From an uncultured Planctomycetales bacterium (GTDB lineage: Bacteria; Omnitrophota; Gorgyraeia; Gygaellales; JAHJCI01): DNA of 51,588 nucleotides. This document shows, in pieces, positions 1 through 51,588 of the stretch. The stretch is from positions 1 to 51,588 of the forward strand of contig CAZPQS010000001.1 of NCBI GenBank assembly GCA_964588765.1, read 5' to 3'. Positions within the stretch are counted from its first letter, which is position 1. Each line of letters starts with the position of its first letter. The translations under genes and the position numbers were made by a program. The notes beneath the pieces are model-generated. The model ran no database searches, was not told the origin of the DNA, and saw nothing but the letters and a program-made list of their open reading frames with translations.

Positions 1-36
1 CTCTTGAAAAAATCAAGAAAAAGGAGAGTAGGGTAA

Positions 37-1086
37 TTATGAATCTATTAGGCATAATGGTGTCATCTCCGGCTCATTCTTCTTATAGAAATTTAAATGT
101 GCCTTTACTACAATACCTTTTATATGTTTCTCATCCGGAGTAAAACGGTTAAGTGAATAAATTGGGAATTGCTTCTTAAGTTCTGCGGGAGTCCCATCGT
201 GAATAGTAACAGCATTTGCCCCGGACATTAAGCCCAGATATTGCCCGTCCTTTCTAGCTTTTTCCAGAGAACTGGTACTGGGAATTAACATCTGCGGATA
301 AACTATCCTCATTAAAGCCATGTATTTTAACGTGATATTTAAGTCGCCTATCGGCCTATCCCTGAAATTTGAATCCTCTCCCGGGATAAATACTGAAGTG
401 CTAACCATGGTTAATTTAAAATTATGAATGAAGAGCAGGTCATTAACTATATCACCTATGGTTTGATTTGGTAACCCTATTATATTGCCAGTACCAACAT
501 CAAAATCTAATTCATTTAGAATCTTTAAACACTCAAGCCGTTTCTCTAATGAATCGTCCGGTTTTATCTGTTTATAAAGCGCGGGGTTGGATGTTTCAAA
601 TTTCAGAATATATCTGTCAGCTCCGGCTTCGCGTAATTGCCTGTATTGACTATAACTTAGGTTGCCCAAACAAAGTATAATTGTCAAATCTGGAAACTTT
701 TGTTTTATATTGCTAACGCATTTGCATACAAAATCTATATAACGCTGTGAACTATTCTCCCCCGATTGAAGCAAAAGAACTCTTCTGTTTTTATGATAAA
801 GATACTCAACTATTTTCATAAATTCTTTGTATCTAATGATGTATCTTTTTCTGCTCTTCGAGTAAAAATTGATGTTGCAGAAATTACACTTTCTTTGACA
901 GATATTGGATATTTCAACCACGCTCCTTACCTCAACCTCTTGCAAAGGAGAATATTCCTTGCGTTTTTGCCTGGCTAATTTAAATAATTGTTCTTTTTCT
1001 CTCCCTTTAGATAAAATGGCTGCATAAAGTATATCCTTTGTAAAATCGCCTTTGGCAAGTAATTGTAAAGCAGATTTATTATTCAT
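37..1086 (-). CDS. Radical SAM enzyme, HydE/BioB/PylB-like branch (no B12 or SPASM domain)
   Basis: 349-aa ORF. Cx3Cx2C motif CQRKCNFC (C63/C67/C70). Blocks LLLQSGE, GADRYILKFETSNP and GTGNIIGLPNQT are typical of HydE/BioB/ThiH-type TIM-barrel rSAMs. It is the last gene visible at the 3' end of the array. Confidence 0.75.
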   Translation of the reverse strand: MNNKSALQLLAKGDFTKDILYAAILSKGREKEQLFKLARQKRKEYSPLQEVEVRSVVEISNICQRKCNFCNINFYSKSRKRYIIRYKEFMKIVEYLYHKNRRVLLLQSGENSSQRYIDFVCKCVSNIKQKFPDLTIILCLGNLSYSQYRQLREAGADRYILKFETSNPALYKQIKPDDSLEKRLECLKILNELDFDVGTGNIIGLPNQTIGDIVNDLLFIHNFKLTMVSTSVFIPGEDSNFRDRPIGDLNITLKYMALMRIVYPQMLIPSTSSLEKARKDGQYLGLMSGANAVTIHDGTPAELKKQFPIYSLNRFTPDEKHIKGIVVKAHLNFYKKNEPEMTPLCLIDS

Positions 1087-1110
1087 TTTAAAAAGCTCTG
1101 AGTCTTTATC

Positions 1111-2322
1111 TTATTCTCTAAACCTTGGAATCTTATATTGAAATAGCTCCCCGGAAATAATATCCTCTAAAATTTCTTTAAATTGCTCTACTGCCTCTTT
1201 ATGATAAACGGGTTCAATCTTGACTGCTTTTTGAGCGACCACTCGGCAGTAATCACAGTTTTCACAAGATATACTGCGGCAACTTTCTCTTAGGAATCTT
1301 TCCAAGAATCCGTCTAAGACGCGATTATCAATATAAACCCTAAGGGCAGAATTAAATTTAGCATACTTCTTAAGCCGAAAGATATTAATCTGAGAAGGCC
1401 GCAAGAAATATTTTATACTGCGAATTAATTTACTCAACCTGTTCTTATTTAAAAATGTACTATCTGAGGAAAGGTTGGGAAACAAGTCCAACAAGTTCCC
1501 CTCATAATAACCCTGTGTGTAGGCATTGACTATTAATAATATCGTATCCATATCTCTTGTTCTATCCACGAGCTTAATGCTGTCGATACCTACATCTTCA
1601 TAATAACTTATATCCTCCGGCCTTATCCAGCCGGCCCGTATAAATTCCATAGGTTCTAAAAGCCTTTTTAACTTACAACTTAAAATACAATAATCAACGC
1701 TGAATCCGCCAGAAGGCTCATGAAGTCTTGAGGAGTGTGAGACGCTGGTAGCATGGTATTGCCAAAAAGGACAACCATATATACAGGCGGTATTCGCAAC
1801 GAGTTGAAGATGACAGCGTATCGCTTTTCTAAACTGGGATAAAAGCTGGAACTCGCGATTAATGGTTATGGGATCTAAGGTTATTACATCTGCACCTAAG
1901 TCTTCCCAGCGCTTTGCCGTCTCAACTGTATTAATACCGGCGAATGAAGAGATATATACTTTCAATTGCGGGAAACGTCTTTTTATCAGCTGCACTAAAT
2001 ACGGAACACCGACGATAACATTATCTACCTTGATATCCAAAAGCCACTGTAGCAGGCGGTACAATTTATCTTGACCTGCGATAGTGAACTCTGAATTCGC
2101 CATGCACACAGCGTTTAGAAGATAATTAAATTTTATATTCTCCTTATGTATCTGTTTTATATGTTCTCGCACCCTCCGCTTATTTACATGCGGCAATAAA
2201 AAAGAGGATCTGCCTCCGCCGACAAAATCAGAATCTAACTTCCCGTAAAATTCGGCTACCTTCTCTTTATTTACCTTCTGGATTAATTCATCCTGCCAAA
2301 CAGTCGGAACTGAAAATTTCAT
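1111..2322 (-). CDS. U32-family protein (peptidase-U32 fold), long Cys-rich paralog A
   Basis: 403 aa. Full-length paralog of 5309..6499 (MKFSVP..W, DFVGGGR, FNYLLNA.CM, IKRR.P.LKV, GAD.ITL, IRAGWIRPED, GIDSIKLV). Conserved Cys patterns are C-x9-C-x3-CPFW, DYC-x3-C and a C-terminal C-x4-C-x2-C-x2-C. Confidence 0.6.
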   Translation of the reverse strand: MKFSVPTVWQDELIQKVNKEKVAEFYGKLDSDFVGGGRSSFLLPHVNKRRVREHIKQIHKENIKFNYLLNAVCMANSEFTIAGQDKLYRLLQWLLDIKVDNVIVGVPYLVQLIKRRFPQLKVYISSFAGINTVETAKRWEDLGADVITLDPITINREFQLLSQFRKAIRCHLQLVANTACIYGCPFWQYHATSVSHSSRLHEPSGGFSVDYCILSCKLKRLLEPMEFIRAGWIRPEDISYYEDVGIDSIKLVDRTRDMDTILLIVNAYTQGYYEGNLLDLFPNLSSDSTFLNKNRLSKLIRSIKYFLRPSQINIFRLKKYAKFNSALRVYIDNRVLDGFLERFLRESCRSISCENCDYCRVVAQKAVKIEPVYHKEAVEQFKEILEDIISGELFQYKIPRFRE

Positions 2323-2350
2323 TTTTTGATTATTATTTTAAAGGATAAAT

Positions 2351-3790
2351 TTAAATTTTAAAAATATATTTAGACTTAGAGCTTATAATATCCTTTATTA
2401 AAAGAAATGCTCCTCTTGCTAAATTCACCAACTCGCGTAGAGACTTCAGATTTTTTAATCGGCGAATAAGGTAATCAATCCTTAAATAAAATGACCGGTT
2501 TATAACTGAGACCCACCTTTTGATGTCTGCTCTGGATATATCGGCAATATTTCTTTTAACAAAAGGCCTGTTATATGGATTAAGAATAAAAAAATCTTTT
2601 AAGTCATTGCAGGATATCTTTTTTCCGCCTATGGCATTTTTAGCCAAAATTGATTTGGGATCAGGAAGTAGTTCTCCGCAAAGGATAAAATCCGGCCTTA
2701 TCTCACTTAATAAATTCTTGGTTTCCTTAACTGTATGGTCATTTTCTCCAGATGAACCTATGAGAAGATAAGCTACAGTCCTAATCTTGGCCCTTCTAGT
2801 AATTTCAAAGGCAGTCTTAATATCGTTTAAATTTATTTGTTTATGTAAATTATTTAGAATATCCTGAGACCCGGACTCTACGCCATAAGAAATTATATAG
2901 CAACCTGCCTTAGCCATCACATTCAAAAGAGCGCTTGAAACTAAATCCACTCTTGTTTTGCAAGACCAAGCAAATCTGATATCCTCCTCTAAAATTCGCT
3001 CGCATAACTCCATAACTCTATCTGGATTAAAAGTGAAGTTAGTGTCTATGAAATGTATCTCTCTTATTTTAAATTTCTCTATTGCCTCCTTTATCTCTTC
3101 TATTACACTGTGAATAGCGCGCGCTCTTACCTCTCCAGACAAACAACAGAAATCGCAGTTATATATACAACCCCTGCTGGTCTCCATTAATGTCAGCGGC
3201 GGATATAAATTAAAAGGCGGGTGCATCCTGTAGTTTTTATTTGGCAGAAGATGCCTGGCTGGAAAAGGTAATCTATCCAAATCTAAATATGAAGGGGTGG
3301 GAGTAGAAACGATTCTGCCATTATCCTTGTATGAAATGCCAAAAATTTTTTCTAAATTACATAAGCGGCCTCCTTTCCTCATTTGTGTACACAAACTTAA
3401 CATGGCTTCTTCGCCTTCGCCCCTGACCAGTATATCAAAGTCTCCTCCTAAGCCGAAAATTGTCTCTGGCGAAAAACTATTGCAATGCCCTCCCAGGACT
3501 ATTCTTGAATCTGGATTTATGTGCTTCAACAATTTTACTATCTTCATACCCTCTGTTAAGTTGAACAGGCCGCAGCTCAAGCCACATATAGGGTAAGCAT
3601 TGTTTTTTAGATATTTCGGCAAATCTTCTGTTTTAATGTTCAAAGCCTGCATATCTAATATGCTTACGTCAAAATCGTGTTTCTCCAAGACAGAAGCAAT
3701 ATAAGCCAGTCCTAGAGGAGGAAGTGGATAAACGCCGCTTAAATTAAACCTGAACCTGGTTGAAGGTGGAGAAATTAAAAGTATCTTCAT
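2351..3790 (-). CDS. B12-binding (class B) radical SAM enzyme
   Basis: 479 aa. N-terminal Rossmann-like block MKILLISPP...PPLGLAYIASVL...ILVRGEGEE. Cluster motif SRGCIYNCDFC. Confidence 0.85.
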   Translation of the reverse strand: MKILLISPPSTRFRFNLSGVYPLPPLGLAYIASVLEKHDFDVSILDMQALNIKTEDLPKYLKNNAYPICGLSCGLFNLTEGMKIVKLLKHINPDSRIVLGGHCNSFSPETIFGLGGDFDILVRGEGEEAMLSLCTQMRKGGRLCNLEKIFGISYKDNGRIVSTPTPSYLDLDRLPFPARHLLPNKNYRMHPPFNLYPPLTLMETSRGCIYNCDFCCLSGEVRARAIHSVIEEIKEAIEKFKIREIHFIDTNFTFNPDRVMELCERILEEDIRFAWSCKTRVDLVSSALLNVMAKAGCYIISYGVESGSQDILNNLHKQINLNDIKTAFEITRRAKIRTVAYLLIGSSGENDHTVKETKNLLSEIRPDFILCGELLPDPKSILAKNAIGGKKISCNDLKDFFILNPYNRPFVKRNIADISRADIKRWVSVINRSFYLRIDYLIRRLKNLKSLRELVNLARGAFLLIKDIISSKSKYIFKI

Positions 3791-3814
3791 TGGCGTTGCG
3801 CTTTTTTATTTAGC

Positions 3815-5290
3815 TTATGTGTTTAATTTTGGCTTTTTTCTTTTTATTTTATTAATTAACATCTTAAAACCGCTATGCATTAATACGCATGCCCCATAAA
3901 AGAGAAATTTTAGAGAAATCCTTCTTTTAACTAAATTTCTCAGGACTATCTTTGGCCTCATGTAGTAAGAAAACATTGCCTTTCTCTGAAGGTCCTTTAA
4001 TTCTTTACTGCTCATCCCTTCGGGGGTATAGAGCAAATCTTCTGAATCAGAAAACCAGTCATACCAACTGTTATACTTATCAAGCTCTCCGGCCTTGTCT
4101 CTTCTATCAATATAAAGCTTAAATAATTCTGAGCCTGGATAGGGGATGGCTATATTGAATTTTACGAAATCACAATCTAATTCTTTGGCAAACCGAATTG
4201 TCTGCTCGCAAGTCTCTCTGGTCTCGCTGGGCATTCCCAGCATGAAAAGCCCTAAACTCATAAGCCCTGCCCTCTTGGTATATTTCATAGCCAGCCTTGC
4301 CTGCTCAATGGTAGTGCCTTTCCTTAATTTATTCAGAATCTCTTGATTACCGACCTCAAAACCGTACATCATCAGATATGCGCCAGCCTGTTTCATTTTC
4401 TTTAATAATTCAAAATTGACCAAATCAACCCTGGTTTCGGTAACCCATCTGACTTTTTTATGTAAACCGCGCTTGATGAATCTATTGCAAAACTCTAAGC
4501 CGAAGTTTATAGAGAAAGGGAAAAACGTATCGGTAAAACCGAAGTATCTTATCTTGTACCTCCCGTTCATATACTCAATTTCATCAATAATATTCTCCAG
4601 TCGCCTGTATCTGGGTTTTTTGTGAATCTTATCCTGGGTACAGAAGATGCACCTATAGGGACAACCCCGCGAGGCTAATATAACGGATGCCACCGAATTA
4701 TATATCGAGGCAAGAGGAACCTCGGTATAATTTTTAAGCTGGAGTAGGTGTAAAGCAGGATAAGGCAGGCTATCCAGATCTTCAATGGGTGCCCTGCCAG
4801 GATTATGATACACATTACCGTTATCGGTAAAGCTTATGCCTTCTAAACCACGCAAATCTTTACCTCTTTGAAGATAAGAAACTAATTCCAGCATACTGAT
4901 TTCGCCTTCGCCATGCACAACTATATCTGCAATTTTTTGTTTAAGCAGCTCATCCGCAAACAGCGAAGCATGGATGTTCCCTAAAACAATCCTGATGCTT
5001 CTATCATAATCTTTTATTCTACGTGCGAGTTTGCTTACATTATTCATGGTAGCGGTGAGACAGGAGAATCCGACCACGCCGGGCTTTTCGGCGATGATTC
5101 TTTCAAATAAAACATCTTTATTTATTCTCTCTGCTACTTGATCTATAATCGCTACCTCTATTCCATTCCTTTCTAAAAGGGCGGCGATGTATGTAATCCC
5201 TAAAGGGATTATGGGAGTAAGCAGTTCTCTTCTGAATCTCCGGCTAGACTCTACGGTTTCTGAATTCGGATTTATGAGCAACACTTTCAT
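3815..5290 (-). CDS. B12-binding (class B) radical SAM enzyme
   Basis: 491 aa. MKVLLINPN...IPLGITYIAALL...IVVHGEGE. Cluster motif SRGCPYRCIFC. Confidence 0.85.
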   Translation of the reverse strand: MKVLLINPNSETVESSRRFRRELLTPIIPLGITYIAALLERNGIEVAIIDQVAERINKDVLFERIIAEKPGVVGFSCLTATMNNVSKLARRIKDYDRSIRIVLGNIHASLFADELLKQKIADIVVHGEGEISMLELVSYLQRGKDLRGLEGISFTDNGNVYHNPGRAPIEDLDSLPYPALHLLQLKNYTEVPLASIYNSVASVILASRGCPYRCIFCTQDKIHKKPRYRRLENIIDEIEYMNGRYKIRYFGFTDTFFPFSINFGLEFCNRFIKRGLHKKVRWVTETRVDLVNFELLKKMKQAGAYLMMYGFEVGNQEILNKLRKGTTIEQARLAMKYTKRAGLMSLGLFMLGMPSETRETCEQTIRFAKELDCDFVKFNIAIPYPGSELFKLYIDRRDKAGELDKYNSWYDWFSDSEDLLYTPEGMSSKELKDLQRKAMFSYYMRPKIVLRNLVKRRISLKFLFYGACVLMHSGFKMLINKIKRKKPKLNT

Positions 5291-5308
5291 ATCAAACTGT
5301 CCATTTGA

Positions 5309-6499
5309 TTAAAAGCCCGCGCCATACTTAAACATCCCGCCTCCCGTTAAGCTATCTAGATATTTACGATAGTTGGAAATAGCTTTAGCGTGCCATTCAG
5401 GAGTAATCCTGATAGCTCTTTCGGCTATATCAGCACAATATTTACAATCCTCGCAGGATTTTCCGATACAATTCTCGTTTAAGAAATGTTCGATAAAGCC
5501 GCCTAAGGCCTTATTATCGATATAGACCCTTGTCTCATCCAGCAGACTTCTTGCCTTGAGAAGCGTAAATATATTAATACGGAAGGGATAAAAGAAATAC
5601 TTAAATTTATGAAATATGTTCGCTCTTTGAAAGATAATATTTTTCGACGGCCGCGAGAATAAATCAAGCAGATTGCCTTCGTAATATCCCTTGGTATAAG
5701 CATCTACCACCGAAAGGATTGCCTGCGTTGTCATAGCCCTATTTACTAGTTTTATGCTATCGATACCTACGGCTTCGTAATAATGCACATCTTCGGGCCG
5801 TATCCAACCCGCACGGATAAATTCTACCGGGTCCATTAACCTTATATAATTACAGGCGATGGTACAATAATCAATTAAAAAACTGTATGAAAGATAATCG
5901 TCTTGTGAGCCATGCGAATTTAAGACAGAGTGATATATCCAAAAAGGACAGTGAGATAAGCAGTCAAGATTAGCTATAAGCTGAAGTTCGCATTTAACCG
6001 CCCGCCGTAACTGGCGCAATAATGGAAAGTTTCTATTCACGCTTATTTCAGCCAATGTAATCCGGTCCGCTCCCAATCCCTCCCAATACTTAGCTCTTCT
6101 AATAGAATCTACTCCCGCCTGAGTAGATACGCATACTTTCAATTTAGGATAACGCCTCTTTATCAATTCTAGAAGGTAGGGGATAGAAACTGTAACCCCA
6201 TCGACACCGATATCCATAAGCCAGTCTAAAAGCGCGACTATACTGCGTTGCCCCTTAATTGTCCACTCTCGATTCCCCATACAGGTGGCATTTAATAAAT
6301 AATTAAATTTTGCTCCGCTACGCCGAGCCTCGGTTATATACATTGCTGCTTTACTTTTAGAGACATGAGGTAATATATAGGATGCTCTTCCTCCGCCCAC
6401 AAAGTCACTGGCAAGCTTGCTATATAATTCTGCCACTTTGAATCTCTCCAGGCCTGGTAGTAATTCTGCCTGCCAATTATGCGGGACAGAAAACTTCAT
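5309..6499 (-). CDS. U32-family protein, long Cys-rich paralog B
   Basis: 396 aa. Collinear with 1111..2322 and carries the same Cys patterns (C-x9-C-x3-CPFW, DYC-x3-C, C-x4-C-x2-C-x2-C). AAGGAGGG Shine-Dalgarno just upstream. ATGA overlap with the upstream gene at 6496-6499. Confidence 0.6.
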   Translation of the reverse strand: MKFSVPHNWQAELLPGLERFKVAELYSKLASDFVGGGRASYILPHVSKSKAAMYITEARRSGAKFNYLLNATCMGNREWTIKGQRSIVALLDWLMDIGVDGVTVSIPYLLELIKRRYPKLKVCVSTQAGVDSIRRAKYWEGLGADRITLAEISVNRNFPLLRQLRRAVKCELQLIANLDCLSHCPFWIYHSVLNSHGSQDDYLSYSFLIDYCTIACNYIRLMDPVEFIRAGWIRPEDVHYYEAVGIDSIKLVNRAMTTQAILSVVDAYTKGYYEGNLLDLFSRPSKNIIFQRANIFHKFKYFFYPFRINIFTLLKARSLLDETRVYIDNKALGGFIEHFLNENCIGKSCEDCKYCADIAERAIRITPEWHAKAISNYRKYLDSLTGGGMFKYGAGF

Positions 6500-7923
6500 T
6501 TACCCTCCTTAAAAATTAAATCCATCCAACTCCTAAATAGGTTAAAAATCTTTCTGAAAGGCAATCTAATTATACTATCTATATGCTTAAGGATATAAAC
6601 GGGTCGCAAATAAAATCTTTTATATGCCCTATTTATCATTCTATTTAAACTATCCAGAGGCATCGTTTTTGACAAATATATGGAATCATTATTCTTTATG
6701 AGCTTACCCCAATCCGCAACTAAATATCTTCCATTGGAATCTACCAATCTCCCCTGACTTACGGCAATATCAAATAAGTCAGAGCCGGGAAAAAGGCCTA
6801 GGGGTGCCCAAATCGCATAATCAGCATCTATCTCGATAGCTATGTCGGCTGTCTGTCGAGATTCTTCCTCTGTCTCAGTAGGAAGACCCATTATAAGTGA
6901 AGCCATCGCTTCTATTCCCGCCTCCTTTGTAATCCTGAATGTCTCTCTTATCTGTTCCAGGGTAATATTCTTCTTTATCAAATGTAATAATCGTTGTGAA
7001 CCTGATTCCACTCCGTAGAATATCTGATAACAGCCAGCTTTCTTCATTTTCTTAAGGAGTCCTTTATCAATCATATCTACACGGCTTAGGCAGGACCAAG
7101 GCATATCTAACTTCATATTGACTAAACGCTCACATAAATCGATTACTTTATGGCGGTCTATAGTAAAATTATCATCATAAAATTGTATAGCGTCTACCCC
7201 ATATCTGTCTCTTAAGTAAACAATCTCCTTTATAATTCTCTCGGTGCCAAAATGCCGGGATGTCCTGCCAAAAATCTTAGGGGCAGCGCAATAGGCGCAT
7301 TTATAAGGACAGCCGCGGGAAGTAATAAGATGTGCCGTTGTGCGCCCTCTTAATTGAGCCGTGGAATGATATCGATTAAGGGGAAAAAGATGCCAGGCAG
7401 GGAATGGCAGGGTATCCAGATTCTGTATTAACTGCCGAGGGGGATTTTGTATTATCTCTCCGTCTTCTTTCCAAGTCAATCCAGTAACATCGGCAAGATA
7501 TCTCCTACCCTTTAATGCCCCCAGCAAATTCTCGAACGTCACTTCGCCTTCACCAGCAATAACAAAATCAACATTCTCCTCCTTACATATCTCAATGGGA
7601 AAAAGGCTTGCCTGTACACCGCCAAATACGATTTTAACTTCAGGGCTAAACTCCTTTATTCCCTTGGCAGCCTCAAGGCAATCATTAATATTATAACAGA
7701 GAGTCTGCATACCTATTAATTCAGGGCTGTATCTTTTTACCAATCTAAATAAAACCTCGGACGAATAATTCATCGCCGCACAATCGATAATGCAGACTTC
7801 ATTACCAGCGTTTTCAGCCACGGCTGCTATATAAGCCAGGCCTAAGGAGGGATAAAGACCGTTAACGTACTTTAGACAACCTCTCTTTCCGGAAATCGGC
7901 GGATTAATTAAGAGTATCTCCAT
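6496..7923 (-). CDS. B12-binding (class B) radical SAM enzyme
   Basis: Cluster motif SRGCPYKCAYC and a B12-type N-terminus. I placed the start at MEILLINPP (7923) by analogy with the paralog N-termini. The longest ORF starts at 7950 (484 aa); the true start is uncertain. Confidence 0.8.
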   Translation of the reverse strand: MEILLINPPISGKRGCLKYVNGLYPSLGLAYIAAVAENAGNEVCIIDCAAMNYSSEVLFRLVKRYSPELIGMQTLCYNINDCLEAAKGIKEFSPEVKIVFGGVQASLFPIEICKEENVDFVIAGEGEVTFENLLGALKGRRYLADVTGLTWKEDGEIIQNPPRQLIQNLDTLPFPAWHLFPLNRYHSTAQLRGRTTAHLITSRGCPYKCAYCAAPKIFGRTSRHFGTERIIKEIVYLRDRYGVDAIQFYDDNFTIDRHKVIDLCERLVNMKLDMPWSCLSRVDMIDKGLLKKMKKAGCYQIFYGVESGSQRLLHLIKKNITLEQIRETFRITKEAGIEAMASLIMGLPTETEEESRQTADIAIEIDADYAIWAPLGLFPGSDLFDIAVSQGRLVDSNGRYLVADWGKLIKNNDSIYLSKTMPLDSLNRMINRAYKRFYLRPVYILKHIDSIIRLPFRKIFNLFRSWMDLIFKEGK

Positions 7924-9514
7924 ATTGCAAGATTTTTTTCTGGTTATCATTTTTTTCGTATAAATATACGATTATCCCCTTAAATTCCTTGGCGCTCTTT
8001 CTTGAATATAAGCTTTCTATGTATTTACGTATTAGCACCTCTTCCGGGATATTTCTCATAGCCCCTAAATTAATCCCGCTATCAAAAATATAACCGGAAT
8101 ATACCAGCCAGACCCTGCGTTGATTACCAACTGAAATATTACTCGGGATTTTCTTGACCCCTTGCTCCCGAAACTTAAAAGGTAGCACCTGTGCCCCTTC
8201 CTCCACTGACAAGAGATAATTACCTGCGTTTAACTCTTTAGATTTATCTTTCCTCATAGTTTTAAAATAATATTCAAAAGGAAGTGTCGCACAATAATCA
8301 ACATGGAATACAACATCTCCCTGCTGAAAATTATCTACAATATACCTGCTGGCGCTTCTGTAGTCTCTCTTTGGCTGTACCCCAATACAGCTTTTGGGAT
8401 TAGGCAAAATATCCAGATAGTAATTTTTTATCCCTATCCCGTTTAATATTAGCATAGAACATAATATAGGAATCGCATATTTATTGCGCAGCCTAGATAA
8501 CCCATTAGCAACCAAAAGATAATAGAATAATGCACACGGTAGGATATATCTATCTACATACCAGACTTTAATCTTTGATATGAGAAACATGCTAATTATG
8601 GGGATTAAAAAGCACAATAATAATATCGTGTATGAATCCCGTCTTTCTTGTTTTTGCTTTTTAATTAATCCCCAGCCCAGAAGTAACAAAAATATTACTG
8701 TGGCAAAGTTGTATATTACCCCGGTAACATTGTATCCAAAGCTAAAATTCTTGAGTGTATAAAAAACATTCTTAAATGACCCCTCTCCTGCCCACCATGG
8801 CACCCAAAAATACTTCGCATCACCAAAAAGTGCTAGCTTCAACAGAAATATCACATTTATCAACCACGGAATGAGAAATAAAATAAAAAGTATATTGACA
8901 AACAACCATTTCTTAAAAAAGCGCGCATATCTTTTGTAATAAAATAAAAAGTAGAGCAATTCAGCAAATAATATAAGAATAGCCATATAGTGCAGATAAA
9001 TGCTAATTAGGGTAAATGCTAGGTAACATAACCAAAATTTTAACCTACCGTATCTTAAAGCCTTTATTAAAAAGTATACCGATAGCAAAACAGTCAATGC
9101 TACCATAGAATACGACCTTACCTCCCGGGAATAATAGATATGAAAGGGAGAAATTGTTAAAATAAAACTTGCCAATAAGCCTGTCTTCTTCCCGAATAGA
9201 AATGCTCCTACTCGATAAACAGCAAATATCGTAAGCATGGCAAATATAACCGCGGACATTCTCAGCGTGAACTCGTCTTTACCAAGGCGTTGCCAATAAT
9301 AGATAAACAGGCTGGATAGAAAAGACGGATATCTGTCTTCTATGGAATCAAACATTCCCATCTTGCCAACCATTGTTTTCGTATAATCTGTGCTCAATAA
9401 TGAAGCTGCCTCGTCAAACCACAGGCTGTATCTGTCCAGCTGATACGTCCTTAAATAAAGACCGAGAAAGAACATAAGTACAAAAAGGATAATGTAAAGT
9501 CTATTTTTACGCAT
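7904..9514 (-). CDS. GT-C fold integral-membrane glycosyltransferase (ArnT/PMT_2-like, GT39/GT83 type)
   Basis: 536 aa. Many hydrophobic segments in the first ~370 aa. The first-loop motif YSLWFDEAAS is typical of ArnT/PMT-type enzymes. The C-terminal domain is soluble. Confidence 0.7.
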   Translation of the reverse strand: MRKNRLYIILFVLMFFLGLYLRTYQLDRYSLWFDEAASLLSTDYTKTMVGKMGMFDSIEDRYPSFLSSLFIYYWQRLGKDEFTLRMSAVIFAMLTIFAVYRVGAFLFGKKTGLLASFILTISPFHIYYSREVRSYSMVALTVLLSVYFLIKALRYGRLKFWLCYLAFTLISIYLHYMAILILFAELLYFLFYYKRYARFFKKWLFVNILFILFLIPWLINVIFLLKLALFGDAKYFWVPWWAGEGSFKNVFYTLKNFSFGYNVTGVIYNFATVIFLLLLGWGLIKKQKQERRDSYTILLLCFLIPIISMFLISKIKVWYVDRYILPCALFYYLLVANGLSRLRNKYAIPILCSMLILNGIGIKNYYLDILPNPKSCIGVQPKRDYRSASRYIVDNFQQGDVVFHVDYCATLPFEYYFKTMRKDKSKELNAGNYLLSVEEGAQVLPFKFREQGVKKIPSNISVGNQRRVWLVYSGYIFDSGINLGAMRNIPEEVLIRKYIESLYSRKSAKEFKGIIVYLYEKNDNQKKILQYGDTLN

Positions 9515-9532
9515 ATCGTTTCAGATTTTAGC

Positions 9533-10324
9533 TTACATCGGCAAGTCCGGCTGATAAATAATCCTGTCAATCCCTTCTTGCTCAAGATAATCCGGCATCT
9601 TTCGATTCGCCAGAAATACGGTGTTGCCTTTCATATAAAGAGGCAAAGGCATAGTATGATGCTGTAATACAATGGGGTTACTAAGCCTACATTTTTTTCC
9701 ACATTTAGGCAAAATACCTCCTTCAGGCTGAAGAGGGTTATTATTAAATATACACTCCCTTGAAGTGGTAACATAATTGAAAGGAAAATAAAGTGAGATA
9801 TGTAGCCCCTCGGTTTTTATATATTCATTCGTACTAATGCCTTGAGGCAAATTATCTATCTCCATCCGCTCTACAGAGTTATTTTTTAAGAAGCGGGCAA
9901 GATATGAGCTAATGGCAGCGGCCTTCAAGCGCTCTAATGCCCCCTCTGTTAACTTTCCGGTCAAATTCAGTATCCGCGGGTCGCGTTTCTGTTTAGTCAA
10001 CAATCTTCCCACAATAGGCATTAAATTATACTTTCTAACAATATCCAACATTCCCCAGTCGTTTATAACTATTTCGCTATTCGGGATTCTGTTAGATATA
10101 ATGCCTAATAAATCTTGCAAGTAATTCAAATCTGAATCGGTTGCGAAACCGGTTACAAAAGTAAAACCTAAATTCTTAGATAAAGTGAAGTCTAAAATCT
10201 TTTCTAATTCCTCTCTAGTGGGAATTAATTTCTGGCAAAATTCATTGCCAAAATATATTCTTGAATATCTCTTAGAACAATTTTTAAGTTCTGAAGCTTT
10301 ACTGATAAAAATCGCTTCTTCCAT
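9533..10324 (-). CDS. Short U32-family protein, UbiV-like
   Basis: 263 aa. YFGNEFC block, VINDWGML block, then SREC-x16-C-x3-C. Together these give four Cys arranged as in the UbiV 4Fe-4S ligands. Confidence 0.6.
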   Translation of the reverse strand: MEEAIFISKASELKNCSKRYSRIYFGNEFCQKLIPTREELEKILDFTLSKNLGFTFVTGFATDSDLNYLQDLLGIISNRIPNSEIVINDWGMLDIVRKYNLMPIVGRLLTKQKRDPRILNLTGKLTEGALERLKAAAISSYLARFLKNNSVERMEIDNLPQGISTNEYIKTEGLHISLYFPFNYVTTSRECIFNNNPLQPEGGILPKCGKKCRLSNPIVLQHHTMPLPLYMKGNTVFLANRKMPDYLEQEGIDRIIYQPDLPM

Positions 10325-10354
10325 CCCTAAGATATCCTAATTTATTCAGTCAAA

Positions 10355-11395
10355 TTATGTTGGATAGTAACATAATCCGGATTCGCAATTAGAAGAGTAT
10401 ATATTGGAATATAGGGCTTTTATCTCCTCTTTAAAATCCTGCTTTCCTGAATTATCTTTAAGCAAATCTAGGGAGCTGTGAATAAATTTTATATCTCTGA
10501 TTTTCTTGGCGGTAAAATCTTCTCTGCCAACCACCTTGACGAATCCAATTTTAAATTTATTTAAATCGTATAATGCGCAGGCACCGCATCTATGCAAAAA
10601 GTGCTCAGCATCAAAAGATCCCAAAAGTCCTGTTCTTTTTTCTGCTTTCAATTTTAATCCGCCATCGGAAATTTCATAATTCAAGCAGCAACCCAGTTCT
10701 TTTCTAAATATAGCTTTCTGCAACCAAGACGTACTATCAGGATGTGAATTGAGAAATTTTCTTACAAATTTCACATTCCAAACTCTAGAGAGAAAAGGAT
10801 ATTTTGTTGCCATTAAGCCGTGAGCAAATGTGCAAAATCCATCTATGTTATGGCATTTTTGATTAAATACGAAGACCTCCAGTTCTATCTCAGGTGACTT
10901 ACGGGTAATGAGACCGATTTCCTCGATACTTAACTGCCTATCCAGTATAACTCTTGATACACCCAAATTTTTATAAAAAGCTACTGTTTGAGAATTAAAT
11001 GTGGTTGCTCCGGTCCCCATATGAATTTTTATATTATGCCCTCTATCCTTAATCATCAATAATAGATTAATATCTACCACTATTAATCCGTCTACGCCGG
11101 CATCTATCGCTCGCTCAGAGTCATCCAGGGCTAAATTGTATTGCCCTTCTGAATAGAATTCATTTATAGTGAAAAAAACAGGGATATTATGAGAATGTGC
11201 CAATTTAACTACCCGATTTAATTCTTTAAAATCATCTAAATTAGCAGACCTGCCGGGATGCCTATTGGGTGATGCAATATCGGTATATTTCTGCTGCCAC
11301 TCTTTTGTGTAAACACCGCAATATAATTCATCTGCCCCTGCCTGAATAACATCTTCTACCTCATATATCTTACTTATAGGAGCAACAAGCTTCAT
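10355..11395 (-). CDS. U32-family protein, UbiU-like
   Basis: 346 aa. Canonical U32 blocks GADELYCG, AGVDGLIVVD, GVSRVILDRQLS and EVFVFNQKCHNIDGFC (C-x6-C). Confidence 0.75.
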   Translation of the reverse strand: MKLVAPISKIYEVEDVIQAGADELYCGVYTKEWQQKYTDIASPNRHPGRSANLDDFKELNRVVKLAHSHNIPVFFTINEFYSEGQYNLALDDSERAIDAGVDGLIVVDINLLLMIKDRGHNIKIHMGTGATTFNSQTVAFYKNLGVSRVILDRQLSIEEIGLITRKSPEIELEVFVFNQKCHNIDGFCTFAHGLMATKYPFLSRVWNVKFVRKFLNSHPDSTSWLQKAIFRKELGCCLNYEISDGGLKLKAEKRTGLLGSFDAEHFLHRCGACALYDLNKFKIGFVKVVGREDFTAKKIRDIKFIHSSLDLLKDNSGKQDFKEEIKALYSNIYSSNCESGLCYYPT

Positions 11396-11416
11396 TTTAA
11401 TTTCTTTTAGCTAGCC

Positions 11417-12976
11417 TTAATTATCATACCAGCTTGGTTTTCTCAAGCACATAAAACCGGTAATACCCTCTGATTTGTTTCTTCCCATAAACATATCTTT
11501 AATTTCTAAAAATATCATTTTTAAGGTATTCCTGAAAAACCACCAATAAAGACCCCGCTTATGTTTATAAGGAGAGAATAATCCTCTGATTAACCAATGC
11601 GGTCGGTATAATACATATCTCTTATTAAGCTCTGTGTTCAATTTGGCAAATTCTTCCGTAGATAATCCCGCGCGAGAACGCATTACGGGAGTAGACCAAT
11701 CGTATTTCTTAAAGTCTTTTTCTGTCAAAAGATTGTTCTCTTTCGCATCCTGATAAAGCTGTGTCCCTGGGACAGGCGCAACCGGATGAAAAGCAGGATA
11801 ATCTATATCTATTTCTATTGCATATTTTACTAAATTCAGCATTGATTCTCTGGTATCAAAAGGTAAACACGTAACAAACGTCCCTTGCCTGAATACGCTG
11901 GGGTACTTCTTCTTAAAGATTAAGAAGACTTCCTTTACTAAATCCCTGGTATAAACAGATTTTCTAATCTCCCTAAGGTCTTCGGTGCAAGCCCTCTCTA
12001 TGCCAATTAGAGGATGCACTAATCCTGCTTTAACCATTTTTTCTAATATACCTAAACGCTCGTCTCTTAGAGCAAAATCTGCCCTTAAGAATGCCCACCA
12101 GTATAAATCCTTATAATTCCTCTTCAAAAGTTCTTCGCAGAACTCATCTGTCCATTTAGAATCAACATTAAATGTAGGATCTGCCCAGATTATATATCGC
12201 CTATTATATTTCTTATAAACAATATCTACCTCCTCTAACATTCTTGCTACACTTTTACTTCTATATTTAGGCATTACCTCTAATTCTCCCCTCTCTATAT
12301 CTGTCTTTAGATGTTTCCCCCAGAAGGTCCAAAGAGAACAAAAATTACATCTGTCTATGCATCCCCGCGAGTGCTCAAGGGTGGCGCTTTGCGGCCAAAG
12401 ATAACCAAAAGGAGAATACCTGCCCATAGGCATAAGGTCATAAGCAGGCAAGGGCAATGAATCTAAATCTTTAACTAAGGGGCGTAAGGGAGTCTTAATT
12501 ATCTGGCCGTTATCTCTATAAGCAATCCCTCTTACATTCAATAAGTCTGCACCCTTATCAAGGGCCTGAATTAGTTCCACTATTGTTTCCTCTCCCTCAA
12601 ATCTTACAATAATATCTATAGGATATTTATTTAAACTATGCTCTACCATCCAGGAAAAGAAATGTCCGCCGGCAACCGTAATTACTCCTGGATTTATCTT
12701 CTTAGCTAATTTAAATAATCTCACTGCCTCATGATGGTAAAGCGCCTCTTCGCCTGCACCAACGATATCAGGCTTTTCTTCTCGCAGTATTTTCTCCAGA
12801 GTCTTCCATCCTATCTTAAATGGTGGACAGTCAATAATTTTTACTTTTATATCAGGCAAGCTTGTTCTTATAGCTGATGCTATGCAGGGTAAACCCAAGG
12901 GTAGAAGAAAATTGTCAGACTCGTTTATAAAGGGCCAGAGGTACCGAGGTGGTCTTACTAATATTATTTTTTTCAT
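11417..12976 (-). CDS. B12-binding (class B) radical SAM enzyme
   Basis: 519 aa. MKKIILVRPP...LPLGLPCIASAI...IIVRFEGEE. Cluster motif SRGCIDRCNFC. Confidence 0.85.
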   Translation of the reverse strand: MKKIILVRPPRYLWPFINESDNFLLPLGLPCIASAIRTSLPDIKVKIIDCPPFKIGWKTLEKILREEKPDIVGAGEEALYHHEAVRLFKLAKKINPGVITVAGGHFFSWMVEHSLNKYPIDIIVRFEGEETIVELIQALDKGADLLNVRGIAYRDNGQIIKTPLRPLVKDLDSLPLPAYDLMPMGRYSPFGYLWPQSATLEHSRGCIDRCNFCSLWTFWGKHLKTDIERGELEVMPKYRSKSVARMLEEVDIVYKKYNRRYIIWADPTFNVDSKWTDEFCEELLKRNYKDLYWWAFLRADFALRDERLGILEKMVKAGLVHPLIGIERACTEDLREIRKSVYTRDLVKEVFLIFKKKYPSVFRQGTFVTCLPFDTRESMLNLVKYAIEIDIDYPAFHPVAPVPGTQLYQDAKENNLLTEKDFKKYDWSTPVMRSRAGLSTEEFAKLNTELNKRYVLYRPHWLIRGLFSPYKHKRGLYWWFFRNTLKMIFLEIKDMFMGRNKSEGITGFMCLRKPSWYDN

Positions 12977-13025
12977 TTCTATTTAAATAAAATCCTGATT
13001 TTCGCTGTCTATAACTTTATTTGTA

Positions 13026-14408
13026 TTATTGAATATACCCTAAGCTTCTTAGATTTTGTCTTGCATTATCATCCAAAAGCGCCTTTTGAGGATTTATATC
13101 TACATAAATAGGATAATTTTTTAACCAAATCTTTAATGCTTTCTTTAATTCGCCTTTCTCGGTTGAGAACTCTGGAGAATTATCATCTATAAAGTTATTG
13201 TATTCGTCCGGGATACGATAGAATTCCTCTTTTCCGTCCCGATGCAAAATATATTTAATATTTTTGTTTATCTCCCGGATGCTCCATTTTCTATGGTCAT
13301 AAGCATATATGTATTTTCTCTCTGCAGCTTCGTTCTTTACAACTCCTTTCAAATCTATACCGTCAAAGTTATTTTTATTAAAGAAATACCAAACGGGATT
13401 TACCTTATTTAAAATTGTAGGGACAACGTCTGTAGAAGACACGACTGCTGGAATTCTTCTCCCGCCTTTAAAATATCTATTATCTTTAATAATGAGGGGT
13501 ACGTGTAAAACTTCATCATACATATTTTCATGGTGAAAATATGTATTGTGTTCACCTAAGCTCTCTCCGTGGTCCGCAGTTAATATAATGAGGGTATTGT
13601 CTTTTATATTTTTTAGCAATTTGCCTATCTGAAAATCTGTATATAATATCTCGGCATCGTAACGAGCAATGTAGTAATTAAGGTTATATTTGTCTTTATG
13701 AAATGCTATTCTGGGTATATATCCCTTACTTACACTGGGGTTTGTATCATTAAAAGGATTTAGTTGTAATATCTTATCATTCTCCTTATAAAATCCATCG
13801 TTCTCAAAAATTCTGAAGTATTCTTCAGGGGCAGAATACGGAGTATGCGGATCAATGTAATGTATCCAGATAAAAAAAGGTTTATTGCCAGAATAATTAT
13901 TTAAGAAATTAATGACTTCGTTTGTTATAATTTCTGTATTATCCATATAATTTATGAAAATATCAAAACCCTGTTCAAATCCTGTCCCAATTCTAAGATG
14001 CCCGTTGTCTAAAAAAGCTCTAGTATAATAATTAAACCTTTTAAGATATTCTGCTAAAGTAGTAAATTTTCTATCAAATATATTAATATAATCGCCAAAT
14101 AAAATTTTAAAATCAGAAATTGCTAAATACCTTCCAGAAATAAGAGCGGGCAAAGCAAAAACAGTATTAGAAGATGTATTGAAACAATTCAAGAAACAAA
14201 CTCCCTGATTAGCTATTCTATCAATATTAGGAGTGGTTTTCCTTTTATATCCATAACAACCAAGATGATCAGGCCTTAAAGCATCAATGGTGATTAAAAC
14301 AATATTCGGACGGGCGAATCGATGTGCTCCGAGCAAAACAAGAATACCTCCTGTTGAGAAAAAAATTAAAAGAGCTACGGTTATCTTTTGCCTTTCATTT
14401 ATCCTCAT
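13026..14408 (-). CDS. Membrane-anchored sulfatase-family (alkaline phosphatase superfamily) protein without a C/S-x-P-x-R motif
   Basis: LITIDALRPDHLGCYGY metal-site block and ILTADHGESLGEH block. I placed the start at MRINERQK (14408) because the paralog at 32789..34174 starts MMRINRKQK. The longest ORF (to 14486) would overlap the upstream gene by 92 nt. Confidence 0.75.
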   Translation of the reverse strand: MRINERQKITVALLIFFSTGGILVLLGAHRFARPNIVLITIDALRPDHLGCYGYKRKTTPNIDRIANQGVCFLNCFNTSSNTVFALPALISGRYLAISDFKILFGDYINIFDRKFTTLAEYLKRFNYYTRAFLDNGHLRIGTGFEQGFDIFINYMDNTEIITNEVINFLNNYSGNKPFFIWIHYIDPHTPYSAPEEYFRIFENDGFYKENDKILQLNPFNDTNPSVSKGYIPRIAFHKDKYNLNYYIARYDAEILYTDFQIGKLLKNIKDNTLIILTADHGESLGEHNTYFHHENMYDEVLHVPLIIKDNRYFKGGRRIPAVVSSTDVVPTILNKVNPVWYFFNKNNFDGIDLKGVVKNEAAERKYIYAYDHRKWSIREINKNIKYILHRDGKEEFYRIPDEYNNFIDDNSPEFSTEKGELKKALKIWLKNYPIYVDINPQKALLDDNARQNLRSLGYIQ

Positions 14409-16446
14409 CTCTGAATAAACTCTTGCCCGATATATCCTTGGGTTTATTAATATCGAATAAGAATAATAGAGTCGGGGCAATATCAATAATTGAGGGATTC
14501 TTTAGATTTATCTTTTTATTGATAAATATTACCCCTGGAACCAAAGCGGGATCTATTAAATGGTCACCGCTCCATTTTCTTTTGTTATCTTCAATTAATA
14601 AGTTAGGAACTCCGCCCAAAGCAGTCTGCCAGGATGCACGGTAGCCCGCATTAAATCCCACAAATATATCTGGAGCATTATCTGCATAAGGGCCTTCAAA
14701 TGCATCTTCTTGGGCGTAAACATTATTTACGATTTTTTCGCCATTCTCAGGATCATGAAATCCCTTTAGTCCTTTTATAATTGCCTGTTTTAGAACTTGA
14801 GCTTCAGATTTATTTACGATTCCATAATATTCTCGACCAATCCTATTTAAATAAATTCCTCCGAAGCCCAACGCATACGCCTTTGTTTTTGACCAATCTA
14901 TGTCTTCAAAAAATTCTTTACTTTCATTTTTGCCTTCTTTCAGAAAGAGATACCCATTTTCTAAAAGCCAGCGGTTAAGATGAACGGCTCTTCGAAAAGA
15001 ACTGAATCCGTGGTCGGATAATATAATTAATATTGTATCCTTATCTATACTCTTTAAGATATCACCGATAATGCGGTCGATCTTCTCATAATATCTAAAA
15101 ATCGTATCTTGATATAAAGGGTCCTTTTCGTAAAGAGGGTGCCTGGAATCCAAATAGCGCCAGAATGTATGCTGAACCATATCTAAAGTATCGAAATAAA
15201 AAAAGAATATGCCGCCTTTAAATTTGCCCAATTCTTCTTTTAGAATCTTTTCCTTATCATCTAAAATTGCATCTGCTTGTTCTAAAAAGACTTTCTCATC
15301 TATTTTGCCCTCGGTTAACGCCCAAGCATCATGGGGCATACCCAAGGTGTAGTAAAAACCTATCTTCTTAGCCAATTTTTTAGAGTAATTATGGGGATAG
15401 GAAACAGGGAAAGGCGGCCTTTGGGGATCAAAATTTATCGCACTTAGATATAGATTAAATTCCGGACTGATAGATTTTAGATAAAATTTTGCTATACCAT
15501 AGACTTTTCTGAATGAGTTAATCTTAAAGGATAACGTTTGCCAATCGCTCCAACTGTTTTCCTTAAGAGTGAGGGACTTTCCTTGAAATTCAAGGGATAT
15601 ATTTTCTCCATTCGGAGCAAAAGCAATCCTTAAAGGAATTATGCTCTCGGTAGTCGACTTACCGGAAGCTAATTTTGGTCCATAGATTTCCGTATCAATT
15701 ATATTATTTTTAGACTCTACATGAATAATCCTGCCTTGACTGTCCTTATCTTCGTCGGTTAATTCTTTCATAGTATAAAAGGAAAATCTGCCCATTGTTC
15801 CATATAGATCTGGTACGCCCATACCCGAAAGCATCTTGCCTAAAATTTTATCGGGTGGAAAAGTATTGGGACAAAAATAGATAAAGCAAGGAATTCTATT
15901 TCTGGAAAAAATATTCCAGAAAGTCTCTCCTTTTCTGCGTATCTGGATTTTGACTTTGCCTTTAACGGTTGAAATCTCATTTAGACTCAGATAAGGAAGA
16001 TACGTTGCGGGGTCAAGCATAATGAAATCAAATATACCGTGACTGCCTGGATTTAGTCCGGTTGAAAAACTTGTCCAAGCTACGGCGGATTCAGCTGGAA
16101 CTGTAGTTGTCAGATGTGAATAGTTGCCTATCGTTTTAAGATAAGAAAAGTTAGGGAGTTTACCTTCGTGAAAGAGTCGCTCGGTAATGCGGGGGTCCAT
16201 GGCATCAATCCCTAATACTATTACCTTTTTATTAATCGCGGACTTATGCATCATTATTCCTCCGATAATTAAAATTAATAATACTAATAAAATAAAGATA
16301 ACCCAAATAAATTTTCTTAGAAATCTAAAGAAAAATCTAAAAAACAAAAATAAACTTCCGAGTAATCCTAAGATTAACCCCCATAGAAAAGATGTATTCT
16401 GGACAAATATGAACCCCTGGCCCGGGTCGACATAATAATTAACCAT
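14395..16446 (-). CDS. Membrane-anchored alkaline-phosphatase-superfamily enzyme (type I phosphodiesterase / nucleotide pyrophosphatase-like)
   Basis: 683 aa. Hydrophobic N-terminal helices. Blocks VLGIDAMDP, TTTVPAESAVAWTSFSTG, ILSDHGF and WSGDH. AGGAGG Shine-Dalgarno 6 nt upstream of the ATG. Confidence 0.7.
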   Translation of the reverse strand: MVNYYVDPGQGFIFVQNTSFLWGLILGLLGSLFLFFRFFFRFLRKFIWVIFILLVLLILIIGGIMMHKSAINKKVIVLGIDAMDPRITERLFHEGKLPNFSYLKTIGNYSHLTTTVPAESAVAWTSFSTGLNPGSHGIFDFIMLDPATYLPYLSLNEISTVKGKVKIQIRRKGETFWNIFSRNRIPCFIYFCPNTFPPDKILGKMLSGMGVPDLYGTMGRFSFYTMKELTDEDKDSQGRIIHVESKNNIIDTEIYGPKLASGKSTTESIIPLRIAFAPNGENISLEFQGKSLTLKENSWSDWQTLSFKINSFRKVYGIAKFYLKSISPEFNLYLSAINFDPQRPPFPVSYPHNYSKKLAKKIGFYYTLGMPHDAWALTEGKIDEKVFLEQADAILDDKEKILKEELGKFKGGIFFFYFDTLDMVQHTFWRYLDSRHPLYEKDPLYQDTIFRYYEKIDRIIGDILKSIDKDTILIILSDHGFSSFRRAVHLNRWLLENGYLFLKEGKNESKEFFEDIDWSKTKAYALGFGGIYLNRIGREYYGIVNKSEAQVLKQAIIKGLKGFHDPENGEKIVNNVYAQEDAFEGPYADNAPDIFVGFNAGYRASWQTALGGVPNLLIEDNKRKWSGDHLIDPALVPGVIFINKKINLKNPSIIDIAPTLLFLFDINKPKDISGKSLFRDEDK

Positions 16447-16452
16447 ATTCTG

Positions 16453-16458
16453 CCTCCT
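16453..16458 (-). promoter_or_regulatory. Shine-Dalgarno (AGGAGG) for the 14395..16446 CDS
   Basis: The plus strand reads cctcct, with a 6-nt spacer to the ATG at 16446-16444. Confidence 0.6.
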
Positions 16459-16465
16459 GTCGATT

Positions 16466-17674
16466 TCACAAGATAATTCCTACCGCCCGAATTTCGATAT
16501 TATCTTTGAGAATAAATCTTCCTAAGCTATTAGACTGCTTATAACCTTCCACTACCACCGGACTGTCAGTAACCAGGACTGCTTCGGCAAGATCAAATTG
16601 GCCCAATGAATCGCTTACGGATTTTGCTTCCAGGGTAGCTATATCCCAAATACCGGTTATCTGCTTAATCCGGACAGAAACATCCTGGGTAGTACATTTA
16701 AATCTCATGCTTTCTTTTATATCAAAAGGTTGGACGCAAAAAATTTTAGCCAAGACTTCTCGTACAACATGAGGCAAAGCTGGCTTACAGATAATCTGAC
16801 CGCGCTCCAGGCCGCTCATCTCATCCAGTACCAACCCAATGCTCTCCGGTGCCTTTGCCGCTGCTCTATTTCTATCAAAAACTCTTATTGTCTTTATGTT
16901 ACACTCTTTATTTATGGGTAGAATCTTAACTTTCTCGCCATTCCTTATGTTGCCAGAAATAATTTTTCCAATTGCTACCTTTTCCCCATTTATTCTATAG
17001 ATATCCTGTACCGAAAAACGGAAGTCGCCGTTCATCGTTTCTTTAAAACAAAGATTTAATATCTCGGCCAGCGGCAATCCCCTATACCAAGGCATCTTTT
17101 TAGATTCCTTACAGAGATTCTCTCCTTGTTTTGCTGAAACAGGTATAAAATATTTTGGTTCAATCCCTACTTTTTTAATGAGCCCTACTGCATCTTCTTT
17201 TACCCTTTCAAAAGTATTTTCATCAAAGTTAACTGAATCCATCTTATTCAATGCCAGAATAATCTGCTCTATCCCTAAGAATTTTAAGATAAAGGCGTGC
17301 CTTCTTGTCTGTTCTTCTATAGATTTCTGGACATCTACAACAAGTATAGCGATATCAGCGTAGGAACTGCCGCTGAGCATATTTTTGAGTAATTCCCGAT
17401 GCCCCGGGACATCAATAAAGATAAGCCCAATCCCTCTTTTAGTTTTACAGAAAACCTGAGCTGTATCTATGGTTAACTGGTTCCTCCTTTCTTCTTCAAA
17501 GCTGTCTAATAAATAAGCAAACTCAAAATCCCTATCCAGTCTTTGAGAGATATCTGCAATTTCTTCAATCGTTCCCTGAGAAAGTGAACCTGTCTCATAT
17601 AAAAATCTTCCAATTAAAGTAGACTTCCCTGAATCCACCTCTCCGGTTACTATTACTTTCAAGTAATCCCGCAT
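16466..17674 (-). CDS. cysN: Sulfate adenylyltransferase subunit 1 (GTPase), stand-alone form without an APS-kinase domain
   Basis: 402 aa. G1 GEVDSGKST, G3 DVPGH, G4 NKMD, with EF-Tu-like beta-barrel domains following. Located 2 nt downstream of cysD. Confidence 0.85.
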   Translation of the reverse strand: MRDYLKVIVTGEVDSGKSTLIGRFLYETGSLSQGTIEEIADISQRLDRDFEFAYLLDSFEEERRNQLTIDTAQVFCKTKRGIGLIFIDVPGHRELLKNMLSGSSYADIAILVVDVQKSIEEQTRRHAFILKFLGIEQIILALNKMDSVNFDENTFERVKEDAVGLIKKVGIEPKYFIPVSAKQGENLCKESKKMPWYRGLPLAEILNLCFKETMNGDFRFSVQDIYRINGEKVAIGKIISGNIRNGEKVKILPINKECNIKTIRVFDRNRAAAKAPESIGLVLDEMSGLERGQIICKPALPHVVREVLAKIFCVQPFDIKESMRFKCTTQDVSVRIKQITGIWDIATLEAKSVSDSLGQFDLAEAVLVTDSPVVVEGYKQSNSLGRFILKDNIEIRAVGIIL

Positions 17675-17676
17675 TT

Positions 17677-18492
17677 TTACATATAGCCCAATGACCTTAA
17701 TTTCTGCATCATATATTCTTTTTCTTTATCCTGGGCACGACCCGACCTTTCAGAAATTCGCGTATCCAGAATCTCTTTTATAACCTTACCGATGGTATTT
17801 GCTGATGATTCAATGGGTTGACAGCAGCACTCGCATCCAATACTGCGATATCTTCTATTTTTTTTAGCAAAATATAGATTTATTACCGGTAATCTTTCCC
17901 TTTTTATGTATCTCCATATATCAATCTCTTGCCAATGCAGCAAAGGGTGAATTCTCAAATGGGTACCTGCTTCTATTCCTGTTTTATAATATTCTGCCCA
18001 CAACTCCAGAGGCTGATTTTGATAATCCCATCTAAATTCTTTATCCCGCCAGGAAAAATACCTTTCCTTTGCCCTTATTGCATGCTCATCCCTTCTTATA
18101 GCAACGAGAAGGGCCTTGAAATTATATTTCTCGATTGCTTGTTTCAAGGCTTCGGTTTTTAAGGCATTACAACAATTGAATCTTCCCTTTTCAGGCGACA
18201 TACCTTCTTTTAAGGCTTTATCATTTTGGGCTATAATTAACTTCAGATTCCACATCTTCGCATATCTATCCCGGAATTCATATATCTGTCTAAATTTAAA
18301 GGTTGTATCAATATGAATAACAGGGATAGGAATCTTTCCCAAAAATGCCTTTCTCATTAGATGAACTAAAGTAGTGGAATCCTTACCCATACTCCATAAG
18401 GCAGCCAGATTATCTCTATACTCCCAATAGGCTTCTCGAATAATATAGATGCTTTTAGATTCTAATTCATCCAAATATGAAGTTTTTCTCAT
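17677..18492 (-). CDS. cysD: Sulfate adenylyltransferase subunit 2
   Basis: 271 aa. PP-loop SMGKDSTTLVHL. AIRRDEHAIRAKERYFS block. C-terminal RAQDKE...GYM. Confidence 0.9.
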   Translation of the reverse strand: MRKTSYLDELESKSIYIIREAYWEYRDNLAALWSMGKDSTTLVHLMRKAFLGKIPIPVIHIDTTFKFRQIYEFRDRYAKMWNLKLIIAQNDKALKEGMSPEKGRFNCCNALKTEALKQAIEKYNFKALLVAIRRDEHAIRAKERYFSWRDKEFRWDYQNQPLELWAEYYKTGIEAGTHLRIHPLLHWQEIDIWRYIKRERLPVINLYFAKKNRRYRSIGCECCCQPIESSANTIGKVIKEILDTRISERSGRAQDKEKEYMMQKLRSLGYM

Positions 18493-18515
18493 CTTTATGC
18501 CTAAAACATAAGTCT

Positions 18516-18547
18516 ATAAAAAATAACGCTGCCCATAGCTAAGGGCA
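18516..18547 (-). terminator. Weak hairpin plus U-rich tract (possible attenuator or partial terminator between the GT2 gene and cysD)
   Basis: The minus strand reads TGCCC-ttagctat-GGGCA followed by gcgttatttttta. The stem is only 5 bp. Confidence 0.2.
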
Positions 18548-18572
18548 CTAATACAACTGTTAATCTCACCGC

Positions 18573-19427
18573 CTATATTTCTTTTATCTCATTTAGGATT
18601 TCATTGCGCACATAAGAGTTGGCTATAAAAAGAAAGACCAAACGCGGTAAATCATAGAACAAACAAATAAAAGCCAATTTAAATCTATTTAATCGCCATT
18701 TGCTTAATAAAATTTTTCTATTCCGCCAGCAAAGATATTGACGTAACATTTTAGATGTACCGGAGCTATTGCCGATATGATAGCAGATAACCTGCGGATA
18801 AAACAGGGCTTTCCAGCCCTTTCTCTGTGCCCTCCAAGCCAAATCCACATCCTCCACCAGAAAGAAGAATCTTTCATCAAAATATCCCGTACCTTCCTTT
18901 ATTTCCTCAAGCATTTCTCTCTTATAGACTGCAGCCGCAGAGCAAGCGCCAAAAACATATTTAGAGACATTAAATTGACTGTTGTCAAATTTACCTCTGC
19001 CTATATCATAAAATCTCCTTAATTTAGAAAGGTAAATCCCGCAGCTGTAAATTGCTTTTCCGTCTTGTCTTAGAATCTTGGGCTGTAATATCCCTATATG
19101 GTCCTCTGACTCCTCTAAGAATCTTTCCATCTTCCTGAAAAAATCCGGCGTTAAACTTATATCGCAATCTAAAGTCAGAACCCAGTTACCAGAAGCAAGC
19201 CCGATCCCCTGATTCCTCGCTTTTGCTGCGCCGAGATTCTCTCTATTTTCAATCAATCTGACCTGCGGGTAAGTCTTCTCGACCAGATTAACTGTATTAT
19301 CCATTGAGCCGTTATCTACAATGATAACCTCAAGGTATGGATAATCTTGCGCAAATACAGTATCTAAACAATGTTCGATGAGCTTGCCGCTATTAAAGGT
19401 TGGAATGATAACGGAGATTTTAATCAT
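18573..19427 (-). CDS. GT2 family glycosyltransferase
   Basis: 284 aa. ISVIIPTFNSG, VDNGSMDNT, and the DxD-like LDCDI. Confidence 0.85.
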   Translation of the reverse strand: MIKISVIIPTFNSGKLIEHCLDTVFAQDYPYLEVIIVDNGSMDNTVNLVEKTYPQVRLIENRENLGAAKARNQGIGLASGNWVLTLDCDISLTPDFFRKMERFLEESEDHIGILQPKILRQDGKAIYSCGIYLSKLRRFYDIGRGKFDNSQFNVSKYVFGACSAAAVYKREMLEEIKEGTGYFDERFFFLVEDVDLAWRAQRKGWKALFYPQVICYHIGNSSGTSKMLRQYLCWRNRKILLSKWRLNRFKLAFICLFYDLPRLVFLFIANSYVRNEILNEIKEI

Positions 19428-19434
19428 TGCTATA

Positions 19435-20685
19435 TCAATGTAAATATCCTAAACTCTTTAGGCGCTGTATTATTTGTTCATCAAAAACAGACTTAACCGG
19501 CTTTTCTTCTTTATCTCTCTGCCAATCGGCATCATAACTTTCGATATACCTTACTCTGTGAAATAATCGATATAAAGGGCTGATTGCTTCGAGCAAGACC
19601 CTTCCATCCATATCTTTGCCTATAGGTAAATCCAGAAGATAAAGCATCGTAGGTGTAATGTCCAAGATGCTGGCATTTTTTATTAAACATTTAGATTTAA
19701 TATTCTTTCCAGAGATTATAATAATGCCTTCTATATCATGAACTCCGGAATCCACGGGATTTTCTGGGTCGAATTCGGAAGCAGCCTTCATCCCATGGTC
19801 AGAGGCAATAAATACAGTGGTATTTTTATCTATCTTAGTCAGTATCTGGCCGATAAAGTTATCCGTCTCTTTATAAATCTCCTCAATCCTACTCCCATAT
19901 TTTTTTATATTCTCTTCGATAACTCCCCATCTTTTATCCTGAAATTTATCTGGCTCCATATACTTCCAATAAATATGCCCTACCTCATCCGTACTTTTAG
20001 TATAAGTAGTAAAAAAGTCCCAATCCTGGTCTATGAAACCTAAAGTAACTTTCTCTAAAATGAGTAAATTGGCTAATTCGCCAAAAGCCTCCCGAGAATC
20101 TAAGTTGGCTATTGCTTGATTTCTTAAATTACTAACCATCGGTCTAATTGAATCGGGATATATCGCATAAGATGTCACGTAAGAATGGCTCGATGGATAC
20201 TCTGAAAAATAATCTAAGCGAGAAATGATTATTCCGTTAATTTGCTCGGGGGGGTATGTAACAGGGTAATTAATCATGATTGTTTTTTTCTTTCTCTCGG
20301 TCAATATATTCCAGATAGTCTTGGTTTTTCTAAGATTACTCGTCACTGGTATTGGATTATCCGAGCCCGGCGGCGTTATAACGAAAGAATTTATTCCGTG
20401 CTTTTGGAAAGTCTTTCCTGAAGCAATGGTTGTCCAAAGTGAAGGGGAAACCATAGGTTCCATTGACCTCGAATTACCATAGGCGCTATTATCCATAAGT
20501 CTTTTTATATTAGGTAATTTACCTTTTGCAATTAAGGGCAATAGTACATCCCAATCTACTCCGTCTACGCCAATTAAAATAATCCTTGAGTTTGAATTAT
20601 AGAAATAATAAAAACTAAGAGCTAAACTTATGGTAACTACCCCTATAAGGACAAATATGATTTTTTTAGACCTTATGTATTTCAT
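19435..20685 (-). CDS. Membrane-anchored alkaline-phosphatase-superfamily enzyme (phosphodiesterase/pyrophosphatase-like)
   Basis: 416 aa. N-terminal signal anchor. Blocks LIGVDGVDWD, MVSPSLWTTIASG and FIASDHGM. C-terminal LKSLGYLH. Confidence 0.65.
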   Translation of the reverse strand: MKYIRSKKIIFVLIGVVTISLALSFYYFYNSNSRIILIGVDGVDWDVLLPLIAKGKLPNIKRLMDNSAYGNSRSMEPMVSPSLWTTIASGKTFQKHGINSFVITPPGSDNPIPVTSNLRKTKTIWNILTERKKKTIMINYPVTYPPEQINGIIISRLDYFSEYPSSHSYVTSYAIYPDSIRPMVSNLRNQAIANLDSREAFGELANLLILEKVTLGFIDQDWDFFTTYTKSTDEVGHIYWKYMEPDKFQDKRWGVIEENIKKYGSRIEEIYKETDNFIGQILTKIDKNTTVFIASDHGMKAASEFDPENPVDSGVHDIEGIIIISGKNIKSKCLIKNASILDITPTMLYLLDLPIGKDMDGRVLLEAISPLYRLFHRVRYIESYDADWQRDKEEKPVKSVFDEQIIQRLKSLGYLH

Positions 20686-20693
20686 AACAAATA

Positions 20694-20699
20694 TCTCCT
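20694..20699 (-). promoter_or_regulatory. Shine-Dalgarno (AGGAGA) for the 19435..20685 CDS
   Basis: The plus strand reads tctcct, with an 8-nt spacer to the ATG at 20685-20683. Confidence 0.55.
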
Positions 20700-20740
20700 A
20701 GTAATTTATTAGATGCTCAATAATTTTGGAATACGGAAGG

Positions 20741-21844
20741 TTATATCATTAACAAATTTTGACTCAATATTCTATATAATCGCCTGCCCAGAACCTTAAG
20801 GGAATAATCTCTTTCTATAGTCCGGCGGGCTTTCTGACCCATTCTTCTGCGTAAACGGGGTTCCTCTATCAATCTCTGCATCCTCTCTACGAATTCTTCT
20901 TTTCTCTTTGCCAAGAATCCATTTTCCCCGTCCTGGATAATCTCTTCTGCCTCACCGAATCTGCTAGAAATTGTAGGTTTTGCCATAGCCATATATTCAA
21001 AGAGTTTACTGGGGCTTTTTGCTTGATTAAACTGCCTATCGTTACTTACAGGCAACAGGCCGATATGAATATTAATAAGATGCTCGGGAATAGCATCTGG
21101 GTTTATCCAGCCTGTGAGTGAAATATTTTGGTCGTTATATCGATTTATTATCTTTTCTAAATCACTGCGATAAATTCCATCCCCGGTAATATCAAAATAA
21201 ATATGAAGATACCTTTTCCTGAGCAGATGAAAACAACTCAAAGCGAATTCTAAATTCTCAATATATTCCTTCTTATGAAGAGTCCCAACCCAGGAAAAGA
21301 TTATTTTTTTTTCGCTTAAGCCATCTAAAGAAGGTTTAAATAGTTCTGTATCTACGCCCGATGGAATATAATAAACTTTTTTATTAAACTCTGATAAAAA
21401 TTTTTGCAGGAACCGGCTGGCGGTAATACAGAAGATACTTTCTTTTGCAATCAATCGGGTGAAAAAATGCGCCTTTGAAGAAGGATAAAAACCAAAATAG
21501 TATTTTGGATTTTCCCGCATTTCCCAGTCGTCAAAATCAAGAATAATCCTATTTTTATTAAAAAGGTGCGCTAGATAAGGCGCGAAGGAATGATAATTGA
21601 AGCGTTGAATGTATAGAATTGCTTTTTTATCCTTGATTTTTTTAAAAGCCCTGTAATTAAGGCTTATCTTATCTACAATCCCCATTCGGGATTCATCCTT
21701 ACCGTCTTTTGCGCCTAAGTTATCGCAGAAGGATAAGGTTTCTGTATCTATACCGTAGTTCCGTAGTTCTCTACTGAAGTTATAACATCTAATTCTTGCG
21801 CCGGCTAAATTATATCCCTCACGGGTAATAAAGATTATCTTCAT
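20741..21844 (-). CDS. GT4 (GT-B fold, glycosyl transferase group 1) glycosyltransferase
   Basis: 367 aa. C-terminal donor-binding block FEYMAMAKPTISSRFGEAEEIIQDGENGF (E-x7-E type). Confidence 0.75.
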   Translation of the reverse strand: MKIIFITREGYNLAGARIRCYNFSRELRNYGIDTETLSFCDNLGAKDGKDESRMGIVDKISLNYRAFKKIKDKKAILYIQRFNYHSFAPYLAHLFNKNRIILDFDDWEMRENPKYYFGFYPSSKAHFFTRLIAKESIFCITASRFLQKFLSEFNKKVYYIPSGVDTELFKPSLDGLSEKKIIFSWVGTLHKKEYIENLEFALSCFHLLRKRYLHIYFDITGDGIYRSDLEKIINRYNDQNISLTGWINPDAIPEHLINIHIGLLPVSNDRQFNQAKSPSKLFEYMAMAKPTISSRFGEAEEIIQDGENGFLAKRKEEFVERMQRLIEEPRLRRRMGQKARRTIERDYSLKVLGRRLYRILSQNLLMI

Positions 21845-21862
21845 CCTCTCACAAAAGACCTT

Positions 21863-23758
21863 TCATTGCATATGCTTTCTATACCAGAGCTCAAACATTA
21901 AAAGCGTCCAGATATATTTGCGATTATCCCTCCTGCCTTTAAGATGCTGAGTGAGTAAATCTTTTATATAGCGGTAATTGAAAAAACCTTCCCTTTTTAT
22001 CTTAGACTCACTGAATATATCCGATACCATTTCCTTCAATTCGCTTCGGAGCCAAAGAGCAACAGGTATTCCGAAGCCTTTCTTATTCCTATAAATAATA
22101 TTCCTGGGTAATAGTTTTCGCATACTTTTTTTTAATATATACTTGGAATATAATCCCTTTAATCTGATTCTCTCCGGCAATCTGCAAAGGAATTCTACTA
22201 ATTCGTGATCAAGGTAAGGAACGCGTACCTCAAGGGAATTAGCCATACTGGTACGGTCGATTTTGACTAACAGGTCATCCTGCAGGTAGGTTTTTATATC
22301 CAAGTGCTGCATAGTGCTTATTAAATCTGACTGAGTACTGCAATTGGCAAAATAGTTTTTTAATGGCTCGAAGGTATCGGTTCCTTTTAAATATTTTATT
22401 AACCATGGTTTATATAATTCTGTTTTTTCCGCAGGACTAAAGGAGCCCAGCCATATTATATTGCGAATCCACGAGGAAAAATACGTCCCGGAAATAAATT
22501 TTTTTAGCTTGAAATCAAAGCTGATATTCCTCATAGATACGGGTAAATTTAGAATAATTTTCTCGATAAAATTTTTTCTGATAAATAAAGGAATCGATCG
22601 ATAATAATCAACCAATTTGTGCGCTTGATAAGTAGGATAACCGGCAAAAATCTCATCTCCGCCCTCCCCCCCCAGGGCCACTGTGATATATCTTCGGCTA
22701 AATTCAGAAAGTAGATAAGTGGGGAAAATCGAAGCATCGGCTAAGGGCTCATCGAAACAATTGACTATCTTTGGCATAAGTTCAAATACATCTTTCGAAT
22801 CAAACATCCTGTAGTGATGCTCGATATCGTATGCCCTGGCCACTCTACGCGCATATTCCAACTCATCAAAGGATAATTCCTTAAAACCGATAGTAAAGGC
22901 CTTAATTTTGTCCGGATATAAGCCTGACATCAGAGATACTATGCTGCTTGAATCTATCCCGCCGCTTAAAAAGACCCCCAAAGATACATCACCGATTAAT
23001 CTCCTTTTTATGGACTTCTTAAGTAAGTAACGGAGCTTATCAAAGCAATCATCTTCTTTTGGGATGTCTTCCGTATCTGTAATAAATTTTATATCCCAGT
23101 ACTGATTAAGAGATACTTCTTTATTGCGATAGATTAGATTATGGCCAGCGGGTAATTTGTTAATACCTGTAAAAATAGACCTCGGAGAAGGAACGTATTC
23201 AAAGGTAAGGTATTGGTCTAAAGAGATTAAATCTATCTTCTTTTCAAATTTGGGAAATTGCAGAATGGATTTCAGTTCTGAAGCAAATATAAATTGGCCA
23301 TCTACTTCGGTATAGTATAAAGGTTTTATGCCGAATCTATCCCGCGCCAGAAAAAGCTGCCTTTTAGTTTTATCCCATATGGCAAAAGCAAACATGCCGT
23401 TCAGCTTATCCAAACAGCCAATATTATATTCTTCATAAAGATGGACGATAACCTCGGTATCGGTCTGGGTATAAAAATAATGCCCTTTCTTTTCTAAAGC
23501 GCCTCTGAGTTCTAAAAAATTATATATCTCTCCGTTATACGCTATCCAGATGCTCTTATCCTCATTATGTATAGGCTGACTGCCTCCGGATAAATCAACA
23601 ATACTCAGCCTTCTTACCCCTAACGCGGCATTCTGGTCAATAAAAATACCCTCATCGTCAGGGCCGCGATGAGAGACTATATTTAACATCGTCTTGATTA
23701 GTTGTTCTTTGATTTTTCCTTTATCGGAACAGTCTATAATTCCACAGATTCCGCACAT
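21863..23758 (-). CDS. Asparagine synthase-type glutamine amidotransferase (AsnB-like)
   Basis: 631 aa. N-terminal nucleophile MCGICG. PP-loop FLSGGIDSS. Confidence 0.9.
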   Translation of the reverse strand: MCGICGIIDCSDKGKIKEQLIKTMLNIVSHRGPDDEGIFIDQNAALGVRRLSIVDLSGGSQPIHNEDKSIWIAYNGEIYNFLELRGALEKKGHYFYTQTDTEVIVHLYEEYNIGCLDKLNGMFAFAIWDKTKRQLFLARDRFGIKPLYYTEVDGQFIFASELKSILQFPKFEKKIDLISLDQYLTFEYVPSPRSIFTGINKLPAGHNLIYRNKEVSLNQYWDIKFITDTEDIPKEDDCFDKLRYLLKKSIKRRLIGDVSLGVFLSGGIDSSSIVSLMSGLYPDKIKAFTIGFKELSFDELEYARRVARAYDIEHHYRMFDSKDVFELMPKIVNCFDEPLADASIFPTYLLSEFSRRYITVALGGEGGDEIFAGYPTYQAHKLVDYYRSIPLFIRKNFIEKIILNLPVSMRNISFDFKLKKFISGTYFSSWIRNIIWLGSFSPAEKTELYKPWLIKYLKGTDTFEPLKNYFANCSTQSDLISTMQHLDIKTYLQDDLLVKIDRTSMANSLEVRVPYLDHELVEFLCRLPERIRLKGLYSKYILKKSMRKLLPRNIIYRNKKGFGIPVALWLRSELKEMVSDIFSESKIKREGFFNYRYIKDLLTQHLKGRRDNRKYIWTLLMFELWYRKHMQ

Positions 23759-23770
23759 CTAATAACCTTT

Positions 23771-25519
23771 TTATCTTCTTTTATAAATATAGCATTGGGG
23801 TCCGTTATCTCGTTCTATCTTTCGCAAAAGTTCAAATTTTGATTCACTATTTTCTAATTTTTCAAATACCTTAGTCCAACTCGGAATAAATTGATGTTCC
23901 AACCATTTTATGGGATAGTATTTTTTAAATTCTTGTTTAAATTTTTCTCCCTTTGGCCATACTAATGTGCTCTGCGGCGGAGGACAAAAGAGCAGGCAAT
24001 CCATTAAATAAAAATCTCTGAGAAAATGAGCATGCATCTGTGCTAAATCTATAGGTTCTATAAAGCGGTCTTTAAGCCTTAACCAAAAAAGTCTCTCAAA
24101 TCTATAGGGAGGGAGACCATCGAAATCAATTAAGCCCAGCTTAACCTCTCTGTCTGCGGGATATTCCTTTCTTATCGCGCCCACTATTTCATCTGTTTGT
24201 AAATCTCTAAAGTCCTTATAATAAGGGAGCCCTTCCCCATATAATGTCCCGCCAAAAATTCTTATTGGTCCTATGGAGATATTTCTAAACTGATGTCTGG
24301 AATAAGAAAGCATAAAAAATTGGATTAACGCAAAAATAACTACCGCAGCCAAACTTAAATATCTAAATTTCCGATTTTTTATCCGATAAATTCCCCAGGC
24401 AGTTATAAGTGCCAATGCCGGAAAGATAGGCATCAAGAAGCGCCCATGCTTCACCAGAAGAATAAAAGAAAATAATAAGAAGGGAAATAATATCCAGCTT
24501 AGCAATATGCTTTTATATTTAACCTTTGCCCTGATAAAAAAAATAAAGGCTATGCAAAATATCAGAAAAAAGAAATACCCCAGAGAATTCTTAGACAGCT
24601 CAACTAAATGCCGGGAGTAAAGATATGCCTGCGAATAATCTCTTATCTCAAAAAAACCGGTATAAACCAAAAAATTAGAAAAAGTAGAATCCGCATGTTC
24701 CCTCAAAGACAATACTGTATCGGCAAGCTTATCAGCCCACCAGATTGAAGCAATTAAACCAGCGACGATTACAAAAAGTATGAAATTATAGATTATCTTC
24801 CGGGAAAGGGATATTCTTGCGATAGAATCTGGCGGATTCGTAGATAAAACGGATATTTCTTTGGAGGCATAAATCAATACTGCACATAGCGGCGCAGTAA
24901 TAAATATAATCGCCTGACCCTTAACCAGCATGCTTATACCCAGTGATAAACCTAAAAGAATGGCATATTTTCTATTTTTGAAATTTTCGCATTGAATAAG
25001 AAACAGAATAGTTAAGGTTACCATAGCTGTTAAAGGAAAATCTAAGGCATACTGACGCGAACTCTCAAATATCATCGGATACATAGATACTATAAAAGCA
25101 GCGCATATCCCGACAAATCTATTGACTATCTGTTTACCGATTAAATAAGTAGCAACCAGTAATATAAATAAAAATACCAGCATGGTTGATTTAACAGCAA
25201 GTAGTGATTTCCCGAATATAAAATAAAAAACAGATGCGCAAAGATTAACGAATCTGGGCCAATAGACATTATTTGTTATTCCAACAGGCGTATTTAATAA
25301 CTTAATTATATCTACTAATTTATCCCAAAAATGGACTGCTGTGTTAGATAAAATATCGGAAAGTTGATAAAAAAATTCTATCGAGAAAAACAAATGATTG
25401 GAGACATCTACCCCTATAGTAGAATTATTGCTTCTCACCCAGATATAATTGTTTATAAAATGGAAACAAAAAAATAGAATTAATAAAATAAGATAGATAT
25501 TTATCCTTCTCTGGTTCAT
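23771..25519 (-). CDS. Polytopic membrane protein, probable GT-C fold glycosyltransferase (ArnT/PMT_2-like)
   Basis: 582 aa. About 12 hydrophobic segments followed by a soluble C-terminal ~170 aa. ATGA-coupled to the upstream polyprenyl-phosphate GT2. Confidence 0.55.
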   Translation of the reverse strand: MNQRRINIYLILLILFFCFHFINNYIWVRSNNSTIGVDVSNHLFFSIEFFYQLSDILSNTAVHFWDKLVDIIKLLNTPVGITNNVYWPRFVNLCASVFYFIFGKSLLAVKSTMLVFLFILLVATYLIGKQIVNRFVGICAAFIVSMYPMIFESSRQYALDFPLTAMVTLTILFLIQCENFKNRKYAILLGLSLGISMLVKGQAIIFITAPLCAVLIYASKEISVLSTNPPDSIARISLSRKIIYNFILFVIVAGLIASIWWADKLADTVLSLREHADSTFSNFLVYTGFFEIRDYSQAYLYSRHLVELSKNSLGYFFFLIFCIAFIFFIRAKVKYKSILLSWILFPFLLFSFILLVKHGRFLMPIFPALALITAWGIYRIKNRKFRYLSLAAVVIFALIQFFMLSYSRHQFRNISIGPIRIFGGTLYGEGLPYYKDFRDLQTDEIVGAIRKEYPADREVKLGLIDFDGLPPYRFERLFWLRLKDRFIEPIDLAQMHAHFLRDFYLMDCLLFCPPPQSTLVWPKGEKFKQEFKKYYPIKWLEHQFIPSWTKVFEKLENSESKFELLRKIERDNGPQCYIYKRR

Positions 25520-26463
25520 TTTAACTTTTTGCGCTCGATAATTTCCTTAATCAAATATGGGGTGGTTGCCTGCGACATATAATATAATCTTATAATAATC
25601 TCGGCTAATAACCCTATGAGTAAAAACTGGACTCCCATTAAAAGAAAGGTAATGGTTATGAATAACGATGGGCTTACCCATATTCCCCCAAAGAATATTT
25701 TTCTGGCCAGAACAAATATACCGAGTAATATCCCGCAGGCAAATAGACAAAGCCCTATCCCGCCAAATAGATAAATAGGTTTTGTTAAATAATTCGCGAT
25801 AAATCTTAGTGTAAAGAGATCCAAAATTACTTTAAAGGTCCGCAATAATCCGTATTTCGATTTCCCGTAAACTCGCTTATAATGCGAGACTTCTATTTCT
25901 GCAACGAAATATCCTTTCATTGCCGCATATGCAGGAATAAATCTGTGCATCTGCCCATAGAGTTTTATCCCCTTAATTACCTCTCTTTTATATGCCTTCA
26001 ATGTACAGCCATAATCATTCAATTTAAGGCCGGCAATGGCTGAAATTAGTTTATTGGCTACATAGGATGGTATCCTGCGAGTAAATAAGGCATCTTTTCT
26101 ATCTTTGCGCCAACCGCTTACGACATCAAAGCCTTCTTCTATCTTTCTTAAGAACCTTGGGATATCCTCCGGTTCATTCTGCAGGTCGGCGTCCATTAAA
26201 ATTAAAATATCCCCTCTGGCATAGTCTACCCCTGCGGATATAGCAAGGGTTTGGCCAAAATTTCTTGTAAATCGAATTACCTTTATACTCTCATTTTCTC
26301 CCGCAAGTTCCGTAAGAATTTTATAACTGCCATCTTTGCTGCCATCTTCAATATAAATAACCTCGTATTCCTGCCCAACCTTGTTCAGGACTCGGTGAAT
26401 CTTCGAATCCAATAATTTTAAGTTCTTCTCTTCGTTATATACAGGAATGATAATCGACAGCAC
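25516..26463 (-). CDS. GT2 polyprenyl-phosphate glycosyltransferase (ArnC/GtrB/DPM1-like) with C-terminal TM helices
   Basis: 315 aa. IIIPVYNEEKN, EDGSKDGS, MDADLQNEPED, and two C-terminal hydrophobic helices. GTG start with GAGGA upstream. Confidence 0.85.
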   Translation of the reverse strand: MLSIIIPVYNEEKNLKLLDSKIHRVLNKVGQEYEVIYIEDGSKDGSYKILTELAGENESIKVIRFTRNFGQTLAISAGVDYARGDILILMDADLQNEPEDIPRFLRKIEEGFDVVSGWRKDRKDALFTRRIPSYVANKLISAIAGLKLNDYGCTLKAYKREVIKGIKLYGQMHRFIPAYAAMKGYFVAEIEVSHYKRVYGKSKYGLLRTFKVILDLFTLRFIANYLTKPIYLFGGIGLCLFACGILLGIFVLARKIFFGGIWVSPSLFITITFLLMGVQFLLIGLLAEIIIRLYYMSQATTPYLIKEIIERKKLK

Positions 26464-26540
26464 GTCTATTTATCCTCTATTTTTATTTTATAAATCTTCT
26501 TAATCCCTATAGGGCCTACTTAGTTATAATCTATGAAATG

Positions 26541-26570
26541 CTTATGATAGAGTATCTTATGATAGAATAT
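26541..26570. repeat. Two tandem copies of a 15-bp unit (cttatgatagaRtat) in the largest intergenic gap
   Basis: Read directly: cttatgatagagtat at 26541-26555 and cttatgatagaatat at 26556-26570. Confidence 0.8.
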
Positions 26571-26588
26571 CTATTTTTCTGATAGGGG

Positions 26589-27077
26589 CTATTTATTAAA
26601 AACCTTGGCATTGGCCCAGACTACATATGAAGAACTTATTCCGTTATCTTTCACAATTAAGGTCAGTTGCTTTACATCCTTAACTGTCAGGTCAAGTTCC
26701 TCGGAATCACCGGCTCTCATCATTGCACTTTCGTAAATCTTTTTTCCATCTGCCAGCACTGTAAATTTGAGCTTACCCTTATATTCCGGGAAATCGTCGT
26801 GGTGCCCGATTACGCATTTAAAGTAATCGTATTCCCCGTCCAAATCATAGGTAAGCTCGGAATTAGAACTGACGCATAAACCTTTCTTAAATTCGCTCCC
26901 CTGAACGGTAATTAGAACTCCCTCCTCGTCCATATCCTTTAGATAATCGCCTGTGCTATAGAGAGGCTCTAAATCGCTAAGATAGGTCTGGAATGTAGCT
27001 TCACCGGTAGTCCTCTGTCCGCAAGAAATCACCAGAAACATGGACATGCAAAGCATTAACATTATAATCTTTCTCAT
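26589..27077 (-). CDS. Lipoprotein with NPCBM-like carbohydrate-binding domain (copy 1)
   Basis: 162 aa. Lipobox LVISC. YLSDLEP...KKGLCVSSNSELTYDL...YFKCVIGHHDD...KFTVLADGK...VVWANAKV matches the NPCBM/NEW2 pattern. Confidence 0.6.
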   Translation of the reverse strand: MRKIIMLMLCMSMFLVISCGQRTTGEATFQTYLSDLEPLYSTGDYLKDMDEEGVLITVQGSEFKKGLCVSSNSELTYDLDGEYDYFKCVIGHHDDFPEYKGKLKFTVLADGKKIYESAMMRAGDSEELDLTVKDVKQLTLIVKDNGISSSYVVWANAKVFNK

Positions 27078-27610
27078 TTCCCACCCCCTTTCTTTTTATG
27101 TCATCTTCCAACCTTGGCATTGGCCCAGACTACATATGAAGAACTTATTCCGTTATCTTTCACAATTAAGGTCAGTTGCTTTACATCCTTAACTGTCAGG
27201 TCAAGTTCCTCGGAATCACCGGCTCTCATCATTGCACTTTCGTAAATCTTTTTTCCATCTGCCAGCACTGTAAATTTGAGCTTACCCTTATATTCCGGGA
27301 AATCGTCGTGGTGCCCGATTACGCATTTAAAGTAATCGTATTCCCCGTCCAAATCATAGGTAAGCTCGGAATTAGAACTGACGCATAAACCTTTCTTAAA
27401 TTCGCTCCCCTGAACGGTAATTAGAACTCCCTCCTCGTCCATATCCTTTAGATAATCGCCTGTGCTATAGAGAGGCTCTAAATCGCTAAGATAGGTCTGG
27501 AATGTAGCTTCACCGGTAGTCCTCTGTCCGCAAGAAATCACCAGAAACATGGACATGCAAAGCATTAACATTATAATCTTTCTCATTTCCCACCCCCTTT
27601 CTTTTTATGT
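26601..27610. repeat. Perfect tandem duplication: a 501-bp unit (26601-27101 and 27110-27610) separated by 8 bp (catcttcc)
   Basis: I compared the two units base by base by eye and saw no mismatch. The period is 509 bp. Each unit carries nearly the whole lipoprotein CDS plus 24 nt of upstream sequence with a purine-rich Shine-Dalgarno (AAGGGGGTGGG). Confidence 0.9.
27101..27586 (-). CDS. Lipoprotein with NPCBM-like carbohydrate-binding domain (copy 2)
   Basis: 161 aa. Identical to copy 1 except for the last residues (…KVGR versus …KVFNK). Confidence 0.6.
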   Translation of the reverse strand: MRKIIMLMLCMSMFLVISCGQRTTGEATFQTYLSDLEPLYSTGDYLKDMDEEGVLITVQGSEFKKGLCVSSNSELTYDLDGEYDYFKCVIGHHDDFPEYKGKLKFTVLADGKKIYESAMMRAGDSEELDLTVKDVKQLTLIVKDNGISSSYVVWANAKVGR

Positions 27611-27626
27611 ATAGATGCTCTTGCGC

Positions 27627-28838
27627 TTACTCAGCGCAACGATATTTTTTTGCATGATGGTTCGTATAACGACAATGCCCTTCTAAGCGCTTATAGGCCG
27701 ATATAAGCGAGGAAGCGCTCACTGCCCAATTATATTTTCTTTCTGCCCTTTGCCGTGCAAAACTGCTTAAATTTTCTCTTAATCCTCTATCGGCTAATAA
27801 CCTTAAGATACCGGCAGCTAAATAATGGGGGCTACCCGGCGCAACTAAGATACCCACCCCCCCCAACATCCTTCTTACCTCGCCTACATTGCTGGCGACG
27901 GTTGCCTTACCGATTGCTAAGTACTCAACAATCTTTAAGGGACTTTTGCAGCGGGTTACCTCCGTATCTTTAAAGGTAGCCACACAAATGTCAGCAGCAG
28001 AAATGTATTCGGGAATTTTGTGATGCGGCACAGAGCCTGTAAAAATAACCTTTTCCTCGACGCCCAATTCATTTACTAATTCCCTTAAAGGCTTTTCCAT
28101 AAACCCCTCGCCCACAATCATAAAGCGGGCATTTGGGTCTTTATGTAAAACAATGTTCGCTGTCCTTATAAATAAATCAATATATTGCGCCCCGTGAAGC
28201 TGGCCAACGTATAAAACCAAAGCTCCGGTTATGTTATATGTTTTTTTTATCTGACTACCGTCAATGCCCGGATTAAATTGCTGTAAATCCGCCCCCACGG
28301 GAATAGAAAAAATATTTTCTTTTTTAACTCCGAAATTTAAAGCCAAGGTCTTTAAATATTCACTCGACACAGAAACCGTATCACTCAATATCGGCAAAAA
28401 TCTCTCTAAGACTTTAAATGAAAAACCAATAAATTCAGAATGCAGCTTCCGCCCGCAGGATTCATACCAAATCATCTCCTCCCAGTCATCCCAGTCATAA
28501 TGCAAAGGCTTTCTATTTATATATGCCGTTATAAGAGCGAGAAGCGAAGCATAATGTTGGCATTTCTGAAAATGAATAATATCCGCCCATTTCCCTAAAC
28601 CGATAATCCGTGAAGTATTTTTAAGGAAAACCCTCGGGGAGGGATAGCGGGATAAAGGAATAACTTCATAGCCATCTAAAAAATGCGGCTTCAAATTGCC
28701 GTTATCGGTCAAGGGAAAATAAACAAGCCTGACTTGATAGTGATTCTTCACTAATTCAACCGCTAAAGATTTAATCCTCCTTGTCCAGGGCTCGCAGGGA
28801 GAATGGATATCGTGGGGATGAACCATAAGTATGCGCAT
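27627..28838 (-). CDS. GT4 (GT-B fold) glycosyltransferase
   Basis: 403 aa. MRILMVHPH. FMIVGEG...KVIFTGSVPH. PLKIVEYLAIGKATVASNVGE. The ATG directly abuts the TAG of the upstream gene (28839-28841). Confidence 0.8.
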   Translation of the reverse strand: MRILMVHPHDIHSPCEPWTRRIKSLAVELVKNHYQVRLVYFPLTDNGNLKPHFLDGYEVIPLSRYPSPRVFLKNTSRIIGLGKWADIIHFQKCQHYASLLALITAYINRKPLHYDWDDWEEMIWYESCGRKLHSEFIGFSFKVLERFLPILSDTVSVSSEYLKTLALNFGVKKENIFSIPVGADLQQFNPGIDGSQIKKTYNITGALVLYVGQLHGAQYIDLFIRTANIVLHKDPNARFMIVGEGFMEKPLRELVNELGVEEKVIFTGSVPHHKIPEYISAADICVATFKDTEVTRCKSPLKIVEYLAIGKATVASNVGEVRRMLGGVGILVAPGSPHYLAAGILRLLADRGLRENLSSFARQRAERKYNWAVSASSLISAYKRLEGHCRYTNHHAKKYRCAE

Positions 28839-31800
28839 CTATTCGCCTCCCAAGAGAGATTTCCGCCTCAGTTTTTTGAATATCCAGAAATAAATAATGT
28901 AAGATAGAGTAAAGGCAGAGATAGCGCAGAAGAGGATAAATTTTAACGGGCTCCGCTTCTTAAAAAGTCTGGCCTTGTCCACTCTTTGAGGAAGATTCTG
29001 CAGGCGATTTATCTCTGTCTTGAGTCTCTCCAGCTGTTCAGGCAATCCTATTTTGGAAATATTGGATAATTCTTCTTCCTTGCCCTCTTTTATATTGGTT
29101 TCCATCACCCTTAAGCCCAAATCGCAGGCTAAATCCAATAATCTCTGCGCTCTTTCTTTCCTCACTTCGTAATTATTTCCATCGAATGTCTCCCAAAGAT
29201 AATGCCAATTTTTCTCCGGCAATGATTTAAGATTATATTTTCTGTGGTCCTCATAAACCTCTGTCCCGGCAATAAGATGCAGGGTATTTATAGATTTTAT
29301 CGTATCGATATAAGAAGCATTTTCTTTGATAAACCTATGGGTCTGCTTAAAATCCCGTTCCCTCTCACCCGGAAAACCAATCATAATAAAAACTTCCACT
29401 TCCATACCCGCCCGCTTGGCTGCTCTTATATTACTCTGCGCTATCCCTGCCGTGTAAATTTTTTTCATACGTCTCAAAACCTCATCTGAGCCGCTTTCTA
29501 CGCCGATTTGAATCTTAAAACAACCGGCTTTGCGCATTTTATCAAACAATTTACAATCCATTTCCTTGCGCGGAGCAATCTGACCCGACCATTTTATTTT
29601 AAAATTATTTTTTATTAGCTTTTCGCATAAGATACTAATCTGCCCGATGTCGCCGTTCATTAAAGGGTCGCACACGGTAAACTCTTTGATTCCGTACCGA
29701 TTAACAATAAAACTGACTTCCTTAATTATATACTCCGGATCTCTTGCCCGGTAGCCGGGCATCAAGGAATAATTTTTACAAAAACTGCATCTGCCGATGC
29801 ATCCCCGGGACCACTCTACTATTAAGGACCGGCCGCCGCTATATTGAGACAGATTAAAGCCTTCGTAATCCGGAAAGGGAATGCCTTCAATGGGGCTTAC
29901 GGGCGGACGCGGCTTATATTCCCACTTGCCATTTAGTTTATTTGCCACACCCGTTAGATTATCCGTCCCCAAAATACCCTTTTCTTTTTGAATAATCTCA
30001 TAGAGGGTTTCTTCTCCTTCGCCTACGACAAAATAATCTATATATCCGGGGATATTATCGATAAAAACATCTCTTTGTTCTTTAGTAGAACAGGCGGGAC
30101 CCCCTAAAATAATCCTCTTCTCAGGCGCCTTATTCTTTATCCGCTTAATCAACTCTATAGTTAATCTCTCTTTAGGGTCAACCACAGAAAAACCGATTAA
30201 ATTGGTATCCGTAGATAATATTTTATTTACAGCATAATCAATCTCTGCTCTAAACAATTCGCAGACTAAGGGAAAGGTCTTCTCATTGCTCCAATAATTT
30301 TTATTCTCTACGTGCCAGAGCATTTTATAATCGTCCGTCGCATTATAAAAATAAATATTAAAATCATAGGTCTGGCATCTCAAGCCTTTATGTCGTATGT
30401 AGGAGTCTAAGTATCCCAAACCCAACGGCGGATTCTCCGGACCCCAGGGAGGCAAGGTTACCAGTAGAATATCTAAATTTGTTTTTCGCTCTTTGCTGAA
30501 TACGTTAGTCGTAAAAATGGGGATTTTCAATTGTTCCAGAAGCGATATGGCTTCCCGGGCCCTGTCTTTACGTATCTGGTATGTATTGCCGGGGCTTGAC
30601 CAATGGGAATCTCTCAATAAACCTTCTTCTGGAAAAATTATTCCATATTTCTGCGAATTATATGATAAGCCGGACCCTAAGGTAGCATTACAAATATTGA
30701 TATTAGTAATACCGGAAATATATTCCCTGTTTCTTTTTATGAATCCGAGGGTTTCCCGGAATTCTTCTTCACCCTCCCCCGGAAAACCAATAATAAAGTT
30801 CACCTGTGTGTTTATTCCCGCATCTCGGGTATCTTTCAGAATCCGCTCGACTACTTCTGTATTAATCAATTTTCCCATTAATTTTAAAACCCTGTTCGAA
30901 CCTGATTCTATACCATAATTTAATGTCAGGCATCCCGCTTGATGCATTTTTTTAAGTAATGCGAGGCTCATCCCTTTAGCCGGTATGGCCAAGGCTATCC
31001 AGGTAATTTTAAGATTATTTTTTATTATCAAATCGCATAATCTTTCTAATTCCTCAAAATTGCCGTTAAGCGCCGGGTCATTAAAATAGAATTTGGTAAT
31101 CCCGTATTGCTTAAGATGGTGTTTAATTTCTTCTATTATCTTTTCTGCCCGGCGGCTTCTATATTTACCCATCAATCGCCAATCATCACAAAAGGCGCAA
31201 TGGAAAATACACCCCCTGCTCATTAAAAGCGGTAAGTTTTTCTCTCTGTACTTGTTTAAATTAAACTCGGCATAGCTGGGGTATGGTAAATTATTTATGT
31301 CATTGATAATATAAGGGTTAAGGCTGCGGGAGTGATTTTGAAAAGAAATAATTCCCGGCAAATCCTTAACATCCTGTTTATTCTTTAATCTCCGTATAAA
31401 AGAGACTAAAGGCTCTTCTCCTTCTCCGACGAAAAAGTAATCCACCGTGCCTTCGGGGAAAATATTTCTCTCTGGGGAGGTAGCGGCGCCGCGGCCTCCA
31501 ACAACGATTATTTTTTGGGGGCTGCGCCGTTTAATCCTCTGCATAATTTCGATACTGAAAAATCTATTCGGCGCATAGACAGAGAAACCAATCAAATCAC
31601 AATCAAAAGATAATATCTTATTAACGCAGCGTTCAATCTCTCGTTCAAATTTATCTTTCATCCCGTTAAAAAATGAATAATCATCCCAATTTTCTGCATA
31701 GGACATCTGCCAATATTGTTTTAAAGGAATGTCGATATCGTTAAAGATATCTATATTGAAGTCTAAAATCTCGAAGTTAATTTTTCTTGATTTAAGGAAG

Positions 31801-32786
31801 GAGGCTATATAAGCTAAGCCCAAGGGTGGCATATCTATACCCCAAATCGGACAAATGGCTAAAAGAATATCCGGTTTTTTAGCTCTGTCTTTAGTTATAT
31901 CCGGTTCAGAAGGCTTATTTATAATAGCCGCTTCGCATCTCTTACAAATAAAATTAGCCGGAGATTCCTTCCTTCCGTCTCTTTTATCTCTTATATCCTG
32001 ATAATGCCGTGAATTCCAAATCTGATAAATATTTTGCCTATTTATATTTCCTAAGATTACCTCCCGCCTCCAGTCCATACAGCATAAGACCACATTGCCA
32101 TCTTCTACGATATGGACCATCTCATTAGCCCAGATAGAGGTACAGCCATTTATCTTCTCATGCCGGACTCTTGGTAAATCTTTAACATTGCCGGCACGGC
32201 TTATCGGGCCGTCAAAATAACTGATTCGCTCTATGCCCTCCTCCTGCCAGAACTTTATTGCTTCTTCTTTTTCTTCCGGCGTCAGATATTTATGCCGTAA
32301 GAAGGTAACCATGATAAAATCCTTGATATTCCTTTTTGCCTTGGCCTTTTCGATGAAACTTAGAACCCTGGCGAAGGTTGAATCATAATTTAAACCCATT
32401 GTCTTCTCTATGGTTTCTTTTTTTATGCCGTGCAAACTGATTCCAATCCAGTCCAGTTTGGAATCTATTAAATCCTGGGATAATCTTCCGGTCAATAGAC
32501 TTCCGTTAACAAGGATATGGATGTTTGCCCAGGGAGCCTTCTGTTTGGCATAATTTATCCTCCCGACTAAATAGGGGTCGGTTAAAGGCTCATTATTTAA
32601 GTAAAGGATTATTCTTTCAATATTTTTATGTTGGCTGCATTCATCGATGATTTTCCTGAATAAACTCTCGGTCATAATTTTTTTTGGAAATAAATCCTTT
32701 ATCTGCTCATATGGGCAAAAGACACAATGCGCATTACAGAGCGAAGTAGTCTGAATAGATAAATACTTAGGGAAATTTATGTCCAT
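28839..32786 (-). CDS. Triple radical SAM fusion: SPASM/twitch-type module, two B12-binding class-B modules, coiled-coil and C-terminal TM anchor
   Basis: 1315 aa. CNAHCVFC (C17/21/24) followed by C-x14-G-x4-CC and CKRC. SRGCIFHCAFC (C526/530/533). SRGCIGRCSFC (C996/1000/1003). The hydrophobic stretch FILFCAISAFTLSYIIYFWIF lies at aa 1283-1303. Confidence 0.85.
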   Translation of the reverse strand: MDINFPKYLSIQTTSLCNAHCVFCPYEQIKDLFPKKIMTESLFRKIIDECSQHKNIERIILYLNNEPLTDPYLVGRINYAKQKAPWANIHILVNGSLLTGRLSQDLIDSKLDWIGISLHGIKKETIEKTMGLNYDSTFARVLSFIEKAKAKRNIKDFIMVTFLRHKYLTPEEKEEAIKFWQEEGIERISYFDGPISRAGNVKDLPRVRHEKINGCTSIWANEMVHIVEDGNVVLCCMDWRREVILGNINRQNIYQIWNSRHYQDIRDKRDGRKESPANFICKRCEAAIINKPSEPDITKDRAKKPDILLAICPIWGIDMPPLGLAYIASFLKSRKINFEILDFNIDIFNDIDIPLKQYWQMSYAENWDDYSFFNGMKDKFEREIERCVNKILSFDCDLIGFSVYAPNRFFSIEIMQRIKRRSPQKIIVVGGRGAATSPERNIFPEGTVDYFFVGEGEEPLVSFIRRLKNKQDVKDLPGIISFQNHSRSLNPYIINDINNLPYPSYAEFNLNKYREKNLPLLMSRGCIFHCAFCDDWRLMGKYRSRRAEKIIEEIKHHLKQYGITKFYFNDPALNGNFEELERLCDLIIKNNLKITWIALAIPAKGMSLALLKKMHQAGCLTLNYGIESGSNRVLKLMGKLINTEVVERILKDTRDAGINTQVNFIIGFPGEGEEEFRETLGFIKRNREYISGITNINICNATLGSGLSYNSQKYGIIFPEEGLLRDSHWSSPGNTYQIRKDRAREAISLLEQLKIPIFTTNVFSKERKTNLDILLVTLPPWGPENPPLGLGYLDSYIRHKGLRCQTYDFNIYFYNATDDYKMLWHVENKNYWSNEKTFPLVCELFRAEIDYAVNKILSTDTNLIGFSVVDPKERLTIELIKRIKNKAPEKRIILGGPACSTKEQRDVFIDNIPGYIDYFVVGEGEETLYEIIQKEKGILGTDNLTGVANKLNGKWEYKPRPPVSPIEGIPFPDYEGFNLSQYSGGRSLIVEWSRGCIGRCSFCKNYSLMPGYRARDPEYIIKEVSFIVNRYGIKEFTVCDPLMNGDIGQISILCEKLIKNNFKIKWSGQIAPRKEMDCKLFDKMRKAGCFKIQIGVESGSDEVLRRMKKIYTAGIAQSNIRAAKRAGMEVEVFIMIGFPGERERDFKQTHRFIKENASYIDTIKSINTLHLIAGTEVYEDHRKYNLKSLPEKNWHYLWETFDGNNYEVRKERAQRLLDLACDLGLRVMETNIKEGKEEELSNISKIGLPEQLERLKTEINRLQNLPQRVDKARLFKKRSPLKFILFCAISAFTLSYIIYFWIFKKLRRKSLLGGE

Positions 32787-32788
32787 AT

Positions 32789-34174
32789 TTATTGTAAATA
32801 GCCTAAACCCTTGAGCCTTTCCTTTGCCTGTTCATCAAGCGGTTTTGCCAAAGGGGTTATATTTGGCTTTGGACGGCTCATCCACTCTTCTAATTTCGCC
32901 TTCAATAATTCAAATCGTTCTTTTTCAATCCCAATGAGATTATTTAATTCCTGTGGATCGTCTTTCAAATTATAAAGCTCATATCTAATGCCGTACTCTG
33001 AGGTTTCATAAATTAACTTCCATTCTCCGTCAAGAACAGACCGCAATTCTGCATCTGCCACATTCCCGGATATAATCTTAGTTGCCCCGATTTCGCTAAA
33101 GGCGGGGTTGCTAAATTTTTTATTTTTATTCAACACCAATGGATAAAAACTCAAACCGTCGATATTTATATTTAATTTTATTCTTAGAATCTCAAACAGA
33201 GAAGGCATAATGTCAATTAATTCTACCGGATATTTAATTCTCATACCGGAAGGCAACATATTTCCTTTAATAATTAAAGGGACGTTTATTTCTTCGTTAT
33301 ATAAACAATCGCCGTGCTGAAAATATATATTTCGCTCGCCGAGACTTTCGCCGTGATCTGCCGAAATAATAATAATGGTTTTTCCATATAGATTTCTATT
33401 CCTTAACGTATCTAATATCTCCCCTATTAAGCTATCAACAAAGGCGATTTCGCCGTCATATTGAGATAAATAGTAATTAATATCGGCGATGTTATCTTCC
33501 GATACCCATTCCGGTATTACTCCAACAAATTCCTTTCCTTTGCCTATAGGAATATATTTAGGCCTATCATTTGTTATAAAAACCCGATTAAATGGATAAG
33601 GGGGCCGATAAGGAGCATGGGGATATTCATAGAAATGTATCCAGAGAAAAAACTTCCTGTCTTTAAAATTATTAATCCATTTTTTTATATCCTTAGTTAA
33701 CTTAAATACATCTTCGTAATCAAAAATATAATCAAAACCCCTGTCAAGACCAGGAAAGTTTGTAAGCCATCCCTTATCGCCGAACGCGACAGCCGTATAA
33801 TAATTTTCTTTCTTTAAAATCTGGGCGAGGGTTATCAAATTCTTATCTAAGATACATCCAAAATTGGTTATTTTATGCGTGCTGGGATAAGTGGCTGTCA
33901 GAAGCGACGGTAAAGAACTCCCTGTCCAGGTTGACTGGCTGATTGCCTGGGTAAACAAAATACCTTCTTCAGCCAGTTTATCAATATTGGGCGAGGTATT
34001 TTGTTTATATCCATAACAACCTAAATGGTCGGGCCTTAAAGCATCAATGGTGATTAAAAGGATATTGGAATAATTCGCTCTATTAAAGAAATAGAATAAA
34101 TAAATTCCTGCAATAACCATCAAACAAAGCGATACGGCTGTGAACAATTTTTGCTTTCTATTTATTCTCATCAT
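32789..34174 (-). CDS. Membrane-anchored sulfatase-family protein without a C/S-x-P-x-R motif (paralog of 13026..14408)
   Basis: 461 aa. LITIDALRPDHLGCYGY and IISADHGESLGER blocks. N-terminal signal anchor. C-terminal LKGLGYLQ. Confidence 0.75.
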   Translation of the reverse strand: MMRINRKQKLFTAVSLCLMVIAGIYLFYFFNRANYSNILLITIDALRPDHLGCYGYKQNTSPNIDKLAEEGILFTQAISQSTWTGSSLPSLLTATYPSTHKITNFGCILDKNLITLAQILKKENYYTAVAFGDKGWLTNFPGLDRGFDYIFDYEDVFKLTKDIKKWINNFKDRKFFLWIHFYEYPHAPYRPPYPFNRVFITNDRPKYIPIGKGKEFVGVIPEWVSEDNIADINYYLSQYDGEIAFVDSLIGEILDTLRNRNLYGKTIIIISADHGESLGERNIYFQHGDCLYNEEINVPLIIKGNMLPSGMRIKYPVELIDIMPSLFEILRIKLNINIDGLSFYPLVLNKNKKFSNPAFSEIGATKIISGNVADAELRSVLDGEWKLIYETSEYGIRYELYNLKDDPQELNNLIGIEKERFELLKAKLEEWMSRPKPNITPLAKPLDEQAKERLKGLGYLQ

Positions 34175-34180
34175 AAAATC

Positions 34181-36295
34181 CTAGGGATCTTGACCATTTC
34201 TTAAATTAAGCAGCAACGGTAATTTGGCAGAGCCGTAAGCTTTCAGGTCAAATTCACTAAAATCAACGGAATCTCTGATTCTCTTATCTGGGGCAATATC
34301 CGATATCCTGCTTTCGGATTTTATATATTTTCCATTTTTATAAATGGCTATATTGGGCAGCGATTCATATTCTGTCCCGGTATTTACCGTATTTAAAATT
34401 CTGGGAAGGGTCGATTCCTCTTGCGCAAAGACGATAATGTCTACTGCTCCCGGAGGAATTAACCCATATACATCTTCATTTTCAAAAATTGACCCCAGAA
34501 AAATAGTAAAAACGAAAGGGTTATATTTTTTAAGAAGCGAACTTAATTTCAGAGAAAATATAAGATTCTCCCTGCTTATTAAAAAACAAAATTTATTTGT
34601 CTCTGCCGAAATCAACTCCTCCGATAATTTAAAGAATTCCTCCTCTAATGAATTAAATAAATATGAAAGCTCATGCTTAAAGCTCCAGCGATACCAGTTC
34701 CGGGAGTCCCATAGGGGCTTTAATTCTTTCGGAACGCGCTGATATAAAATGATATTCAAATCATAAACTAAAGGGCTAAATTCTCTGTTACCGCGCAGAG
34801 AAGAAAACATGGAAGCTAATCTCAAAGGTATTAAATCTGTCCTTGCCGGAGGAGAGAAAAATAAAGCCGCGGTTTTTTTACTGCTGTAGTCTTTTAATCC
34901 CGGCTGGTTCACTATTACAATGGGAATCTCAAAATTAGAGATTACAAAAATAGTTTTTCTTACCCGCTTGAGCCTCCCGGTGAGGTCTAATTCGTTTTCA
35001 TCCAGAAAGAAATTTAAATCCCTTTGCCTGGAAGGCAATTTAATCCTGAATTCCTGAAGATTTCTACCTATTCTTGAGGCAAGCATTATAACAAAAGAAG
35101 ATACATTGGTAATCTCGGAGATATGGTCTTTATTCCTTTTAATAAAAGACAGAGTCTCTTGAAAATCCTCTTCTGTTTCTCCGGGAAAACCGACAATTAT
35201 ATTCAGCGCCGTTTGTATGCCGGCTTCATGCGTAGCCCTGATTACCATTTCTGCATCTTCCGAGGCATAGAATTTATCCATTCTCTTAAGCGTGCGGTTA
35301 CATCCGCTTTCTACCCCATAGCACAGCCATGCGCAGCCTGCCTTCTTCATCTTCTTTAGTAATTTTAAATCCATATCTTTACGGATCATCGCATAGCTTC
35401 CCCAGGTAATATTAAGACCGGACTCAATAATTAGTTGACAGAGTTTTTCTAATTGTTTTAAATTGCCGTTGCAGATTAAATCGTTGAATGAAAAATTATT
35501 TATTTTATTTGTGTGTATATGGTATCTGATTTCATCGACAATCTTCTCGGGCGCCCGATATCGATAATTGCCACACATCAAGTGGTCAATGCAGAAAACA
35601 CATCTTCCAATACAGCCCCGGCTGATTAAAATAGGAATTACCCTTTCCTTATATGAACTGAGTGCGAAATCAGAAAATGTAGGAGAAGATAACTTATCAA
35701 TATCCTGCGTATAAAAAGCTTCAGCCGGCCTTAAGAACTCTTCCTTTTTATAAATCACGCCTCTAATATCATCAAATGCTTTATTATTCTTATAATTGCT
35801 GACTATTTTCTCTAACGCCTCTTCGCCCTCTCCGATAACAAGTGCATCAATCGCTCCGCGGTCATCCGGAAATATGAGCCGGCGGTCGTGCTCCCAAAAA
35901 CAGCCCGTTCCGCCAAAGATAATTATTTTATTTTTATCTTTCTTTTTTATTAAGGTCGCGATTTTAGCAGCAAGACCTATACTGGCGATATTAACCGAAA
36001 AACCCACTAAATTACAATCTACAGAGATTACTTCATTTACCAATGCCTCTATCTCTTCCCGGAAGGCATTAAATATCCTGGAGGTAATTTCGTAGGGAGG
36101 CATAGAGTTGATATTGCATATCTCCCAAAAAAATCTTTTTTCAGGAGAAGCCTTTCGATACAGGGTCAAATTGAAATCCAACATCTTAGACCCAAACCCC
36201 CTGGATTTCAAATGTTCGCAGATATAAGCCAAACCCAAAGGCGGCATCCTTGGTTCCCAAGGCGGAGCCATTATTAAGATTACGTCGTAATTCAT
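34181..36295 (-). CDS. B12-binding class-B radical SAM enzyme with an extra C-terminal B12-domain-like region
   Basis: 704 aa. PPLGLAYICEHL, VIGEGEE, SRGCIGRCVFC (C227/231/234). Residues ~475-704 resemble a second B12-type N-domain but have no following rSAM core. Confidence 0.8.
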   Translation of the reverse strand: MNYDVILIMAPPWEPRMPPLGLAYICEHLKSRGFGSKMLDFNLTLYRKASPEKRFFWEICNINSMPPYEITSRIFNAFREEIEALVNEVISVDCNLVGFSVNIASIGLAAKIATLIKKKDKNKIIIFGGTGCFWEHDRRLIFPDDRGAIDALVIGEGEEALEKIVSNYKNNKAFDDIRGVIYKKEEFLRPAEAFYTQDIDKLSSPTFSDFALSSYKERVIPILISRGCIGRCVFCIDHLMCGNYRYRAPEKIVDEIRYHIHTNKINNFSFNDLICNGNLKQLEKLCQLIIESGLNITWGSYAMIRKDMDLKLLKKMKKAGCAWLCYGVESGCNRTLKRMDKFYASEDAEMVIRATHEAGIQTALNIIVGFPGETEEDFQETLSFIKRNKDHISEITNVSSFVIMLASRIGRNLQEFRIKLPSRQRDLNFFLDENELDLTGRLKRVRKTIFVISNFEIPIVIVNQPGLKDYSSKKTAALFFSPPARTDLIPLRLASMFSSLRGNREFSPLVYDLNIILYQRVPKELKPLWDSRNWYRWSFKHELSYLFNSLEEEFFKLSEELISAETNKFCFLISRENLIFSLKLSSLLKKYNPFVFTIFLGSIFENEDVYGLIPPGAVDIIVFAQEESTLPRILNTVNTGTEYESLPNIAIYKNGKYIKSESRISDIAPDKRIRDSVDFSEFDLKAYGSAKLPLLLNLRNGQDP

Positions 36296-36296
36296 T

Positions 36297-37727
36297 TTAG
36301 GGAGCGATTTTTATTTCGCCATCAAAGTATAGATATTTCCCCGGTAGATATCTTTTATCAGTCTTTTTTATCTTATAACACTTTAATTTCCGCGCAGAAA
36401 AATAAGAAGAGGTATTCAATATACTTAAATAATAATCGTTATTTAAATTGTTACTTTTTAATAATACGGATGGCAATCTATCGGCAGCATCTCGAATACC
36501 GATTGACTTAATCTTACTTGCCTCTTTTTCAAATAATATAACCCATTCCTCATTAAACGAGTTGCTAAAACTACCGCAGGAACCGTCCCTGTTGAACCAG
36601 GCTTCATACTCATCTGTCAGCATAACGTTCGTCTGTTCTTCCCCTTCAATAATTAGCTCTTCGAGAACCTCCATTTCTATTCTCCAGGCAATACGCATAT
36701 CTTCTCTAAGTTCTATCTCCCAGACCTGAATTATGGGCAATGTCTGCCATTGCCCTTTCAGAATCATTTTTTCTTCACTTACCTTTTTAATTTGCCAATC
36801 CGCATGTTCTGTATCCTGCCAAAAGCCATATGAAAAAATTGAGGTGTATAAACCAAAGCCTTTGGTCAATTCCCGCCCCTTCCAAAATAAACGCCCTTTA
36901 CCATTGTCAAAAAGGAAGCTTAACCCCTTTCTTTTTAATGAACGGGATGCAACAAGATCTCTTATATAATCCAGAATGTGAAAGCTGGGCTCTATATTCA
37001 TTACCGGGATTCCCGGTTTAGAAATGCCTGATAAATAACTTTTATAATCGCTTTTGGATAATGATATATCGTTATCTTGTTTTAGGCTTAAGCATCGCTT
37101 CCAATATCGACAGAAAGAGAATGTAACAGGAAAAGCCTCCTTCCTGAAGAAATTGCACAAACAATACGTTATTTTTGTTATTTCATCGATGGCAGGGGTA
37201 TGTCTAATCAAGAAGGATACTGTCTCATTATAATCTTCATCTGTTTCGAAAGGGAAACCTAAAATTAGATTTATTCCGACACTAATATCATTTTGATGAG
37301 CCAGATATAAAAGCGAAGAGATATCCTTTGTATTGAAACTCAACCCCATCTTTTTAAGAAGTTTATCCGAGCCTGTGATTATCTCAAAGATTATCTTTCT
37401 GCAGCCCGCTTCTCGCATCTTTATAAAATCAGCCTCTTTCATATTCGGATTTACGATTGCCGCCGCCGACCAAGATATCTGTAATCTATGCTTTATAATT
37501 AAATTACAAAACTGCTTCAATAAATCTAAATCGATATTGCAAAAATCAATAAATTCGTAGTCTTTGATTTTATACCTTTTAAAATAATTTTTAATCTCGC
37601 GAGGGATAAATTCCGCTAAATTGTAATCCATATTCGGTTTAGAAAAATATGTATTAATCCTCTGCCAGCAATCGTTATTCACAAACAAAGCCAAGTTTTT
37701 TAAATCACTGGAGTCCATGTCTTTCAC
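36297..37727 (-). CDS. Radical-SAM-core remnant lacking the Cx3Cx2C motif and B12 domain, fused to a domain of unknown function (HADWQI domain)
   Basis: 476 aa. Residues ~55-190 align to the post-cluster part of the class-B cores (ISWSAAAIVNP, REAGCRKI, LILGFPFETDEDYNETVSFL). No Cx3Cx2C anywhere. The start is either GTG (37727, GTGA overlap) or ATG (37718). Confidence 0.5.
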   Translation of the reverse strand: MKDMDSSDLKNLALFVNNDCWQRINTYFSKPNMDYNLAEFIPREIKNYFKRYKIKDYEFIDFCNIDLDLLKQFCNLIIKHRLQISWSAAAIVNPNMKEADFIKMREAGCRKIIFEIITGSDKLLKKMGLSFNTKDISSLLYLAHQNDISVGINLILGFPFETDEDYNETVSFLIRHTPAIDEITKITYCLCNFFRKEAFPVTFSFCRYWKRCLSLKQDNDISLSKSDYKSYLSGISKPGIPVMNIEPSFHILDYIRDLVASRSLKRKGLSFLFDNGKGRLFWKGRELTKGFGLYTSIFSYGFWQDTEHADWQIKKVSEEKMILKGQWQTLPIIQVWEIELREDMRIAWRIEMEVLEELIIEGEEQTNVMLTDEYEAWFNRDGSCGSFSNSFNEEWVILFEKEASKIKSIGIRDAADRLPSVLLKSNNLNNDYYLSILNTSSYFSARKLKCYKIKKTDKRYLPGKYLYFDGEIKIAP

Positions 37728-40700
37728 AATTGTTTGTTTAACCTTAAGTGCATCTGTTCGTTATGCATCAGGTTATCGCACATCTTCAGGCAGCCAATCT
37801 CAGAGAAGTAAGAATCGCTTTTAGACAGATATTTAGCCTTTGAACGGAACTCATTATATTTTTGGCTAAGCCATATATCCTTAAAATTATGCTCATTGAT
37901 ATTGCCCATCGGCTTTTTGACTCCCCGGCAACAAGGAACAATTGCGCCATCGGCTAAAATGCGGGCAAATATCCAACCCGCATAGCAAGGTATCTGATTT
38001 ATTCTATGTTGGTCATAGTTACCTGCCAAAACTCCTTCTCCTTTGAGACGCCAGATAAAACCGTCAAAGTAATCTAATTTTATTCTTTTTTTCTGTCCCT
38101 GCTGAAGTCCCTGAATCTGCTCTGCTTGTTTCAGGGCTGCCTGCTTTTGCTCCTCATCTAAAAGCAAAGAATCTGTTGCGCCCTCAATTGTATCAATAAG
38201 CGTAAAATATACTCCATCTACCATCAAATCCAACGCAAAATCGAACATCTGTTTTATTTCCGAGTAATTTAAATTACAGATAACATTGCATAAAGTAACG
38301 AATGGCTTATCCTTTTTCTCATTACTAAGAATCTTAAGGTTTTCCTTTATATTTCCAAAGATACGCTCCGGGGCGCAGGGATGTGTCTTTGCATACGTTT
38401 TTTCATTGCTTGCCCAAAGGCTTATCGCTAATTCATCTACTCTCAACCTTATTAAATCTCTTACCATCTGTTTATTTAATAAAGAAAAATTTGTGGTTAA
38501 GCAACATATCAAACCCCTGGTTTTTGTATATTCAATCAGCTCCATAATCTTAGGATGCATAAACGGCTCTCCGCCGCCGGTAAAACGAATCCGCTTGGTT
38601 CCTAAATCAGCAAGCTCATTGATGAGGCTCCTGGCCCTGGAAAAATTTATTTCCTGTCTAAGCCACCGGCTATCCGGTCTTTGTTTTAAAAGCGGGGAAT
38701 AAAGCCAACAACCAATGCATTTCTCATTGCAGCGATTAGTTATATCGATTACTACCTGCTCTGGGCCGGTAAAGGCCTCCCTGCCATTAATAATCCCCGA
38801 AATCACTAAATTTTCAGACCTTTTTTGTAAATCCGGATTTAAATTTGGTTTTTGTTTTATTTTAGAAACAATTTTTAAAAGATTACGTTCAATTGCGGTT
38901 AAAGACATTATACGATTATGCATATAAATATTGCGGCCGATATCGTCGCAACTCTTATAACAACCGGTTTCTTTTATGTCCGGGTCATTGCCGATTAAAT
39001 AAAAGAACGGGTCTTTTTTCTCATAAACCAAGGTTTTCTTGCGGAAATATTGCTGCCTTTCGTCATTCCAGATATGACTGAAACTTTGCTGATACAAATT
39101 ACCCGTAGGTATACGATGGGCTTTAAGGCAGGCATTTACATCGCCGTTAGGCATTATCCGGCTGAAACACCAGCCAATATAACATGGGATTTTATTGATG
39201 ATATTGCGGTCATAGGTAGCTTTTGATAAATCAAGGGAAGAGCAGATGCGCCGGAGAAAAGAGTCGAATCTGAATAATAACACGCCGTCCAGATATCCGC
39301 GCCTGTCTATGCATTCGGCAATCTGTTGAGCATCGTTCTGTAATCTTTTTATCTGATCGGAATTTAAAATCAACTTATCCGTTTTCCCCGGCACTATATC
39401 GATTAAGGTAAACTCTACCGATTCGGAGCCGGTCTCTTGAGCAAGATAAACCATATCTTTAAGTTCGTGGTAATTCAGATTAAAGATAACATTGTATAAT
39501 TTTATATACGGCGTCTGTATCTTGCTTCTATTTAAAAATATAAGATTTTCCTTAATTTGCTTGAAGGTCTCCTTATTTTTATTGGGGTGGGTGAGGGCAT
39601 AGGTTTTCCCCGTAGCCGACCAGGTGCTTACCGTCAAGTGCTCAACTCCTAAATCTATCAATCTCCTTATGTTTTCCTTATTCAGCAGGGTAAAATTTGT
39701 ATTTACATAACAGTTAAACCCCTTCTTTTTAGCATAGGTCAAGATTGACATAATCTCAGGATGCATAAAGGGCTCTCCGCCTCCGGAGAAATAAATCTCC
39801 TTTGTGCCCATCTGCGATAATTCATCGAGTAATTCCTTCACTAAGCCGAAGGGAAGGGTTCGCTTCTTTTCCTGAGGGGGCAATGTCTTCTCTTCCAGAA
39901 GCGGAGAATTACACCAACACCCGATGCAGTTATTATTACAATTATTGGTCAAATCAATCTGTACATGAAAAGGGCCCTTAAAGGCATATCGGCCATTAAA
40001 TATACCCAGCATATCTAAGTAATTTTTAGCAAACCTTCCCGACCTGATATAATTGAATAGCTTAAAAACAGTGTTAACGAACCCCCGGGTTTTAACTTTA
40101 TCCCTCAGCAATCTTAAGCTGGACGGATACTGATAAATATCCTCGAATGAATACTTTTTTACCCGTGGCGGGTTACTTCGGGCTCCCTTAAGAAGCGCGA
40201 AACTATGAAGATGAGGGATAGGGCCTTTGGTATATATTTTAAGGGTATGCTCTCCTTCTAAGATATGCAAACCTGCCTCCTCAAACCAGCGAAAATCTTT
40301 TTTCTCCCAATCCGGGGTCGTAGAACTCATTGCCCTCTTTTTAATTAAATTACCGTCAAAATAAAGCTCTACCGGACGGGTGTCTTTGCTCGCATAATAA
40401 GACCAAAGCCCATACTGCCCGGTTTCGCTGACAGCTATCCTGTATTCTGCAAAACCAAAACCGCAACCGCCGTCAATCACTATGCCCTCGCCGAAATTAT
40501 GGTCTTGAGTATTCAGGTTCCCGGATTCGAATGTATGGGCGGGAACAATAAGTCTTATTTCTGCATCGGGAAGATTATCTTCTCCCGCCATTTCTTCTCT
40601 CCGATAGAATTGATAATCCGGACCTTTATCTTTCTGGTCCATGAAGATTGACTCTTTAATTTGTAAATTCATTCCTACATTATCGCAAGACTTATAGCAA

Positions 40701-42049
40701 TTAATCTCTTTAAAATAAGGGTCGCTTTTGGGGATAGATTTCGCCTTATATCTAAATTGCTGATAATCCTCTGAGTTCCATATATCTAAAAAATTATTAC
40801 TGTAAATATTGCCCAGGGGCTTAAATACTGCTTTACAGCAGGGAATGACTTCGCCCGTGGATAGAACCCGCGAGTAAGTCCAGCCTACATAGCAGGGAAG
40901 ATTATCGATTACATTCTTTTCATAAGTCTGTTCGTATATATTACTTGAATTTAATCGACGTAAAAAAGAACCGAAACTGAATATTTTTAAAAAATTAAAA
41001 TTAATATTTCTATTTTCATCAACCGGGCAGAGTCTCTTAAATTCCGGACACTCTTGGCAGCTGTCTTTAGGAAACTTAAACGTTAATTTATTATCAACCT
41101 CATTAACCAAAGGATTCACTTTCGTAGATAAAGTAGCAAACCCCTTGGGGCATATCAGGGAATGCATAGCCTCCCTCTCGTCCTTGTCCCCCTGCTTTGT
41201 CCATTCTTTTAAAAAGAAATTCGGATACATCCGCATAAAGCGGCCGGGGAATTCCTTCAATTCTGCCTCCTGGGGGGATTTAAAATCAGATAATCCCAAC
41301 TCCTTAAAGTATAAATCGCGCCGTTTGGCCAAAGCCTCAAATTGCTCTTTAATTGTTCTTGCCTGTTCAGCAGATAAGGCCAAAAATGAAGTCTCGCCCT
41401 CAATGATATCCATTACCTGAAATTCAATAAGTTCAGCTTGAGTATCTATGGCAGAACTGATCATCTGCTGAATCTCTTTATAATTTAAATTGCAAATTAC
41501 GTTATAAATTTTTACATGGGGAAGATATTTATTTCGTTCAATCTTGAGTTCGGAAATACGCTGAAGATTATTTTTTATTTCATAGAAATCTTTCTCTTTT
41601 TTGCTGGGATGGGTTTTTATATACGTCTGCGGAGAAGCAGCCCAGATGCTGGCGGTAATCATATCTACGCCCAAATCTATAATCCTCTTTGCCTTCTCTT
41701 CGTTAATCAGGGTAAAATTGGTAATTATGTTGAGTCTCAACCCTTTATTTTTTATCAATTCTATGATTTCTAAAATATCGGGATGCAGAAATGGCTCGCC
41801 TGCTCCGGAAAGAAAAATTTCTTCTGTTCCCAAGCGGGATAGGTCTTCGATTAGTCTCTTAACTTTTATGAAGGGCAAGGTTAAATTTTTATCGCGCGGC
41901 GGATTTTTTATAAAAGGAGAATGCACCCAGCAGCCAATGCAGTCATTATTACATTTACCGTTAAGGTCAATCTGAACAATTTTTGGCCCGATAAATGCGC
42001 TCCGGCCGTCTTTTATACCCTTTAGTATCAGCTGGTTAATTTTCTCCAT
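37724..42049 (-). CDS. Triple SPASM/twitch-type radical SAM fusion with an internal CBM-like beta-sandwich insert
   Basis: 1441 aa. CNNDCIGCW (C33/37/40), CNNNCIGCW (C704/708/711), CNEKCIGCW (C1107/1111/1114). Each is followed by GxGEPF[LM]HP, TNF[TS]L[IL]N, ..TY..THP, NVI.NLNY, PCY.GW and C-x3-CD[ND]. Confidence 0.85.
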   Translation of the reverse strand: MEKINQLILKGIKDGRSAFIGPKIVQIDLNGKCNNDCIGCWVHSPFIKNPPRDKNLTLPFIKVKRLIEDLSRLGTEEIFLSGAGEPFLHPDILEIIELIKNKGLRLNIITNFTLINEEKAKRIIDLGVDMITASIWAASPQTYIKTHPSKKEKDFYEIKNNLQRISELKIERNKYLPHVKIYNVICNLNYKEIQQMISSAIDTQAELIEFQVMDIIEGETSFLALSAEQARTIKEQFEALAKRRDLYFKELGLSDFKSPQEAELKEFPGRFMRMYPNFFLKEWTKQGDKDEREAMHSLICPKGFATLSTKVNPLVNEVDNKLTFKFPKDSCQECPEFKRLCPVDENRNINFNFLKIFSFGSFLRRLNSSNIYEQTYEKNVIDNLPCYVGWTYSRVLSTGEVIPCCKAVFKPLGNIYSNNFLDIWNSEDYQQFRYKAKSIPKSDPYFKEINCYKSCDNVGMNLQIKESIFMDQKDKGPDYQFYRREEMAGEDNLPDAEIRLIVPAHTFESGNLNTQDHNFGEGIVIDGGCGFGFAEYRIAVSETGQYGLWSYYASKDTRPVELYFDGNLIKKRAMSSTTPDWEKKDFRWFEEAGLHILEGEHTLKIYTKGPIPHLHSFALLKGARSNPPRVKKYSFEDIYQYPSSLRLLRDKVKTRGFVNTVFKLFNYIRSGRFAKNYLDMLGIFNGRYAFKGPFHVQIDLTNNCNNNCIGCWCNSPLLEEKTLPPQEKKRTLPFGLVKELLDELSQMGTKEIYFSGGGEPFMHPEIMSILTYAKKKGFNCYVNTNFTLLNKENIRRLIDLGVEHLTVSTWSATGKTYALTHPNKNKETFKQIKENLIFLNRSKIQTPYIKLYNVIFNLNYHELKDMVYLAQETGSESVEFTLIDIVPGKTDKLILNSDQIKRLQNDAQQIAECIDRRGYLDGVLLFRFDSFLRRICSSLDLSKATYDRNIINKIPCYIGWCFSRIMPNGDVNACLKAHRIPTGNLYQQSFSHIWNDERQQYFRKKTLVYEKKDPFFYLIGNDPDIKETGCYKSCDDIGRNIYMHNRIMSLTAIERNLLKIVSKIKQKPNLNPDLQKRSENLVISGIINGREAFTGPEQVVIDITNRCNEKCIGCWLYSPLLKQRPDSRWLRQEINFSRARSLINELADLGTKRIRFTGGGEPFMHPKIMELIEYTKTRGLICCLTTNFSLLNKQMVRDLIRLRVDELAISLWASNEKTYAKTHPCAPERIFGNIKENLKILSNEKKDKPFVTLCNVICNLNYSEIKQMFDFALDLMVDGVYFTLIDTIEGATDSLLLDEEQKQAALKQAEQIQGLQQGQKKRIKLDYFDGFIWRLKGEGVLAGNYDQHRINQIPCYAGWIFARILADGAIVPCCRGVKKPMGNINEHNFKDIWLSQKYNEFRSKAKYLSKSDSYFSEIGCLKMCDNLMHNEQMHLRLNKQL

Positions 42050-44390
42050 TTAAATACCGCTCTCTTTTTACCCAGACAAATCTTAAATAGTCCAATGTTT
42101 TATGAACCGCGGATTTAAAACCGTATCTAAGCAGATAATCCTTGAATCTTATCATATCGCCCAGGAGGCCTCTTTTTCTTCTTTTATGGTCTCCCCATAA
42201 TAGATATGCACGCCTCTTGCCCTTTTCCAAATCCCGGGGGATTAAGTTATCGGGTTGAAATACACAATGATAGTGACCATCGTAGTTAGACCAATCCTTG
42301 GTTAAAATCCTGCCCTGCTTGTCTAACTCTTCAAAGAGCCTCGTTCCGGGAAAAGGCGTGAGTATAGAGAATTGCGCCGAATCGGTATTTAAACTTAAGG
42401 CATAATCTATGGTTCTCTGAATGCTGTCTCTTGTCTCTCCGGGCAGACCGAAGGTAAAGGTAAGGTGAATTCTTATTCCTAAATTCTTGGTTATCTTTAT
42501 TATCCTGTCAGTCCTTTTAAAATCCATATTCTTCTGGCAACTATCCAATAATTTCTTGCATACCGACTCAACGCCGTACTTGACCGACCAAAGGCCGGCT
42601 GATTTCATCTCGCTCAGAATCCTCTCGTCCATTAAATCCGGCCTGGCCATTATAGCCCAAGGGACATTCTGTAAATCTCTCTCTCTTATTAGCTGAGAAA
42701 GCTTCAGCATTCTTTCTTTGCCGATATTAAATGTATCGTCATCGAAATAAACGGATTTAAATTTCCTTTCTTTTACTAAATATTCCATCTCATCAACTAC
42801 TTCATTTATGTTCCGTGTTCTATAAAGATTATTTTGATATAAAACCTGCGGCCAGAGACAAAAATTACAACCAAAGGGGCAGCCGCGCGAAGCAAGCATT
42901 TGAACCGAGGGGAAAGGAATATCTCCCGGTAGGTCCCAGTATTTATCCATAGGCAGCTGTTCCCGCTCAGGCCACGGCAAAAGATTAATATCGAACGGGC
43001 GGTATTCAGTATTTTTAATAACCTTGTTATCCATACGATAAATTAATCCTTTCGGCTTAGATAAATCTTTATTTTCCTGCAGGCTTTTGATTAACTCCAA
43101 TAAACTAAATTCATATTCTCTGCACAAAACAAAATCTATGAATAAATGTTCTTTTAGAAACTGCGGTTTATAAATCTCTGAGTTGGGCCCGCAGAGAATT
43201 ACGGAAATCCCTGTCTTATGGATCTTCTCCAACAGATTTAAATCATCATAATATGAAGGAACGGAGGTCTCCGCAACCAGATAATCAAAATCCATCGCTA
43301 AAATTCTCTCCATAAAAATATCTTCGGGGATTTGTTCAGCGACAGCATCGATTACATGTGCTTCGATATTATGTTTCCGCAACAGAGAAGTGGCATAGGC
43401 AAGAAAGAATGGAAAGGGTAAATAAAGACCTTCGCTTTCGTCTTTAATATGCGGCCAACGGGAGCCTGCGCGCACTCCCCATTTGCCATTCCTTTGCCAG
43501 GGAAGATTAACCAATACGACCTTTAATTTTCGCTTTGATTCTTTATCTCTTGCTCCATGGTCAACTGTTTTCTCTGAAAAATCTTTACGCAGGTTCTCCA
43601 TCTTAATATCCAACAAATAATCGTCTTTGAACAAATTGATTGTGCCGCTGAAAAGATGATGATACCCGGGAGAATAATACCTATTTCCCTCAAGGCCTGT
43701 ATGCCTGAAGCCGACAATATGGGTTTTGAAAGCCGAAGGGGGATTCTGTATAAAAGAAAACCAATTTTTATCCTGGGTTTGCAACATAAACGAGGGTAAA
43801 GGCATACCCTCGAGCGGAAATCTTGCCCCGACTAAAGAATTCGGATGATTGCTTAAATATAAATCATGCCAATTATTATCCGAACCAAGGAAATCTGCCT
43901 GCTGGCAGTCGTCAAACCAAGTCTTATAATAATAATTGGCTAAACCCGCTATACGGAATTCATTGATATATAACCATTCTTCTATATCGGCATCTATCTT
44001 CAGGTCTATCTCTTGCTCATCTTTTATATTTATACTCCAAATCTGGCTAAGGGGTAAATCTTTAAAAATTACCTTAACATTAAAATGGTCTATCCCTTCT
44101 TCCAGAATCTGCCAATCCGCATGAGAAGAATCTGTCCATAATCCTAAAGTATTAATTCCTACATTTAGACCCAGCGCTTCAGAATTATTGCAAAAAATAT
44201 CTATTCCATGCTCAGAGCAGGTTATTTTCAGGTTTCCCTTTTTAATTATCGCCTCGCTTGATAAATTAATTTTACATATCCGTTTCTTAATTGAAAACAG
44301 AAAATATTTTATTCCTCTGCGGAAGGCAAAGGATAAACCTCCGTTATCAAAATGTTTTTTAAATCTTTGATAATTGGCCCCGATGTTCAT
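42036..44390 (-). CDS. HADWQI-domain protein fused to a B12-binding class-B radical SAM enzyme
   Basis: 784 aa. The N-terminal ~265 aa are homologous to the C-terminus of 36297..37727. This is followed by GVRAGSRWPH...PFPFFLAYA and SRGCPFGCNFC. Confidence 0.8.
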   Translation of the reverse strand: MNIGANYQRFKKHFDNGGLSFAFRRGIKYFLFSIKKRICKINLSSEAIIKKGNLKITCSEHGIDIFCNNSEALGLNVGINTLGLWTDSSHADWQILEEGIDHFNVKVIFKDLPLSQIWSINIKDEQEIDLKIDADIEEWLYINEFRIAGLANYYYKTWFDDCQQADFLGSDNNWHDLYLSNHPNSLVGARFPLEGMPLPSFMLQTQDKNWFSFIQNPPSAFKTHIVGFRHTGLEGNRYYSPGYHHLFSGTINLFKDDYLLDIKMENLRKDFSEKTVDHGARDKESKRKLKVVLVNLPWQRNGKWGVRAGSRWPHIKDESEGLYLPFPFFLAYATSLLRKHNIEAHVIDAVAEQIPEDIFMERILAMDFDYLVAETSVPSYYDDLNLLEKIHKTGISVILCGPNSEIYKPQFLKEHLFIDFVLCREYEFSLLELIKSLQENKDLSKPKGLIYRMDNKVIKNTEYRPFDINLLPWPEREQLPMDKYWDLPGDIPFPSVQMLASRGCPFGCNFCLWPQVLYQNNLYRTRNINEVVDEMEYLVKERKFKSVYFDDDTFNIGKERMLKLSQLIRERDLQNVPWAIMARPDLMDERILSEMKSAGLWSVKYGVESVCKKLLDSCQKNMDFKRTDRIIKITKNLGIRIHLTFTFGLPGETRDSIQRTIDYALSLNTDSAQFSILTPFPGTRLFEELDKQGRILTKDWSNYDGHYHCVFQPDNLIPRDLEKGKRRAYLLWGDHKRRKRGLLGDMIRFKDYLLRYGFKSAVHKTLDYLRFVWVKRERYLNGEN

Positions 44391-45775
44391 TCTTTCAGAC
44401 TGCCTTTGGCGTTTCTCTCAAATAGATACTCCTGCCAACTTTCATAGGCATACCTAAGCGCTCCTTCTAAATCCTCTGGCGAAAGATTATCTGTCTTAAT
44501 CACTGCCCGGCTGTAACCATCGTAATCCTGCCAATTCTTATTTACTATATAGCCCTTCTCATCCAGCATCTGGAAATACCTGCTGCCGGGAAAGGGAGTA
44601 GCTATGGAAAACTGGAGCGAATCAGGTTCAAGCAGCAAAGCAAAATCGATAGTTTTCTTTATGGTATCCTTTGTTTCGCCGGGAAGGCCAAACATAAAGG
44701 TTAAATGGACGTTTATCCCGAGTTGTTTGGTAATCTCTACCGTCTCTGCGACCTTGCTTAAGTCAAGATTCTTGCCTGAATTATTAATCAATTCTTGGGC
44801 ACCGGATTCGACTCCGTATTTTACTGCTCGCAATCCGGAATCAGCCATAGCCTTTAAAACCTCTTCATCTAAAATATCTACCCTGGCCATAATTGCCCAG
44901 GGAGTATTTAATCCCCTTTTCGTTATCTGCCGGCAGATGTTTAAAGTCCTTTCTTTTCCCATACCGAATATATCGTCATCAAAGTATATGGAATTGAATT
45001 TCTCCTCCTTTATTAAATATGCCATCTCGTCAACTACGTCCACGGGGCCCCGCATCCTATATAGATTTTCTCTATACATTATTTGGGGCCAGGCGCAGAA
45101 TATGCACTGATATGGGCAACCCCGGCTTGCCAGCATCTGGGCAGTAGGTCTCGGCAATATACGCGGCAAATCTTCATACCCGTCCTTAGGCAAGAAATGC
45201 CTTGCCGGCCAGGGGAGATTGTCTAAATCCTTGAGAGGTGACCGATAGGGATTATCGTTTATGGCACCCTGAGAATCGCTATAAATAAGTCCTAATATCT
45301 TATTTAAACCTGTACCTGCGTTAAGGCATTGGGCTAACTCTAAAAGAGTATACTCGTATTCTCCTTTAAGTATAAAATCCACAAAATCGTATTGTCCGAG
45401 GAAATCCCTGTTATACATACCGTAGTGCAGGCCGCAAAAGACAATTTTGGCTGCCGGGCCCAAATCTTCCCGCAGACGCTTAGCCGTCTCTAAATCCGCA
45501 TTCAGGGATAATGTGGACACCTCTAAGACTATTAAGTCGGGACGGAAAATCTTAATCCGGTTAAAAAAATCCGCTTCATCCATCCTTTCGGCGACTCCAT
45601 CGACCAGAAGGACGTCAAAATTATTTCTCTCTAAAAGCGCGGCGGCATAAGCCAAGAAAAACGGAAATGGCATATAGCGATGGTGTTCTTCTTCAAAATG
45701 CGGCCAGCGGGAACCTGCCCTTACCCCGTAATATCCTTTCTTTTTCCAGGGTGCATTACCTAAGAAAATCTTCAC
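44387..45775 (-). CDS. B12-binding class-B radical SAM enzyme (close paralog of the C-terminal part of 42036..44390)
   Basis: 462 aa. GVRAGSRWPH, PFPFFLAYA, SRGCPYQCIFC. GTG start with AGGAAGGA upstream. ATGA overlap with the downstream gene. Confidence 0.85.
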   Translation of the reverse strand: MKIFLGNAPWKKKGYYGVRAGSRWPHFEEEHHRYMPFPFFLAYAAALLERNNFDVLLVDGVAERMDEADFFNRIKIFRPDLIVLEVSTLSLNADLETAKRLREDLGPAAKIVFCGLHYGMYNRDFLGQYDFVDFILKGEYEYTLLELAQCLNAGTGLNKILGLIYSDSQGAINDNPYRSPLKDLDNLPWPARHFLPKDGYEDLPRILPRPTAQMLASRGCPYQCIFCAWPQIMYRENLYRMRGPVDVVDEMAYLIKEEKFNSIYFDDDIFGMGKERTLNICRQITKRGLNTPWAIMARVDILDEEVLKAMADSGLRAVKYGVESGAQELINNSGKNLDLSKVAETVEITKQLGINVHLTFMFGLPGETKDTIKKTIDFALLLEPDSLQFSIATPFPGSRYFQMLDEKGYIVNKNWQDYDGYSRAVIKTDNLSPEDLEGALRYAYESWQEYLFERNAKGSLKE

Positions 45776-45832
45776 TTTATCCTTCCTAAGTTCTATTCAA
45801 TGCCTAAACCTGCTAATTAATAATAATTTTGG

Positions 45833-48256
45833 CTAACGATATTCCTCCATTAGCTTGCGAATATTCAAATTTTCTTGTCTATTGTCGCAAGTCGTATTGC
45901 ATCTTAACGGTTGATTCGGCATAGCCAGATGTTTAAGCATTCTCTCTCGAAAATCATCATATTGTTCTGAATACCATATCTCTTTGAAACTCTGTTTATA
46001 AATATTCCCGATAGGGTATTCATCGGTCTTCAGGCAAAAATTTACATTGCCATCGGCGGTAATCCTGGAGAAAACCCAGCCGGCATAACAGGGTATCTTT
46101 GTAATCTCTGCCTCATCATAATGACCTGTAGAAGCATTTTCACTCGATATCCTTCTTATGAATTCGTCTAATTCGCATACCCGGATATTGCGTTTTAAGG
46201 CCAATTCTTCCATCCTCGGCTTCAATGAATTCAATTTATATTTTAATTCTTTCCTTTCTTTGTCCGATAATAACAACCTATCGGTGTATCCGGAAACAGG
46301 ATCTATAACCTGAAAAAAATAGGATTCGACCTGAGTTTCTTCGGCCAAGTCAATCATTTCCTCTATCTCGTGGCAATTTATATCGGAGATTACGTTACAA
46401 AGACGGAAGGAAGGAAGAGGCTCATTTTTTCTTTTTTTAACAGCGGATGCTAATTTTAACATTTTTATTATCCGGTAAAATGTTGCTTTCGTCTTGTTAG
46501 GATGCAATTTTTTATAGGTCTTGGCGGTCCCCGACCAAAGGCTAACCGTTACGGAATCTACGTTCAGCTCAACTATCCTTCTAATAATATCCTCGGTTAT
46601 CAAGGTAAAGTTTGTAGTAAGCTCGCACCTCATTCCCTTCTGCTTTATATGTTCTATGAGGTCTATAATCCCGGGATAAATAAGCGGTTCTCCTCCGCCA
46701 GCGATATGGATATTTTCTGTTCCCAATGAATGCAAATCATCGATTAGCTTTTCTGTCAAATCCAAGGGTAGTTCGCGGGATTCCCATTCCTTGGTGGCTC
46801 TCTTTCTTCCCAAAAGGGGAGACCTTGCCCAACAATATAAACAATTATTATTGCATCTATTGGTGATATCAATCTGCACAGTCCTCGGTCCAATATATGC
46901 ATACCGGCCGCTCGAGATTCCCCGTATCAGATCTCTGCGGGAAGAATCGTTCCTGCGGGGTATCTTTAAGAAATTATCCTCCCGGATTTCTTCATTTCTG
47001 GTCTTTGACACAATCAAATTATTTTTCCTGCTGAATAATGGGCGGTAATATTTCTCATATATTACGTCCCAGTCATAAATTTCCTCCGTTTTCTTTCTGC
47101 CCGCCTGCCCCATCCGTTCTCGAAGCTGAGGATTATCCATTAATTGCTGGAGTCTGGAAGTCAGCCCATCGGCATCTTTTGGATTAATGATAAAGCCTTC
47201 CTTCCCATCCTTGAGGATAGTCTGTAAACCGCCCACCCTTGTCACTATCACCGCTTTACCCGAAGCCATGGCCTCCAATGCCACTATCCCGAAGGGTTCC
47301 GGCCACGCAGAAGGAACCACGCATATATCTATCTGCTGATATAGCTGTGCCAGTCCTTCCTGGGATAACCAACCCACGGAGGTAATGTAATCTTCGTTAT
47401 TGAATTTGTTATTCGTAGTTAATAACAGCTGGAAGTTATAACCCTTTTTGCGTAATTTCTGGCAGGCTTCATATAAAGTGGAAAATCCCTTCAAGTCGTC
47501 CTCTATCCTGCCGACCATCAATATCTTAACCTTGCCGCGCCGATGTTTCTTTTTGGGCCTGAATAATTTTATATCTACTCCTGAGGGAATAATTATTACG
47601 TTCTGATTAAACCGAACAATTTTATCTCTTATAAAATCGTTATAGACGACTATCCTGCTGGCATTTTTGATTGCTCTTTTTACCAGATCACGGTAAGAGG
47701 GAAATAGGGTAAAGGAAATACCAAATTCATGATTAAAGTGCCTATCGGTCATATGTTTAAGCCAGCGCAACGAGCAGCCTATACAATCCAATACGCATCC
47801 CAATGAGCCATTCAAATAATCGTTATTACACAACCTGCCGTCCGTGTAGAAGTGCCCGTGACTCTTAAGGCATAGGGTTTCATAAGCATAGAACCTCAGG
47901 ATTGGGTTATAATCCCTTAACGCATTTACTAAATAGGGCTTTAGATACCAGGCATCGGTAATAAATACAAAATCCGGTTTATACCTTTCAACCTCCTGCT
48001 TAAAGCGAGAGGAAATCTGAGAAGGATGAAACGTCGTAAAATCAAAAGGAATCTTCTTTATATTTAAAGACAGACTGCTTCGTATCTGGCCGCGGGGGAA
48101 ATAGTGAAGGAAATCGGGGATAAACATACGAACCTTGTGCTCCCTCGACAGCCTTGAGGCTATCTCCTTAACGTCTGTTCTTGCTCCGCCATCGGGAGGC
48201 CAGTTGAATAATAAATCAATTATGGCTATGCGGGACATATTATGCTCTCTGCCCAA
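45833..48256 (-). CDS. Fusion of a GT4 glycosyltransferase (N-terminal) and a SPASM/twitch-type radical SAM enzyme (C-terminal)
   Basis: 807 aa. The GT4 block EPFGIVALEAMASGKAVIVTRVGGLQTILKDGKEGFI lies at aa ~320-356. The rSAM motif CNNNCLYCW is at C467/471/474, with GGGEPLIYP, TNFTLI, PCYAGW and C-x3-CDN following. An alternative start is at 48238 (MSRIAIID). Confidence 0.85.
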   Translation of the reverse strand: MGREHNMSRIAIIDLLFNWPPDGGARTDVKEIASRLSREHKVRMFIPDFLHYFPRGQIRSSLSLNIKKIPFDFTTFHPSQISSRFKQEVERYKPDFVFITDAWYLKPYLVNALRDYNPILRFYAYETLCLKSHGHFYTDGRLCNNDYLNGSLGCVLDCIGCSLRWLKHMTDRHFNHEFGISFTLFPSYRDLVKRAIKNASRIVVYNDFIRDKIVRFNQNVIIIPSGVDIKLFRPKKKHRRGKVKILMVGRIEDDLKGFSTLYEACQKLRKKGYNFQLLLTTNNKFNNEDYITSVGWLSQEGLAQLYQQIDICVVPSAWPEPFGIVALEAMASGKAVIVTRVGGLQTILKDGKEGFIINPKDADGLTSRLQQLMDNPQLRERMGQAGRKKTEEIYDWDVIYEKYYRPLFSRKNNLIVSKTRNEEIREDNFLKIPRRNDSSRRDLIRGISSGRYAYIGPRTVQIDITNRCNNNCLYCWARSPLLGRKRATKEWESRELPLDLTEKLIDDLHSLGTENIHIAGGGEPLIYPGIIDLIEHIKQKGMRCELTTNFTLITEDIIRRIVELNVDSVTVSLWSGTAKTYKKLHPNKTKATFYRIIKMLKLASAVKKRKNEPLPSFRLCNVISDINCHEIEEMIDLAEETQVESYFFQVIDPVSGYTDRLLLSDKERKELKYKLNSLKPRMEELALKRNIRVCELDEFIRRISSENASTGHYDEAEITKIPCYAGWVFSRITADGNVNFCLKTDEYPIGNIYKQSFKEIWYSEQYDDFRERMLKHLAMPNQPLRCNTTCDNRQENLNIRKLMEEYR

Positions 48257-49347
48257 ACATTATCTTCGATATTATCGCATCCTTTTTTGCACGTAGCTGA
48301 GGAGAAACGTTTAAAATCTATATTTCCTGAAAGGGCGCTCTTGCGAAATTTCCTCTGGCGCTCGGAATTCCAAATTTTACCAAAGTCATCTTCTTTTATA
48401 TTTCCTACGGGTTCCCGGGTAGACTTGCAACAGAAACTCACATTCCCGCTTGCCTCGATAAGGCTGAAGGTCCAGCCTACATAACATGCTGATTCTTTAT
48501 TATTAGATCGGGGAGGCTTTTCGGCATACAATTGATTCAAATAAGAACTTATCTCCACAAAATTACGGTTATCTAAATTACGATCAAAGTCTTTTTTAAT
48601 CCAGTATCTCAGCTTTTCAACTACATATTCTTCCTGGTCCTGTGATAGTGAAAATATATCCGTCACTCCTTTTACAATATCCGCCGTAGCAAAAATACAA
48701 TGGTCGGCGCCGCATGATTTGGCAAATCCGACCATCCCATCTATCTCTCTATAGTTTAAATTACAGATAATATTATAAATATTTAAGATTGGGGTTATCT
48801 GCCCTTTTATTCTTTTCAGATTTGTAAGATGTTTTAATCTCTTTTCTATTTTTGTAAATGTATCTTTGGGTAAAGTCGGGTGCGTCCTTATATAACTTTC
48901 GGCTGAGCCTGCCCAAAGGCTGATAAGAAGCTCATCTACTTCTAAAGTCAGCAATTTCTCCACGTCATCTTCGGTTATTAAAGAAAAATTCGTATTCAAA
49001 GTACATCTTATTCCTTGTCCTTTGATATAACCCAAGATATCCCAAAATTCAGGATGCAGCAATGGCTCTCCGCCGCCGGAGATATATAACAACTCCGTTC
49101 CCATCTTATTTAACTCATCTATCAACTTTATAACTATTTCATAAGATAATTCTTGTTTCATATATTCAACATCCATTTGCTTCAAATACGGAGAGCGATG
49201 CCAACAGACAATACAATTGCTATTGCATTTATTCGTAAGATGCAGCTCCACCCTGCGGGGCCCATTATACGCATAAGCCCCATTCAATATCCCGCGCCGT
49301 GTGAGTAGAATCTGATTATCGTAAGGATTTTCCGGCGGTTTCTTCAT
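48226..49347 (-). CDS. SPASM/twitch-type radical SAM enzyme (same module family as the 1441-aa fusion)
   Basis: 373 aa. CNSNCIVCWHRSP, GGGEPLLHP, TNFSLI, NIICNLNY, CYVGW, FCC and C-x3-CDN. Confidence 0.85.
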   Translation of the reverse strand: MKKPPENPYDNQILLTRRGILNGAYAYNGPRRVELHLTNKCNSNCIVCWHRSPYLKQMDVEYMKQELSYEIVIKLIDELNKMGTELLYISGGGEPLLHPEFWDILGYIKGQGIRCTLNTNFSLITEDDVEKLLTLEVDELLISLWAGSAESYIRTHPTLPKDTFTKIEKRLKHLTNLKRIKGQITPILNIYNIICNLNYREIDGMVGFAKSCGADHCIFATADIVKGVTDIFSLSQDQEEYVVEKLRYWIKKDFDRNLDNRNFVEISSYLNQLYAEKPPRSNNKESACYVGWTFSLIEASGNVSFCCKSTREPVGNIKEDDFGKIWNSERQRKFRKSALSGNIDFKRFSSATCKKGCDNIEDNVWAESIICPA

Positions 49348-49354
49348 ATGTTTT

Positions 49355-50626
49355 TTAAGGCAGCGTGTTTGATAATTTAACTGTATAACTTCTTGCAGAT
49401 TTAATAAATCTGTGCCTTTGCCGGCGTATAAACTGTAATAATTTCATAAGATTCCCGCAAAGCTTACTTATAAATATTATTTTTTTAGGCTGTTGGGGGT
49501 ATTCACGGAATAGCTTTTCTATATCCCAGATATCATGGAGATTATCGCACAGTTCATAACATGGCAAACGATGCTTTTCAATATTTTCTTTAAGATTTAA
49601 GGTCGTTCTTCTAAATTCCCTCTGCGATTTCCCGTTCCATACATCTTCAATCCTATCTTGATAAATGTTCCCTCTTGTATTATCGACTCGGCAGCACGAA
49701 GTAAATCTTCCGTCAGGTTTTAATTGAAAGAATGACCAGCCGGCATAACACCTCTCCGGCACGAGCTCCCTGTCATATTGGCCTGTGGAGACACGGGGGC
49801 TCTTGAGTCTTTTTATGAATTGAGGCAAAAGGTCAAATTCAATCGCTGTTTTCCCTTCCCGTCTCCTTTTCTCCATCTCGCTCTTACATTTGTCTACCAG
49901 CTCCAATGTTAATTTCGCCTGTTTCTCATTTAAGAGAAGATGTCGCGTCTCTTCCCTATGAACATGCACCAGATTAAACATTATCGATTGGACACCGACC
50001 TCCAGAGCAAACTCTACCATCTCTTCCAACTTGTCGAAATTCAAACTCATAATCACATTGGTAATGGTTATCCTGGGATACGAGACATTATGTTCTCTTT
50101 TTAATCTGCTTAGCATCTTGAGATTATCTCTGATCCGATAGAAAAAAACCTTCTTGCCCGGATGCAGCAATTCGTAGCTTTCTGCCGTCCCGGCCCAAAT
50201 ACTGGCTATTATAAGATCGACCTTATTTTTCACTAAAGTGAGGATTTCCTTGTCGGTTAAAGAAATAAGGTTTGTGTTAATATCGCAGGTCATATTGTAA
50301 GATTTAATTTTTGCGATGAGTTCATTTATCTGCGGGTAGAGAAAGGGCTCGCCTCCGCCTGTTATTATTATATATTTCGCACCCAATCTATAAACGCGAT
50401 TAACAAAATCTTCCAATATTGCAAATGGAATTTCTTTGTCTTGGAACTGCTCTTCACAATCTTTAATAAAAGGGGATTTGAGCCAGCAGGCAATGCAGTT
50501 ATTATTACATCTATTTGTCGGGCATATGGCAACCTTCATAGGCCCGATAAAGGCATAATCTCCGCTAAAAATTCCCGCTAAGTAGGGATTAGATTTCCTT
50601 TTACTGAAAAAAGTCTCCCACTTCAT
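49355..50626 (-). CDS. SPASM/twitch-type radical SAM enzyme (same module family)
   Basis: 423 aa. CNNNCIACWLKSP, GGGEPFLYP, CYAGW, SCC and C-x3-CDN. A basic C-terminal tail. Confidence 0.85.
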   Translation of the reverse strand: MKWETFFSKRKSNPYLAGIFSGDYAFIGPMKVAICPTNRCNNNCIACWLKSPFIKDCEEQFQDKEIPFAILEDFVNRVYRLGAKYIIITGGGEPFLYPQINELIAKIKSYNMTCDINTNLISLTDKEILTLVKNKVDLIIASIWAGTAESYELLHPGKKVFFYRIRDNLKMLSRLKREHNVSYPRITITNVIMSLNFDKLEEMVEFALEVGVQSIMFNLVHVHREETRHLLLNEKQAKLTLELVDKCKSEMEKRRREGKTAIEFDLLPQFIKRLKSPRVSTGQYDRELVPERCYAGWSFFQLKPDGRFTSCCRVDNTRGNIYQDRIEDVWNGKSQREFRRTTLNLKENIEKHRLPCYELCDNLHDIWDIEKLFREYPQQPKKIIFISKLCGNLMKLLQFIRRQRHRFIKSARSYTVKLSNTLP

Positions 50627-50664
50627 AATTGCCCTTTTTATCGCGAATATCTTGACAGAATCCG

Positions 50665-51588
50665 TTAGCCTTCCACTTCCGTAAATGCCTTCTCATCATC
50701 AACGCGCCCATCGAGTGAAGACATTGAGACACAGTTTATACAGCACGGCTTAGTCAATCTTCCGCTTATTAATTCTTTCCTCAATTGTTTATATTGAATA
50801 TTGTTCCATATGTCATCCAAAGAAGCCTCTATTATATTCCCGAATGCCTCCTGGCTGAACCAGAATTCGCATGGTCTAATTTTTCCATAGCAATCTGCTA
50901 CCATAAGATACCAGGGATAACGACACTTTGGTTCGCCGATACCGGGAGGATGCTTTTCTGAATCTTGCTTATCTTTGCTTTCTATGCCGATAGTAAATTT
51001 GTCGGGGAGCCGTTCTATCTCGATGCCGAGTTCCCCTGCTTTTTTAGGAATCTTTTCAAGGAACTCATTTGCTAATTGCTTATAATGAAACAAAGACTCG
51101 CCTTTCATTCGTACGGCATCCTTAAAAATAATAACGTGAAAGAATCCGACTTTTGTCCCCCCGATTCCTTTAATAAACTCCAAATAATCTTCTACATGCT
51201 CAATATTAGAACGCATAAGCAAACAGTTGAAATTTACTTCAGGATATCCCGTCCCCCATTTTTGTTTTAACCGGTTTAGCATTTCGATATTCCCGACAAC
51301 CTTTTCAAAATTAGAGCCGATTTTTATCCCTTCATAAATTTCCTTAATATGGGAATCGAAGGAGATGAGCAGTCTTTTTGTCTTTGTCTGTATAAGCCCT
51401 GCCGCAATTTCTTCCGTCAGCAAGGTCGCATTGGTCATTAACCAAAAGTATGGAATTTCATATTGTCTGATTACTTTAAGCAGCTCGGCAAAATCTTGAT
51501 GAAATAAGGGCTCGGTACACGGAGAGAGGGCCAATTCTGAGGCATAGGGAAACATATTTTCGGCAAGTTTTTTGAAATCATCCAATTT
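50665..51588 (-). CDS. Radical SAM/SPASM-type enzyme, 5'-partial (N-terminus and cluster motif lie beyond the window edge)
   Basis: The reading frame stays open to base 51588, and the track's initial M is a TTG. The ELALSPCTEPLFH block is equivalent to GGEPL. The C-terminal SPASM-like pattern is C-x12-G-x4-C ... CC-x2-C. Confidence 0.7.
   Translation of the reverse strand, partial: KLDDFKKLAENMFPYASELALSPCTEPLFHQDFAELLKVIRQYEIPYFWLMTNATLLTEEIAAGLIQTKTKRLLISFDSHIKEIYEGIKIGSNFEKVVGNIEMLNRLKQKWGTGYPEVNFNCLLMRSNIEHVEDYLEFIKGIGGTKVGFFHVIIFKDAVRMKGESLFHYKQLANEFLEKIPKKAGELGIEIERLPDKFTIGIESKDKQDSEKHPPGIGEPKCRYPWYLMVADCYGKIRPCEFWFSQEAFGNIIEASLDDIWNNIQYKQLRKELISGRLTKPCCINCVSMSSLDGRVDDEKAFTEVEG

Follow-up and report, generated by a model that had tools for sequence, protein, structure and literature searches.

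To our knowledge, the U32 'peptidases' are emerging as the sole hydroxylases that work without O2 and use an organic oxygen donor; the only three substrates known to us are ubiquinone precursors, tRNA U34 and rRNA C2501, and we know of no structure of an active U32 enzyme. UbiU and UbiV of E. coli (YhbU/YhbV) are encoded by two adjacent genes, for proteins of ~330 and ~290 aa, the larger one with a CX6C motif and the smaller one with a CXnCXmCX3C arrangement. The UbiV ligands C39, C180, C193 and C197 were defined experimentally and follow the pattern CXnCX12CX3C, in which the first Cys is far upstream (PMC6747719). TrhP1/TrhP2 of B. subtilis (YrrO/YrrN), responsible for tRNA ho5U34, are likewise a tandem pair of co-operonic U32 proteins with low identity, both of which are needed (PMC6599085); they form a heterodimer, and heterodimers are the working form of the known U32 oxidases (PMC11574389). 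In RlhA (E. coli YdcP), responsible for 23S rRNA ho5C2501, a second Cys-rich part of the same polypeptide may stand in for the partner subunit (PMC11574389). A Glu...CX6C signature is essential in TrhP and RlhA for U32-dependent hydroxylation, and both TrhP and YrrO carry a Peptidase_U32_C domain (PMC6599085). The basis for prephenate-dependent, O2-independent hydroxylation by UbiUV, TrhP and RlhA is genetics and 18O labelling only (PMC10990095, PMC6599085), and in vitro hydroxylation has never been reconstituted for any U32 protein (PMC10990095, PMC11574389).

The DNA analysed here, a stretch of 51,588 nucleotides from an uncultured bacterium of the Omnitrophota that we call the window, contains a comparable pair of genes on its minus strand. 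The gene for the large subunit (10355..11395, ATG start) encodes a Pfam U32 protein of 346 aa, recognized from the ORF list and by PF01136. The gene for the small subunit (9533..10324, ATG start) encodes a TIM-barrel-like protein of 263 aa with a UbiV-type Cys pattern, as indicated by the ORF list, the AF2 model and Foldseek. The 30-nt spacer that separates them (10325..10354, minus strand) contains an AGGA Shine-Dalgarno-like motif about 14 nt before the ATG. Counts of promoter and terminator signals in 7500..14800, spacer included, are no higher than expected from shuffling. The two ORFs are real genes, and their strand, their 30-nt spacing and the Cys motifs quoted in the initial annotation were all found again.

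The large ORF scored 94.8 bits with PF01136 (Peptidase_U32; gathering threshold 22.4, E 6.5e-27), its residues 94-343 covering profile positions 9-228 of 233, and has 439 homologues at E<=1e-3. Its KCHNIDGFC motif corresponds to C181-x6-C188. These two residues align with C169/C176 of UbiU, and, together with E173, eight residues ahead of the first Cys, they are the equivalents of E162, C170 and C177 of TrhP (E. coli YegQ); E173 also corresponds to RlhA E161, the U32 domain of RlhA having the same E...CX6C signature. In the family alignment, Cys 181, 188, 236, 270, 273, 337 and 342 are invariant (60/60) and C26 is kept in 56/60 members, whereas the Glu equivalent to TrhP E162 is kept in only 36/60. 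Mean pairwise divergence in the sets used for Cys conservation, of both the large and the small family, is 0.56-0.59. The term canonical U32, which had been applied to this protein, is right as far as the Pfam family is concerned and fits the Cys motif only in part: of the canonical CX6CX15CX3/4C, the CX6C is present, but the third, 'GxC' position is absent. C236 represents the fourth canonical position and aligns with the 'AC' of TrhP/RlhA and with the C196/C197 pair of UbiV. Nothing in the large ORF corresponds to the UbiU ligands C193 and C232; unlike UbiU, the ORF possesses the extra residues C26 and C236 and a second four-Cys group, C270-x2-C273...C337-x4-C342. Either C26 or this CX2C...CX4C group could replace the missing third Cys, and the group is comparable to the second Cys-rich part of RlhA. 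RlhA differs in being a single 653-aa ribosome-binding polypeptide with the canonical CX6CX15CX3/4C motif.

The large ORF is 26% identical to E. coli UbiU over the N-terminal 213 residues (BLASTP, 2e-20). It gave 88.9 bits with the UbiU equivalog model NF047963, as compared to a cut-off of 440 and over residues 1-191 only, and 84 bits with the TrhP model, as compared to a cut-off of 534. With the UbiV equivalog model NF047965 (>=275 bits) it gave 16.6 bits, and the small ORF gave no match. Judged by sequence, neither protein is orthologous to UbiU or UbiV, and the large ORF is likewise not orthologous to TrhP or RlhA. No Peptidase_U32_C domain of the TrhP/RlhA type was found by Pfam in the pair; the lack of the C-terminal U32_C motif distinguishes the large subunit from TrhP and is a feature in common with UbiU-UbiV, where neither protein has such a domain.

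In the small ORF, GNEFC ends at C30 and SREC at C191, and the complete spacing is C30-X160-C191-X16-C208-X3-C212. C30 and C191 are conserved in 60/60 members of the family alignment, C208 and C212 in 59/60. The four Cys reported initially are in fact five, of which four are conserved; the fifth, C16, is kept in only 5/60 members and is not a ligand. MAFFT places the conserved four in the columns of C39, C180, C193 and C197 of UbiV, and further columns common to the two proteins are Y24, G26, E84, D89, G91, G106, P181 and Y184. The pattern is that of a putative Fe-S site of the UbiV type, with a middle spacing of 16 instead of 12. The expected correspondence with UbiU/UbiV ligands is complete for the small ORF (four out of four) and partial for the large one, where C181/C188 align and the third ligand of UbiU and of the canonical motif is missing.

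The small-subunit family comprises 2189 representatives of 50%-identity clusters at E<=1e-3. Small and large genes are adjacent and on the same strand, in either order, in at least 59 of 80 species-level GTDB loci from bacteria and archaea; ubiU and ubiV also co-occur and are mostly adjacent (PMC6747719). The mirror-tree correlation between small and large subunits is r = 0.88, a value reached by 0/2000 permutations. With adjacency and the mirror-tree correlation as proxies, the two proteins would form a heterodimer. Among the best 150 of the 2189 representatives, none was found to combine the small domain with a large U32 domain. Some small subunits have no large subunit nearby, and three proteins (P0402, P0428 and P0474) consist of the small domain fused to a SAM methyltransferase. 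The hosts of the pair number in the hundreds and are anaerobic bacteria and archaea, with reduced CPR and DPANN genomes among them, whereas those of UbiU-UbiV are Pseudomonadota. The initial designation as a UbiU/UbiV-like pair is supported by the U32-like fold and the UbiV-type Cys columns of the small ORF and by the adjacency of the genes, but does not extend to orthology.

Whether the small subunit is a relative of U32 proteins was addressed at the level of both sequence and structure. No Pfam or NCBIfam model matches the small ORF (PF01136: no match at E<=0.1), and among 120 family members only one touches the PF01136 profile (E = 0.12); YrrN, in contrast, is still a Pfam U32 protein. With hhalign, the small family gave probabilities of 0.6% and 3% against the single sequences of E. 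coli UbiV and UbiU, which is no usable signal, and of 5.9% against the alignment of the large-subunit family. Nor does the small family align to the extra domain of RlhA. The small-family HMM gave -0.9 to 0.8 bits with UbiU, UbiV, TrhP and RlhA, within the range of 1000 shuffles each; the score of the A2 HMM with UbiV, -0.9 bits, was reached by 59/1000 shuffles. This HMM test is weak and cannot decide, because a true U32 HMM also misses UbiV (-1.6 bits). All homologues retrieved with E. coli UbiV are at least 85% identical to it, except one fused 73% match, and are therefore too shallow for a UbiV profile. Sequence-level homology between the small ORF and U32 proteins cannot be demonstrated by the sequence methods applied.

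The AF2 model of the small subunit (pLDDT 93.1, pTM 0.91) has its best PDB match, by Foldseek, in 5D88 (E 6e-6, TM 0.54/0.57), that is, the (beta/alpha)8-like barrel of the U32 domain of Mk0906 from Methanopyrus kandleri; other TIM barrels gave TM values of 0.3-0.45. The match is moderate in TM, with an rmsd of 6.2 A, and 5D88 is the sole U32 structure solved and hence the single reference for the fold comparison. It is calibrated by the Pfam-positive large subunit, whose model (pLDDT 84.7) has the identical top match with comparable quality (E 4e-8, TMt 0.54). Mk0906 is the best PDB match to both subunits, but with a sequence identity of only 10-16% and TM of 0.54-0.57; sequence searches of the PDB with the large and small proteins found nothing relevant. 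The earlier assignment of a U32 fold to the short ORF is borne out by Foldseek and cannot be backed by sequence homology.

These results might also be explained if the small protein were an unrelated Fe-S enzyme with a TIM barrel, acting before or after the U32 protein, and its resemblance to UbiV were convergent. TIM barrels are common, the structural match is of moderate quality, all sequence comparisons with U32 proteins and UbiV are at noise level, and small subunits also occur with no large subunit, either by themselves or in fusions with methyltransferases. On the other hand, 5D88 is the single best PDB match to both proteins, the four Cys match the unusual arrangement of UbiV in order, in spacing and in their position relative to the strands, other UbiV columns are also common, and a genuine U32 profile does not detect UbiV itself. 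We consider such a convergence quite improbable. By its behaviour, the small ORF is supported as a cryptic U32/UbiV-like subunit, and it looks like a very divergent partner of the UbiV type with a U32-like fold. Taken together with the large ORF, it makes the pair a new and widespread two-subunit U32 variant, predicted from sequences and models to bind Fe-S clusters.

In the window, the pair belongs to a tight co-directional operon on the minus strand. Directly upstream of the large gene, with a 21-nt gap, there is a B12-binding radical SAM (B12-rSAM) gene (11417..12976; Pfam B12-binding and Radical_SAM), and directly downstream of the small gene, with an 18-nt gap, a gene for an ArnT-like GT-C glycosyltransferase (7904..9514; Pfam PMT_2, 2.4e-14). 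The window contains two more U32-like ORFs beyond the pair, both on the minus strand and both overlooked in the initial annotation. One (5309..6499) encodes a 396-aa protein of a second kind, with a C-terminal Cx4Cx2Cx2C and a Pfam U32 match (2e-13) limited to residues 87-150, and the other (1111..2322) its 403-aa paralogue (Pfam U32, 6.3e-11; 51.5% identical by BLASTP). Each lies directly after a B12-rSAM gene and is part of the context, outside the pair. In all, a U32-type gene comes after a B12-rSAM gene three times (11417..12976 and 10355..11395; 6496..7950 and 5309..6499; 2351..3790 and 1111..2322). No tRNA genes or Rfam matches were found in the window, and its ORFs of at least 150 aa contain no Ubi, Men or SCP2 domains, UbiA, UbiE and UbiG included. 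The initial statement that a quinone, rRNA or tRNA context is missing holds for the window, which in this respect differs from the UbiUVT system in lacking UbiT/SCP2 and quinone genes among these ORFs. The context of TrhP1/TrhP2 is translational, whereas that of the window pair is biosynthetic.

Among the relatives, 22/80 loci have a B12-rSAM gene no further than 6 kb from the small subunit, and only the large subunit is a more frequent neighbour; of the Omnitrophota loci, 13/15 have one. In Omnitrophota, Planctomycetia, CPR and DPANN (Nanoarchaeota included), the pair sits, as in the window, inside arrays of B12-rSAM, GT-C and radical SAM/SPASM genes. The association recurs in four phyla. PMT_2 homologues adjoin the pair or are near it in loci L007, L012, L015, L036, L044, L061, L075 and L082, and homologues of the 5309..6499 protein are beside it in L007, L044 and L075; L007 is the closest named syntenic relative of the window locus. 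One relative, P0439, fuses a B12-rSAM, a GT4, the small domain and a methyltransferase. We found no description of this association in literature searches that combined U32 with radical SAM, B12 or Omnitrophota. In a tree, the copies embedded among radical SAM genes are long-branched and mixed across phyla.

The repeated order of B12-rSAM and U32-type genes in the window, and the frequency of B12-rSAM as a neighbour, would also suit an accessory role, in which the U32 proteins move electrons or handle a cofactor for the B12-rSAM enzyme and do not modify a substrate. However, 58/80 pair loci have no B12-rSAM within 6 kb, and the Glu...CX6C on which U32-dependent hydroxylation depends is retained in the large subunit. 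We are, moreover, aware of no B12-rSAM enzyme that requires a partner of this kind. In our judgement there is very little chance that the pair has such a role.

The loci without B12-rSAM have other neighbours, namely GlcD-like/CCG/ETF genes or LipA/LplA/DnaJ. In Thermodesulfobacteriota the pair is flanked by lipA, lplA/B and dnaJ, and in Chloroflexota and Bathyarchaeia by unrelated redox genes. Copies without the radical SAM context cluster by taxonomy, and this looks like vertical inheritance. The window copy is about as close to those of Bathyarchaeia (43% identity) as to most of those of Omnitrophota (41-44%). With a family spread over very different bacteria and archaea, down to the reduced CPR and DPANN genomes, these observations are what would be expected of a housekeeping U32 oxidase that modifies a universal molecule (tRNA, rRNA or a cofactor) and is merely located in the cluster. 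Against this stand the closely packed operon that the pair forms, in one direction, with B12-rSAM and GT-C genes, the recurrence of the radical SAM arrays in four phyla, the fusion in P0439, the absence of any RNA gene found in the window, and the absence of Peptidase_U32_C, unlike TrhP and YrrO (PMC6599085). A housekeeping role appears unlikely to us.

A genuine peptidase of the collagenase (PrtC) type finds its sole support in the family name and in the annotation of homologues as 'putative protease' or 'collagenase-like PrtC family protease'. Neither ORF has a signal peptide, the invariant Cys sets are typical of Fe-S sites, the protein is paired with a second Cys-rich subunit, and those relatives that have been characterised are oxidases of the Fe-S type (PMC6747719, PMC11574389). 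Proteolytic activity is hardly credible for this pair.

We lean, with some reserve, towards the reading that the pair is a two-subunit cytoplasmic Fe-S enzyme, similar to UbiU-UbiV and TrhP1-TrhP2, that carries out an O2-independent oxidative tailoring of an intermediate of the cluster. The large subunit would be a U32 protein of the catalytic type, which keeps the Glu...CX6C and has, in addition, another metal site of four Cys. In the small subunit, a separate [4Fe-4S] cluster would be bound by four Cys, placed after beta-strand 2, after the barrel strand that normally bears the CX6C and in the CX3C. The two genes would be co-transcribed with those for the B12-rSAM enzyme and the GT-C glycosyltransferase, and the target may be a glycan- or lipid-linked intermediate of this radical-SAM-rich cluster. 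For the reaction, oxidative tailoring without O2 is the most likely type, and hydroxylation has the best precedent. Fe-S binding, heterodimer formation, hydroxylase chemistry, oxygen donor and substrate are what we infer. Points that count against this reading as a whole are the noise-level sequence comparisons of the small family, the moderate match to 5D88, the missing third Cys, the Glu kept in only 36/60 members, the 58/80 loci with no B12-rSAM close by, and the small subunits that have no large one near them. That the pair is, more specifically, a hydroxylase working anaerobically on the product of the cluster is a plausible proposal. The B12-rSAM arrays of the Omnitrophota loci and the P0439 fusion speak for it, and the unrelated contexts in Chloroflexota, Bathyarchaeia and Thermodesulfobacteriota against it, as does the fact that in vitro hydroxylation is on record for no U32 enzyme (PMC10990095, PMC11574389). 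As far as we know, the shikimate pathway is generally missing from CPR and DPANN hosts, and this speaks against prephenate as the oxygen donor in every case.

A broader and more doubtful proposal, which we make tentatively, is that the small protein stands for a hidden U32 branch of about 2200 clusters (50% identity) for which there is no curated model, and that with the large subunit it makes up a two-component Fe-S U32 oxidase of a third class. Such an enzyme might, in Omnitrophota, Planctomycetota, CPR and DPANN, have been recruited, with cobalamin radical-SAM methylases and GT-C enzymes, for the O2-free hydroxylation (and, via the fused methyltransferases, methoxylation) of unactivated positions on a glycan- or polyprenyl-linked surface molecule.

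None of the current family models detects the small class of subunit, so that too few U32 systems are counted and their 'hypothetical' partners are overlooked. The annotation of such proteins in metagenomes as collagenase, and hence as evidence of protein degradation, is corrected by these results. As a compact pair from strict anaerobes and archaea, whose two proteins are small and can be modelled with high confidence, they are new material for biochemistry and structural work. The link with B12-radical-SAM and GT-C genes points to a new surface-molecule chemistry in Omnitrophota, CPR and DPANN, and, if a glycan- or polyprenyl-linked surface molecule is indeed hydroxylated, the chemistry of U32 proteins would reach past aromatic rings and pyrimidines.

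The window is one densely packed run of minus-strand genes, and the two ORFs proposed in the initial annotation, of 346 and 263 aa, were found on that strand at 10355..11395 (large ORF) and 9533..10324 (small ORF), separated by a 30-nt spacer in which an AGGA precedes the ATG by about 14 nt. The suggested absence of a quinone, rRNA or tRNA context was borne out: the window contained no tRNA and no Rfam match, and no quinone-pathway or SCP2 domain was detected in any of its ORFs of at least 150 aa.

The large ORF scored 94.8 bits against Pfam U32 (threshold 22.4) and fell far under the cut-offs of the NCBIfam equivalogs UbiU (88.9 bits, cut-off 440) and TrhP (84.2 bits, cut-off 534); judged by these profiles, it is a member of Pfam U32 that falls in none of the named equivalogs. 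BLASTP aligned its N-terminal 213 residues with E. coli UbiU at 26% identity (E 2e-20). The KCHNIDGFC motif reported previously corresponds to C181-x6-C188, and in a multiple alignment with UbiU, UbiV, TrhP and RlhA these residues matched UbiU C169 and C176. The expected agreement with the UbiU ligands was only partial, since the canonical third Cys ('GxC') is missing from the large ORF; the fourth position is occupied by C236, and nothing in the E. coli proteins corresponds to the pairs C270-x2-C273 and C337-x4-C342. In 60 sequences with a mean pairwise divergence of 0.59, C181, C188, C236, C270, C273, C337 and C342 were invariant, C26 was retained in 56, and C237, which lies beside C236, in only 10. 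The equivalent of the essential Glu of TrhP (E162) and RlhA (E161) (PMC6599085) is E173, which was retained in only 36 of 60 relatives.

The small ORF matched no Pfam or NCBIfam model, and it is named 'hypothetical protein' in the source databases; the protein is outside every curated family. The PF01136 profile was reached by one of 120 members of its family, at E = 0.12. Searches retrieved 303 matches in a 90%-clustered database, 2189 cluster representatives at 50% identity (E<=1e-3) and at least 491 loci in species-representative genomes, the hosts being both bacterial (Omnitrophota, Planctomycetia, Dehalococcoidia, Thermodesulfobacteriota, Actinomycetota, Kiritimatiellia and Paceibacterota) and archaeal (Bathyarchaeia, Nano-, Undin-, Hadar- and Helarchaeota). 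Profile comparisons of the small family with UbiV, UbiU and the large-subunit family gave noise-level scores, a result that says little because the HMM of the genuine U32 large-subunit family, used as a control, scored UbiV at only -1.6 bits. The small ORF was classed as U32-like from its fold, its ligand pattern and its genomic pairing, and not from its sequence.

The AlphaFold model of the small ORF (120 sequences; pLDDT 93.1, pTM 0.91) consists of alternating strands and helices. The earlier reading depended on a U32 fold for this short protein, and the predicted structure agrees with it: the top PDB match was Mk0906 (5D88), the sole solved U32 structure (E 6e-6, TM 0.54/0.57), with generic TIM barrels ranked behind it (TM 0.3-0.45). 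The model of the Pfam-positive large subunit (pLDDT 84.7) likewise had 5D88 as its top match, at TMt 0.54, and therefore, as far as the predicted structures go, the small ORF is as close to the U32 reference as a bona fide U32 protein. The Cys described for the small ORF, GNEFC(30) and SREC(191)-x16-C208-x3-C212, are all present, and there is also a fifth, C16, which is not conserved: C30 and C191 were found in 60 of 60 sequences and C208 and C212 in 59, as compared to 5 for the C16 control. In UbiV, the first ligand peculiarly lies far upstream, outside the U32 domain, and is followed by C-X12-C-X3-C (Pelosi et al., PMC6747719); the four conserved Cys of the small subunit show this same arrangement. 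As had been anticipated, all four shared MAFFT columns with C39, C180, C193 and C197 of E. coli UbiV, positions that we checked to be Cys, and Y24, G26, E84, D89, G91, G106, G162, P181, Y184 and G233 also fell in UbiV columns. The sole dip in model confidence, at residues 190-210, coincides with the loop joining C191 to C208, as would be expected if this loop binds a metal that the model leaves out.

The U32 pair is a real, conserved feature. In at least 59 of 80 small-subunit loci taken from species-representative genomes, the small gene directly adjoins, on its own strand, a gene homologous to the large ORF (E 1e-50 to 1e-87); a Helarchaeota genome shows this adjacency as well. The large gene comes first in most lineages, and the small gene comes first in Thermodesulfobacteriota. 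Pairwise distances of the two proteins were strongly correlated (r = 0.88), a value reached by 0 of 2000 permutations. The known U32 oxidases act either as heterodimers whose two U32 proteins share little identity (UbiU-UbiV, TrhP1-TrhP2) or with an added Cys-rich domain (RlhA) (PMC11574389). A minority of small subunits forms a separate clade with no large subunit nearby. These lone paralogues (L042, L053, L055, L066, L067, L069, L070, L071, L080, L081 and L086) are mostly from Thermodesulfobacteriota, their genomes hold a paired copy too, and several adjoin GT2, LPG_synthase_TM (flippase-like), NAD-dependent epimerase and cupin genes. One Undinarchaeota genome has three small-subunit loci (L017, L024 and L058), and at L024 a single small-subunit gene (around 10001..10795) has four large-subunit U32 paralogues within 6 kb.

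Within the window, the pair adjoins a B12-binding radical SAM gene on one side (21-nt gap) and a PMT_2/ArnT-like GT-C gene on the other (18-nt gap); the remainder of the window has about fifteen further radical SAM domains, GT2 and GT4 glycosyltransferases and an asparagine synthase. Two fused minus-strand proteins are giant, one of 1315 aa (28839..32786), in which B12-binding and SPASM domains accompany three radical SAM domains, and one of 1441 aa (37724..42049), which combines radical SAM and SPASM domains, three of each. U32-like proteins of a second kind, at 1111..2322 (403 aa) and 5309..6499 (396 aa), both on the minus strand, each lie directly downstream of a B12-radical SAM gene. They are paralogues (51.5% identical), with Pfam U32 covering only about 65 N-terminal residues and the Cys pattern C-x3-C ... 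C-x3-C plus a C-terminal Cx4Cx2Cx2C; their homologues stand beside the U32 pair at L007, L044, L075 and L002. On the minus strand, the segments 13026..20685 and 32789..34174 contain CysD- and CysN-like sulfate-activation genes together with two sulfatase-like genes and two that are phosphodiesterase-like (alkaline-phosphatase superfamily), and several small radical SAM/SPASM genes at 48226..51585 could encode anaerobic sulfatase-maturing enzymes; this gene content hints at a product that is sulfated or phospho-modified. The ORFs listed at 13026..14486 and 14395..16446 overlap by 92 nt, and the former has a TTG start that was probably placed too far upstream. Two NPCBM-domain ORFs in tandem, at 26589..27077 and 27101..27586 (minus strand), begin with lipoprotein-like N-termini and show 100% identity across 159 aa, differing in their last residues only; they reflect either a tandem duplication of very recent date or an artefact of the assembly.

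The closest named relative, an Omnitrophota MAG (L007), was syntenic with the window across the whole stretch. B12-radical SAM genes lay within 6 kb of the small subunit, often together with GT-C genes, in 22 of the 80 loci (13 of 15 in Omnitrophota, 3 of 4 in Planctomycetia, some in Nano- and Undinarchaeota, one in Paceibacterota). No paper connecting U32 proteins with B12-radical-SAM clusters was found in literature searches. At one Planctomycetia and one Omnitrophota locus (L036, 12414..16520; L082, 10498..14573), the pair adjoins a tandem run of four genes, each of about 330-350 aa and without Pfam or NCBIfam match. Among the best 150 of the 2189 small-subunit representatives, four were fusions, all retaining the four Cys: methyltransferase plus small domain (P0402), small domain plus methyltransferase (P0428, P0474), and a 1220-aa B12-radical SAM, GT4, small domain and methyltransferase protein (P0439). 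The methyltransferase domains, on either side of the small domain, are class I SAM of the TPMT/TehB-like type. These fusions physically tie the small domain to the kinds of tailoring enzyme present in the window. The main rival is a housekeeping role for the pair, in favour of which the family occurs elsewhere in unrelated contexts: beside GlcD-like FAD proteins, CCG/Fer4 proteins and ETF in Chloroflexota, Bathyarchaeia, Hadarchaeota and Helarchaeota, a Tes/TrsS-like radical SAM in Undinarchaeota, and lipoyl synthase, lipoate ligase and DnaJ in Thermodesulfobacteriota. In a neighbour-joining tree of small subunits (no bootstrap), the copies embedded among radical SAM genes were long-branched with phyla intermixed, and the remaining copies clustered by taxonomy. 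Three features favour the product of the radical-SAM/glycosyltransferase cluster as the probable target of the window copy: the operon structure, the P0439 fusion and a cassette that recurs across phyla.

The pair is best read as a two-subunit Fe-S U32 enzyme with the architecture of UbiU-UbiV, in which the large subunit would be the catalytic-type partner and the small subunit a UbiV-like partner bearing a predicted Fe-S cluster. It differs from UbiU-UbiV in the ligand positions of its large subunit, in an additional four-Cys site, in the absence of UbiT and quinone genes from the window and in host range. By analogy with the three genetically characterised U32 systems, its putative chemistry would most likely be O2-independent hydroxylation. 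In ubiquinone and mo5U biosynthesis, hydroxylation is followed by methylation; by this analogy the methyltransferase fusions would fit such a sequence, among other possible readings. In vitro reconstitution has been achieved for no U32 enzyme yet (PMC10990095). Altogether, structure and genomic setting make a good case for a hidden U32 partner family, whose function is inferential.

Follow-up and report, generated by a model that had tools for sequence, protein, structure and literature searches.

A predicted tail-anchored fusion of one Twitch-type and two B12-type radical SAM modules from uncultured Omnitrophota and its possible role in glycoconjugate tailoring

Among the described radical SAM (rSAM) enzymes, the closest to the front part of the protein reported here is BtrN, the 2-deoxy-scyllo-inosamine dehydrogenase of butirosin biosynthesis (PDB 4M7T), which is a Twitch enzyme. 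SPASM rSAM enzymes hold two auxiliary clusters and show a seven-cysteine pattern (CX9-15GX4C ... CX2CX5CX3C ... C); Twitch is a truncated SPASM fold with one auxiliary cluster and about four cysteines (C...GX4C...CX2C). The following part resembles the class-B enzymes TsrM, TokK, CysS, MgmA/QCMT, OxsB, GenK, GenD1, Fms7 and MoeK5, in which a Rossmann B12-type domain is combined with a CX3CX2C barrel; to our knowledge, known class-B enzymes carry a single class-B module, and the repeated methylation by TokK and CysS re-uses one active site. More than one rSAM domain per polypeptide, serving one pathway, is present in two-rSAM-domain proteins such as FbiC, the fused CofG-CofH FO synthase, which has two fixed domains and neither a cobalamin domain nor an anchor. 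In polytheonamide maturation an rSAM epimerase (PoyD) is combined with B12 methylases (PoyB/PoyC), i.e., hydrogen abstraction goes together with several B12-rSAM C-methyltransferases, all of them separate proteins acting on a peptide. "Two radical SAM domains" are mentioned in PMC11917521, and class-B rSAM methylases acting on sugars and lipid-linked sugars include GenK, GenD1, Fms7, MoeK5 and HpnP/R (PMC9204698, PMC12931638).

The 1315-aa protein described here is encoded by an ORF with an ATG start and a TAG stop (ORF list and translation) in a window of 51,588 nt, meaning the whole stretch of DNA analysed, and its features are collected in Table 1. It is a member of a family from uncultured Omnitrophota bacteria for which we found no describing paper in the literature. 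In comparison with the known class-B enzymes, this family has one to four diverged B12-type modules per chain, with a Twitch rSAM ahead and a membrane anchor behind; in comparison with FbiC, it has 2–5 rSAM domains of two classes in variable combinations; and in comparison with the polytheonamide set, the activities are fused, stand in a glycosyltransferase context and have no precursor gene. With a probability of roughly 55%, we consider the protein to be a membrane-anchored, oxygen-independent tailoring enzyme, encoded in a conserved Omnitrophota cluster for the synthesis of a modified glycoconjugate of the cell surface.

Table 1. Positions of the ORF, its modules and motifs, and the neighbouring genes within the window.
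Feature	Position	Strand	Basis
Whole ORF: Twitch-rSAM, B12-rSAM, B12-rSAM, tail with C-terminal hydrophobic helix	28839..32786	-	
Module 1, rSAM core and BtrN-like Twitch domain (aa 1-290)	31917..32786	-	Pfam, PDB search, AF2, Foldseek
CX3CX2C of module 1 (C17, C21, C24; CNAHCVFC)	32715..32738	-	No variation among 85 aligned homologs
Auxiliary-cluster Cys region of module 1 (C215, C235, C236, C281, C284)	31935..32144	-	Invariant; align with BtrN Twitch Cys
Module 2 (aa 305-765), class-B-type rSAM, clade B, internal variable module	30492..31874	-	Pfam, fold, clade assignment
CX3CX2C of module 2 (C526, C530, C533; SRGCIFHCAFC)	31188..31211	-	Translation, motif scan
Module 3 (aa 766-1235), class-B-type rSAM, clade A, conserved terminal module	29082..30491	-	Pfam, fold, clade assignment
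CX3CX2C of module 3 (C996, C1000, C1003; SRGCIGRCSFC)	29778..29801	-	Translation, motif scan
Conserved short tail helix (aa 1249-1265, PEQLERLKTEINRLQNL)	28992..29042	-	Family alignment, AF2
Hydrophobic C-terminal helix as predicted membrane anchor (aa 1283-1303, FILFCAISAFTLSYIIYFWIF)	28878..28940	-	Hydropathy, AF2 helical
Basic C-terminal tail KKLRRKSLLGGE, family-conserved LLGG end	28842..28877	-	Family alignment
TAG stop and abutting GT4 ATG	28836..28841	-	Junction sequence
GT4 glycosyltransferase, conserved downstream partner; fused to module-1 homolog in P0096	27627..28838	-	Pfam, locus comparison
Upstream sulfatase-family (alkaline-phosphatase superfamily) protein, N-terminal membrane anchor	32789..34174	-	Domain search, motif scan
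B12-rSAM paralogue (39.6% identity with module 2), extra C-terminal B12-binding-like domain	34181..36295	-	Domain search
1441-aa fusion of three rSAM-SPASM modules, conserved upstream partner	37724..42049	-	Domain search, related loci
ArnC/GtrB-like GT2, two C-terminal TM helices, polyprenyl-phosphate glycosyltransferase type	25516..26463	-	Domain search
GT-C (PMT_2) multi-pass membrane glycosyltransferase	23771..25519	-	Domain search

Pfam finds Radical_SAM three times (E 1.5e-64), B12-binding twice (PF02310, 2.6e-23) and SPASM once (aa 219-285, 7.4e-13), so the three-module architecture put forward in a preliminary description of this DNA is real, and all motifs quoted there (CNAHCVFC, PPLGLAYIASFL, FVGEGEE, SRGCIFHCAFC, PPLGLGYLDSYI, VVGEGEE, SRGCIGRCSFC and LERLKTEINRLQNL) are present in the translation. 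The protein belongs to the radical SAM superfamily (PF04055), with intact CX3CX2C motifs at aa 17, 526 and 996 and TIM-barrel folds in the AF2 models. The earlier label "SPASM-type" for module 1 has to be replaced by Twitch-like: the accessory pattern is C215-x14-G230-x4-C235C236 followed by C281-x2-C284, i.e., only five accessory cysteines, and the CX2CX5CX3C block is absent. An alignment of 85 homologs shows no change at Cys 17/21/24 or at Cys 215/235/236/281/284. The Pfam SPASM model still matches because of the truncated-SPASM nature of Twitch. BtrN is the best match of module 1 in the PDB sequence search (E 6.9e-11, with the Twitch cysteines aligned) as well as in the Foldseek search with its AF2 model (pLDDT 90.8; E 5.6e-14, TM-score 0.76 normalised to the target), ranking above all peptide maturases in both, and the Foldseek list holds further sugar-acting rSAM enzymes, namely BlsE (rank 2), DesII (rank 13) and SpeY (rank 23). 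BtrN and module 1 are of similar size (about 250–290 aa) and share an rSAM cluster with one auxiliary Cys set (C...GxxxxC...CxxC); however, only about 19% of their residues are identical, the CC pair gives module 1 one invariant Cys more, and unlike BtrN, which is encoded in an aminoglycoside cluster, it is fused to B12-rSAM modules and an anchor and stands in a glycosyltransferase cluster. By sequence and fold, module 1 is classed with BtrN as a Twitch enzyme, and it is predicted to hold one auxiliary [4Fe-4S] cluster.

That modules 2 and 3 are of class-B type, as had also been suggested, is borne out by the AF2 model (mean pLDDT 87.4), in which beta-alpha Rossmann domains (about aa 307-468 in module 2) precede TIM barrels, and by the Foldseek search, where the best PDB matches are TsrM (1.2e-19), OxsB, AprD4 (aminoglycoside-bound), CysS, MgmA and TokK; together with the two PF02310 matches this is the N-terminal Rossmann B12-type domain and rSAM barrel that define class B. 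AprD4 is not known to use cobalamin despite the shared fold, and we know of no universal sequence motif for cobalamin binding. With an architecture like that of the cobalamin-dependent (class B) rSAM enzymes, modules 2 and 3 may use cobalamin, and, by analogy with the described methylases, they probably C-methylate unactivated carbons. None of the three modules reaches a curated NCBIfam cut-off, therefore a function cannot be transferred from the named families.

With regard to the tail, the segment LERLKTEINRLQNL, previously taken for a coiled coil, is in the AF2 model just one conserved helix of about 13 residues, and the short tail helix has the family consensus L-K-x-x-I-N-x-L-Q-x-L-P. The proposed C-terminal hydrophobic helix fared better: in a Kyte-Doolittle plot averaged over 19 residues, aa 1280-1303 reach 2.04 and form the only segment above 1.6 outside a Rossmann strand, aa 1283-1303 have a mean hydrophobicity of 0.83, a hydrophobic moment of 0.01 and a summed insertion energy of -1.75 kcal/mol, with flanking charges of +6 and +4, and the helix is present in 48 of 100 proteins among the matches listed (query included). 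The helix-bearing homologs conserve a YTLFYIxYFW core and the LLGG end, meaning that sequence is kept and not hydrophobicity alone. As in tail-anchored proteins, it is a single hydrophobic helix close to the end (12 residues, the limit being about 35), with no other TM segment. There is no signal peptide, since the rSAM motif begins at residue 17, and owing to this missing N-terminal signal the catalytic bulk is predicted to be cytoplasmic, while an N-in/C-out span is not certain because the tail beyond the helix has a net charge of +4, which is unfavourable for translocation. Several subfamilies (~1020-aa and ~1150-aa forms, and ~2290-aa forms outside Omnitrophota) are without the anchor, thus the chemistry does not depend on it.

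The surrounding cluster is conserved, its genes run in one direction, and it comprises 19 rSAM domains, GT4 and GT2 glycosyltransferases, an ArnC-like polyprenyl-phosphate glycosyltransferase and GT-C enzymes. Further glycosyltransferase genes in the window are a GT4-rSAM-SPASM fusion, two GT-C and two GT2, one of the latter being the ArnC-like gene (233 bits across the full length). A point against the glycan reading is that we recognised neither a flippase or Wzx/Wzy nor an initiating phosphoglycosyltransferase in the window. At the 3' junction (minus strand 28841-28836, gaa TAG ATG cgc) the stop directly abuts the ATG of the GT4 gene, as noted earlier, and at the 5' end a distance of 2 nt separates the TAA of the upstream gene from the start codon. 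In 11 related loci a GT4 ortholog (48–69% identity) is found 0–2 genes downstream, and P0096 is a natural fusion of a module-1 homolog with a GT4 part that is orthologous to the one here (48.6% over 385 aa). The Lernaella homolog is flanked by carbamoyltransferase and MBOAT+GDSL genes. HpnJ-like and "ladderane-type" rSAM similarities of the neighbours fit a lipid substrate too.

We infer that a glycan or a lipid-linked sugar is the substrate and that it undergoes oxidation or epimerisation together with C-methylations; a lipid-linked substrate is plausible in view of the ArnC-like GT2 and GT-C in the cluster and of the module 1-GT4 fusion elsewhere. To hypothesize, module 1 would act like BtrN and take a hydrogen atom off a carbon of a sugar or cyclitol (oxidation of an alcohol to a ketone, or epimerisation), every B12 module would methylate an unactivated carbon of that sugar or carry out a different class-B reaction there, and the decoration pattern would be set by the number and type of internal modules. 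The scheme that the preliminary description proposed, with one oxidation or epimerisation and two methylations channelled at the cytoplasmic membrane face, may be read in the same conditional way. Peptide families of the TIGR03975 type score best for modules 2 and 3, which speaks against the glycan reading, though these scores are far under the cut-off.

Within the family, module 1 is fixed at the front and the last B12 module with the anchor at the back, and the B12 modules standing between them number 0–3 and come from no fewer than four clades (B, C, F and H). A tentative idea, which we regard as rather doubtful, is an "assembly line" of radical chemistry, in which a BtrN-like initiator and an anchored terminal B12 module bracket swappable B/C/F/H modules. 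If it were true, module composition would program which lipid-linked sugar carbons get alkylated, and module recombination would give strain-specific, oxygen-independent surface-glycan diversity in Omnitrophota.

Lipid tailoring, i.e., modification of a hydrocarbon part (methyl branching, cyclisation or cross-linking of hopanoid, ether or membrane-spanning lipids) with the anchor placing the enzyme at its substrate, appears unlikely. The C-terminal anchor itself would suit it, and modules 2 and 3 give partial matches to TIGR04072, "lipid biosynthesis B12-binding/rSAM" (92–105 bits), HpnJ and HpnR, and two neighbours are HpnJ-like (217 and 264 bits), but all these matches are far under the curated cut-offs (360–650 bits). 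The target of HpnJ is the sugar head group of a hopanoid, so the glycoconjugate reading fits such similarity equally. Homologs of membrane-spanning-lipid and ether-lipid genes are present in Omnitrophota MAGs (PMC11868695) and PMC9902471 calls "ladderane-like" clusters in members of this phylum; however, lipid-synthesis core genes were not found in the window, the enzymes nearest to module 1 act on sugars or cyclitols, and the conserved partners are GT4, GT4 and GT2, with a module 1-GT4 fusion known.

We give a low chance to a peptide or protein maturase (RiPP-like, proteusin-type), in which module 1 would epimerise or cross-link residues and the B12 modules would C-methylate side chains. The combination resembles the polytheonamide logic, the structural matches of module 1 include the SPASM maturases CteB, SuiB and EpeE, two identical small lipoprotein genes lie in the vicinity, and among the NCBIfam families modules 2 and 3 score best with RiPP C-methyltransferases, TIGR03975 (147.5 and 151.2 bits, respectively) and ApyD. 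These TIGR03975 scores are, however, about half of the 281.85-bit cut-off, and the whole-protein value of 290.7 bits is a sum over the two modules. The intergenic gaps in the window do not exceed about 125 nt (ORF table), which leaves no room for a hidden precursor gene, and Pfam finds no RiPP-recognition element, leader peptidase or exporter domain among the window proteins. Additionally, glycosyltransferases are the conserved partners, and BtrN outranks every peptide maturase.

A very improbable reading takes module 1 for an anaerobic sulfatase-maturating enzyme that serves the sulfatase-family protein next to it, with the rest as unrelated cargo. A sulfatase-family gene is directly upstream here and in L005 and L010, and anSME is the rank 4 structural match of module 1; nevertheless, the C/S-x-P-x-R formylglycine motif is absent from both sulfatase-family proteins of the window, TIGR03942 gives module 1 31 bits against a 349-bit cut-off, the second auxiliary-cluster motif expected of such three-cluster enzymes is missing, and many orthologs (L001, L002, L009, L011) have no sulfatase gene beside them, by which this reading is largely refuted. 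JGI annotates one homolog as "AslB", a name that would agree with it.

The chance that the ORF is a chimeric assembly, or separate genes read through, is practically negligible, since an identical protein occurs in a separate Logan assembly of run SRR14802572, the B-A module order is common to at least five proteins from different archives, dozens of other fused forms are known, composition is uniform along the ORF and all three modules keep their CX3CX2C. Its continuity, which the preliminary description had wanted verified, is also seen from orthologs of the same architecture in ENA, JGI and Logan assemblies from many metagenomes (41–76% identity, coverage about 100%). Split-gene forms, which that description had proposed to look for, exist as well: in the relatives L007 and L010, an observation in favour of read-through, a gene for modules 1 and 2 and a gene for module 3 and the tail are divided by a single in-frame TAA, and thus the fused and split forms differ by one codon.

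The open reading frame at 28839-32786 (minus strand) is the longest frame at its site and encodes, from an ATG start, a 1315-aa protein in which all motifs quoted in the preliminary description occur at the positions it had assigned to them. The three-module radical SAM (rSAM) architecture proposed there was recovered by Pfam as three Radical_SAM domains (E 1.5e-64), two B12-binding domains (2.6e-23) and one SPASM domain at aa 219-285 (7.4e-13), and we regard this architecture as near certain. At the 5' junction the TAA of the upstream gene lies 2 nt from the ATG; at the other end the stop codon abuts the next ATG without overlap, as had been described (gaa TAG ATG cgc, 28841-28836, minus strand), and the downstream gene, at 27627-28838, is indeed a GT4 glycosyltransferase. 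It is hardly conceivable that the frame is an assembly artefact and its continuity is upheld, since an identical protein is present on the independent Logan assembly of run SRR14802572, full-length orthologs (41-76% identity) exist in ENA, JGI, NCBI and Logan assemblies, and base composition is even across the gene region.

Module 1 (aa 1-290) had been called SPASM-type, and this has to be revised: the CX2CX5CX3C block, the hallmark of a two-cluster SPASM domain, is absent from it, and BtrN is its best match both by sequence and by predicted fold, so that module 1 is, as judged from these two lines, a Twitch enzyme (the SPASM form with one auxiliary cluster) and not a full SPASM enzyme. Across an alignment of 85 homologs, C17, C21 and C24, which form the SAM cluster, never vary, and neither do C215, C235, C236, C281 and C284. 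In a sequence search of the PDB, BtrN was the only significant solved relative (E 6.9e-11), with an alignment spanning the accessory cysteines; it also came first when aa 1-297, modeled with AlphaFold2 (mean pLDDT 90.8), were submitted to Foldseek (E 5.6e-14, TM-score 0.76 on target), followed by BlsE, then by SPASM peptide maturases and anSME, and then by MoaA, DesII and SpeY. The substrates of BtrN, BlsE, DesII and SpeY are sugars or cyclitols. Stand-alone homologs of module 1 are common (290-340 aa, 30-52% identity; 190 of 1.84 billion cluster representatives match at E<=1e-30), and a search for functional names among them returned only unnamed metagenomic proteins.

Modules 2 (aa 305-765) and 3 (aa 766-1235) are 36% identical to each other. 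In the AlphaFold2 model of aa 298-1315 (mean pLDDT 87.4; pTM 0.54, which makes the inter-module arrangement uncertain) the succession of a beta-alpha Rossmann domain and a TIM barrel is seen two times over, and the PDB structures closest in fold are TsrM (1.2e-19), OxsB, AprD4, CysS, MgmA and TokK, the same enzymes being found, weakly, by sequence search. The class-B architecture claimed for both modules therefore stands, and the objection that they might lack a cobalamin-binding fold does not hold. AprD4 has the same fold as class-B enzymes and is not known to use cobalamin; the use of cobalamin by modules 2 and 3 is predicted from fold, and sequence alone cannot establish binding. Regarding NCBIfam, the best scores of the single modules 2 and 3 were those of TIGR03975 (147.5 and 151.2 bits vs. 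a cut-off of 281.85), module 1 was below every curated cut-off, and there was no genuine pass for the whole protein or any module; a whole-protein pass of TIGR03975 (290.7 bits) was rejected, because that score is the sum of two modules.

Three measures served to predict the membrane helix: hydropathy, the hydrophobic moment and a sum on the Hessa scale. Strong hydrophobicity is confined to one window of the protein, aa 1280-1303 (Kyte-Doolittle 2.04), whose core, aa 1283-1303, is hydrophobic throughout (Eisenberg mean 0.83, moment 0.01), has a summed insertion energy of about -1.75 kcal/mol, is flanked by basic stretches of +6 and +4 and is helical in the AlphaFold2 model. Among the 100 proteins that the homolog search listed, the query being one of them, 48 have a comparable helix 10-20 residues from the C-terminus, and the tail sequence is conserved in the family (...INxLQxLP...KKRSxFK-fiLL..iYTLFYIxYFWiF-KKLrGkxLLGG). 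The single hydrophobic helix and basic tail described earlier agree with all of these measures; the preceding "coiled coil", on the other hand, reduces to one conserved helix of about 13 residues in the model. Such conservation suggests a specific intramembrane contact beyond mere anchoring. The protein has no signal peptide, the rSAM motif being present already at residue 17, and therefore its bulk should be cytoplasmic, although the positive charge of the C-terminal tail makes the exact topology of the predicted anchor uncertain.

When the modules are mapped onto homologs, the family layout is module 1 and, after it, between one and four B12 modules, with length classes of about 850, 1320, 1820 and 2290 aa. 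We clustered 148 B12 modules by average linkage on identities and by neighbour joining, the tree having no bootstrap support. With 44 members, clade A (mean identity 56% within the clade and 30-35% to other large clades) holds nearly all last modules of anchored proteins, module 3 among them, and the internal modules belong to clades B, C, F and H. Architectures include A (14 proteins), C-A (9) and B-A (5, query included), and F-A, H-A, F-C-A, C-F-A, B-F-A, B-H-A, C-H-A and C-B-H-A also occur, so proteins of equal length differ in their internal modules. Almost all close relatives that bear a name are "Candidatus Omnitrophota/Omnitrophica", which makes this the probable phylum of the window as well; outside Omnitrophota, e.g., in Candidatus Lernaella and Myxococcales, a fixed anchorless G-B-D-E form is found. 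Forms with modules in separate genes, for which a search had been proposed, do exist, both as stand-alone module-1 homologs and as split forms in two related loci (L007 and L010), where the two genes share one frame with one TAA between them; fused and split forms may interconvert through gain or loss of this one stop codon. The rSAM modules of the cluster occur in many fusion permutations: the related protein P0095 (1020 aa) joins a B-type B12 module, a SPASM rSAM of the 1441-aa protein's type and a hydrophobic C-terminal tail of the same kind, and P0096 (856 aa) is a module-1 homolog fused with an ortholog of the downstream GT4 (48.6% over 385 aa).

Features of the gene cluster, with the split forms in related loci
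Feature	Coordinates	Strand	Remark
Peptidase-U32-family genes (three)	1111-2322, 5309-6499, 10355-11395	-	interleaved with B12-rSAM genes
263-aa protein	9533-10324		no Pfam match
CysN-like GTPase and CysD-like PAPS-reductase-family genes	16466-18492	-	sulfate adenylyltransferase type
Tandem NPCBM-domain lipoprotein genes, 162 and 161 aa	26589-27586	-	lipobox LVISC; identical bar last 2-3 residues
"Sulfatase" family proteins (two)	32789-34174, 13026-14486	-	N-terminal membrane anchor
B12-rSAM, 704 aa	34181-36295	-	closest paralog of module 2, 39.6% identity
rSAM-like 476-aa protein	36297-37727	-	core shares 35% identity with module 2 across 190 aa
Triple rSAM-SPASM fusion, 1441 aa	37724-42049	-	CX3CX2C at aa 33, 704, 1107
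GT4-rSAM-SPASM fusion, 807 aa	45833-48256	-	further direct glycosyltransferase-rSAM link
Split form	L007 2989-7734; L010 3450-8234		gene of ~1020 aa (module 1, one B12 module, extension), then 560-572-aa gene (A-type module and tail)

The window holds about 34 genes, which all lie on the minus strand and are separated by no more than about 125 nt. In Omnitrophota loci (L001, L002, L005-L011, L023) the order around the fusion is recognisably conserved as [HpnJ-like ~790 aa] - [triple rSAM-SPASM] - (degenerate rSAM) - (B12-rSAM ~700 aa) - (sulfatase-like) - [fusion] - GT4 - GT4 - GT2. In 11 loci the downstream GT4 has an ortholog (48-69% identity) 0-2 genes downstream of the fusion homolog. The glycosyltransferases of the window are two GT4, two GT2 and two GT-C (PMT_2) proteins; one GT2, at 25516-26463, resembles ArnC/GtrB throughout its length (233 bits) and carries two TM helices at its C-terminal end. 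Of the links to glycan chemistry, the module 1-GT4 fusion P0096 is the strongest, and the Lernaella homolog has a carbamoyltransferase on one side and MBOAT and GDSL genes on the other; we consider the glycan context moderately supported.

We propose, with a probability of roughly 0.55, that the protein is a membrane-anchored tailoring enzyme for a glycan or lipid-linked sugar; its chemistry is speculative. The proposal starts from what is directly established, i.e., three intact rSAM sites, modular variation, a conserved C-terminal hydrophobic helix and tight glycosyltransferase linkage. Module 1, with its modeled Twitch fold, would abstract hydrogen from a sugar or cyclitol carbon as BtrN does, leading to oxidation or epimerisation, the B12 modules, modeled as class-B folds, could place methyl groups on unactivated carbons of that sugar or alter these in another way, and the anchor would set the enzyme next to the lipid-linked sugar and the membrane glycosyltransferases. 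GenK, GenD1, Fms7 and MoeK5 are precedents for work at unactivated carbons on aminoglycosides and a phosphoglycolipid (PMC9204698, PMC12931638). That the lipid tail is modified instead seems unlikely: neighbours and modules show weak similarity to the HpnJ, HpnR and "ladderane" families, but all such scores are far under cut-off and the conserved partners are glycosyltransferases. Slightly less credible again is peptide maturation, to which the best family names of modules 2 and 3 (RiPP methylases) point, as these scores are half the cut-off, Pfam shows no RiPP accessory domains, and the short intergenic gaps leave no room for a precursor gene, a hidden one in the window being therefore rejected. 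Module 1 as a sulfatase maturase was rejected as highly improbable, because the neighbouring "sulfatase" is without the formylglycine motif.

Taken singly, the components of the proposed glycan-tailoring enzyme (Twitch rSAM, class-B rSAM, tail anchor) are familiar. The novelty lies in the joining of two rSAM classes within proteins of 2-5 rSAM domains, in internal modules that can be swapped, and in the conservation of the anchor. rSAM enzymes are usually studied as single-module proteins, two-rSAM fusions such as FbiC are known, and repeated methylation is known from one re-used active site (TokK, CysS). Whereas a single site acts several times in TokK and CysS, proteins of the fusion family have a Twitch rSAM and, after it, between one and four diverged B12-rSAM modules, and such a series with a conserved anchor would be a new organisation of radical tailoring. 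In literature on Omnitrophota/Omnitrophica rSAM, multi-domain or tandem rSAM, and cobalamin rSAM with glycans, we found no description of this family; the words "fusion", "tandem" and "membrane" are absent from a 2026 class-B review, and in a 2026 Omnitrophota preprint radical SAM appears only as one Pfam family among those in its long proteins. The family would point to a heavily C-modified surface glycoconjugate in a phylum whose anaerobic members are largely uncultured and possibly depend on hosts. Since the same scaffold is at hand with different internal modules, split or fused, anchored or soluble, this comparative set could address carbon choice by class-B modules and whether fusion gives channelling.

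The rSAM density of the window is unusually high, with 19 domains by count in 51.6 kb, and the inventory also includes two HpnJ-like proteins and six further single-module B12-rSAM proteins. With the 1441-aa protein, the cluster has a second multi-rSAM fusion; related loci keep orthologs of it, 1299-1436 aa long, on the upstream side of the fusion homolog. The 704-aa B12-rSAM has a second B12-binding-like domain (aa 471-697) without an rSAM core. The 476-aa protein, which has neither CX3CX2C nor a B12 domain, may be a degenerate, non-catalytic rSAM; its ortholog is kept in locus L002 (465 aa), and the C-terminal extension of family members of ~1020-1045 aa is homologous to it. No Rfam family, the cobalamin riboswitch included, was detected in the window. 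Other genes encode an AsnB-type amidotransferase, CysD/CysN, with no sulfotransferase or APS kinase recognised in the cluster, and four alkaline-phosphatase-superfamily proteins; both "sulfatases" are missing C/S-x-P-x-R and may be periplasmic phospho-transferases or hydrolases of that superfamily, not sulfatases. The lipoprotein repeat has a 509-nt period with 100% identity over at least 300 nt, and reflects either very recent duplication or faulty assembly. The U32 family includes the oxygen-independent hydroxylases UbiU/UbiV, and by analogy the three U32 proteins may hydroxylate the same product anaerobically. With so many rSAM domains, the cluster is a rich source for enzyme discovery.

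Follow-up and report, generated by a model that had tools for sequence, protein, structure and literature searches.

An unannotated domain common to radical SAM proteins and Wzt-type polysaccharide exporter ATPases in Omnitrophota

Introduction

Two proteins encoded in the window (the whole 51,588-nt stretch of DNA analyzed here), P0001 (784 aa) and P0002 (476 aa), have in common a domain of ~215 residues, termed domain X. X is chiefly found at the C-terminal end of polysaccharide ABC-exporter ATPases of the Wzt type, as a tail of 2–6 tandem copies. An earlier note on this DNA had taken X for a substrate-recognition module that recruits class-B radical SAM (rSAM) enzymes; this is too narrow a description, since most X copies form tandem arrays on an exporter ATPase. 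The presence of X on both the exporter pump and rSAM enzymes suggests that both are tied to the same sugar polymer. A galactose-mutarotase-like β-supersandwich fold is predicted for X, and we consider it reasonably likely that X binds a nascent glycan and targets enzymes and exporter to it.

ABC-transporter-dependent glycan export is known from a few proteobacterial models and Aquifex. In those models, Wzt has a single jelly-roll domain, by which a cap (methyl, phosphomethyl, or Kdo) is recognized. This domain is Wzt_C (PF14524), and the known Wzt proteins are those of Escherichia coli O9a, Raoultella terrigena, and Aquifex aeolicus (WzmWzt, PDB 7k2t/8dku). [quoted passage not shown] According to PMC11231755, no carbohydrate-binding module has been identified in a terminator enzyme other than the one predicted in that paper.

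Domain X in P0001 and P0002

The genes for P0001 (42036–44390) and P0002 (36297–37727) both lie on the minus strand. The homologous stretches are residues 44–272 of P0001 (43575–44261, minus strand; HMM envelope, AlphaFold2, Foldseek) and residues 259–476 of P0002 (36300–36953, minus strand; HMM envelope, hhalign). These limits are HMM envelopes, and the domain coordinates proposed in the earlier note agree with them. BLASTP aligns the two proteins with 24% identity over 188 residues (E 1e-11), and this alignment contains all four motif pairs of the end-to-end alignment that had been drawn by inspection of the translations. The homology is also supported by profile–profile comparison, which had been named beforehand as the refuting test: hhalign of P0001-family X (n = 35) against P0002-family X (n = 10) gave a probability of 99.7% and an E value of 6.1e-27 over 209 columns. 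X had no match in Pfam (E up to 10) or NCBIfam, or in a PDB sequence search with both family profiles, and no description of the domain was found in the literature. X is a real domain and, as in the earlier note, is assigned to no named family.

The consensus of the central motif is SKADWQI in the P0001 family and STQADWQI in the Wzt copies; HADWQ with His is, among the aligned P0001-family proteins, peculiar to the copy in the window. The 13-mer GCCAATCCGCATG, which encodes H-A-D-W-(Q), was found exactly twice, at the two positions reported earlier (36794 and 44111), with 0 occurrences expected by chance. Recent exchange or gene conversion was rejected as its source: identical residues and few codon choices explain the 13-mer trivially (where the residues agree, the codons would also agree by chance in ~1 of 16 cases), and it is not evidence of recent exchange because the P0001 and P0002 proteins are only 24% identical. 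Conserved residues of X are W42, A48, W50, P70, E101, Y112, and W115 (numbering of the modeled segment; addition of 43 gives P0001 numbering). A D-S pair in W-x-D-S-x-x-A-x-W is near-invariant. Aldose 1-epimerases have a catalytic His/Glu set; X has an invariant Glu (E101) and no invariant His. The X copies within the source genome have only 19–41% mutual identity. An HMM scan of the six-frame translation of the window, including the unassigned C-terminal 300 aa of a 704-aa protein encoded next to P0002, detected no third copy.

As first noticed, the domain order differs between the two proteins: in P0001, X lies N-terminal to a GVRAGSRWPH-type rSAM, whereas P0002 begins with a cluster-less rSAM domain and ends with X. 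The description of the two fusions as opposite in orientation is true of the polypeptides but masks a shared layout, in which the coding sequence of X is followed immediately downstream by that of a B12-type rSAM.

P0001 and Its Neighbors

The N-terminal 43 residues of P0001 (44262–44390, minus strand) include a basic amphipathic helix at about residues 17–43, recognized by its helical hydrophobic moment (up to 1.5). This segment is kept in most homologues, and the helix is possibly a peripheral membrane anchor. Downstream of X, residues 293–784 with the stop codon (42036–43512, minus strand) form an HpnJ/AprD4-like rSAM catalytic part (PF04055, TIGR03471, 6fd2). The rSAM core is present (PF04055, E 3e-20), with GVRAGSRWPH at residues 304–313 and CxxxCxxC at residues 504–511. 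PF02310, the N-terminal B12-binding Rossmann domain, has no reported match in P0001 itself; many P0001 homologues have one, as does a 462-aa paralogue, a GVRAGSRWPH-type B12-rSAM without X, whose gene (44387–45775, minus strand) has a 4-nt overlap with the start of P0001.

The closest characterized relatives of both the P0001 catalytic part and the 462-aa neighbor are AprD4 and HpnJ, which are sugar-directed rSAM enzymes with a B12-type N-domain. AprD4 (6fd2) is the best PDB relative of the P0001 catalytic part (E 8e-25), and the HpnJ model TIGR03471 is the best NCBIfam match. However, the scores for this equivalog (217 bits for P0001, 264 bits for the 462-aa protein) are far under its cut-off of 577.6, and neither of the known enzymes has X.

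P0002 and the 704-aa B12-rSAM

Residues 1–258 of P0002 (36954–37727, minus strand) are a degenerate rSAM domain and linker, as indicated by PF04055, alignment with paralogues, the model, and Foldseek. The PF04055 match (E 1.5e-6, 28.9 bits) is just under the gathering cut-off of 29.5. The barrel is retained, with five β-α units in the model, and the B12 domain is absent; Foldseek matches of this part include TsrM, MgmA, AprD4, and OxsB. P0002 is paralogous to the rSAM modules of a 1315-aa protein (35%, E 7e-29) and of the 704-aa protein (34%, E 3e-25). CxxxCxxC is absent from P0002 and from every aligned member of its family; in the paralogue alignment, the cluster loop reads CIGRCVFC in the paralogue and CWQRIN in P0002, with a 3-residue deletion.

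The earlier note had called the 476-aa protein a remnant. Loss of the B12 domain and of CxxxCxxC, together with the PF04055 score just under the gathering cut-off, would suit a decaying pseudogene whose X has no present function. Such decay is scarcely credible, as P0002 is not a one-off: its length, its start, intact frames, and the same lost cluster motif recur across a family of at least 15 sequence clusters, in which P0002 is joined by nine other clusters at 90% and five other representatives at 50%, with 33–69% identity. Against decay, too, are the kept synteny with a 704-like gene and the AlphaFold pLDDT of 84 for the P0002 model. The identities of 33–69% also exclude the relatives being assembly copies of one population. 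Judged by this sequence conservation, also put at 41–69% identity, P0002 is a member of a conserved family of cluster-less rSAM pseudoenzymes.

The probable partner of P0002 is the 704-aa B12-binding rSAM (34181–36295, minus strand; PF02310 and PF04055). The junction of the two genes is TAA-A-ATG, with a single nucleotide between the P0002 stop codon and the start codon of the 704-aa gene. The gene pair is adjacent in four related loci (L001, L002, L003, and L038); the window, L001, and L003 share the 1-nt spacing, whereas stop and start overlap as TAATG in L038. This arrangement indicates, at the level of the genes, that P0002 is translationally coupled to the 704-aa B12-rSAM. A programmed +1 frameshift at the window junction (CCC-TAA-A-ATG) that would fuse P0002 to the 704-aa protein was rejected because the last sense codon varies (GAA in L003, CCT in L001, and AAA with TAATG in L038). 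Rejected likewise was an origin of the P0002/704-aa pair as a boundary-shifted duplicate of the 462/784-aa pair: P0002 is paralogous to the 704/1315-type modules, and its rSAM half is only weakly related to the GSRWPH type (E 7e-4).

X Arrays on Wzt-Type ATPases

Contig C61 of the source genome encodes a 913-aa protein (Wzt-3X) with an NBD at residues 1–235, followed from residue 236 by three X domains. The NBD is nearest to A. aeolicus Wzt (E 4e-69) and then to TagH/TarH. Pfam matches of the 913-aa protein are to ABC_tran/AAA models only, and PF14524 is not among them. Contig C61 probably abuts the window: an rSAM-SPASM gene is 5′-truncated at the window edge (50665–51588, minus strand), and its missing N-terminus is apparently at the end of C61. 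In the source genome, P0001 is not beside Wzt, from which it is separated by about ten genes and the contig break.

A profile search of 1.84 billion representatives gave 613 proteins with X, and the architecture of an NBD followed by 2–6 X domains was present in at least 65 of 147 newly listed proteins. All named matches are from Omnitrophota or from mislabeled PVC MAGs; to date, X has been met in Omnitrophota only. In all related loci with upstream DNA (23/23), X repeats directly precede the X-rSAM gene; in 17 loci, where the gene is complete, these repeats belong to an NBD-bearing Wzt gene. An ABC-2 permease lies ahead of Wzt in the three loci tested (3/3), and in L038 an O-antigen-ligase-like gene is found two genes upstream of the permease.

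Other architectures include GT39/PMT_2 with 2–4 X domains, an intact B12-rSAM with two, and single chains of an NBD, five X domains, and rSAM-SPASM; P0063 and P0200 join NBD, X repeats, and rSAM. On enzymes of the same operon, single X copies are N-terminal, C-terminal, or encoded by a separate small ORF (stand-alone in L028, L034, L037, and L045).

Predicted Fold of X

The AlphaFold2 model of P0001 X (pLDDT 92.8, pTM 0.89) has 18 β strands and a C-terminal helix. All top Foldseek matches of this model are galactose-mutarotase-like domains (E 2e-6 to 1e-3), the best being FpGalNase (8x1b, E 2e-6, TMq 0.66); further matches are OpgG/OpgD/MdoD, GH38 C-terminal domains, GalM, LacZ domain 5, the GH36 N-domain, and the YidC P1 domain. 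A separate full-length model of P0002 matched the same supersandwich structures. The likeness is moderate (TMq 0.55–0.67, identity <10%; over the two independent models, TMq spans 0.45–0.67), and Pfam and PDB profile searches revealed no sequence or profile relationship of X to any galactose-mutarotase-like family. X is also shorter than the enzymes of this fold and, unlike glycoside hydrolases, is found in a cytoplasmic exporter/rSAM setting. The YidC P1 domain has the same fold and is no sugar binder. The conserved residues of X may belong to the core instead of forming a binding site.

Proposed Role of X

A glycan-binding role of X fits the predicted galactose-mutarotase-like fold. It also fits the partners to which X is joined in the sequences, which are Wzt ATPases of polysaccharide exporters, rSAM enzymes with sugar-acting nearest characterized relatives, and GT39 glycosyltransferases. 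In the proposed mechanism, X would bind an undecaprenyl-linked nascent surface glycan, or its tailored terminal residue, at the cytoplasmic face of the membrane. X on P0001 would tether an HpnJ/AprD4-like rSAM to the polymer; the basic N-terminal helix may help to keep the enzyme membrane-associated. The X array on Wzt would recognize the same polymer for export. P0002 would be a paralogue of the 704/1315-type B12-rSAM modules without catalytic activity, in which X is kept and the B12 domain and two of three cluster cysteines are gone. Made in step with the 704-aa B12-rSAM, it probably supplies X in trans as a non-catalytic targeting subunit, a role suggested by the conserved adjacency and translational coupling of the two genes.

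Instead of touching the glycan, X may be a protein–protein docking module, by which X on an enzyme binds X or another surface of the Wzt tail and exporter and tailoring enzymes would come together as a single machine at the membrane. Within one operon, the exporter and several enzymes carry the same domain, P0063 and P0200 carry NBD, X repeats, and rSAM in one chain as if proximity mattered, the YidC P1 domain of the same fold has no known sugar role, and known Wzt carbohydrate-binding domains dimerize (PMC9445017). We nevertheless regard docking as unlikely, as nearly all structural neighbors of X are domains of carbohydrate-active proteins and several of its invariant residues are aromatic (W, W, Y, W), a typical feature of sites that bind sugars. 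Fusions of X to GT39-type GT-C enzymes speak against docking too, since the soluble domains of this class usually lie across the membrane. Moreover, X stands at the exact position on Wzt of the carbohydrate-binding domain (PMC9445017).

That X is itself catalytic, for example as a mutarotase/epimerase-like enzyme or an OpgD-like glycanase acting on the polymer, is very improbable. The fold does include enzymes (GalM, hexose-6-phosphate mutarotase, and OpgD/OpgG), and invariant E101 and the near-invariant D-S pair could be read in the same way; however, X has ~215 aa compared with ~340 aa for mutarotases, it matches no enzyme-family profile even at E up to 10, and its tandem arrangement on a transporter ATPase (2–6 copies) is uncommon among catalytic domains and in keeping with multivalent binding. 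Recognition of a target other than the chain, such as the polyprenyl-diphosphate carrier or a primer, would agree with all the partners of X, as Wzt, the rSAM tailoring enzymes, and the GT-C transferases each handle a polyprenyl-linked intermediate. This seems very improbable, given that the structural matches of X include no known lipid-binding members of the fold, and that the 19–41% identity of X copies within the genome is more divergence than one invariant carrier predicts.

Binding of the nascent glycan by X remains the preferred reading, and a more specific form of it can be put forward tentatively, although we hold it to be rather doubtful: the X-rSAM encoded after wzt would be the writer of a chain-terminating cap, the X array of Wzt its reader, and dead rSAM paralogues X-bearing adaptors.

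Comparison With Known Systems

In the source genome and in most relatives, X copies begin at residue ~235 behind an NBD of the Wzt type, where the carbohydrate-binding domain of known Wzt proteins is placed (PMC9445017), and the X loci have, as in known systems, a Wzm permease and glycan-assembly genes. NBD-adjacent X is represented by the paralogues on C61 and by at least 65 representatives, whereas both window copies sit on rSAM proteins. X differs from Wzt_C in that it has no PF14524 match at E up to 10, is modeled as a ~215-aa supersandwich rather than a ~150-aa jelly roll that forms a strand-swapped dimer, occurs in 2–6 tandem copies rather than one, and is also present on tailoring enzymes. 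No Wzt carbohydrate-binding domain was among the top 50 Foldseek matches of X.

As with WbdD and Wzt of E. coli O9a/O8, an enzyme that would modify the glycan and an exporter that would recognize it are encoded together. However, the presumed modifying enzymes here are rSAM proteins, whereas WbdD is a kinase/methyltransferase with a coiled-coil ruler; in addition, one putative recognition domain is common to enzyme and exporter here, and the termination role is only putative. A further analogy, and only that, is with the RiPP recognition element (RRE; PqqD-like, with rSAM maturases such as PqqE), a substrate-recognition module that is likewise fused to an rSAM or is the product of a separate adjacent gene: X is fused in P0001, a stand-alone ORF elsewhere, and placed on a dead paralogue in P0002. 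The fold of X is unrelated to that of the RRE, and its substrate is presumed to be a glycan, not a peptide.

Significance

What sets this case apart is a different, unannotated fold at the reader position of Wzt, in multiple copies and common to presumed polymer-tailoring enzymes. Proteins with X are at present labeled only "radical SAM protein," "ABC transporter ATPase," or "hypothetical," and a definition of the family would improve the annotation of ~600 protein clusters. To our knowledge, the action of radical SAM enzymes on cell-surface polysaccharides has hardly been explored; X may serve as a marker of rSAM enzymes that act on the exported glycan, allowing the ~18 rSAM modules in the operon to be sorted and guiding the choice of constructs for heterologous reconstitution. 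P0002, in which a conserved cluster-less rSAM is joined to X, would exemplify a pseudoenzyme retained as a targeting subunit. If the cap-writing and cap-reading roles are true, dead rSAM paralogues such as P0002 would be X-bearing adaptor subunits for further rSAM enzymes, and Omnitrophota would gate glycan export by radical modification of the terminal sugar (for example, C-methylation, deoxygenation, or ring contraction), with writer and reader sharing one recognition fold.

Domain X in P0001 and P0002

About 35 genes on the minus strand, arranged as one long operon, make up the window, and two of them encode domain X: P0001 (42036–44390, minus strand; 784 aa), in which X precedes a radical SAM (rSAM) module of the GVRAGSRWPH type, and P0002 (36297–37727, minus strand; 476 aa), in which X follows a cluster-less rSAM module. 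The two proteins share 24% identity over 188 residues (E 1e-11), and this alignment contains all of the motif pairs that the earlier note had quoted. Related clusters were gathered, 42 for the N-terminal region of P0001 and nine for the C-terminal region of P0002, X was excised from both sets, and the separate alignments were compared profile against profile. The claim of a shared domain survives this comparison, since the two profiles match with a probability of 99.7% (E 6e-27) over 209 columns. HMM envelopes place X at residues 44–272 of P0001 and 259–476 of P0002. The 13-mer reported to be common to both copies indeed occurs exactly twice, and is simply accounted for by the identity of the H-A-D-W residues, for which codon choice is limited; in the aligned P0001-family proteins, His at the HADWQ position is found only in the window copy, the consensus being SKADWQI. 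X thus represents a genuine domain family that is conserved and lacks annotation.

Residues 1–43 of P0001 (44262–44390) contain a conserved basic amphipathic helix before X, with a hydrophobic moment of up to 1.5. Some homologues lack this helix, perhaps only because their start codons have been called too far downstream. Elsewhere in the operon (26589–27586), two adjacent NPCBM/NEW2-domain proteins of 161 and 162 aa have identical Pfam scores; by annotation, a second putative carbohydrate-binding module appears to be duplicated there.

Predicted Fold of X

As the earlier note had held, X could not be assigned to a named family: searches of Pfam (E up to 10), NCBIfam and PDB sequences gave no match. 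An AlphaFold2 model of X built with a 35-sequence alignment is very confident (pLDDT 92.8, pTM 0.89) and consists of 18 β strands followed by one helix. Foldseek matches in the PDB are throughout to one fold, the galactose-mutarotase-like β-supersandwich, and include the N-domain of the Flavonifractor galactosaminidase 8x1b (E 2e-6, TMq 0.66), OpgG/OpgD/MdoD, GH38 C-terminal domains, GalM and other mutarotases, LacZ domain 5, GH36 N-domains and the YidC P1 domain, with less than 10% identity to X in all cases. In an independent full-length model of P0002 (pLDDT 84.1), the C-terminal half matches the same supersandwich structures and the N-terminal half matches the B12-type rSAM enzymes TsrM, MgmA, AprD4 and OxsB. 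By its predicted fold, X groups with galactose-mutarotase-like domains without a detectable sequence relationship.

P0002, a Conserved Cluster-less rSAM Protein

P0002 had been described as a remnant, but fifteen clusters have the same length and the same start, with 33–69% identity, and this conservation contradicts a decaying pseudogene. In its N-terminal half, P0002 is a paralogue of rSAM modules in the 1315-aa protein (35% identity, E 7e-29) and in the 704-aa protein encoded directly downstream (34% identity, E 3e-25), and matches the GSRWPH type weakly (E 7e-4). The alignment with the paralogues begins at strand β1, the entire B12 domain being absent, and the cluster loop CIGRCVFC of the paralogues is replaced by CWQRIN with a three-residue deletion, so that only the first cluster cysteine remains. 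Loss of the cluster motif and of the B12 domain is kept across the P0002 family, and the P0002 model retains five β–α units. Cys189, Cys206 and Cys212 of P0002 are specific to the cluster-less family, invariant or nearly so, and are located in a low-confidence region of the model (residues 190–236); they could serve as ligands of a metal, or of a cluster that has nothing to do with the one lost from the rSAM module. P0111 is a variant of this family with two X copies.

A B12-rSAM gene like that for the 704-aa protein directly follows the P0002-type gene in the window and in loci L001/L002, L003 and L038; the two genes meet as stop–1 nt–ATG in three cases and overlap as TAATG in another. A programmed frameshift was rejected because the last sense codon varies between loci, and the junction is read as translational coupling.

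X in Wzt-Type Exporters and Other Proteins

A domain-profile search finds five X copies in the genome of the window: two in the window and three in tandem on contig C61, in a 913-aa Wzt-type ABC ATPase (Wzt-3X; L009, 134–2875). The closest solved relative of its ATPase domain is Aquifex aeolicus Wzt (E 4e-69), followed by TagH/TarH and mycobacterial RfbE. The X repeats start at residue 236; in characterised Wzt proteins, a cap-reading carbohydrate-binding domain is attached at this position, after the nucleotide-binding domain (NBD) (PMC9445017, PMC11231755). The X of P0002 is 31–36% identical to the Wzt repeats and 24% identical to the X of P0001. On C61, the Wzt-3X gene is followed by genes for a GT4 glycosyltransferase, a 594-aa B12-rSAM and a 395-aa rSAM-SPASM protein.

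At the end of C61 (L009, 7052–7213), an rSAM gene breaks off after 54 codons, which include the cluster motif (…CNLGCRMCHFGFKQDKPAYPH), and the window edge holds a 5′-truncated rSAM-SPASM gene (50665–51588, minus strand; KLDDFKKLAENMF…). Because the alignment of the joined halves with paralogues runs through the junction, the two contigs are probably neighbours, with the Wzt-3X gene as the likely head of the window operon, about ten genes ahead of P0001; the join is deduced from the split gene.

Of 25 loci with P0001-like proteins, 23 have upstream DNA, and in every one of these the X-rSAM gene is directly preceded by X repeats; in the 17 with a complete upstream gene, the repeats are part of an NBD-bearing Wzt protein. 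The window genome at first seems exceptional in that a 462-aa X-less GSRWPH rSAM, not X repeats, precedes P0001; given the probable join to C61, however, its Wzt-3X gene would belong to the same operon. In four loci (L028, L034, L037, L045), X is a separate ORF of 243–304 aa between wzt and the GSRWP rSAM gene (product about 503 aa in three loci, 970 aa in L045), which suggests repeated gene fission or fusion at the X/rSAM junction. An ABC-2 permease gene directly precedes wzt in all three cases examined. Upstream of wzm, an O-antigen-ligase-like (Wzy_C) gene occurs in L038 only (2547–5016) and a flavin amine-oxidase-like gene in both L038 (2547–5016) and L030 (2825–4315); such a gene set would fit an LPS-type pathway.

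When 1.84 billion representative proteins were searched with the domain profile, 613 matched at E < 0.001, 296 of them below 1e-30. At least 65 of 147 newly listed proteins combine an NBD with 2–6 X copies; others among the 147 combine X copies with rSAM, one (P0173) has an intact B12-rSAM with two X copies, and several are GT39/PMT_2 proteins with 2–4 X copies. The GT39/PMT_2-type GT-C glycosyltransferases P0060, P0102, P0195 and P0199 (MBF0331189.1) carry 2–4 X copies at the C-terminus, and X may therefore act on the periplasmic side too. Single chains consist of an NBD, five X copies and rSAM-SPASM in P0063 (RKY36779.1, 1856 aa), and of an NBD, two X copies and two rSAMs in P0200 (1217 aa); as predicted from domain content, exporter ATPase and tailoring enzyme are joined in one polypeptide. 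An intein appears to be inserted in P0008, a 1236-aa P0001 homologue from a JGI metagenome, because its precomputed Pfam list includes PF14528 and PF14890. All X-bearing records with a name are from Omnitrophota ('ABC-type polysaccharide/polyol phosphate transport system ATPase', 'glycosyltransferase family 39', 'radical SAM protein'), and X is present in 57 of 301 sampled genomes of the phylum, over several classes.

Proposed Role of X

The analysis establishes the homology, predicted fold, fusion partners, synteny and loss of the P0002 cluster motif, whereas the role of X is deduced; we favor, with some reservation, glycan binding. On the cytoplasmic face of the membrane, X would bind either the lipid-linked glycan or the end of it that has been tailored, and would thereby tether P0001 to its polymer substrate. 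The catalytic part of P0001 has HpnJ and AprD4, both sugar-directed, as its closest relatives, and the N-terminal helix of P0001 may help to keep the protein at the membrane. The array of X copies on Wzt would enable the exporter to recognise the same polymer, and the 704-aa enzyme would receive its X in trans from P0002. The main rival, that X is a protein–protein docking module assembling the enzymes on the exporter, is rather unlikely. A catalytic X is less likely than docking and quite improbable, and recognition of the lipid carrier is marginally more so.

In its position on Wzt and its proposed function, X is comparable to the Wzt_C carbohydrate-binding domain, but matches it in neither sequence nor fold and is therefore not a Wzt_C member. 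The X loci recall the polymerase–terminator–exporter logic of Escherichia coli O9a, whereas the enzymes here are radical SAM proteins that have the exporter's recognition module in common. Apart from one predicted case, terminator enzymes are not known to contain carbohydrate-binding modules (PMC11231755). No paper describing domain X or these loci was found in the literature. X would belong among the recognition modules in ABC-transporter-dependent glycan export.
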